From Macrostomum lignano (lineage: Eukaryota), in NCBI GenBank assembly GCA_002269645.1, contig NIVC01002541.1:124001-188000 (forward strand): a stretch of DNA of 64,000 nt. The letters are read 5' to 3'. Numbering within the stretch: position 1 is the first letter of the stretch; each line of letters begins with the position of its first letter. This document shows, one piece after another, positions 1-64,000 of the stretch. The notes beneath the pieces are model-generated. The model was not told the origin of the DNA. It was given only the letters and a program-made list of their open reading frames with translations, and did not search any database. Made by a program: the position numbers and the translations under genes.

Positions 1-385
1 TGAGAGGGAGGTCAATGTGTCTGAGAGGGAGGTCAATGAATCTGAGAGGGAGGTCAATGTGTCTGAGAGGGAGGTCAATGTGTCTGAGAGGGAGGTCAAT
101 GAGTCTGAGAGGGAGGTCAATGAGTCTGAGAGTGAGGTCAATGTTTCTGAGGGAGGTCAAGGAATCTGAGAGGGAGGTCAATGAGTCTGAGAGGGAGGTC
201 AATGAGTCTGAGAGGGAGGTCAATGTTTCTGAGGGAGGTCAAGGAATCTGAGAGGGAGGTCAATGTGTCTGAGAGGGAGGTCAATGAGTCTGAGAGGGAG
301 GTCAATGTTTCTGAGGGAGGTCAAGGAATCTGAGAAGGAGGTCAATGTGTCTGAGAGGGAGGTCCATGAGTCTGAGAGGAAGATG
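1..385. repeat. 21-bp minisatellite (TGAGAGGGAGGTCAATGTGTC), probably in an upstream DDR intron
   Basis: Tandem units seen directly. Confidence 0.9.
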
Positions 386-1125
386 TCCATAAGTCTAAGA
401 GGGAGGTCTGGGAAAAGAGTTCAAAGAGTCACAGAGGGAGTCGATTGTGAAATAAAAGTTAGAAGATCGGTTCAATCCTAGGAAAAGGCAAGCCAGGCAG
501 GCGAGGGCGCATCTGCTGTCCCTAAGGTCGGCAGACGGTGCCCAAAAGTCTGCCTTGTGTTATCGCACTGGCCGGAGAAAAGTAAAAGGCAATTGTCTAA
601 TAGTCTGTCGCCCGGAGACGGAGAGGCTGGAAGCGAATCAGTTGGCAACAGAGAGACCACTTGGCCAAGAACGTGCCTTGCCGTGTTTTGGCACCGGAAA
701 GTCGACTAGCATTGGCCTCGGAAATCTTCGCGAAATGTTCGCCATTCGACTGAAAATGAAAGGCCGATCAAAATATGGCTCCCTGCTGCCGAAATCTGCC
801 CTGGGCCCATGTTGATGAATTGGGTCCAGTCCCGTCTGATGCCTGCTGAAATCTGCCTCTCTCAGATTTGCTGGTTGATCAAAGCATTTTTGCTGGGCCA
901 AGTTTTCCAAAGTCTCTATATAGGGGGGCATTTTTCAATTAGTTTCCAAGGGCCGCGCGTGTTGTCGGTCAGAAAATCTCTTGACTTCAGGGTTGGCAAG
1001 CACAGGAACTTTTTTGTCTCAGAGGCGGCTCTAGAACGTTTTAAATGTCCTTGACTGTAAATTTGCTTGCCTCAAATTTTAATTGGCACCTCAAATCGTT
1101 TGAAAATTTGGCTCCAATTTGAATT

Positions 1126-1512
1126 TCCCTGACACAAAACTATGACTCCCCTGACACAAAACTATGACCCCCTGACACAAAACTATGACACCCTCTGATA
1201 AAAAACTATAACTCCCTTGACACAAAACTATGACTCCCTGACACAAAACTATGACTCCCTGACACAAAACTATGACTCCCCTGACACAAAACTATGACAC
1301 CCTCTGACACAAAACTATGACACCCTCTGACACAAAACTATGACACCCTCTGACACAAAGCTATGACACCCTCTGACACAAAACTATGACTCCCCTAACA
1401 CAAAACTATGACTCCCCTGACACAAAACTATGACTCCCCTGACACAAAACTATGACCCCTGACACAAAACTATAACCCCCCTTACACAAAACTATGACAC
1501 CCTCTGATACAA
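1126..1512. repeat. About 21-bp minisatellite (CCCTGACACAAAACTATGACT) next to the DDR acceptor
   Basis: Tandem units seen directly. Confidence 0.9.
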
Positions 1513-1560
1513 AGAACGGAACGAGAAGAACACAGAATCCGCCTCTCCATCGCCCTCCAG

Positions 1561-3633
1561 AAGTGCTGACCAACCCGCCGCCAGCGGAGACCGCGGAGAC
1601 GAGCGGCGGCAGCGGCCAGCAGCCGCGGCCGGGCCCGGAAACCCCGACGCCGCTGTCGCCTTCGGATCCGCCATCTCTGCCCGGCAAAATCGATCGAGGC
1701 GAGCGCGTCGACCTGCCCGGAGCCGGCGGCAGAGGCGGCCAGATGCCCAGCCGCGACAACGAGCTGATGTACATCGCCATCATCGTGGCGATCTTGCTGG
1801 GCGCTCTGGCCCTCATGATAGTCATCGGAGTCCTGTGCGTCCGGCGGGGCCAGCTGCGCAAGAAGCAGCAGGACCAGTTCTCGCAGCAGTACCAGCAGCA
1901 GCAGTTCCTCCACCCCGGCCAGTACAATGGCTCCGAGAACATCCACCTGGACTTCAGCAACGGCAGGCCAGCAGTGCTGTTCGGTGGCGGCTTATCGACC
2001 GCAGGCGGGGGCGGCCATCTTGGGCCGTCGGCCTCCTACAAGACGCTCAACAATAACGACGAGGACACGATGGCAGGCGGCGAGGACACTCGCAGCTGCG
2101 GCACTGACGCTTACACTTACGCTGCCGCCTCGTTCTCGCCTCTGATTCAGCCGTCCGGTGATGCCAACGCCTACGCCAGCACCACCCTATGCGGGCCTCA
2201 GCTGCTCCAGCAGCAGCAGCAGCAGCAGATGTACCTAACTGGCCTGGGTACCTATGCCAGGCCCAGGGGCTCTGTTACCAACGGGATGATGTCGCTTCAG
2301 CAGCAGCAACAGCAGCCTCATCATCAGCATCAGCAGCCGCCGCCTCCGCCGCATACTTTGATGATGCGACAGCTGCCGCCTTCGCCGGTGCCGCCTCCCG
2401 TGCCGAGATTCCCGTCCGATCTGAATCTGCAAGGTGAGGCCTTCTGGTAATCTTTTATATCTACCTGCCAATCCATCTACCTGCCAATCCATCTACTTGC
2501 CAATCCATCTACCTGCCAATCCATCTACCTGCCAATCCATCTACCTGCCAATTCATCTACCTGCCAATCCATCTACCTGCCAATCCATCTACCTGCCAAT
2601 CCATCTACCTGCCAATCCATCTATCTGCCAATCCATCTACCTGCCAATCCATCTGTATCTACCTGCCTATCCATCTACTTACCAATCCATCTGCCTGCCA
2701 ATCCATCTACTTGCCAATCCATCTACCTGCCAATCCATCTACCTGCCAATCCATCTACCTGCCAATCCATCTACCTGCCAATTCATCTACCTGCCAATCC
2801 ATCTACCTGCCAATTCATCTACCTGCCAATCCATCTACCTGCCAATCCATCTGTATCTACCTGCCTATCCATCTGCATCTACCTGCCTATCCGTCTGCAT
2901 CTACCTGCCTATCCGTCTGCATCTACCTGCCTATCCATCTGCATCTACCTGCCTATCCATCTGCATCTACCTGCCTATCCATCTGCAGTCTTGAAAGCAC
3001 CAATAACTGCGATGAACATGAACTGCAAGCAGACTGGGTTACATTTTATTGCAACTTACAAACTTTGCGTGTTCCTCCCTTCCCTGCTGCCTCCCCCACT
3101 GCTCTTCCCTGCCTTCAAGCTCCCCAAAGCCGGAAACGTGAGCCTGAATTAAAAACGTGTCATCACTTGGGTGACCCGCATCCGCTGCTCTCTCCATCCT
3201 TCTTACCTTTGCCTTCCCCCTGCGCCTTCATGGCATCTTGAATTCTCCCTGCCGGACAGTTACGTAACCTGTCCGTCATCGGCTGGAAGGACAGGCAGGT
3301 ATTTAAGCATTGGGGGATTCTGGAATCTGATGAAGCCACTTGGCCGGTGCCTGCAGCGGTGCTGGTCTTTTTCATTATTATTGTTATTATCTTTTTTGTG
3401 GCAGCTTGGCCACCAGAATGCTCAGCGGTATAAAGTGGAAATCCCCAAGCTTATCCAGTGTCACGTGATCTGAATGGCTTAGTTTTAGAGACCACTTCTG
3501 ACTAGGGCAGAATTATGCAATACATGCTGCATTGCCAAGCACACTAGCTAAATGTTGTGTCCACTTTACTGACGGGGCATCCGAAGTGTACAACAGACTG
3601 CCTGTCTCTGTGAAACTTCCATTAACAACAGCA

Positions 3634-3673
<40 letters not shown>

Positions 3674-6140
3674 CTTACCCAATGCCCGATTTTATATCTA
3701 TTCAAAATATCTGTAAGATGGCAACCTACGCAAATATCGCATTTCATCTTTGAACATCTGAGCTCCTGGATCACACTTTTTTATGTGTAACCATTAGAAA
3801 ACTAAAAATCTCCCGCATGTAAATACCCAAGCCTAAACATCCCAAACCTAAACGTCCCACAGCCTAAACACCCGCACCTAAACGTCCCACAATCTAAACA
3901 CCCGCACCTAAACGTCCCACAATCTAACCACCCGCACCTAAACGTCCCACAGCCTAAACACCCGCACCTAAACGTCCCACAATCTAAAGACCCGCACCTA
4001 AACGTCCCACAACCTAAACACCCGCACCTAAACGTCCCACAACCTAAACACCCGCACCTAAACGTCCCACAACCTAACCACCCGCACCTAAACGTCCCAC
4101 AATCTAAACACCCGCACCTAAACGTCCCACAATCTAAACACCCGCACCTAAACGTCCCACAATCTAACCACCCGCACCTAAACGTCCCACAATCTAAACA
4201 CCCGCACCTAAACGTCCCACAATCTAAACACCCGCACCTAAACGTCCCACAATCTAAACACCCGCACCTAAACGTCCCACAATCTAAACACCCGCATCTA
4301 AACGTCCCACAGCCTAAACACCCGCACCTAAACGTCCCACAACCTAAACACCCGCACCTAAACGTCCCACAATCTAAACACCCGCACCTAAACGTCCAAA
4401 AATCTAAACACCCGCACCTAAACGTCCCACAATCTAAACACCCGCATCTAAACGTCCCACAGCCTAAACACCCGCACCTAAACGTCCCACAACCTAAACA
4501 CCCGCACCTAAACGTCCCACAATCTAAACACCCGCACCTAAACGTCCAAAAATCTAAACACCCGCACCTAAACGTCCCACAATCTAACCACCCGCACCTA
4601 AACGTCCCACAATCTAAACACCCGCATCTAAACGTCCCACAGCCTAAACACCCGCACCTAAACGTCCCATAACAAAAAAACCACAAAACTACTAGCCTCG
4701 AAACTCCAGCAGACTCAAGCCTCATCCATCTGCCTCCCACCTCCGCAGGCTGCTCCGGCGGCACCGTGTACGCCTGTCCCGTGACGCAGCCGCAGCGCCA
4801 GCCGTCACCCAGCGGCTCCGCTGCCCCGGCCGACGGCAGCCCCCGCCAACTCGAAGCCGCCCTGGCCTCGCTGGAAGTGCCCGCCACCTCCGTGGTCCTC
4901 AAGGAGCGCCTCGGCGGCGGCAAATTCGGCGAAGTCCGCCTGGCCGAGTGGACGCCGGCGCCCGCTGCCGACTCGCCGGCGCCGCCCGGCCAGCCGCTGC
5001 TCGTGGCCGCCAAGACTCTCCGCAATCCGGGTGCCAATCCGCAGGCGGCCGAGGATTTCCGACGCGAGACTCGAACCCTGGCCCGGCTGCGTGATCCCAA
5101 CATTGTCCGAGTGCTTGGCGTCGTGTCCGGGTCGGACCTGTGCGCCGTGCTAGTTGAGTACATGCAGCACGGGGACCTGCACCAGTTCCTGCGGTCCCTG
5201 GGCACCGGCGGCGGCCCGGAGCCGCCCCTGAGCTACGGCTGCCTGATGCACATGGCCGCTCAGGTGGCCAGCGGCATGGCCTACCTGGAGTCCGCGCAGC
5301 TGGTCCACCGCGACCTGGCCGCCCGCAACTGCCTGCTAGGCGAGGCGTTCTGCGTCAAAATCTGCGACTTTGGCATGTCGCGGCCCATCTACTCTGCAGA
5401 CTATTACCGGCTGGACGGCTGTGCTGGGCCCCTCCCCGTGCGCTGGATGGCCTGGGAGGCCCTGCTGCACGGCCGCTTCACCATCGCCAGCGATGTCTGG
5501 AGCTTTGCCGTCACCGTCTGGGAGCTGCTCACCCTGTGCAGGGAGCAGCCGTTTGCCGGCCTCACCGATGAGCAGGTTTGTTGCTATGGGAAGCTGGATG
5601 CGCGCTCGAGCTTGCCGAACTCGATATTCACCACATCACCAATTCATTTGCCTCCTCATCACTCCCATCTCCCTTCTCTACCCCCCTCTCTCTCCATCTC
5701 TCCCCTCTCTCAATCTCCATCTCAATCTCCCCCTCTCCCCCTCTGTATCTCATCGGTTGTCCTCTTTAATCGTTTTTTATTTCTTTCGGTCCTTAACTAC
5801 TTTTTCCGTCCAAAATCCAGCGCTTGAAAGCACTACTCTCTCTTGCTACCGTTAGTAGGAATGCCAGCAAATTTGAAGTATTTCTTTAATTGCATCAAAA
5901 ACCCGCCACGAACTCAAGGTGGTTGACAACTGCCATCACATTCTGCTCTGCGACGGGGCCGCTCAGCCGCTGCCCTGCCCGCCGCTGTGCCCGCGCGAGC
6001 TGTACGACCTGCTGTGCCAGTGCTGGCAGCGGGACGAGGGCTGCCGGCCGCGGTTCCGCGACATCCGCGCCTTCCTGCAGAGCCGCGACTGCGGCTACAC
6101 CGCCAAGGATGCCAGCCTGCTGAGACGGCGTCGCTCTTGA
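1561..6140 (+). CDS. DDR: Discoidin domain receptor tyrosine kinase, 3' part (TM, juxtamembrane, kinase); 5' exons lie left of the window
   Basis: Exons 1561-2433, 4749-5575, 5919-6140 with consistent phases (1,1,0). TM helix LMYIAIIVAILLGALALMIVIGVLCV. The spliced junction gives LNLQGCSGGTVYA (cf. DDR NLQGVTGGNTY). Kinase motifs [46 protein letters not shown] are DDR-type. The last acceptor is AAG. Confidence 0.93.
2460..2987. repeat. 16-bp minisatellite (CCATCTACCTGCCAAT), DDR intron
   Basis: Tandem units seen directly. Confidence 0.9.
3826..4670. repeat. 30-bp minisatellite (CCCGCACCTAAACGTCCCACAATCTAAACA), DDR intron
   Basis: Tandem units seen directly. Confidence 0.95.
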
Positions 6141-6896
6141 CTTTTGCTAGGGGCCGTTCGTTTCTAAGGACGCTAGTGGCTAGATGCTATATCCCTTGCC
6201 AACCGTTGCTAGGGGCACGGCTGTTACTAGGGAAACTACGAGTGTTAAGAGTCTATAGATATTGCTTCCGAACTCCACTGCATTCTTAAACGGCTTCAGT
6301 ATAAAAGTGTTTTTTTTCGGGGCAACTGCAATAAAAAAGCATTCATTGCTTTTTGCAGTCTGAATGTATTTTCTGTAGCAAAGCAGCTCTGCATTGACGT
6401 CGTGAGAAGTGCGGGGCTTTTAGCATCTTTCTTAATTTTTTTATCGTCTAGCCTCTATTCCGCATCTGCATTCCCTGCTATCGCTACTCAATTACTAGCA
6501 GTAGTAGGAGTTGCGTTTTTATTAACTTTTTGGCTAGGGACGGAAATCTGCGACTTAAATTTGTTTACTGTGGATGACTTTTGCTGGCAATAATAATATA
6601 TTTTATGCAAATAATAATATGCTGTTTTGCAGTTTTTATCAATCTTGTCTTTTTTCAATTGATACTATCGCAATTTTACTTGTCAGTAAATTGTATGTAC
6701 TAATCCGCATATACATATATATATTCAAAATAATATTCTATTTTTGCCTGCAAATTTTGCGTTCCGCTCTGTACATATTATTTAGCGCAATCTGTCAATG
6801 TTAAATTTAGTCCTTTTTCGGTTTGTACGAATTTCAAAAAGCAGTGTTAATAAGCGCTTTTGAGGCTTTCTAACTGACTTAGCTGGACTGCATGTC

Positions 6897-7088
6897 TTGC
6901 GTGGGTGTGCGGAGTGAGGAGGGTGAGCGGAGTGAGGTGGGTGTGCAGAGTAAGGTGGGTGGGCGGAGTGAGGTGGATGTGCGGTTTGAGGTGGGTGTGC
7001 GGAGTGAGGTGGATGTGGGGAGTGAGGTTGGTGTGCGGAGTGAGGTGGGTGTGCGGAGTGAGGTGGGTGAGCGAAGTGAGGTGGGTGT
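6897..7088. repeat. 18-bp G-rich minisatellite (GTGGGTGTGCGGAGTGAG)
   Basis: Tandem units seen directly. Confidence 0.85.
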
Positions 7089-7714
7089 AGAGATCGGCCC
7101 AGTTGGCGAGTCCCATGCACAGTTAGAGTCCGGCTAAAAAGATATTTACTCGCATTTACGCAACGCGGTTATTCTATGAAACTCCTTTGTTTGGCTACGA
7201 CCGATTCGACGGTCCCAGATTGCCCTCCATGCGGCCCCGTGTAAAATCTGTGCGATCAGTTTGCTTGGCAATATATTATACTGTATCGCTATGCTATAAA
7301 ACAGTTCAACATAAAAGTGCTCCAAATGCAGTATTTGTATCTTTCGCCGAGTAGGTCTGACCATCCGTTTAATGTTGTAACTATTTTGGACAGCAATCGT
7401 TCATGCTAAAATGATTCTGTTGTCCATCACTGTTTGCGCCATTTACCTTTCCCGTGTTTATTGATTTGCAATCTGCTGAACATTGCTACTGATAGCCCAC
7501 GAAATCGCTCTCTGTGTAAATGCATATATGACCATACTGACCAGTACAGAATTCATTCTTATATATATTAATAATACTATATAAAGTACAACTGACGACA
7601 GTGACTGAATCTGGCAATTGCCTTCTGTTACGAATTCTCTTGAAATTCTTGGCTATTATGTTTTTTATGACCGTCATTTGAAAATGACGTCAAATCGATT
7701 TAGTTTCAAGTCGG

Positions 7715-8640
7715 GGTCAGGTAAGGTCAAATCGATTTAGTTTCTATTCGGGGTCAGGTAAGGTCAAATCGATTAATTTTTAAGTCGGGGTCAGGTAAGG
7801 TCAAATCGATTAGTTTCAAGTCGGGTCAGTAAAGGTCAAAATAGATTTAGTTTCTATTTTAGTATATTGGATTCGGGGTCAAGTAAGGTCAATTACATTT
7901 AGTTTCTATTCGGGGTCAGGTAAGGTCACATCGATTTCGTTTCTATTCGGGTCAGGTAAGGTCACATCGATTTAGTTTCTATTCGGGGTCAAGTAAGGTC
8001 AAATCGATTTAGTTTCAAGTCTGGGTCAATTAAGGTCAAATCAAATTAGTTTTTATTCGGGGTCAGTTAAGGTCAAATCGATTTAGTTTCTTTTCGGGGT
8101 CAGGTAAGGTCAAATCGATGTAGTTTCTATTCGGGGTCAGGTAAGGTCAAATCGATGTAGTTTCTATTCGGGGTCAGTTAAGGTCAAATCGTTTTAGTTT
8201 CTTTTCGGGGTCAGGTAAGGTCAAATCGTTTTAGTTTCTATTCAGGGTCAGGTAAGGTCACATCGATTTAGTTTCAAGTCTGGGTCAAGTAAGGTCAAAT
8301 CGATTTAGTTTCAATTCTGGGTCAAGTAAGGTCAAATCAAATTAGTTTTTATTCGGGGTCAGTTAAGGTCAAATCGTTTTAGTTTCTTTTCGGGGTCAGG
8401 TAAGGTCAAATCGATGTAGTTTCTATTCGGGGTCAGGTAAGGTCAAATCGATTTAGTTTCTAGTCGGGGTCAGGTAAGGTCAAATCGATTAATTTTTAAG
8501 TCGGGGTCAGGTAAGGTCACATCGATTTAGTTTCAAGTCGGGTCAGTAAAGGTCAAAATAGATTTAGTTTCTATTCGGGGTCAGGTAAGGTCAAATCGAT
8601 TTAGTTTCAAGTCTGGGTCAAGTAAGGTCAAATTGATTCG
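7715..8640. repeat. 37-bp minisatellite (CGGGGTCAGGTAAGGTCAAATCGATTTAGTTTCTATT)
   Basis: Tandem units seen directly, between the convergent DDR and TDH genes. Confidence 0.95.
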
Positions 8641-9202
8641 GTTTCAAGACTGGCTGATTCGTGTCACAAAATCGTTCCCAATGAGGCTCGCACCGCTTCA
8701 TCGCAATCCCGAGTCAAGCAAATGTGCCAAACATGCCAAATGTTGAAGCAGAAAATTCCGTTTAAAACCATGATAGACCCTCGCTCAAGTAAACCATTAT
8801 GGAGACAGGCTGTAAAGGCACGGTTTATTATAGGGGCAGTGAAACAATAAATTAGATCGGGTGAGATTTCAGTCACTTGCAGAAAATTTAGCGGCAAAGG
8901 TGAGCGACAAATAATGTTACCTGCAGGTACGTAACATGCATGCAGGTAACATGCATGCAGGTAACATGCAAATAAACAACAAATGGAGTCAATTAGGGAG
9001 AATTTGAGGAGAGGCGCGTGCAGTGCGGTGCTAAGTAAGATCACGTGATCCCAGTAATGGTATTTCTTCTTAGCACGTATTGAGCTAAGGGGAAAGCGTT
9101 TGTAAAATTTGCATTGATAATAATAAGTTCACTAAGGCTAACGTGCAGCAGATCTTAATAAAATCTATAGCATACTACTTAGTAAGTAGTTTTGAATACC
9201 AG

Positions 9203-9690
9203 GAGTGACAGATGAGGGCAGGGGAATCACAGGAGTGACAGATGAGGGCAGGGGAATCACAGGAGTGACAGATGAGGCCAGGGGAATCACGGGTGTGACA
9301 GATGAGGGCAGGGTAATCACGGGTGTGACAGATGAGGCCAGGGGAATCACAGGTGTGACAGATGAGGGTAGGGGAATCACAGGAGTGACAGATGAGGGCA
9401 GGGGAATCACAGGAGTGACAAATGAGGGCAGGGGAATCACAGGAGTGACAGATGAGGGCAGGGGAATCACAGGAGTGACAAATGAGGGCAGGGGAATCAC
9501 AGGAGTGACAGATGAGGGTAGGGGAATCACAGGTGTGACAGATGAGGGCAGGGGAATCACAGGAGTGACAAATGAGGGCAGGGGAATCACAGGAGTGACA
9601 GATGAGGGCAGGGGAATCACAGGAGTGACAGATGAGGGCAGGGGAATCACAGGTGTGACAGATGAGGGCAGGGGAATCACAGGAGTGACA
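9203..9690. repeat. 30-bp minisatellite (GTGACAGATGAGGGCAGGGGAATCACAGGA) just downstream of the TDH stop
   Basis: Tandem units seen directly. Confidence 0.95.
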
Positions 9691-9818
9691 GAGAAAGACG
9701 GCAGGCCTGAACTGGGTACAGCAGCTGCGCTCTCACGGGAGCAGGAAACGAGGCCACAGTCGGCAGCAAGCCTGCATAGTCTATGGCCCAAAGCCTGAGA
9801 GTGGGGCTGGCCGAAGAA

Positions 9819-11316
<1,498 letters not shown>

Positions 11317-11849
11317 TCATTTCAATCCAGTCTTCGGAAACCGGCTGGCTGCCCCCCCCCCCCGCCGCGGTAAATGCGGCGTGCCAGCGGTACTGCGGGA
11401 CCCACCCTCCCCTCGAGTACCCGATCTGCCGACATGCGCTCCCCCCAGAGAACAGAGAAGAAAGGTAAGAGCAGCTCCTACACAGAGAGGTGAGACGGGA
11501 CACACCCCCAATTCAAACTGTTCCTGCTCAAACTTTCAATAATGATTTTGTGCAGCCAGCCGCCTCCCAGCCAGTCTGCGCTGTCAGTCTTCTTTTCTTC
11601 TCTGTCCTGCTCCGTGCGCTGCGCGAGTTTTGAATAATGGGGAGGCGGGTGGGGCGACGGCTGCAGGGGGGGGGGCTCCTACCCGCGAATTGATTATTTC
11701 TCTGCCCGTCTCTGATTTGGGGTGCAGCGGCAACGAGAGAGACGCCACAGGGTGATCGCGGAGTTGAGAAAGTGACGCGATTTGGTAACTGGTAAAATTG
11801 TTATTAGTGTTAATGAGAGTTGGTCTACTATGAGTAGGCGCAATGGGTA

Positions 11850-13367
<1,518 letters not shown>

Positions 13368-14070
13368 AGAAAAATTCAGTGGAAGTAGAATTCAAGATTA
13401 GCTACATTTCTAAGTACACTATGTGGTTTGGGTGAGCTGCAGCGTTCATTAGGTAAGTGGCCTGTTTTCTTATTCCACTGAGTGATAAGTGGCTATTTTT
13501 GGATGAAGCTGCAGAGGCTGCATCAGCTGGGGCTGAGCTACATTGAGGTGAGATGCGTTTTTAAAGGTAAGATTCCTGTTTGCGGGTACAGTCTGCAGCT
13601 GGGTCAGGCTCCCAGTGTACTCACAGCTCAGCCTTGCCACCAAATGCATTGAGTCCTCTCCGTACACCGTGAGCTGAATGACCAAACATAGAGAAACTGC
13701 TTGCACATTCATTTCAGCCTTCATCACTTTTGGTTGGATGCTGGACAATGAGAGAGCCGAGTTGGAGGGTGGCGGGGGCAAAGAGACGGGCAGAGCCGGT
13801 GGAGCAGAGAGCATACAGAGGCGCATAGCAACTTCCCAGCGCTGCAGCTCAGCCTTGGCTGCTTTTTAATTCCACTCTGAACTTGCATCCGCACGGAAGC
13901 CACTGGTGGGTTAATTTTGCAGATCGCCAACCAGACAGGACGGCTCTACAGAGATAAGGAGGATTGTCAAGACAAGAGTTCAGAATTTAATGGATTCGAA
14001 TAAGCCAGCGGTTGCAAACTGAGCAGCCAAGCAACCGGGTGTTAACTGGACTCTGAGCTTTGGAGAGCGG

Positions 14071-17000
14071 ATGGGTTCCTCGCCTACAAAGCATGTGGAT
14101 GTGAAAACAGGTGAGAATGCACTCCCGTTTCTAAGAATGCACCCCAGTTTCTAAGAATGCACTCCAGTTTCTAAGAATACACCCCCATTTCTAAGAATGC
14201 GCACCAGTTTCTAAGAATGCACCCCTGTTTCTAAGAATGCGCACCAGTTTCTAAGAATGCACCCCAGTTTCTAAGAATGCACTCCGATTTCTAAGAATAC
14301 ACCCCCGTTTCTAAGAATGCACCCCCGTTTCTAAGAAATCGCACCAGTTTCTAAGAATGCACCCCCGTTTCTAAGAATGCACTCCGATTTCTAAGAATAC
14401 ACCCCCGTTTCTAAGAATGCACCCCCGTTTCTAAGAAATCACACCAGTTTCTAAGAATGCACCCCCGTTTCTAAGAATGCACCCAATTTCTAAGAATGCA
14501 CTCCAGTTTCTAAGAATACACCCCAGTTTCTAAGAATGCACCCCCGTTTCTAAGAATGCACCCCAGTTTCTAAGAATGCACCCCAATTTCTAAGAACGCT
14601 CTCCAGTCTCTAAGAATGAACTCCAACTTCTAAGAACGCTCTCCAGTCTCTAAGAATGAACTCCAATTTCTAAGAACGCTCTCCAGTCTCTAAGAATGAA
14701 CTCCAGTTTCTAAGAATGAACTCCAGTCTCTAAGAATGCACTCCTATTTTCAATATCGCCGGCAAGCAGCCGATCCCCATCGCATCCCCACCCGTCCTGT
14801 CAGACCTCAGCTCCGCATTCGCCGACGGCTCGCCAGCGCAGCCGAACGGAGCCGACTCGCCGTCACCGGCGACCGCCGAATCGGACGAGGCCGGCTGGAT
14901 CGCCTGCCCGCGCTGCCTGCAGCTGCTGGACGATCCCCGACAATCGCCCGGCTGCCGACATCCGGTCTGCCGCGGCTGCTACCAGCCCGGCGCCGAGTGC
15001 CCCGTGTGCGGCGAGGTCGGCCGCCAACCGCCGGAGCTTCTGGCGCCAGACGAAGACGCCGCTAGACGGTTGGCGCGGTGGCGCGAGGCGCCGGTTGTTG
15101 CTGCGTCGACATCGAAGAAACCGGCGAAACCGGCGACGAGATCGGCAACAGCCAACGGCGATGGTCCGGACTCTGACGACACAACATCGAGCGATGAGGA
15201 GAAATCGAGGGCGACGGAGACGACGCTGGCAAAGTCGCCGTGGAGGTCGACGGCGAGTCGCCGCCGTCGCCTCTGCAGTTGGCGCCGAGCAAATCGCAGC
15301 TGACGGAGGCGGAAAAAATTCTGATGCGCAATGGCGACCTGCTGCGGCGGCAGCTGCGGCGCTGGGCTGATGAAGCGCAGAGGCTGGACGCGTTCGTTGC
15401 CGAGTGTCATCGGGCCATAGAGCAGGAGGTGAGCGCCGGAATTCTGGGAATCGCACCTGTGGACGGGCATGCATTTTTGGACCATTCTGGAGTCTCGAAC
15501 AATATTTGTGTTGTCTGACCTGACCTGACCTGATCTGAACTGACCTGACCTGACCTGACCTGACCTGACCTGACCTGACCTGACCTGACCTTACCTGACC
15601 TGACCTGACCTGACCTGACCTGACCTGACCTGACCTGACCTGACCTGACCTGACCTGACCTGACCTGACATGACCTGACCTGACCTGACCTGACCTGACC
15701 TGACCTGACCTGACCTGACCTGACCTGACCTGACCTGACCTGACCTGACCTGACCTGACCTGACCTGACATGACCTGACCTGACCTGACCTGACCTGACC
15801 TGACCTGACCTGACCTGACCTGACCTCACTAGACTTGAACTAAACGGATAAAAGCCGGCATTAGAAAATCCCGGCCGAACTCCACTGACCCACAGGCGGA
15901 CAGCCTTCGTGCCGTTCAGCGCAGCCGCCGCCTCCGTGCGCAGCAGCAGTCGCTGGAGCAGGCCGACGCGCTCCACAAGCTCCGGCTTGGTGCTGCACGC
16001 CTCCGCGTCGCGGCGCAACTCGGCTCGGCAGCCTCCTCATCTTCGACGCTGCTCGTATCGACCGCGCGCAGGCTTCAACACCGCGTAGAGTCGGCGCGCC
16101 AAGGCGCCCTGGCCTGGGACGCCGGCGAGGCCGACAGCGACCCGGACGGCGACGCCGAGAGCCGCCTGGCGCGCTTGCGGGAATTCGCCAGCGCTGCCGC
16201 TGCCGACCTTCTGCAGGCGCCGCCAGAGCCGGCGGCTTCGCGGCTCCGGCCGGCCGCCTCCACGCCGGCCACGGCCAGTCGGCGGAGCCTCCGGGTTGTC
16301 GGCGGCGGCAAGCGGCGACGCCAGCCCACCAACTTGACGCCGACCCGCGAACTGCCCGGAGTCCACGTCTGGGACGTCGCCATTGTGCGGCACACCGGGT
16401 CGCTGTGCTATCGTGCCGACGGCGGCTCCTCCTCGGAGGCCGACGGCAGCGACGTCCGCTACTGCCCGGCCGGCGGGAAGTGGCGGCCGCTGCCCAACCC
16501 GAGCCTTTACTGCCTGCTGCCAGCCTCGTCCGGCCTGCTGGCGGTCTCGCCGGACGGTGCCACCCTGGGGGAGCTGCGACTGTCGCCTCGGCGGCCCCGC
16601 GGCAACCTGGAGCGGCTGCGCTGCCTCGGCGACCGGCTGTACACCTCTGAGCCGGAGTTCGTCTACGTGACCGACTTGTCCGGCCTCTGCCTGCAGGTGC
16701 TGTCCGGTTTCAGCTGGGCGATGGGCCTGTGGCCGGACCCGGACAGGCGGCGTCTGCTGGTTGTCAATGGCGACCGGCGCTGCGTGGAAATTTTTAGCCT
16801 GGACAGCTTCAGCCACGAGGGTGCGGGGGACATCGGGGGATATGTATGGAATAGGCTTGTGTCGGCTACTGGTGTAGGATCGAGAGTGACACATTTGGAA
16901 TCGAGAGTGACACATCTAGGATCGAGAGTGACACATCTAGGATCGAGAGTGACACATCTAGTATCAAGAGTGACACATCTAGAATCGAGAGTGACACATC

Positions 17001-18029
17001 TAGGATCAAGAGTGACACATTTGGAATCGAGAGTAACACATCTAGGATCGAGAGTGACACATCTAGGATCAAGAGTGACACATTTGGAATCGAGAGAGAC
17101 GCATTTGGAATCGAGAGTGACACATTTGGAATCGAGAGTGACGCATTTGGAATCGAGAGTGACACATCCAGGATAGAGAGTGATCTACTCAAGTCTATAA
17201 TGATCAGTATTGAGGAAGCTAGTACAGCGAACCTAATTCCACATCTCTATCTAACATCCCAAACACCCTTTCCTTTAGGCAGTCTATGTGACGACGAGTT
17301 CACAGACGACCTGACAGGTGTCTGCGTCTTGGGCAACAGGATCCTGGTGGCTGATCACACAGCCTATCAGCTGCACATCTACCGCGCGGATAATCTGCAA
17401 TTTGTTGGCAGACTGCAGGTGTCTTCGCCCAGGTTTCTCGATGTGGATTCCGCAGGTGTTGTGTACATCACGGGCGACCAGACCGAGTATCACCAGGTCA
17501 GTTGTACATGTAGTACCAGGGGCGTCACCACTGCAACAGGGGAGACAAGGAGAACTTTTATTGGCTGGCCGCCAAGGTCAGTCACGTGATAAAATCGAAG
17601 GCCATGGAGTCAAGTGAGCTAGGATATACTTTACAGTTGAATTGTACCAGTTGGAAATAATCGCATGATAAGATAAGCCGCATAGATAAGTTTGGGGGTT
17701 TGAAAATCGGCAGTCACGTGCTAAGATCGAAGGCCACAGTAGTCATTCGGAAGAAAAGGTCACATGATAAGAGTTTGAGGGTTAGAAAATGGACAGTCAC
17801 GTGATTCGGGGCCGAGGGAGACTTCTAAAAATAGTAACACGCGTGTACACCCACTGCGCAGGTCACCGTGCTGGACCCAGCCAACGGGCGGCAATTCTCC
17901 TGCGGCTACGAGGGCAGCAGATTCGGCGAGTTTCGCTCGCCAAGCGGCCTGGCAGTCGACGAAGTGGCTGGCGAGATCTACGTGTCCGACTTTGACAACG
18001 AGCGGGTGCAGGTGTTCTCCCTGACCTAG
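14071..18029 (+). CDS. RING finger - coiled-coil - NHL-repeat protein (TRIM-NHL-like, no B-box seen), about 658 aa after one frameshift correction
   Basis: Exons 14071-14110, 14804-15428, 15896-16820, 17279-17496, 17862-18029 with matching GT-AG phases. C3HC4 RING CPRC..CRH..CRGC..CPVC at about 14905-15010. NHL repeats, e.g. FGEFRSPSGLAVDEVAGEIYVSDFDNERVQVF. One base is missing near 15202-15204. Exon 1 is less certain. Confidence 0.8.
14113..14740. repeat. 20-bp minisatellite (TTCTAAGAATGCACCCCAGT), RING-NHL intron 1
   Basis: Tandem units seen directly. Confidence 0.95.
15515..15827. repeat. (TGACC)n pentanucleotide array, RING-NHL intron 2
   Basis: Direct inspection. Confidence 0.97.
16877..17172. 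repeat. 21-bp minisatellite (GATCGAGAGTGACACATCTAG), RING-NHL intron 3
   Basis: Tandem units seen directly. Confidence 0.92.
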
Positions 18030-18229
18030 ATAGTGCTACACTGAAGTACATGTAACAGTGTCTGTCTACCGGTAGATTATTCAAGACTTCAGTGAGGTTG
18101 TAATTTAAGGAAGCTTTACAGAAATTGCTCAGTCACTGGGCTGGAGAAACTCAAGTTAAAAAATATTTACACATCAGTCAGATCAGTCAATTTCAAGCTC
18201 GTTGATGCATACCAGTTAAAAACGATAAC

Positions 18230-18610
18230 CGGCGACAAGAATCTCTAAAAAGTCGTTCCAAACAACTCACTAGTGACTCTGGCGACTTTTTAACGACTCA
18301 AACGCGTCTAAACTCAATCTGTTGCGTCACGTGAGTTGTAGCATCGTAAAAGTGTCGCTATAGATAGTCGTCTAAGAATAGTTGTATTGGCGCTTAACTG
18401 TCTACTAACTCAGTAGGCTAGTTAGAGCGCTTCAAACGCAACTTAGTGAACTCTTAGCACGCCTCAAAAACGACTCTAGGGTCGTCATATCGTCACCCCG
18501 GAGTCACTAACAATCGCGCCAGAGTCGCAGGCAATAAAACGCCTCCAAATGGACTCTTAGGCGACTTGAACAGTCACATCTCGTAGTTTTAGAGTCACTT
18601 CTTTCATATT
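18230..18610 (-). repeat. Dispersed GACTC/GAGTC-rich repeat family, copy 1 (inverted)
   Basis: Its reverse complement contains GAGGCGTTTTATTGCCTGCGACTCTG (cf. 57002), GACTCCGGGG (cf. 46452) and AGTAGACAGTTAAGCGCC (cf. 51807). Confidence 0.65.
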
Positions 18611-19374
18611 TTATCTGTAAAGCCTGCAAAGACTCTTCTTGGCATCGGTACTTGTAGTTCGATTGTATTCGATATCAAAATTAAAAAATTCCATTTCGGC
18701 TGATTAAATTGTAGTTTCTACTTTCAGTAATATGAACCCCAGTTAAAAGTTAAATCCTGACTGTGATTATTTAAAGGTCTACATGTACTCTCTAAACCCA
18801 GACAATTTTACAATTTACATGCTCCTTTTTCTCTTTGATTTCCTGTGCGTTTTTTCACTGATTTTCTCTCCAATGAAAGTTTCTTTTGCTGCTTTGATTG
18901 CAATTTTCTTAAAACACAACTACCTGCACTGATGACCTGATGTTGTCAACCTCTGCTTATTAAATTCTGTCAATTTAAATAATTATTACTGGCTGGACAA
19001 TAAGCCAATTTGAGAGAGGTGATTTATTACAGAAACTGATTTTTATTATCATCAAAAATAGCCTGTTGAAAGCAAACAAATAATAGCGGCTTTCTCTTGG
19101 GCAAGCAACAGACAGTGCTGTTTCGCAAATACAGAAAAATGCCTCCTAGGCACATCGGAACATGCTACCATTAGTAAGTGATGGAAAACATGGGTACGCG
19201 TTGTTCTTTATTAAAGTTTTTCAATATTCGGGATGCAGTTCCGAATTTGATTTGAGTGCGAGTTTCTGCGCAAATGAGACTGATCAGTTTACTTGGAATT
19301 GCATTCACCGGCATTAAAATGCGACACAATAAATGTCTACCAGGCATAGCATGATTTAGTGACAGCAAGATTGA

Positions 19375-19935
19375 GGTTTTGGGGTGGCTGTGTATAGGTG
19401 GGGGTTTCGGGGTGGCTGTATGGGGTAGTGGTTTTGGGGTGGCTGTATAGGTAGGGGTTTTGGGGTGGCTGTATGGGGTAGTGGTTTTGGGGTGGCTGTA
19501 TAGGTAGGGGTTTTGAGGTGGCTGTATGGGGTAGTGGTTTTGGGGTGGCTGTATGGGGTAGTGGTTTTGGGGTGGCTGTATGGGGTAGTGGTTTTGGGGT
19601 GGCTGTATGGGGCAGTGGTTTTGGGGTGGCTGTATGGGGTAGTGGTTTTGGGGTGGCTGTATGGGGCAGTGGTTTTGGGGTGGCTGTATGGGGTAGTGGT
19701 TTTGGGGTGGCTGTGTATAGGTGGGGGTTTCGGGGTGGCTGTATGGGGTAGTGGTTTTGGGGTGGCTGTATAGGTAGGGGTTTTGGGGTGGCTGTATGGG
19801 GTAGTGGTTTTGGGGTGGCTGTATGGGGTAGTGGTTTTGAGGTGGCTGTATGGGGTAGTGGTTTTGGGGTGGCTGTATGGGGTAGTGGTTTTGGGGTGGC
19901 TGTATGGGGTAGTGGTTTTGGGGTGGCTCTATGGG
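19375..19935. repeat. 27-bp G-rich minisatellite (GGGTGGCTGTATGGGGTAGTGGTTTTG)
   Basis: Tandem units seen directly. Confidence 0.93.
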
Positions 19936-20509
19936 GTGGGGGTTTGGCTTTGGCCTTCTGGGAGTGGCTGTATGGATACGAGTATACGAGTATTAGGACA
20001 CGAGTACATTCAAGCGCATCCCTCAAACATAAATTTCGTATAACCATACTTGTCAGAATTGTGAAATCGAGTTTCGAAATTCGCAGAAAGACAATATCTG
20101 CATTGGTTGTTAAACAATTCCAACGGTGCTACATTTAAACAGTGGCATACAGTAAATAGAAACTAGAGAGCTTAAATAAAATAAGTCGATTCGGTTCAAA
20201 CGAGCTGAATATGCGTACTTTTATCATGCCCCTGCATACTGTAGCAGTTAGACTGCCAAAGTTGGCGCACCTTTGCACAATGAGATCTCTGTCAATCAAT
20301 GGCTATTGAACGATAAATTATGAGTTCGGTGCATCTGGATGAAATCAATTTCTCTAGTAGAAGCTGGCGCTCTGGAGTAGCATTTTGGGACTCAGACGAT
20401 CTGGAGAAAAAGTTTAGGAGACGCGATTCCGTTAGGCAGGTGCTGTCGCTCACGAAAATTCAATAATAAAAAGTCAACTCTGTTAAAATTATAAATAGAG
20501 TCGGTCCCC

Positions 20510-21066
20510 AATGTCCCGCGGACACCTCAATGTCCCATGTAGGTCAGGCAGACACCCCCAATGTCCCAGGTAGCTCAGGCAGACACCCCCAATGTCCCAG
20601 GTAGGTCAGGCAGACACCCCCAATGTCCCAGGTAGGTCAGGCAGACACCCCCAATGTCCCAGGTAGGTCAGGCAGACACCCCCAATGTCCCAGGTAGGTC
20701 AGGCAGACACCCCCAATGTCCCAGGTAGCTCAGGCAGACACCCCAATGTCCCAGGTAGGTCAGGCAGACACCCCCAATGTCCCAGGTAGGTCAGGCAGAC
20801 ACCCCAATGTCCCAGGTAGGTCAGGCAGACACCCCCAATGTCCCAGGTAGGTCAGGCAGACACCCCCAATGTCCCAGGTAGGTCAGGCAGACACCCCCAA
20901 TGTCCCAGGTAGGTCAGGCAGACACCCCAATGTCCCAGGTAGCTCAGGCAGACACCCCAATGTCCCAGGTAGGTCAGGCAGACACCCCCAATGTCCCAGG
21001 TAGGTCAGGCAGACACCCCCAATGTCCCAGGTAGGTCAGGCAGACACCCCCAATGTCCCAGGTAGG

Positions 21067-21080
<14 letters not shown>
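20510..21080. repeat. About 31-bp minisatellite (CCCAATGTCCCAGGTAGGTCAGGCAGACACCC) at the Src 3' end
   Basis: Tandem units seen directly; the array overlaps the predicted stop codon. Confidence 0.93.
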
Positions 21081-36395
<15,315 letters not shown>

Positions 36396-37956
36396 CCTGC
36401 GCGATGATGCCTTCTAGCCGAAGTGTTGCGTTGCTGAATGAATCCTTCCTGGACAAAGCAGCGTCAAGTTGTTTAAAGGAAACTAGGAAAATGCCTGCCT
36501 GGTGAGTGGCAATGGCAGAGTGCCAATGAGGTGGGTAAGAGAACTACAGATGAGTAGAGCCTTAACCAAATAGCTTATATAGCTCTCTAAATACAACACG
36601 TCTTGTTCTTAAGCGCGATATTAAGAGCGAAGTCTGTCTGGTAGTTCCTGTCAAGGGGGGGGAATAATTTAAATTGTAATGCACCCCACAGCCGGGGTGG
36701 CGGTGTGGCCAATGGAGGAGGTTTGAAAGGCGTGGGTGGCGCCGGTAAGGACAGACAGGAGGGGCCCTGAAGCGAGTTTCAAGCGAGCCGGGTTTTTACT
36801 CGCATTTAACGGAAGGCCCTGTGGGGGTCTGTCTGGGTGCCGGCATTTAAGATCGATAAATTATATGGGGGCCCGGCCCCGGAGGGGGGTGGGGGTGGCC
36901 CGGCCGGGCTGAGGAAGGAGGGGTCTGAGTTGCAAGGCTAGGGCGGGTGGGGTGGGGTGAGAATTAGAACAGGGCAGGGGGTGGAAGAGGGGGGTTGGTT
37001 CCCAGCAAGGCCTGTCTGTGCGTAGGAGTTTTAAATGGGGGCGTGGAACTGGCAATGCGGATTGTTGTAATAAGGCCAAACCAAACTCATTCCCAGCCAA
37101 TAGCAGGCTAGGGCAAGGCGATGCGCAAATAATCCTACTGTTAGTAGGTGACTTTAGACGCTAAGGAAAAACAGCTCAATGGCGGATTAAAGAGTGACGC
37201 CCAAGTTCGTCATGTCTATAAATAATCGAATAGTATGCGCCAGCCAATGCAAAAACTGGCACGCTTTGCACTTAGCGCGTTGTTGCTTATAGTTAAAAAA
37301 ACAGCGCGCAGTTTAGAGGGAGCTGAAATAAAAGAACATTAGAAGACAGGCGGTCACATGCTGTATCCCCGAGATATAGATAGAACTTACGACATTTTCA
37401 AGCCCTTATTATAGTTTGAGAGAGAGCGAGAGAGAGAGAAGCTGCCTTCCCCCCACTAATCCCATGCAGTACAGGCGTGCACAGTGCACAGCAGATTGCA
37501 AGATGGTGACTAAGTGACTAATAATAAAAAATAGCGCACAGTTTCAGCCCGGAAAGGAAACCGAATCAAATTAGTTCAGGTCTTAGCCTTGGCAATAGGG
37601 GCAAAACAAACAGGCCGAGGAACTGAGGAGACAACGTGGAACAAATTTAAAAATAGACATTACGACAGAAATCAGCTCGCAGTTGTTTATAACGCGGCAT
37701 GGCTGCACGTGATTTCATAAATTACAAGTTTATGAATTGCACTTTTAAACACAGGAAATGAGGAAAGAAACAACATCATCCAGATTCATCTTCACAGATC
37801 GGCAATTCATATTTTCAACAATGAGCTGATTGTGTGTGTGTTACAGGCACAATGTATTTATTTGGTATTCAAGTTTATAATTACTTGATATTTGATACAG
37901 GCAGCCTGTTACATGATAGTTCTGCGTATCGAGCTAACAGACAGGTAAACTAACAA

Positions 37957-38239
37957 GGGCTGCTCAAGTAGGAGGACGGGAAGCTACGTTTCTAGGGATT
38001 TTTTAGGAGGCCGGTTTTACCAAAGAAATACATTATTACGGAGAATGGAGGTTTTCATTTTTCCAGCGCCTAATTTAGAACCCTACTAACTTTCTAAATG
38101 AAAAGCTTTATGAAAATCAATAGAACTATAAGCAAGGCAAGACATATCAAAAGATAAACATTGGGTCTTATTTACATTAAAATCAATAACCTCCTGAAAT
38201 CCAAGAAACGTAGTCCTCCGTCCTGTACTTGAGCAGGCC
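37957..38239. mobile_element. MITE-like element with imperfect terminal inverted repeats of about 45-50 bp
   Basis: Left GGGCTGCTCAAGTAGGAGGACGGGAAGCTACGTTTCTAGGGATTT; reverse complement of the right end GGCCTGCTCAAGTACAGGACGGAGGACTACGTTTCTTGGATTT. No clear TSD. Confidence 0.55.
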
Positions 38240-38367
38240 TTAGTAACTAACTTCTCAGTTAACTACATTAACTCACAGCTGATATTGTAAAAGCACAAAT
38301 TAATTTGGTAAAAAACACGCGCGCTATATACTACTTACTTTTAGCACTGCTAACTGTATCGCTAAAT

Positions 38368-38998
38368 CAGGGGTTGCAAACTTTTTAACTCAAGGGCTGG
38401 CCAGAGGAAGGGAAAGAGAGGAGGGAATAGATGGTAGAATGCACAAGAGGGAAGGGAGAGAAGAAGGGAGAGGAGAGAAGGGAGAGACGAAGAGAGAGAA
38501 GAGAAGGGAGAGAAGGGAGAGGAGAGAAGGAGGAGAGAAGGGAGAGAAGAGAAGGGAGAGAAGAGAAGGGAGAGAAGGGAGAGAAGAAGGGAGAGAAGAG
38601 AAGGGAGAGAGAAGAAGGGAGAGAAGGGAGAGGAGAGAAGGGAGAGAAGAGAAGGGAGAGAAGAGAAGGAGAGAAGGGAGAGGAGAGAAGGAGAGGAGAG
38701 AAGGGAGAGGAGAGAAGGGAGAGGAGAGAAGGGAGAGGAGAGAGGGAGAGGAGAGAGGGAGAGGAGAGAAGGGAGAGGAGAGAAGGGAGAGGAGAGAAGG
38801 GAGAGGAGAGAAGGGAGAGGAGAGAAGGGAGAGGAGAGAAGGGAGAGGAGAGAAGGGAGAGGAGAGAAGGGAGAGGAGAGAAGGCTGAGAGAGCTTAGAA
38901 GAGCCACAAACCTTAGGCGGGGCCGGATTGCAATGGTGAAGTTTCAAAGGACCCCAAAGGCCGCATATGGCACGCGGGCTGGAGTTTGCTAACCCCTA
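38368..38998. mobile_element. Non-autonomous hAT (Charlie-like) element with internal GA-rich microsatellite
   Basis: Left end CAGGGGTTGCAAAC, right end GTTTGCTAACCCCTA. Subterminal GGCCGCA..GGCACGCGGGCTGGAG resembles Charlie-type ends. The 8-bp flanks CGCTAAAT / TCCTACAG share only a CTA.A core. Confidence 0.6.
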
Positions 38999-39070
38999 TC
39001 CTACAGCATTACTATTCCCCTCTAGCTACCAGGCGTAGAGCTAACTAAAATATCCCCCCATGAATAAAAA

Positions 39071-41125
39071 TCAAATATAGGTGCACTTCTCGGCCGGAAT
39101 GTGACCCGAGTTGCCAACGTATCGAACTGCCACCCGGCCATTTGGCCGAATAGTTATCCAGGTGATGGAGCCGTGGTCTAGGCTGAACCGGAGCCAAGCC
39201 TCCGCGGCAGCTGCAACGCCCGGCAGACGAAATAGCGAATAACGTTGGCGTGACAGACCAGCAATTCGTAGCTGTCCTCGGCTTGGCTGGCCGACGCCCG
39301 ATGGAAGAAGCGGCGAAATGCGGACTCGATACGGGCTCCGTCCTGCGGGGGAGACCCCAGATAAGCAAAGCTAGCGAATTCTTTCGATTTTTTATTTGGC
39401 GATATTCGCGTGTTTCTCTACTGACAGTAGAAAATAAGGCATTTGAAATTGATAAAATTCTACAAAACTAGCTTGAATTTATGAGCAAATTATCAAATAG
39501 AGAGGCCGATGATCAATGAGAGGGGCGGATGATCTAAGTGAGGGGCGGATGCTCAAGGAGAGGGGCGGATGATCTAAGTGAGGGGCGGATGATCTAAGTG
39601 AGGGGCGGATGCTCAAGGAGAAGGGCGGTGATCAAGAAGAGGGGCGGATGATCAGAGAGGCGGATGATCAATGAGAGGAGGGGTAGATGATCAATGCGAG
39701 GAGGGGCGGATGATCAAGGAGAGGGGCGGATGATTAATGAGAGAACGGATGATCAGTGGGGCGGATGATCAATGAGTGAACGGATGATCAGAGGGGCGGA
39801 TGATCAATGAGAGGAGGGGTGGATGATCAAGGAGAGGGGCGGTTGATCAATGAGAGGGGCGGATGATCTAAGTGAGGGGCGGATGCTCAAGGAGAGGGGC
39901 GGATGATCTAAGTGAGGGGCGGATGATCAATGAGAGGCGTGGTGGATGATCAATGAGAGGAGGGGCGGATGATCAAGGAGAGGGGCGGATGATCAATGAG
40001 AGGAGGGCGGATGATCAAGGATAGGGGCGGATGATCAGAGGGGCGGATGATCAATGAGAGGAGTGGTGGATGATCAAGGATAGGGCGGATGATAAATGAG
40101 AGGGGATGATCCAGGAACCAAGTGGCATATGAAAACAGTAGGAAAAATAAATAAAATACACAGCAGCAGCGAGCAGACCTGATGAAATGTGTCCGGGCTG
40201 GGCTGATAGTGCGGCGCCGGTGGCTCAGGCGGCACAGGTGCGCCCTCCTCAAGCAAGGAGCAGGGCTCAGCGCTCAGGCTGCTCGGCAGATGACGGCGAA
40301 TTGCTTCAGCTGTTTGCCTGCAGACACGGATTGAATGAAAGCGGCGAATACACAAATAAGGTTAAACAAAAAGGGCGACAGATGACCAAGGGCGGATGAC
40401 CTAAGGGGGGAGAGGAAGACACAAGACAGGATGCGGATAAGCAACAGGTGAGATGAGTGACTTAAGGCGGCAGCTAAAGGGCGGATACTGAAGGGGCAGA
40501 TGACCCAGGGCAGACAACTGAAGGGCGGATGGCCCAGGGCGGATAAAGGGCGGATAACTGAAGGGACAGGTGACCCAGGGGTGGATAGTATCCATGGAGG
40601 CCAACAAAAGGCCCTAAAAGTGGTTAAACAAAGCATGCAGGCCCCTCACTTGGCCCTAGTCATGGTGGAGAAGTGCAGCTTAATCAGCGGCAAGTTCAGC
40701 TCTTTGAGCCGCTGGCCAGTGAGCTCAGCCTGTTGCCAGCCGAGCTCAGTGAGACACCTGGCCGCGTCGGTGTCGCCGTCGCAGTACTGGGCGTGCCGCA
40801 CCAGGATGAGGTGCCTGGACGATTTCGGCACAGCCTCCTCGAGAGCTTTCTCATAGGCTGCCCTTTCTTCATCATTACGCGGCGGCCGGACCAGACTCTT
40901 GGGATCTCGCCTATCCCAATTGTTATCCCAGCGTACGGACGGTTCGAAATTATTGGTGAAGGAGGCCAAAGCCTGGCTAGAGTGCAGGAACCGGGCGGCC
41001 AGGCCGGTGCCGCCGTAGGTTCCGCCAGCTCCGCTGCCGTCCTCAAAGCGCTGATAGTAACGATAGGCGCCTATTGCGGCCGCTGTGCCGAACAGGGCGG
41101 CGCATTTGCGTAGCACGCCGGACAT
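39071..41125 (-). CDS. PGAM5: PGAM5 mitochondrial Ser/Thr phosphatase, about 295 aa after one frameshift correction
   Basis: Exons 41125-40650, 40317-40179, 39342-39071. Motifs [88 protein letters not shown]. Exon 3 is 272 nt, one short of a multiple of 3; the frame breaks near 39203-39208. Confidence 0.93.
39505..40110. repeat. Degenerate approx. 20-bp minisatellite (GAGGGGCGGATGATCAAT), PGAM5 intron 2
   Basis: Tandem units seen directly; a related AAGGGCGGAT core recurs in intron 1. Confidence 0.88.
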
Positions 41126-41189
41126 TCTGGCTGCACAGATAGGGGGGGGGGCAATTTTAATGGCTGACTGGCTGGAGATGAAATGTAGT

Positions 41190-41806
41190 GCTGCTCGCTA
41201 TCTACCCTATGGTGTGCTCGCTATCTACCCTATGGGGTGCTCGCTATCTACCCTATGGTGTGCTCACTATCTACCCTATGGTGTGCTCGCTATCTACCCT
41301 ATGGGGTGCTTGCTATCTACCCTATGGTGTGCTCGCTATCTACCCTATGGGGTGCTTGCTATCTACCCTATGGTGTGCTCGCTATCTACCCTATGGGGTG
41401 CTTGCTATCTACCCTATGGTGTGCTCGCTATCTACCCTATGGGGTGCTCGCTATCTACCCTATGGTGTGCTCACTATCTAATCTATGGTGTGCTCGCTAT
41501 CTACCCTATAGTTTATTCGCTATCTACCCTATGGGTGCTTGCTATGTACTCTATGGTGTGCTCACTATCTACCCTATGGTTTATTTGCTATTTACCCTAT
41601 GGTGTGCTCGCTATCTACCCTATGGTGTGCTCACTATCTAATCTATGTTGTGTTCGCTATCTACCCTATGGTTTATTCGCTATTTACCCTATGGTGTGCT
41701 CGCTATCTACCCTATGGTGTGCTCACTATCTAATCTATGTTGTGTTCGCTATCTACCCTATGGTTTATTCGCTATTTACCCTATGGTGTGCTCGCTATCT
41801 ACCCTA
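41190..41806. repeat. 23-bp minisatellite (TGCTCGCTATCTACCCTATGGTG) upstream of the PGAM5 ATG
   Basis: Tandem units seen directly. Confidence 0.93.
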
Positions 41807-42311
41807 GCATACTCCTACCTAAACACAAATAAAGACGCGCATTAAATTTACAAAACAAATCATAACAGTTTTACACTTTTAATTAATATAATTAAACTAT
41901 GCATTCAAACTTGCGCCACTGTGAAACAATCTTCGGTAGAAATCCAGTTGGTTCTCATATCCTTGAACTAAGCTTTTCGTTTATTAGTTAGTTATTTATT
42001 TATTTGTTGCAACAAACGTTGAACTCTACTAATAGTAGGCTAGTTAGCTGGGGAGAGATTGAGTTTAAAAGTAAAAAAACCCACAGAAAGTAATATATTA
42101 AAAATATGAGTATGCAAAATATTGCATAGGTTACAATTAAATCCAGCAAATAGAAATATGTTATGAAGAAATTATTAATATATAGTCGGTACAATAAACT
42201 ATAGACATGGGAGTTGTCCGGGTAGTTTTCATATTTGATTTTCCTCACGAGTCGATCTCGTAACTTTGAAGACCATAAAAAATCAGCAATTTAGCAGAGA
42301 ACTCGGGTCAA

Positions 42312-43413
42312 TCATTTATCTGATTTTGCGCAGACCGGGCAGAGGCAGCGAATTCTGCGACTGGCCAACAGGCCGCCCGGCCCGGCGCCAACATGGTTGA
42401 GCTTGTCGCGCAGAGACTGCCTGGCAGATCTGGCCAGCTCTTGGCCGGCTTTGTAGTTGCCGCGGGCCTTCTCAACAACGTTGGGAAACATCTGGCTGAG
42501 CACGTGCATGAAGCCGCGGTTCGTGTCCTCCACCCGCTTGGCGTAGCTGCTAATGAAGAAATTGTTTGCCTTGCGCTGGAGCCAGTCTGACACGCGGACA
42601 GTGTGCCGGATGCGGACGGTTTTCAGCACCTGGCGCAGGTGGAGTGGGACAGACAAATAAAGCTTATGACTGAATTTATTGAGAAACGGTGTGCGATAAG
42701 CAGAGTGTAAAGGGGGTGGGTCAGAGGATCGGGGGTGGGTGATAAGCAGAGTGTAAAGGGGGTGGGTCAGAGGATCGGGGGTGGGTGATAAGCAGAGTGT
42801 ACATATGGCTGGGGCAGGGGATTGTGGGGTGGGTGATAAGCAGAGTGTACATATGGCTGGGGCAGGGGATTGTGGGGTGGGTGATAAGCAGAGTGTACAT
42901 GGGGCTGGGGCAGGGGATTGTGGGGTGGGTGATAAGCAGAGTGTACATATGGCTGGGGCAGGGAATTTGGGGGTATTTGATAAGCCAAGTGTACATGGGG
43001 CTGGGTCAGGAGATTGTGGGTGGGTGGATGGACATAGAGCTCACCCGAGTCTCATCCCCACACGGAGTGTAGTGCACGGTCTCGGTGAAAACGCCCAGCC
43101 GAGTGAGCAGTCCGATATTCCTTGTGGTTGTGACAATAGACTTGGCAGCCGGATCGATAACCGAGTCTTCAACAATGTACTCGCACATGCTGGTCAGGGA
43201 TTTCAAATACCAGGGCAGCGCGCCGGGGGATCTCTGTTTAACTAACAGTCGGCGGGTGTGCAAACAGCCGTCCACAATGCGCCTGTCGACAACGTCCTCT
43301 GCGACAATATGCTTAGCGTAGGGATTAGGATAGCGCCGCCAAAACGCCAGACAGACCCGTTCCCAGCTGAATGGCAGGCGCTGCGTCACTGATAGATGGC
43401 CGCTGTCCGCCAT
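42312..43413 (-). CDS. PRELID1: PRELI/MSF1-domain protein (PRELID1/Ups1-like mitochondrial phospholipid transfer), about 228 aa
   Basis: Exons 43413-43045 and 42629-42312 (phase 0). PRELI motifs FSWERVCLAFWRRYPNPYAKHIVAEDVVDR, LHTRRLLVK, YIVEDSVIDP. Helical C-terminal extension. The paralogue call (PRELID1 vs PRELID3) is an inference. Confidence 0.85.
42695..43015. repeat. About 48-bp minisatellite, PRELID1 intron
   Basis: GGGTGATAAGCAGAGTGTACATATGGCTGGGGCAGGGGATTGTGGGGT units. Confidence 0.88.
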
Positions 43414-43529
43414 GCTTAGACAGGGCAGTCGCCTCTCACATGCATGCAATAATTAGGGTTTGTGACGGCAGTAAAGTTTAACCCAAATCCATTGTTTTGC
43501 AAAATATACTCCTAATCTACCTTAATCCT

Positions 43530-44005
43530 ATCCCCTCCAATATACACACCACACTCTTTAACCACCTCAACACCCCCAATGTACACCACACTGCTTAACC
43601 GACTAAAACTGCCCCGATGTACACACCACACTGCTTAACCGACTCAAAACTGCACCCAATGTACACACCACACTCCTTAACCGACTCAAAGCTGCCCCCA
43701 ATGTACACCACACTCCTTAACCGCCTCAACACTTCTCTAATGTACACACCACACTCCTTAACCGCCTCAACACCCCCTAATGTACACACCACACTCCTTA
43801 ACCGACTCAAAACTGCCTCCAATGTACACCACACTCCTTAACAGACTCAAAACTGCCTCCAATGTACACCACACTCCTTAACCGACTCAAAACTGCCTCC
43901 AATGTACACCACACTAATTAACCGACTCAAAACTGCCTCCAATGTACACCACACTAATTAACCGACTCAAAACTGCCTCCAATGTACACCACACTCCTAA
44001 ACCGC
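43530..44005. repeat. About 40-bp minisatellite (AATGTACACCACACTCCTTAACCGACTCAAAACTGCCTCC)
   Basis: Tandem units seen directly. Confidence 0.9.
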
Positions 44006-44664
44006 CTTTACTCTAATAGTGCAAATGTATGATACTGCAATCAGACACTAGAACTAGAACCAACTGTTTAGAAGAGTAAATAAGTAAAGCAAAACAGTGT
44101 TACATATCTCACAAAATAGGATAAAATTTCTTTCACCGAGAGCGATTGTGCAGACATGAATAGTACACAATGCACTTTCTGTTTGAAAATAGCAAACTAA
44201 TTAAATCATGCGACTAAAATTAAAAGCCACAATTAGGTTGACAAATTCTAATTGGGCAAGCGCTTTAATAATATTTGACAGGCCAATAAGCTACTTGAAC
44301 AATAATTTGATACTTGCTTAAAATTATGAATATACGAGCGTAAAATCACAGTGGCTGAAACTACTTTCAATTTGGAATAAAATATGTTATCAATAGTTGC
44401 AAAAAGTCTTTCCCATGACAAAATATCGAAAAAAAACTTTTTGCTATTGTCAATGGTCGCCCTTCAAATGGTTTCGAAGCTAAAGAAAAACTGCATTGCT
44501 TTAAAAACAGGGAATGAAAACACATTAGCATAATTCGTAAGTTATTATTAAAGTAAATTGCACGTAAATTGCACGCACTAACCTAATCAGGAAAGCCGAA
44601 TAGTCGATATTTTATCAGACACAAGAAACAAGGGTAAGCCGCGACAGGCGAGGGTTTGGCCGGG

Positions 44665-45070
44665 AGCGAGTGTACGCTGGGGATAGAGTGGAGTGAAATT
44701 GATGGGTGGGAGCGAGAGTACACTGGGGATAGAGTAAAGTGAAATTGAGGGGTGGGAGCGAGTGTACACTAGGGGATAGAGTAAAGTGAAATTGAGGGGT
44801 GGGAGCGAGTGTACACTAGGGGATAGAGTGAAGTGAAATTGAGGGGTGGGAGCAAGTGCACGCTGACGATAGAGTGGAGTGAAATTGAGGGGTTGGAGCG
44901 ACTGTATGCTGGGGATAGGTAAAATTGAGGGGTTGGAGCGAGTGTACACTGGGGATAGAGTGGGGTGAAATTGAGGGGTTGGAGCGAGTGTACACTGGGG
45001 ATAGAGTGGGGTGAAATTGAGGGGTTGGAGCGAGTGTACACTGAGGATAGAGTGAAGGAAATTGAGGGGT
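44665..45070. repeat. About 46-bp minisatellite (GAGTGTACACTGGGGATAGAGTGGGGTGAAATTGAGGGGTTGGAGC)
   Basis: Tandem units seen directly. Confidence 0.88.
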
Positions 45071-45594
45071 ACACTGCGAAAGGGTACACAAACAATGCAG
45101 TGAAGAAAATGAAAACTAGATTCTTGCAGAGGCCTTAGACTTCAGTTAGGATTTCATGGCAATTATTAAGTAGCGGTTAAATGGTTAAATGAGTTGTTGA
45201 AAGATTCGATATAATTTTAAAAGTAAAAGTTGACTATGCTATTTTTTCAAAATCGAACATAGCCGAACAAAAAGCATAATAAATGTTTATCAAATTTGCG
45301 GAAAAAAATAAAACTAATTATCAATAAATTTGGCAGATACAATCAGGGTAAGTGAAACACGTGTCATCTTTGCATTTTCTTCAAATTCTGCGCAACAAAA
45401 AATCATAACTAAGTAGCGAATTAAATAGCTACACGTCGCAATTACAAATACAAAGCGAGGAGAAAAAACAGGCATTACAATTAGACGCAAAGCGAACCAG
45501 TTGAAAGTCCCATCTTTCGACAGGTAAAAAACGACAGTTTAAAAATCCTCATTGAAAGGAAAGCACAGCAGACTAAGGCCCAGCCGCCGCCAGT

Positions 45595-48500
45595 TCACAG
45601 CGATCCCCGAATCAGGTTGCCATCATCGAAGCTGAACTGCACCGCCTTCTTGCCGCCTTCAGCCACGGCAGCGACAGCCGCCGACGTGGCCGCGGTGGCC
45701 AGACGAACGCCGCCGACTCGGCGACGCCGCCTAACCGAGGAACCGGCACGGCGGGGCACGTCGACGCCCAACTGATCGTCGCCCGATTCGTCATCGGCGG
45801 CGCCGGCATCCATGTCGTCGTCAACGCCGCCGAATAGCTCGGGATCGCTAAAGTGCTGCGGCTCATCCTGCAACGCACCGTCGCCACCGACACCGCTGCC
45901 GATGATGCCGTTGTCGACAGCGTCGTTCTGCTGGCTGCCAGCCGGTATTTTATCGCCATTTTCACCGACATTATCGTCGTAATCTTCGTCGGAGTTGCTC
46001 GTCGAACTGCTGGAATCGTCGTCAAGGCAACCGTCCGACCACACTACCGGGCTTCTCCGTCCGAGTCGTTTAGCGCCAGCCGGGCACCTCGGCCGCCGCT
46101 GCCGCCTCCGCCGCCGCCAGCGGGGTTGTCAATGCGGCAGAGCATCTCGGCCAGGTCGGTGAAGCGCAGAGAAGGCGGCGCCTGCTCCTCCGGCGCGGTG
46201 GCGGCCACGGCTGCGGCGGCGGCCGCTGCGGCGGTGGCAGCAGCATTGGGATTGGTTGAGGATGCCAGGGGATCGGACTGTTGGCGGCTGATCTGCAATG
46301 GCCGAAGTCGGGATGTTCGGTAATTCGGGAGGATGTTCGGGAGGTTGCAGGTAACACAGGTAGAATAGGAAAGAATTTACTCGCCAAAAAGTCATCAAAA
46401 AGTCGCCTAAGATTAAATTTCAAGGGTTTTTATTGTGTGCGACTCTGAAACGACTCCGGGGACCGTAGACTCGTGTCTGGAGTCGCTAAAGAATCGCTGA
46501 GTTGCGTCTAAAGCGCATCTGCGTCACTTTAATGAATCAGAATCGCATTTCAGATTTTTAACAACTCAATGGTAGAAAGTTGAGCGCTAATACGACTTTT
46601 GGACGACTTTTTAGGCACTCTTACGATTCTGCAACTCACACGATGCCCTAGTGACTCAACAGTCGCCTCTCAGTCGCATTGCAGTCGCCCATCCTCGCAT
46701 ATATTTGCCCACACCAATCATTAGCAATCTGAAGTTACCAACAAGCCGCACAAAAGGTTGAAAAGAACACATTACCAGTCAGAGTAGCCACAAACTTGGG
46801 GCCTGTTGCAATGCTTGCTTGCTCCCAAGGTACAGCTTGTGTTAAGCACAATATCATGAAAACTCACCTGTCGTTTAAACACCGGCAGCTTTTTAGATCG
46901 GCTCCACTTGGTAATGGCGTCCAATGCGTAGCGATAGCCGACCTGGTAGATTTCTTCAAACGAGCCGAATTGCAGAGTGGCGTATCGTTCAATTGGCGGC
47001 CGCAGGTATTCGCACAGGCCGTCAGATTTCACGCGCTCCAATTGGCGAACGCAGGACACGTACGCCAGACGGGACTGGATCTCGGTCAGGTTCGGCACGT
47101 TCACCTGATTGGGCGAAGTGATGCATTACACAACCTGATTGCGAAACTTAGCTAAGACAATGGAACAACTGCTGTCCTAAATAAGCTAATTGAGCTCCAG
47201 TGTGACATAGATAAGCTAATTGAGCTCCAGTACAGGTAAGCTAATAGAGCTCCAGTACAGGTAAGCTAACTGAGCTCCAGTGTGACATAGATAAGCTAAT
47301 TGAGCTCCAGTACAGGTAAGCTAACTGAGCTCCAGTGTGACATAGATAAGCTAATTGAGCTCCAGTACAGGTAAGCTAATTGAGCTTCAGTGTAACACAG
47401 GTAAGCTAATTGAGCTCCAGTGTCACACAGGCAAGCTAATTGAGCTCCAGTATCATACAGGTAAGCTAATTGAGCTCCAGTGTCACACAGGTAAGCTAAT
47501 TGAGCTCCAGTGTCACACAGGCAAGCTAATTGAGCTCCAGTATCATACAGGTAAGCTAATTGAGCTCCAGTGTCACACAGGTAAGCTAATTGAGCTCCAG
47601 TGTCACACAGGCAAGCTAATTGAGCTCCAGTGTCATATAGATAAGCCAATCAAGCGGGTGTCACGGGTGAGCTAATTAAACAACAGTCGCATATAGCCAT
47701 GCATCAAACTAAATAGACGGAGAAGGTCGCACCTTGGCGGCAAACGGATTAATCCGCTTGTACAGCAGCCACCAGCCGGACAGCTCGTCTCCATAATTAG
47801 TCAAATTAGTCTCATCCTGCGACCCGACATCCACAGCGAAGATAGTAGACGGGGCAAACTTAGTTTTCATCACATCGGCCGGCAGGTTGTTGACGTAGCC
47901 GCCGTCTAGGAGCAAGTTGCCGCTGGCCGGGTCGCACAGGGGCGGCAGGTAGCCGCTCAGAGACATGCTGGCTCGAACGTAGCGCCACAACGAGCCGCTG
48001 GTGTGAACTCGCATCTGCGATTTAGTAATATCAGTAGTGATGCAGAAATATGGCAGCCACAGGTCCTCGATGCAACGATCGCCAAACACAGATTCGATGC
48101 CGCGGTTGAATGCCCGGCCAGTGAACATTGCAGTCTGAGGATAGGTGAGATCCACCAGCTTGTTCCACAGCGAGCTCATCTCTTTAGAGAACTGCCGAGC
48201 CCTGGCTTCGAAGCCTTCTAGACGGGTCTCCTCAGCCCACAGGGCGCCCATGAACGAGCCGATGCTGGTGCCGCCAACCATGTCGATGGGGATGCCGTGC
48301 TCAGTGAGTGCGCGCACAATGCCAACGTGAGCGATGCCTCTGGCGCCGCCGCCGCCCAGTACCAGGCCTACCGCTGTGTTGGTGACCACTCGGGCCAGAC
48401 GGGAAATGTCCGACATCGGGTCTGGCGGCTCGGCGAATACGCGTCTGCGGAGGCGAGATTGCTGCTCATTGTTGGGGCTGATCAGAATCATGAGCAAATG

Positions 48501-50133
48501 GCATTTTGGGGGCAGAGGCTGGGGTAGTTGATGTACATTTGTGGGCAGAGACTGGGGTAGGTGTTAATACATTTGGGGGCAGAGGATGGGGTAGGGGTTA
48601 ATGCACATTTGGGGGCAGAGGCTGGGGTAGGGGTTAATGTACATTTGGGGGCAGAGGCTGGGGTAGGGGTTAATGTACATTTGGGGGCAGAGGCTGGAGT
48701 AGGGGTTAATGTACATTTGGGGGCAGAGGCAGGGGTAGTTAATGTACATTTGGGGCAGAGGCTGGGGTAGGGGTCAATGTACATTTGGGGGCAGAGGCTG
48801 GGGTAGGGGTCAATGTACATTTGGGGGCAGAGGCTGGGGTAGTTAATGTACATTTGGGGCAGAGGCTAGGTAGGAGTAAGTGTACACCCGGGGTAGGAGT
48901 TCAAGGAAAGGAAAGGCGGTAGAGTCGCATCTTAGTCGCCCCCCCCCCCCCAGAAGGCAAACTCAGAGCAAACCGAGAACAGCAATGTAGACAAGGCGAT
49001 CACCTGTAAACCTCGAGCAGCCGGCTGGAGCTGGCACCGGCTCCGGCGCCGCGCCTACGGCTAAACATTCGACGCGGGGCGCGCACGTGCAGGTGCTGTT
49101 GAATCACCAGACGATTGTCACCGAGGGGCTCGGAGGCGCGACTTAAAAACTCGCCAGTTTTTCCTGCAGTGGGCGCGTCGTTATGTCAATGTCTCAATGG
49201 TCCGTTCATTAAAATGCACTACTGACTGTCTGTCTGCCTGTCTATCTATTTAGGTCAAAAAGTCCACTGTGACTGCAGGAATGTGGTGTATGCCATTATG
49301 TGCAAGACTTGCAATGACCGCTGTATCTACGTAGGTGAGAGAGGAGGCGCTCTTAAAGTCAGACTTTAAGCTCACCTGAGCGACATCAGACTGGCTAAGG
49401 ACACCCCAATCTCCAGACACTTTCGGTCACCAAACCACAGTATTCACGACCTCCGCTTTATGGGTCTGTGGTACCTCAGTACTGAGTGCCTGGCCACTAA
49501 AGAGGGCGCTCAACGCAGGCGAGGAATATGGAGCAGAAGCTCATCGCTTTACTACAGACTCAGACTCCAGCAGGCTTAAACATCGTCATCACTGAAAAAG
49601 ACGCCTGCATCCCAATTGTGATCTGTTTCACGGACCACTCTGGGCGAGTTGTTCATCAAATTCGCACGGCCATTTCGAACCACGCTGCAGAGCTGGATAC
49701 GGTGGCTGCCTATACTCGCTCTCGCTCATTAAAGGACATTCTATGTCCATCCAACCTGCCCGCCGGAACTAATGGTCAGTCTCGAAACTCAAACCTCTTT
49801 TCTGATGAGCACTAGATGTACAGGTGTACACACGCATTGCAACGTAACGCTCCAACCATATTGATCATTTTATTTTACACGTGGTTTTTTATATACTCAC
49901 TATAAATACTCAACTCTGTTTTAATTTACCCACTTTCACAGATTTTTATTTACAATATACCCTGACGAAGACCCGGTTCGGGTTGAAAATTTGTTTTTTT
50001 TCTTGGAATTTAATTGGAGAAATTGTGACTTTGCTTCAACTGTATGCGTGGTTTCCTTTCGCCTTATCTATTTATCTATCTATCTATCTATCTATCTATC
50101 CATCTATCTATCTATCTACAGTGTATCTATCCA

Positions 50134-50172
<39 letters not shown>

Positions 50173-53100
50173 GTCTGCCCGCCAGTCTCACCAGGCGTGG
50201 GATAGAGCGTGCTCTCCTTATGCAGCAGAATGAGCATGTTGAGCACTCGGCAAGAATCGGGCAGCACTACCTGCCGCACGTGATCCATAGTTTCAACTCT
50301 ATCGCTGGCCAGAGCCACAATCAGCACACAATCGGCCTGCCGAATGCACCGCTTTGTCCAGGCGGTCTTGTCCAGGTCGCAGAGGTACAGCAGCAACCGG
50401 TGATCGTCCTCCTGCTGAGCCAGCCAGCTGGTGACCCGGTACTCCTGGTCGCGATCGAATGCTCTGCGACCGAATCGTTTGAGCATGATGCGGGAGTTGA
50501 GGCGCAGACTGGCCCCGATGGTTGACATGGCGTGCTGCAGCTCCAGGGAGAATGCTTCTAGGGGCACCTGGGGAAAATTGCAGATGAGAAATTTGAATGA
50601 TTGAATCGGTATCGAAATAACCTCACTCATTCAGCAGCCTCTCAAATAGCTTGGCTTCCATAGCTACCTCACTCATTCAGCAGCCTCTCAACCAGCTTGG
50701 CTTCCATAGCTACCTCACTCACTCAGCAGCCTCTCAATCAGCTTGGATTCCATAGCTATCTCACTCACTCAGCAGCCTCTCAATCAGCTTGGCTTCCATA
50801 GCTACCTCACTCATTCAGCAGCCTCTCAACTACTAGCTTGGATTCCATAGCTACCTCACTCATTCAGCAGCCTCTCAACTACTAGCTTGGATTCCATAGC
50901 TACCTCACTCATTCAGCAGCCTCTCAACCAGCTTGGCTTCCATAGCTACCTCACTCATTCAGCAGCCTCTCAACCAGCTTGGATTCCATAGCTACCTCAC
51001 TCATTCAGCAGCCTCTCAACTACTAGCTTGGATTCCATAGCTACCTCACTCATTCAGCAGCCTCTCAACCAGCTTGGCTTCCATAGCTACCTCACTCATT
51101 CAGCAGCCTCTCAAATAGCTTTGATTTTATAGCTACCTCACTCATTCAGCAGCCTCTCAAATAGCTTGAGCTATTTACCTTAGTGCTAGCTGGGAACAGG
51201 GCCACAGAACGCAGGTTGGACATTGGCAAACGGTACAGCTCGAACTCTCGCCCAGTCCTAGACTCAGGATTGTCAACAATATTGCCAAGAAGCCATTGCG
51301 ACACCAGAGTGGTGAGTCGGGTCACTATATACGGATGACGCCGCTTGATGTTGTCCAGCAGGTCAACCGGGATGGCGGCCAGCTCGCTGTCCCGTACGGC
51401 CAGCACGGTGGTGGCTCTGGGCCTGGTGGTGAACACTTCTAAGAAACCAACCAGATCGCCCCTGCCCAGCTCGGCTGTGAGCTCCTTGTGACCCTGAGGA
51501 GTTGTGTGTGCCTGGCGAAGGCGGCCGTGCAACAGCAAGTAGACAGCGTTGGCGATGTCGCCCTGCAAGGCGGAGAATAGCCAGATAGCAGTTGTGTACT
51601 TTTAAATAGACTGGACTTCAGCTTAGATAATAGTTATTAGCTGAATACTAACCGCAATCAACTCTGCTTAACTTGGAGGTGCTAACTCGTGTCTAGAGTC
51701 GGCTGTAGAATCACTGAGTTGCGTCTAACTAAAGCACATCTGCGTCGCTTAATGAAGAAGAATCGCATTTCACATTTATAGCAACTCTATTTAGTCTACT
51801 TAAGTAAGTAGAAAGTTAAGCGCTAGCACAACGACTCTTAAACGACTTTTTCTACGGTCTTAAAGCTCACGTGATGCCCTAGTGACTCAACAATCGCCTC
51901 TCAGTCGCATTGCAGTCGTTTGAGTCAGTCAAAAAAGTCACAAGAGCCGGCCCAGAGTTGCCTGAGTCACTACTGAGCTGTTTTCAACGGGATATGCTTT
52001 TACACTACTGTCAGTAGTTTTAGCCAGGGAAAATATTTCTGGTAGGGCTAGATCGCAAGTTTTGGGCTTCCTTATAATTATCGAGCAGTTGAAGCTCTGG
52101 GTAAAGAAAAATTGCCAGTCTTGGAACTTTGTAAGCCGAACTAAGGCAGTTAGAAGAAGTAAGGTAAGACTGGTGAAAAGGTTAGGGAATGCGTAAAACT
52201 GTTAAGGGTAGTCTATGCCTAATTTATATTGCACAACTAAGAGTTAACTATTGTAAGAACTATTGCATGCTTAAATCCTACATTTTTTTCGTTTTACATC
52301 TTTGGAGTAAATAAAAATATTTGGGTGTCCTGACTCAATTCTTTGATCTCTAAGTATCTAGGATTAGAGAAATCACGAGCCTGGTAGAAGCAATCTACCA
52401 AAACTCAAACCAGTTATAATCCATTAAGCATAACAATAACAAGCAGTAGCCTAAGCCGCAAACCACACTTCCATAAATATTTCCAAGAGCCTAACCTGCT
52501 TATAGAGCGGCTTGCCAGACTCCAGGCAGAGCCAGTCCAGCACAAAGTCCACCTGTCTGAGAAACGGCGACAGTCGTCTAACAATTAAACTGGCCAGTGG
52601 CAGCACCAGACTGGGCTGGGCCCGCATCAGGGCGTAGAAATCCCGGCTGCTGATGGCGGCCACGCAGGCGTCGGCTTCGCAGCGGACGGTGAAGAGCGAC
52701 GCCTCGCCAGTGAGAATAGCGATCATGCCGCAGAGCTCGCCAGGACCGGCCGAGTAGAGCAGACTGGAGCCCTGGTAGCCCTGGAGCGCGGGATGAAAAA
52801 TCATATGGAAGGCTAGCAGGGGTCAGTGGCAACGTGATTCAAGGGGTCAACAGGGTTCAATGATAGATGGAGTAACGGAGTTCAATGGGAAACGCTGATC
52901 AATTGGTTATGGGTAATGGTAATGGGCTCAATGGAACAAAAGGAGCTAAGGGGTTAACGGGGGTCGAAGACAAAAAAGGTCAAAGGGATAACGGGGGTTA
53001 AGGGGACAAAGGAGCCAAGGATTTAACGGGGGTCCAAGACAAAGAAGGTCAAGGGGGTAACGGGGGTCAAGGGGACAAAAAGGGTCAAAGGGGTAAGAGG

Positions 53101-54741
53101 TCAAGAGGACAAGAGGTCAAGGGGGTAGGGGTCAAAGGGGTAAGAGGTCAAGAGGACAAGAGGTCAAGGGGGTAGGGGTCAAAGACGTCCCGTTCATGGG
53201 CTCATGGGTAACGTCAGTCAAGCAATGCTCAAGAAAGGATGACTCTGATAGGGAGAGCGAATGCTGAGGTCACTCATAATCACAAATGTAATTGAGACCC
53301 GTGTCCAGACAGTTCGCAGAGGAACAGCCCACCTGCTGCGTCACAGCCAGCCTGCCAGTGACAACATAGAACAGCGTAGGCAAATGCTCGCCCTGCTTGG
53401 CCAGCTTGGCGCCGGCGTGCACATTCGCCAGGCTGACCCGACCGTCCAGCAGGCTGGCATCGGACAGGCCAAACAGCTCGGCCAGGTCAGCCTGGGCAGC
53501 GGACAGCAGCTGCTCCTGACGGGCCGCCTCCGAGTCTTCTGGGCCTGCGAAAATAAAAAAACAGTTGGGTAATTGACTGTCTATGGACACACCCGGTTCC
53601 GACACTGCCCACAAACTCGACATTCCAAAACTAGCTTTCGACACACGACACTCCGACATTATCCGACACACTCAACATTTCGACATTCCGACAAAATCTA
53701 TCGACACATTCGACATGATCAATCGACACACAAAACAATCCGACACTCGACATTCCGACACTATCCATCGACACTCGAGATTCCGACATTATCCATCGAC
53801 ACTCGACATACCGACGCTATACATCGACACTCGACATACCGACACTATCCATGGACACACTCGACATTCCAACACTATCCATGGACACACTGATTCTGAT
53901 TCTGATCCCCGCGCAACAAATGTAGATGAGGGAAATCCTTACCATCCTGATCCTGTCGCGGTCTTCGCTGCTTCCGAAGTCGTTGAAAAGTGACAGGCGT
54001 GCCATCACGTCCGGCTCGCTGCTGCTGCTGCTGCTGATGCCGCAGGCGGTGCTGGTGATGCCCGACTCCGCCGCCACCGCTGCCAACAATGCGCGGCGCC
54101 TCGCCCATAGCCAGCAGTGACCGGTCGCCCGAGCTTGCTCCGGCGCCGCCCTTTCCGTTGCCGTCCAATTCGCTGTCGGAGTCCTCGCTATCCTCGCTAG
54201 TGAAGATGACACCCGGTCGGCCTTCGGTTCTATCCAAGTTTGTCGACGAAGCGCTGGCGGTCCGTCGGTGATGCTTCGACGTCCAGCGTCGGTCGTTGCG
54301 CCGCCTCCGCATGGCGGTCTCCTCGGCGGCGTCGAAGTCGGTGGGATCGCCTCGATCTGCCAGGCCCGAGTCGGAGCCGGCGGAATCCGCTGAGGCGGCG
54401 GTGGCAGACGGCGACTTCGACCGGGAGCGGCGGAACACCCGGATGGGAATGGCTGCCGACGGTGTGGGCGTCAGGACCGGTGGCGGCTTTGATGCCATCG
54501 GCACCGGCTGGGGCGCTGGAGTGCTGGAGCCGGGGGGGACGCCGGTTGCCGCTGCAGCCGAGGAGGCCAGGCTCAGCACCCGACAGCCGGATGGCGCATG
54601 GGAGTCTGAGCTGACCAGCTCGCTAGTGAGTCCTAGGTAGCCGTTAAGCGCCTGTTTTGTGCAAGTTATACAGGCTGTAATAAGATACGGATGGCAGACA
54701 GACAGACCGACACAAAGACAGAGACACACAGACAGGCAGAC

Positions 54742-54790
<49 letters not shown>

Positions 54791-54801
54791 GGCAGACAGA
54801 C

Positions 54802-54874
<73 letters not shown>

Positions 54875-55845
54875 CACGCAGGGCAAACTCACCTGAAAGG
54901 TGACCCGCTGCAGCCGGATGACAATAAGCTGCACCAGCCGCACCATGGTGAGCCGGTGCTGAGGCTTGGCCAGCAACTCGGCCAGCCGGCCGGCGGGAAT
55001 TCGCAGCACGCGGCACTCGGACGAAGCCACAACGGCGCGCAAAGATTTGAGCTTAGGCGAAGAACCAGTGAGAACTTCTAAGAAGCTGAGCAGAGAACAG
55101 ATTGAGTGATGCTCGCCGAACTCGTGAAACTGCTGCTGCTGCTGCTGCTCCAGCAGGAGGAGTCGAACCCGGCCCCGCTGCACAATGTACAGATCCCCGT
55201 CGGCGTCGCCCAAATCAAAGAGAGTCTCGCCGTGGCGCAGCTGCACAATCTCCAGGCATTTGCACATCTCCAATAGAAACGATTTCTCCAATCCGTCGAA
55301 TATCCTGAGCGACCGCACGGCCAGGTAAAACTCGTTCAGCATGGGCGGCGGCCAGGCGGAGTCGTCGTCGGCATCCGTTGGCTCCAGGAAATAGTCCGGT
55401 ATGCCGTCCATCAGCGATTGCCGCTGCCTCAGCTGCTGCTGCTGCTGCTGCTGGTACCGCTGGCCGGGCCTGAGCAGCTGCATCAGCTCGGCGCCCTGCG
55501 GCAGGCGCGGCATTGTGGGCAAGTTTGGCGCCGCCTGCCGCATCACGCGGCGCAGCCAGTAGCTCAGACGGTCGCGCTTGCGAAACGCCGACCTGGACGG
55601 CTGCTGCATCAGCGACGGATTGCGAAGCCTCGACCGGCCAGCCAGCTGCGGCCGGCCAGAAGCCGGTGCCCCCTGCTGCGCCAGCGGCCGACCGGTCGAC
55701 CAGTAGCGCCGATAAAAGTACAGCAGCAGTAGGGCGCCGGACAGGGTCAGCAGAGCGGTGAGCACCAGGGCGTCCTGGCCCTGCCCCAGCTGGGGAATCA
55801 GCCGGATTGGGAACGGCTGCAGTTGTTGGGGCGGGGCTGCGGAGT
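45595..55845 (-). CDS. PNPLA6: Neuropathy target esterase / swiss cheese (PNPLA6/7): TM anchor, three cNMP-binding domains, patatin domain; about 1580 aa
   Basis: Exons 55845-54893, 54651-53943, 53544-53333, 52780-52496, 51562-51179, 50567-50192, 49163-49004, 48444-47733, 47104-46868, 46292-45595, all phase-consistent. Motifs [44 protein letters not shown]. One base is missing near 46082-46084. The start codon is not in the first listed exon. Confidence 0.94.
46420..46690 (+). repeat. Dispersed GACTC/GAGTC-rich repeat family, copy 2
   Basis: Shares GCGTCTAAAGCGCATCTGCGTC, GAATCGCATTTCA and GATGCCCTAGTGACTCAACA.TCGCCTCTCAGTCGCATTGCAGTCG with 51685-51985. Confidence 0.75.
47185..47650. repeat. 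30-bp minisatellite (AGGTAAGCTAATTGAGCTCCAGTGTCACAC), PNPLA6/7 intron
   Basis: Tandem units seen directly. Confidence 0.93.
48505..48875. repeat. About 39-bp G-rich minisatellite, PNPLA6/7 intron
   Basis: GGGGCAGAGGCTGGGGTAGGGGTTAATGTACATTTGG units. Confidence 0.9.
49253..50060 (+). mobile_element. Degenerate Penelope-like retroelement 3' fragment (GIY-YIG endonuclease) in a PNPLA6/7 intron, antisense to the host gene
   Basis: Translation [25 protein letters not shown]...VRL*AHLSDIR...ISRHF..NH...(frameshift) [17 protein letters not shown] matches the PLE endonuclease pattern (VVY-YVG, R..EH, HF, E..I..L.T..P.GLN). In-frame TAA at 49367-49369 and a frameshift near 49520. Confidence 0.8.
49962..49993 (+). 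ncRNA. Hammerhead ribozyme-like core, probably degenerate
   Basis: CTGACGA, then stem II GACCCG-gtt-CGGGTT, then GAAA, downstream of the PLE endonuclease. No convincing stem I found. Confidence 0.45.
50625..51170. repeat. About 48-bp minisatellite, PNPLA6/7 intron
   Basis: CTACCTCACTCATTCAGCAGCCTCTCAACCAGCTTGGCTTCCATAG units. Confidence 0.93.
51685..51985 (+). repeat. Dispersed GACTC/GAGTC-rich repeat family, copy 3
   Basis: Block matches to 46420-46690 and to the reverse complement of 18230-18610 (AGTAGA.AGTTAAGCGC). Confidence 0.75.
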
Positions 55846-55911
55846 CTGCGTGGATTCAGTTTGCCTAGCAACTAAATCTAATCTTAACTAGACAACCTTA
55901 TCTTAACTTGA

Positions 55912-56632
55912 TAGAGTAAGTGGAACACAAATCTCACCCCCATAGAGTAAGCGGAACTGAAATCTAAACCTCATAGAGTAAGCGGAACTGAAATCTAAAC
56001 CTCATGGAGTAAGCGGAACTGAAATCTCAACCCCATAGAGTAAGCGGAACTGAAATCTCACCCCCATAGAGTAAGCGGAACTGAAATCTCACCCCATAAG
56101 AGTAAACGGAACTGAAATCTCAACCCCATAGAGTAAGCGGAACTGAAATCTCACCCCATAGAGTAAGCGGAACTGAAATATCAACCCCATAGAGTAAGCG
56201 GAACTGAAATCTCACCCCATAGAGTAAGCGGAACTGAAATATCAACCCCATAGAGTAAGCGTAACTGAAATCTCACCCCATAAGAGTAAGCGGAACTGAA
56301 ATCTCAACCCCATAGAGTAAGCGGAACTGAAATCTCACCCCCATAGAGTAAGCGGAACTGAAATCTCAACCCCATAGAGTAAGCGGAACTGAAATCTCAA
56401 CTCGATAAAGTAAGCGGGACTGAAACCTCAACCCCATAGAGTAAGCAGAGCTCAAATCTAAACCTCATATTGTAAGCGGAACTGAAATCTGACCCCATAG
56501 AGTAAGCGGAACTGAAATCTGACCCCATAGAGTAAGCGGAACTGAAATCTGACCCCATAGAGTAAGCGGAACTGAAATCTGACCCCATAGAGTAAGCGGA
56601 ACTGAAATCTGACCCCATAGAGTAAGCGGAAC
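55912..56632. repeat. About 32-bp minisatellite (CCCCATAGAGTAAGCGGAACTGAAATCTCAA)
   Basis: Tandem units seen directly. Confidence 0.93.
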
Positions 56633-56999
56633 ATAACAATTTAGTACACTGGAACTACAGCAGTTAATAAAGATTTATTTAAGAAAAAAACAAAATTTTG
56701 AAACACAGCCAAAAATTTTCTGACAATTTCAATAGGTAGTGACAAAGCTTTGAAAAAAAGTTAAGTAAAATATCATATATAAGAAGCTAAATGAACCACA
56801 CATTATGGAATGTATAACACACACACACACACACACGATATTACGAGTACAATACAATAGGAAGCACATACGCGATATAAGAATTAGGTTAGTTGATTGA
56901 GATTATAACATTTTACTCGCCATTTAAGCTTATGGTAATCTACTCGCATCTCAATTGATCCAGTAAGCAATGACAACTGCTTACGGGGAAAAAGTCTAT

Positions 57000-57290
57000 T
57001 TGAGGCGTTTTATTGTCTGCGACTCTGCAATGCCTCTGGGACGCTTCTTTAATGCCTCTGGGGCGCTTCTATAATGACTCTGGGGCGCTTCTATAATGCC
57101 TCTGGGGCGCTTCTATAATGACTCTGGGGCGCTTCTATAATGCCTCTGGGGCGCTTCTATAATGCCTCTGGGGCGCTTCTATAATGACTCTGGGGCGCTT
57201 CTATAATGCCTCTGGGGCCGTAGAGTCCTAGCTTCCTAGCTGAAGCCTGCCAGAGTCGCTGTAGAATCACTGAGATGCGTCTAAAGGGAA
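57000..57290 (+). repeat. Dispersed GACTC/GAGTC-rich repeat family, copy 4, with an internal 22-bp tandem expansion
   Basis: GAGGCGTTTTATTGTCTGCGACTCTG, then (GCCTCTGGGGCGCTTCTATAAT)n at 57045-57215, then GAGTCGCTGTAGAATCACTGAGATGCGTCTAAAG. Confidence 0.7.
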
Positions 57291-57532
57291 CTTTTTGAAG
57301 CACTTTATGAAGATGATCGATGAAAAAGCAGTTTAGTTGTGGATGCCCATGTTCGGTACCATGCTGCAGGATCTACAAGTAACCACTGGACTAGCGAAAG
57401 CAGTTGCCATTGAGTGCTGTGTTTTGCCGCAGTGCATCAAGTGAGATGAACCTGCATAAGCTTAAACGGGACGCAAAAGTCTAAATTATTATTTTGTGAA
57501 AGACAGGCCCAGCAAAGCAAAGGAAAATTCAC

Positions 57533-57563
57533 TGGGAATCCAAGTCTCTGAAGAGAACGCCAT
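57533..57563 (-). CDS. Tentative first coding exon of PNPLA6/7 (MAFSSETWIP)
   Basis: aaaaATGG context followed after 31 nt by a GTGAAT donor. Phase 1 matches the acceptor at 55846. No homology support. Confidence 0.35.
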
Positions 57564-57804
57564 TTTTGATTGGCGAAAACAACGTGAACTGCGTGAGAAA
57601 ACTGTAAATAAAAATGACAAGATGCTATGGTAAGAACTGACATAGGCAGAGCTGGAAACCGAAGTCAGGACACTACGCATTAATACAATGGAGATGGAAA
57701 ATTTGAATGATTGAGATTTTTTGGATAGAAAGTGCAAAAGGTTAAGAATAGACAATGTTGGGAAGCTAAAAATTGGGATTCATGAATAGGGAAGACGGTA
57801 GGAT

Positions 57805-58322
57805 CTGTGGGTGGGGAACAGCAGAATGGGATCTGTGAGTGGGGAATAGAATGGGATCTGTGAGTGGGGAACAGAATGGGATCTGTGAGTGGGGAACAGA
57901 ATGGGATCTGTGAGTGGGGAACAGAATGGGATTTGAGTGGGGAACAGAATGGGATCTGTGAGTGGGGAACAGAATGGGATCTGTGAGTGGGGAACAGAAT
58001 GGGATCTGTGAGTGGGGAACAGAATGGGATTTGAGTGGGGAACAGAATGGGATCAGTGACTGGGGAACAGAGTGGGATCTGTGAGTGGGGAATAGAATGA
58101 GATCTGTGAGTGGGGAACAGAATGGGATCTGTGAGTGGGGAACAGAATGGGATCTGTGAGTGGGGAACAGAATGGGATCTGTGAGTAGGGAACAGAATGG
58201 GATCTGAGTGGGGAACAGAATGGGATCAGTGAGTGGGGAACACAATGGGATCTGTGAGTGGGGAACACAATGGGATCTGAGTGATCTGAGAATGGGATCT
58301 GAGTGGGGAACAGAATGGGATC
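57805..58322. repeat. 25-bp minisatellite (GAATGGGATCTGTGAGTGGGGAACA)
   Basis: Tandem units seen directly. Confidence 0.93.
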
Positions 58323-58408
58323 TTAATGTAAGAATAATGGGGTGTGTATAGAATTAGCTAGCGGAGGACATTGTCACCAACAAAAGCAGCTCATGCAGTC
58401 ACACCCAG

Positions 58409-61400
58409 TTACTCCCCAGCAACCAAGGCGGCGGCAGGCCTCCGACCGTAGACCAGCACGCACGGTACAGCGAAGGCGGCCTCGTCAAAGACCCGACTAT
58501 CAGCCGACAGGCAGTCGACTCTGCCGTCTTCCAAACGGTGCCATCGACAGGCGCCGGCGTCGCCATGGCGACTGCGAACGTAAACAACGTATTGCTGCTG
58601 AAAGCATCGATAGCGCCAGGCAACGGCCAGCAGATCGTAGCAGTCAGAAGCAGAAGCAGCAGAACCTTCTTCTCCGCTGATTAACGGCGAAAATCCTCGA
58701 ATTGGGAAGTCCAAAACGGCTGCCCGATGGTGGCGGCAGTCTGCAAGGCGAATCAGCAGGACTGGCGGCAGCGGAGGCCGCAGCCGCTGGCGTCGGATGG
58801 CCCGCTGGCCGAAAGCGCCGCAGGACGGGCACAGCCAGGCCTGGCGCCGGTCCAAGCCGCTGCCCGGCCGCCACAGCTCGGACAGGCAGTCGGACAGGCG
58901 GACGCGGTTGCGGCTACGGACGGGGCCGGACTGGCACCGACTGGCATCCCAGTTGAAGTCTTGGGCGGACTGCAGTTGGCGGTTGGAATAGGGGCTGCGC
59001 TATTTATTGAGTTGGGAGCTTAAACAGCCCAAATGATAATCCATGAACTATCAATAGTGGAGCTTGGACTGGAGTCCCAGATTCCTAACTCACAGACATG
59101 GACTATCAATAGTGGAGCTTGGACTGGAGTCCCAGATTCCTAACTCACAGACATGGACTATCAATAGTGGAGCTTGGACTGGAGTCCCAGATTCCTAACT
59201 CACAGACATGGACTATCAATAGTGGAGCTTGGACTGGAGTCCCAGATTCCTAACTCACAGACATGGACTATCAATAGTGGAGCTTGGACTGGAGTCCCAG
59301 ATTCCTAACTCACAGACATGGACTATCAATAGTGGAGCTTGGACTGGAGTCCCAGATTCCTAACTCATGGACTATCAATAGTAGAGCTTGGACTGGAATC
59401 CCAGATTACCAATCCATGGACTATCAATAGTAGAGCTTGGATTGGAGCCCCGATATCTCCGATATCTTAAATAAGTTAAATCAAGGTAAGGATCCAAAAA
59501 TGACCCCCATGACAGATGAGTCGACACAAACTCACCCAGGACCGAACCTGAAACCATTCAGGCCTGGGCGGCGGCGGCGGCGGCGGCACCAGCAGGTCGT
59601 CGGCATCTTCGGTGGCAGCCCTCGGCACCGCGGCGAAATACTCTATAGCAGCCGGGCCGCCGCTCGATTCCCAGGTGTCGTTGAGATTTGAAAACGTGAC
59701 AGCCCGACAGTCTGTCTGATAGAAATCGAACTGGCAGTGCTCAAACAGATTAGCTAGCTCAGTTTTCAAGCTATTTAACCTGTCATTTAGGCTGGACAAG
59801 CTCACAGCCAATGGGAAAGCTGGCAGGCTTCCTACAGCACTGTACGCTGCTGATGCCATGTACACAATAGCGAGAATGTGGTCGCGAGTTCGAATGCAAA
59901 ACTGGACTGGTTGGACCAGCTCGTAACAGTACATAGAATCCTCCTGGTGCGGTAGGCCTAAAAAGTACAGGGATAGAGTTTAAACGTGATTTGATCAATT
60001 ATGATCCCCGCAACAAAATCGGGGATTCTGATCCCAGCAGCACTATTTGGGATTTTGATCCCAGCAAAATTATTAGGAATTTTGATTCCAGCGAAATTAT
60101 TAAGGGATTTTGATCCCAGAAAAACTGGGGATTTTGATCCCAAACACTATTTACTGGGGATTTTGATCCCGACAAAACTACTGGGGATTTGAGCCCAACA
60201 AAACTACTGGGGATTTTGATCCCAACAAAACTACTGGGGATTTTGATCCCAACAAAACTACTGGGGCTGGGGATTTTGATTCCAACAAAACTACTGGGGC
60301 TGGGGATTTTGATTCCAACAAAACTACTGGGATTTTGATCCCAACAAAACTACTGGGGGTTTTGATCCCAACAAAACTACTGGGGATTTTGATCCCAACA
60401 AAACTATTGGGGATTTTGATCCCGACAAAACTACTGGGGATTTTGATCCCAACAAAACTACTGGGGATTTTGATCCCAACAAAACTACTGAGGGATTTTG
60501 ATCCCAACAAAACTACTGAGGGATTTTGATCCCAACAAAACTACTGAGGGATTTTGATCCCAACAAAACTACTGGGGATTTTGATCCCAACAAAACTACT
60601 GGGGATTTTGATCCCAACAAAACTACTGGGGATTTTGATCCCAACAAAACTACTGAGGGATTTTGATCCCAACAAAACTACTGGGGATTTTGATCCCAAC
60701 AAAACTACTGGGGATTTTGATCCCAACAAAACTACTGGGGATTTTGATCCCAACAAAACTACTGGGGATTTTGATCCCAACAAAACTACTGGGGATTTTG
60801 ATCCCAACAAAACTACTGAGGGATTTTGATCCCAACAAAACTACTGGGGATTTTGATCCCAACAAAACTACTGGGGATTTTGATCCCAACAAAACTAATG
60901 AGGGATTTTGATCCCGACAAAACTACTGGGGATTTTGATCCCATCAAAACTACTGAGGGATTTTGATCCCGACAAAACTACTGAGGGATTTTGATCCCAA
61001 CAAAACTACTGAGGGATTTTGATCCCAACAAAACTACTGGGGATTTTGATCCCAACAAAACTACTGGGGATTTTGATCCCAACAAAACTACTGGGGATTT
61101 TGATCCCAGCAACAATTTGAAAACAAAATAAAGTCTGCATTACCAGCATCTCACCATAGTCTGTGTACCAATCGTCCGCAGAGAACACCCTAGCCACTTT
61201 GCCGTCAGTCAGTTGAGCCAACAGCAGACAGTCGGAACGAATCTGGATAAGTGTACAAAAATCTCAGTTTTCTATTGGCAGTCAGTATATCAACTAATCT
61301 CATAACGCAACAGCTACTGACCTCAAATTTTGCCCCAATCAGGGCGCACAGATCGCCTGCTTGGCCAGCAGTCGGAGCGTCGATTCGACAGCGCGTCGGC

Positions 61401-63987
61401 TGATAGCGTCGCCCGGTTGCCAATGGCAACGCCGGCACCAGACAGAAATGAAACGGATGCAGATTGGCAGATGGCAACAGTGAGTCGGTCGGAGAGTTCA
61501 GGCTGAGCTGCACAAACGGCTGGCAAGCATCGGACTGGTGGCCGCACTCACAGCATTCGGTGACGCACTGCAGCTGACCTGTGAACAGATCCGACACCAG
61601 TGTGACCGCCGCCGCTTCAGCGTCTGCCTCTCTGGGCGGCTGTTTCTTGGAAGCCGAGTGTCCGGCGGCCAGCTCCACATGGAGGCCATTCAGCAGGCAA
61701 GCCAGGTAATCCTTTTTGGTAGTAATTACAGTTTGAAACTTTATAAGCTCGAAAGTCTTGTCTGCAACTCTCACTAGAGCAGAGGTTCACATTGTTTTAA
61801 ATATTTAAACTGTCCGTTATATACAGATAAAGGTAGATCTTGTGAAGGGTAGATCCGTGAAGGTTAGATCTTGTAAAGTTTCTATATTGTAAAGGTTAGA
61901 TCCTGAGAAGATCAGATCTTGTGAAGGTTAGATCCTGTGAAGTAGGATGGATCCTGTAAAGCGTAGATCCTGTGAAGGATAGATCCTGTGAAGGATAGAT
62001 CCTGTGAAGGATAGATCCTGTGAAGGATAGATCCTGTGAAGGATAGATCCTGTGAAGGATAGATCCTGTGAAGTAGGATGGATCCTGTAAAGCGTAGATC
62101 CTGTGAAGTAGGATGGATCCTGTAAAGCGTAGATCCTGTGAAGGATAGATCCTGTGAATGATAGATCCTGTGAATGATAGATCCTGTGAAGGATAGATCC
62201 TGTGAAGGATAGATCCTGTGAAGGATAGATCCTGTGAAGCATAGATCCTGTGAAGGATAGATCCTGTGAAGGATAGATCCTGTGAAGAATAGATCCTGTG
62301 AAGAATAGATCCTGTGAAGCATAGATCCTGTGAAGATCTTATGAAATCCTTCATCTGATTAAAGACTTTGCTTTTCACGGATATACTCATAAAACTTGGC
62401 ATTGCCACTTCTCGACACAATATAAAGGATCCAATTAAAGAGATTGATAGTAAGAATGATTGTTAACGAATATTCAAAAAGTAAGAATCAATACATTTTT
62501 GCAAATAAGACAATCATGGTTCTCGTAGGAACTGAGCCCAACTCACAACGCATTCCAAAGACGCAGCGACAGAGTCAACTCTGCTCAACTCTTCTTTCTG
62601 ATCAGCGCAAGCCGACATTGTAGCCCGCAATTGGCGCATTAAGATTCGCCTAACAGCTCTGGCCGACACAAACTCGTACAGGCCGGAGGTCATTGCGCGC
62701 AGCAGTTCGCAGGTTGCGTCAGTCAGTGGACGACGACGACGACCAGCGCCGTCGCCTGCTGCGAAGGTTTGAGATTGCCACTGCCGGAATTAGAGTTGCT
62801 AGACTTGGGCATACTGTATCAGCTTATATTCTCAGCAAGCAACCCTACCAGGCGGTAGGACGAGCAGCTGATCGACCAAGCGCGGCACGCCGCACAGCAG
62901 CTGTAGAGCGGCGTTCAAAGCGCCAGCATCGGCTCCAGGATTGGATAGGCCGCAACAGCAGCCTGCGGGGAAGCGCAGTCAGTGAGTCAGTGAGTCAGCT
63001 AGTTGCTGAGTTAGTGAGTCAGTGAGTTAGTCAGTGAGTCAGTGATTCAGTGAGTGAGTCAGTGAGTGAGTGAGTGAGTCAGTCAGTCAGTCAGTCAGTC
63101 AGTGAGTCAGTGAGTCAGTGAGTCAGTGAGTGAGTCAGTCAGTCAGTGAGTCAGTGAGTCAGTGAGTGAGTCAGTGAGTCAGTCAGTCAGTGAGTCAGTC
63201 AGTGAGTAGTCAGTGAGTCAGTGAGTCAGTGAGTGAGTCAGTGAGTCAGTCAGTCAGTGAGTCAGTCAGTCAGTGAGTCAGTCAGTGAGTAGTCAGTGAG
63301 TCAGTGAGTCAGTGAGTGAGTCAGTCAGTCAGTCAGTCAGTCAGTCAGTCAGTCAGTCAGTGAGTCAGTCAGTGAGTAGTCAGTGAGTCAGTGAGTCAGT
63401 GAGTCAGTCAGTGAGTCAGTCAGTCAATCAGTGAGTCAGTGAGTCAGTGAGTGAGTCAGTGAGTCAGTGAGTCAGTGAGTCAGTCAGTGAGTCAGTCAGT
63501 GAGTCAGTGAGTTAGTGAGTCAGTGAGTAATTTTTTTATTAGAGGCAGGGGGTTGTGTGCACCCTGGCGCACTTTAAGCGACATAGGCACACAACCGGCG
63601 AGAGGCATTACTGCCCATTCCGCCGACTCCCCTGAGCAGGCATACAAGCGCGTGGATACGTACGCAGGCACACACTCACACAGGAGTGTACAGCGGCCCT
63701 AACTTTATATTATCGTTAGGCATGTACACTTCACTGCGCCTTGGGGGGTTGGCTCTCAAGGCCGTTAATTGCACGAGCAGAGCCAAGCCGAGATTCCAAT
63801 TAAGCCCCAAATTAATGTGACTGCACTTGGAATCGAGCCTGGGTCGCTGGCACACCAGAGCAGCTGCGCTACCGCTGGGCTACGGCCCCCCTTGAGTCAG
63901 AGTGAGTGAGTGAGTGAGTGAGTGAGTGAGTGAGTGAGTCAGTCAGTCAGTCAGCCAGTCAGTAAACGCACAGCTAGCCTGGCTCAT
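58409..63987 (-). CDS. USP4/11/15-like ubiquitin-specific protease homologue with degenerate catalytic triad (candidate pseudo-DUB), about 610 aa
   Basis: Exons 63987-63972 (tentative, may extend past the window), 62962-62849, 62758-62547, 61711-61322, 61242-61155, 59957-59536, 58999-58409; total 1833 nt, open frame. USP boxes: GLSNPGADAGALNAALQ, DYLACLLNGLHVEL, SDLFTGQLQCVTECCECG..PFVQLSL, VRLSDCL..WLCPSC, LPPVLLIRL, LDFP, YDLLAV, WHRLEDGRV, VLVYGRR. Confidence 0.82.
59047..59440. repeat. 55-bp near-perfect tandem repeat, USP-like intron
   Basis: GGACTATCAATAGTGGAGCTTGGACTGGAGTCCCAGATTCCTAACTCACAGACAT units. Confidence 0.95.
60055..61108. repeat. 27-bp minisatellite (GGGATTTTGATCCCAACAAAACTACTG), USP-like intron
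   Basis: Tandem units, each with a GGGAT..ATCCC hairpin. Confidence 0.95.
61835..62338. repeat. 16-bp minisatellite (GTGAAGGATAGATCCT), USP-like intron
   Basis: Tandem units seen directly. Confidence 0.93.
62977..63962. repeat. (AGTC/AGTG)n array interrupted by the SINE at 63531-63891
   Basis: Direct inspection. Confidence 0.93.
63531..63891 (-). mobile_element. tRNA-derived SINE, about 360 bp
   Basis: The minus strand begins GGGGGGCCGTAGCCCAGCGGTAGCG (A box TAGCCCAGCGG) with B box GGCTCGATTCC, has a non-tRNA body, and ends in AATAAAAAAA. It sits inside an (AGTG/AGTC)n array. Confidence 0.8.
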
Positions 63988-64000
63988 AGCAGGCAGCGGC

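Follow-up and report, generated by a model that had tools for sequence, protein, structure and literature searches.

The closest relatives of the flatworm protein described here, in both sequence and structure, are USP15, USP4 and USP11 (DUSP-UBL subfamily, peptidase family C19). These enzymes and the flatworm protein have the thumb-palm-fingers fold in common and carry both of its zinc CxxC pairs. In each, the catalytic domain is preceded by a UBL domain, and a second UBL domain (UBL2), together with a disordered insert (predicted in the flatworm protein), divides the catalytic domain into D1 and D2. The flatworm protein differs from them in having no DUSP domain, in carrying Gly and Gln instead of the catalytic Cys and His, and in its rebuilt QQxD box and blocking loops 1 and 2.

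Several inactive or supposedly inactive members of the USP fold have been described. USP39, an ancient protein present from yeast to human, carries a ZnF-UBP domain at its N-terminus but neither UBL domains nor an insertion. PAN2 combines WD40, USP and RNase domains, while USP50 is a minimal USP domain; none of PAN2, USP50 and USP53/54 is known to belong to the USP4/11/15 clade. As the preliminary description of the locus had stated, the architectures of USP39, PAN2 and USP50 differ from that of the flatworm protein. USP39 is a USP fold without catalytic Cys and His that acts as a structural component (PMC10919355). USP39 and yeast Sad1, of the U4/U6.U5 tri-snRNP, are pseudoenzymes that lost the same two residues as the flatworm protein, but the flatworm gene is placed in another USP clade and has so far been seen in one flatworm species. 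The USP domains of PAN2 (USP52), USP50 and USP53/54 lack catalytic residues or have atypical ones and are annotated as inactive, and their pseudoenzyme status has been debated: USP52 and USP39 are claimed to be active (PMC10919355), and USP53/54, in which Cys and His are kept, were re-classified as active K63-directed DUBs (PMC12037411). A model for the function of a dead paralogue is offered by the JAMM pseudo-DUBs KIAA0157/Abraxas2, CSN6 and RPN8, which pair with an active relative and activate or scaffold it (PMC5106787), their metalloprotease fold being unrelated to that of the flatworm protein.

The locus lies in a window of 64,000 nucleotides from Macrostomum lignano; positions 50001-64000 of this window were compared with the source contig NIVC01002541.1 and are 100% identical to it. 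On the minus strand, the gene corresponds to GenBank entry PAA57052.1 (BOX15_Mlig026978g1), a 'hypothetical protein' of 775 aa. The GenBank gene models for the assembly were built on a transcriptome that was assembled from RNA-seq reads with the genome as guide (PMC5730564). PAA57052.1 threads exactly onto the locus as eight GT-AG exons. The window contains seven of these, exon 2 only in part. The whole of exon 1 and the missing 168 nt of exon 2 are located past position 64000; together they code for about 170 residues, a UBL domain among them. Once spliced, the window exons can be read through about 600 codons without meeting an internal stop, whereas the other two frames have 19 and 22 stops, so that the stop-free frame proposed earlier is borne out by both the splice sites and the RNA-seq-based model. 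All motifs listed in the preliminary description were likewise found on the minus strand, at the places given there. Its gene boundaries needed correction. The 3' end of exon 2 (63972-64000, minus strand; threading and window mapping) encodes ...PLPAMSQAS and, because the gene continues past the window end, the ATG at 63987 (Met codon 63987-63985) is an internal Met and not the start codon. The last acceptor is at 58969 in the transcript-based model instead of 58999, which made the earlier frame 10 residues too long. Older ML2 predictions of the same gene (P0002 and P0011) are fragmentary or fused to a neighbouring gene.

Homology to USPs clearly exceeds chance. A Pfam search identified the UCH domain (PF00443) at 38.8 bits, above the gathering cut-off of 23.9 bits, with an E-value of 1.1e-9 and covering profile positions 1-241 of 254. 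The AF2 model has a pLDDT of 64 overall and 70-90 in the core, a moderate confidence reached with input alignments consisting mostly of canonical USP4/15 sequences. Its top Foldseek matches are USP11, USP15 and USP4 (E 3e-14 to 1e-12), with target-normalised TM values of 0.52 for USP11 and 0.65-0.72 for USP15 and USP4. There are 180 matches in the PDB with E <= 0.001, of which the best 50 listed are nearly all USP catalytic domains. A spliceosome chain, 8y6o_U (minor pre-B complex, tri-snRNP part; protein unnamed in the output), is also matched, with an E-value of 1e-8.

The thumb ends (DYLACLLNGLH) and the UBL2 insertion begins in exon 5 (61322-61711, minus strand; threading, alignment, AF2), which also encodes the first zinc pair CCEC (61544-61555) and the fingers strands; the HSP obtained by tblastn with a USP15 query, at 61705-61265, overlaps this exon. 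The second zinc pair, CPSC (58820-58831), is encoded by exon 8 (58409-58969, minus strand; phmmer, threading, alignments, AF2), which also contains blocking loops 1 and 2, the His box, the WHRLEDGRV motif and the stop codon (58409-58411). The finger ligands reported as retained are indeed invariant in the alignments (C339, C342, C634 and C637 in P0001 numbering). Retention favours structure: 91 (33%) of the 272 family-conserved positions remain, among them both CxxC pairs and Leu, Trp, Tyr, Pro and Gly residues of the core, whereas the catalytic and ubiquitin-tail positions are lost.

The central insertion of USP4/15 type is also present. Its UBL2 aligns with UBL2 of USP15, USP4 and USP11 and is modelled by AF2 as a beta-grasp domain (pLDDT 80-92). 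Exon 6 (61155-61242, minus strand; threading, alignment, AF2) encodes the middle of this domain and exon 7 (59536-59957, minus strand; threading, AF2) its end, followed by a central insert with a poly-Pro run. This insert is probably disordered, with pLDDT below 50 for residues 353-437 after UBL2. UBL1 retains the motif RLW...GQ...E...G-WPR and adopts a beta-beta-alpha-beta-beta arrangement in the AF2 model (residues 32-131, pLDDT about 70-85); it has no match to Pfam PF14836, its support being structural and alignment-based only. No DUSP domain was found by PF06337, the 34 conserved columns of the DUSP region are gaps, no DUSP exon was detected by tblastn within 10 kb upstream, and in-frame stops lie just 5' of the transcript start in all three loci. 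The architecture is UBL1 followed by a USP domain into which UBL2 and a loop, predicted to be disordered, are inserted, with the DUSP absent.

Searches with phmmer agree with the structural comparison. Against the PDB, the best matches are USP15 (E 3e-10), USP4 and USP11, and among 1.84 billion representative proteins the first hits after the M. lignano copies are USP11, USP4-like and USP15-like proteins. No orthologue outside M. lignano was found among these proteins, and a canonical USP4/15 gene of M. lignano, the presumed parent, was not identified. Identity to USP4/15 is only about 25%, whereas it is about 45% or higher between canonical members from different phyla. These nearest matches support the gene as a very divergent putative member of the USP4/11/15 clade, consistent with the original assignment apart from the missing DUSP, a defining domain of USP4/11/15.

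The degenerate Cys box is encoded by exon 3 (62849-62962, minus strand; phmmer vs USP15, MAFFT, AF2), which contains CCCCGLSNPGADAGALNAALQ; the box itself reads GLSNPGADAGALNAALQ (62901-62951, minus strand). When canonical GLSNLG-NTCFMN is aligned to GLSNPGADAGALN, the nucleophile Cys corresponds to Gly (codon 62922-62924), just after a one-residue insertion (phmmer vs USP15, MAFFT), and A22/G23 mark the beginning of helix alpha-1 in the AF2 model, the N-terminus of this helix being where USPs carry their catalytic Cys. The oxyanion Asn is retained in 'SNPG' of this box. The His box VAWRYRCFQQQYVVYV is found at 58577-58624 (minus strand) and, as the alignment of SNHYGGMGGGHY to AWRYRCF-QQQY indicates, its catalytic His has become Gln (codon 58592-58594). 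Blocking loop 2 and the His box (VAWRYRCFQQQY) are rebuilt, the Gly-rich loop now being R-C-F-Q-Q. Both replacements had been claimed before, and phmmer, MAFFT and the AF2 secondary structure all place Gly and Gln at the Cys and His positions.

The claim that all three catalytic residues are replaced holds for Cys and His and less so for the third. In WHRLEDGRV (58517-58543), canonical FDD aligns to LED: the third residue has changed only from Asp to Glu (58529-58531), giving E-D for D-D, and the fourth, adjacent Asp is kept (58526-58528). According to work on USP15, the second Asp of the D-D pair is the essential one (PMC10867860), a point of no consequence here once Cys and His are gone. The C to G, H to Q and D to E changes recur in three independent alignments, with concordant secondary-structure positions. 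Based on these residues, ubiquitin hydrolysis at the canonical site would be impossible.

Since the assembly is PacBio-based and redundant, and the older predictions P0002 and P0011 are fragmentary or fused to the neighbouring gene, the true mRNA might use other exons or the inactive boxes might be sequencing errors. This is highly improbable: the same substitutions are present in three separately assembled loci, the changes are multi-residue replacements unlike single-base errors, and the gene model was guided by RNA-seq. Moreover, a six-frame scan of the locus +/- 1 kb revealed no canonical Cys, His or Asp box and no alternative exon for the Cys or His box in any frame, such as would have spoken against the preliminary description, and tblastn with USP15 found nothing at the locus besides the annotated exons.

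The elements that engage the ubiquitin tail are altered as well, in line with the reported loss of the QQDAQE and LKRF motifs. In exon 4 (62547-62758, minus strand; threading and alignments), which encodes the thumb helices, the QQxD(S/A)QE box is replaced by SRVDSVAASLECV, and a 7-residue insertion is found at the exon 4/5 junction. Blocking loop 1 (IRLADCRHHR, within 58703-58753) is 6 residues shorter. As judged from these alignments, the ubiquitin tail would probably not be gripped in the canonical cleft.

The protein might still be an enzyme, using a relocated nucleophile (the CCCC stretch before the Cys box or the Cys of blocking loop 2) or having another activity or substrate, such as another UBL. 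The retained oxyanion Asn and E-D pair would fit this, as would the new Cys residues close to the cleft, in the CCCC stretch preceding the Cys box and in the RCF of blocking loop 2, and there is precedent in USP53/54 and PAN2/USP52, labelled pseudo-DUBs and later reported as active. We regard it as distinctly unlikely, given that the canonical site has neither nucleophile nor general base, that no His adjoining the new Cys residues was introduced in the alignment, that bulky residues and a deletion of 6 residues have reshaped the ubiquitin-tail channel, and that nothing points positively to an activity.

PAA57052.1 has a homeologous copy (PAA94770.1) that is 97% identical. Between the two, dN is 0.016 and dS 0.051, with 29 synonymous and 27 non-synonymous changes; the resulting omega of 0.31 is moderate, and the constraint it measures comes from one young homeologue pair that differs by only 56 substitutions. 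Neutrality is nevertheless rejected (binomial p = 2.3e-5), and dS is close to the short-intron divergence of 0.04. Indels between the homeologues are in-frame only, internal ones being multiples of 3, and residues 653-771, within exon 8, show no non-synonymous and 7 synonymous differences. The gene is under purifying selection, as expected from the earlier suggestion, with its dN/dS check, that it is not a decayed gene.

Even so, the gene might be a duplicate that is transcribed but has no function and is turning into a pseudogene, with polyploid redundancy tolerating the catalytic loss and the open frame being residual. Redundancy is high in M. lignano DV1, where blocks of at least 95% identity add up to 180 Mb (PMC5730564), no orthologue was seen in other species among the 1.84 billion representative proteins, many family-conserved positions have changed, and one of the three genomic copies (L003) is frameshifted by a 1-bp deletion in exon 7. 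If real, the deletion means that loss of a copy is possible, but it may be an assembly error, as the PacBio assembly has a T3C3 homopolymer run at this place. Decay is unlikely, however: neutral drift down to about 25% identity with USP4/15 would bring stops or frameshifts, but two copies that differ at 5% of their synonymous sites both retain the open frame of 775 codons, with omega well below neutrality, in-frame indels only, and selective keeping of zinc ligands and core residues.

The locus is likely to be an expressed, protein-coding, Macrostomum-specific divergent member of USP4/11/15 that lacks the catalytic Cys and His and acts non-catalytically. It is transcribed according to the transcriptome-based GenBank model, while searches for its expression level, tissue of expression and protein product came back empty. 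The features by which a pseudoenzyme is recognised, namely a kept fold, lost catalytic residues and selection, are all found. A literature search retrieved no paper describing the gene, and the sequence is present in GenBank and UniProt as an uncharacterised protein, in agreement with its proposed undescribed status. The gene is real and undescribed, and probably encodes a lineage-specific pseudoenzyme of a familiar kind.

As to its origin, an active USP4/15-like gene might have been duplicated and then diverged fast. The surfaces of the USP palm and fingers and the two UBL domains could serve as an interaction scaffold or adaptor, and the protein may compete with, or modulate partners of, an active USP4/15-type enzyme; a scaffold or allosteric role is purely conjectural. 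Only tentatively, and with somewhat more doubt than belief, do we propose that it is the first pseudoenzyme out of the USP4/11/15 clade, a DUSP-less UBL-USP(UBL2) protein selected in Macrostomum as a non-catalytic regulator, for instance a decoy or allosteric partner of an active USP4/15 enzyme or its substrates. If true, it would offer a natural experiment showing which roles the USP4/15 scaffold and its UBL domains have when catalysis is removed.

On the minus strand of the window, 58409-64000 holds a run of open segments with GT-AG boundaries (stop-to-stop reading). As the preliminary description had proposed, the joined exons form a single frame without internal stops over about 600 codons, while the remaining two frames of the same spliced DNA carry 19 and 22 stops. 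The G+C content is 60% in the exons against 44% in the introns. Used as a query in a protein search, the spliced product retrieved Macrostomum lignano proteins, and the stretch compared (window 50001-64000) is 100% identical to contig NIVC01002541.1 of GCA_002269645.1. The corresponding GenBank entry is PAA57052.1 (BOX15_Mlig026978g1; P0007), a 'hypothetical protein, partial' of 775 aa, which fits the locus exactly when threaded as eight GT-AG exons. These comprise the 3' end of exon 2 (64000..63972), exon 3 (62962-62849), exon 4 (62758-62547), exon 5 (61711-61322), exon 6 (61242-61155), exon 7 (59957-59536) and exon 8 (58969-58412), with the stop codon at 58411-58409, all on the minus strand. 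The window end cuts off exon 1 and 168 nt of exon 2, so the Met at 63987, previously taken as the start, is internal. The last acceptor also had to be moved from 58999 to the annotated 58969, as only the latter reproduces the transcript-based protein; the quoted motifs were all found in place.

PMC5730564 describes the GenBank models of this assembly as products of a genome-guided RNA-seq transcriptome (StringTie and TACO) plus a de novo assembly, after removal of weakly expressed transcripts. It follows that the splice model rests on transcripts and that the locus is transcribed; next to this, an annotation artefact is an extremely unlikely explanation. The gene IDs Mlig026978, Mlig027673 and Mlig010851 gave no match in a literature search and are absent from the supplementary tables of PMC5816591 and PMC12896417. 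The first ATG lies 16 codons into the 'partial' CDS and yields a 759-aa protein starting MDSNLADS. An acceptor-like AG site (TTTCCAG, at ~9990-10001 of L002, the locus carrying the window copy, just past window 64000) coincides exactly with the annotated transcript 5' end, and in-frame stops are found directly upstream of this end in all three genomic copies. Such a site would fit spliced-leader trans-splicing, a frequent event in M. lignano (PMC5730564).

The long introns and the downstream spacer are each mostly filled by a distinct tandem array (62977-63528, 61830-62335, 60021-61112, 59042-59451, 57801-58323 and 57029-57218), with units of 8/12 bp (AGTCAGTG), 16 bp, 27 bp (about 40 copies), 55 bp, 25 bp and 22 bp. 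A segment of intron 2 (63540-63890) looks like a tRNA-derived SINE, with GC-rich arms and the end ...GCTGGGCTACGGCCCC; ARAGORN called no tRNA in this tRNA-like stretch. At ~47700-55770, also on the minus strand, the downstream neighbour is an NTE/PNPLA6-like gene with a cNMP-binding ORF (54644-55765, minus) and a patatin ORF (47709-48497, minus). This neighbour and the USP-like gene are fused in an older ML2 prediction, UniProt A0A1I8FDS5 (P0011). A long exon ORF at 4766-5827, on the plus strand, codes for a domain of the protein tyrosine kinase type (PF07714, E 4e-65) and is unrelated to the pseudo-USP gene.

Family membership was confirmed by a whole-domain match to Pfam UCH (PF00443; 38.8 bits, cut-off 23.9). 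Sequence comparison with solved structures ranks the USP15, USP4 and USP11 catalytic domains first (E 3e-10 to 8e-8). A HMMER search against 1.84 billion representative proteins returned three with E < 1e-10, each an M. lignano model from this gene family, followed by USP11, USP4-like and USP15-like proteins (E 3e-9 to 1e-6); no orthologue in another species was found among them. AlphaFold2, given an alignment that included 30 canonical USP4/15 proteins, produced a model of moderate confidence (mean pLDDT 63.6, pTM 0.56, core 70-90). Its top Foldseek matches in the PDB are USP11, USP15 and USP4 (E 3e-14 to 1e-12), with a target-normalised TM of 0.52 for USP11 and 0.65-0.72 for USP15 and USP4. 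The USP4/11/15 likeness noted earlier is thus supported by sequence search, PDB sequence matches and fold comparison alike. Identity to this family is about 25%, compared to about 45% or more between canonical members across phyla. A profile search with a mixed alignment (A1) returned almost solely M. lignano copies and nothing new, apparently because low-complexity acidic words crowded the candidate list. With P0015, the best invertebrate match and itself barnacle-like, as query for a canonical M. lignano USP4/15 gene, no Macrostomum protein appeared among the at least 120 matches listed. Five representative matches lacking a Cys- or His-box motif by regex (P0022, P0031, P0043, P0044 and P0074) were rejected as further pseudo-USPs, being fragments or truncated.

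The catalytic domain is split into two halves by an insertion that can be aligned to UBL2 of USP4/11/15. The model gives it a beta-grasp fold (pLDDT 80-92), and after it comes a loop of low confidence containing a poly-Pro run; the USP4/15-type central insertion described before is indeed kept. Outside the window, the N-terminal part still carries the USP4/15 UBL1 signature RLW...GQ...E...G-WPR and likewise takes a beta-grasp form in the model (pLDDT ~70-85), its match to the Pfam UBL model being below significance. The DUSP domain is absent from the gene: Pfam gave no match for it in PAA57052.1, this protein shows gaps at the DUSP columns of the family alignment, the in-frame stops mentioned above lie directly before the transcript, and tblastn with USP15 detected no DUSP-like exon within 10 kb upstream.

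The active site was read from phmmer against USP15 and from MAFFT alignments with 7 and with 29 canonical proteins, and these three independent alignments agree on the changes. In the Cys box, canonical GLSNLG-NTCFMN reads GLSNPGADAGALN, with Cys replaced by Gly, a one-residue insertion and the oxyanion Asn retained. The QQxD box (FSGYQQHDSQELL) reads ELSRVDSVAASLECVDYL and is lost, as already noticed for the QQDAQE motif, with a 7-residue insertion at the exon 4/5 junction. Blocking loop 1 (LKRFSYSRYMRDKLD) reads LADCRHHRAA, shorter by 6 residues, and blocking loop 2 with the His box (SNHYGGMGGGHY) reads AWRYRCF-QQQY, with His replaced by Gln. In the Asp box, WYYFDDSSV became WHRLEDGRV, where the third Asp is Glu and the fourth Asp is retained. 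In the AlphaFold2 model, helix alpha-1 starts at the Ala-Gly standing in for Thr-Cys, the strand following blocking loop 2 starts at the Gln standing in for His, and the hairpin turn holding D-D in USPs holds E-D. The earlier statement that all three catalytic residues are replaced is thus correct to the letter but misleads a little, since USP15 depends on the acid at the fourth position, D880, and can do without the canonical third, D879 (PMC10867860). With Cys and His missing, the Asp question is moot.

Different Cys- and His-box exons were looked for as well: a six-frame regex scan of the locus +/- 1 kb found no alternative exon with canonical boxes, and tblastn with USP15 revealed no hidden canonical exons. 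Across 29 canonical USP4/15 proteins, 272 positions reach at least 90% conservation; the flatworm protein retains 91 of them, including all four zinc ligands of the finger, in agreement with the preliminary description, and numerous core residues (Leu, Trp, Tyr, Pro and Gly). What is lost lies chiefly in the elements for catalysis and for binding the ubiquitin tail. An enzyme with a relocated nucleophile or a different substrate deserves serious weight, because USP53/54 were once wrongly labelled inactive (PMC12037411); given the rebuilt active site, it appears quite unlikely.

M. lignano DV1 has a hidden polyploid genome, and its assembly is highly redundant (PMC5730564). The gene is present at three loci, and its pairing with the downstream NTE/patatin gene is conserved at all three. 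L003 (product PAA50909.1) is near-identical to the window copy except for a 1-bp deletion in the T3C3 run of exon 7 (TTTCCC, at ~14840; ~59815 in the window), which shifts the frame so that the GenBank model ends at 499 aa; it reflects either a genuine inactivation of one of the redundant copies or a homopolymer error of PacBio sequencing. L001 (product PAA94770.1) is a diverged homeologue with 29 synonymous and 27 non-synonymous substitutions (dS 0.051, dN 0.016, omega 0.31; Nei-Gojobori) relative to the window copy, a synonymous excess over the neutral expectation with a binomial p of 2.3e-5. The dS is near the short-intron divergence of 0.04, and both internal indels are whole codons. Over the last ~120 residues (aa 653-771), where blocking loop 1 and the degenerate His and Asp boxes lie, seven changes are synonymous and none is non-synonymous. 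A transcribed duplicate in decay is unlikely in view of these figures, which side with the earlier view of the gene as not decayed, for this one homeologue pair. The open 775-codon frame at ~25% family identity, taken with the omega, indels and p value, argues for a protein held by selection for its fold and not for catalysis, as judged from one young pair with 56 substitutions. Synonymous divergence between L001 and L002 is ~0.007 in the UBL1 part (codons 1-184, mostly outside the window) versus 0.065 in the USP domain, which could stem from gene conversion between homeologous copies. Intron lengths at the homeologous loci are strongly unequal (444 vs 1197 bp for intron 6, 1390 vs 566 bp for intron 7).

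The gene thus encodes a transcribed USP4/15-type scaffold without nucleophile and general base, under purifying selection, and is probably a maintained pseudo-deubiquitinase acting non-catalytically. No ubiquitin hydrolysis would be expected at the canonical site, and the grip on the ubiquitin C-terminal tail would be weakened or abolished, because the QQxD box and both blocking loops are rebuilt. By likeness to pseudo-DUBs such as KIAA0157 or USP39 (PMC5106787; PMC10919355), the protein may serve as a non-catalytic interaction scaffold. It might possibly act as a decoy, or modulate the partners that an active USP4/15 enzyme has, although any specific scaffold or decoy mechanism is guesswork.

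Large enzyme families often contain dead paralogues. In most enzyme families, pseudoenzymes have arisen when a gene was duplicated and its catalytic residues were lost (PMC5106787). With USP39 and PAN2 on record as USP-fold pseudoenzymes, one more is unsurprising. The flatworm protein would share its mode of working with USP39/Sad1 and the USP domain of PAN2, but it does not belong to their families and differs in clade of origin, architecture and phyletic range. Its nearest group is USP4/11/15, with a common USP fold, from which it differs in lacking two defining features, the DUSP domain and the catalytic dyad. A literature search found no paper on this protein nor on any USP4/11/15-derived pseudoenzyme, so 'undescribed' holds in that sense; the sequence itself is public as an uncharacterised protein in GenBank (PAA57052.1, PAA94770.1 and PAA50909.1) and as fragments of the gene in UniProt (A0A1I8IEN9 and A0A1I8HGI4). 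The scope is narrow, with one known carrier species and no known phenotype. M. lignano is amenable to RNAi and transgenesis, which makes the role testable. For annotation pipelines, the gene is a caution that a 'USP domain-containing protein' is not necessarily a protease. Its distinctive feature is the clade from which it comes. Interest in USP4, USP11 and USP15 centres on UBL-mediated autoregulation, and a naturally dead, DUSP-less version under selection could reveal scaffold surfaces with a catalysis-independent role.
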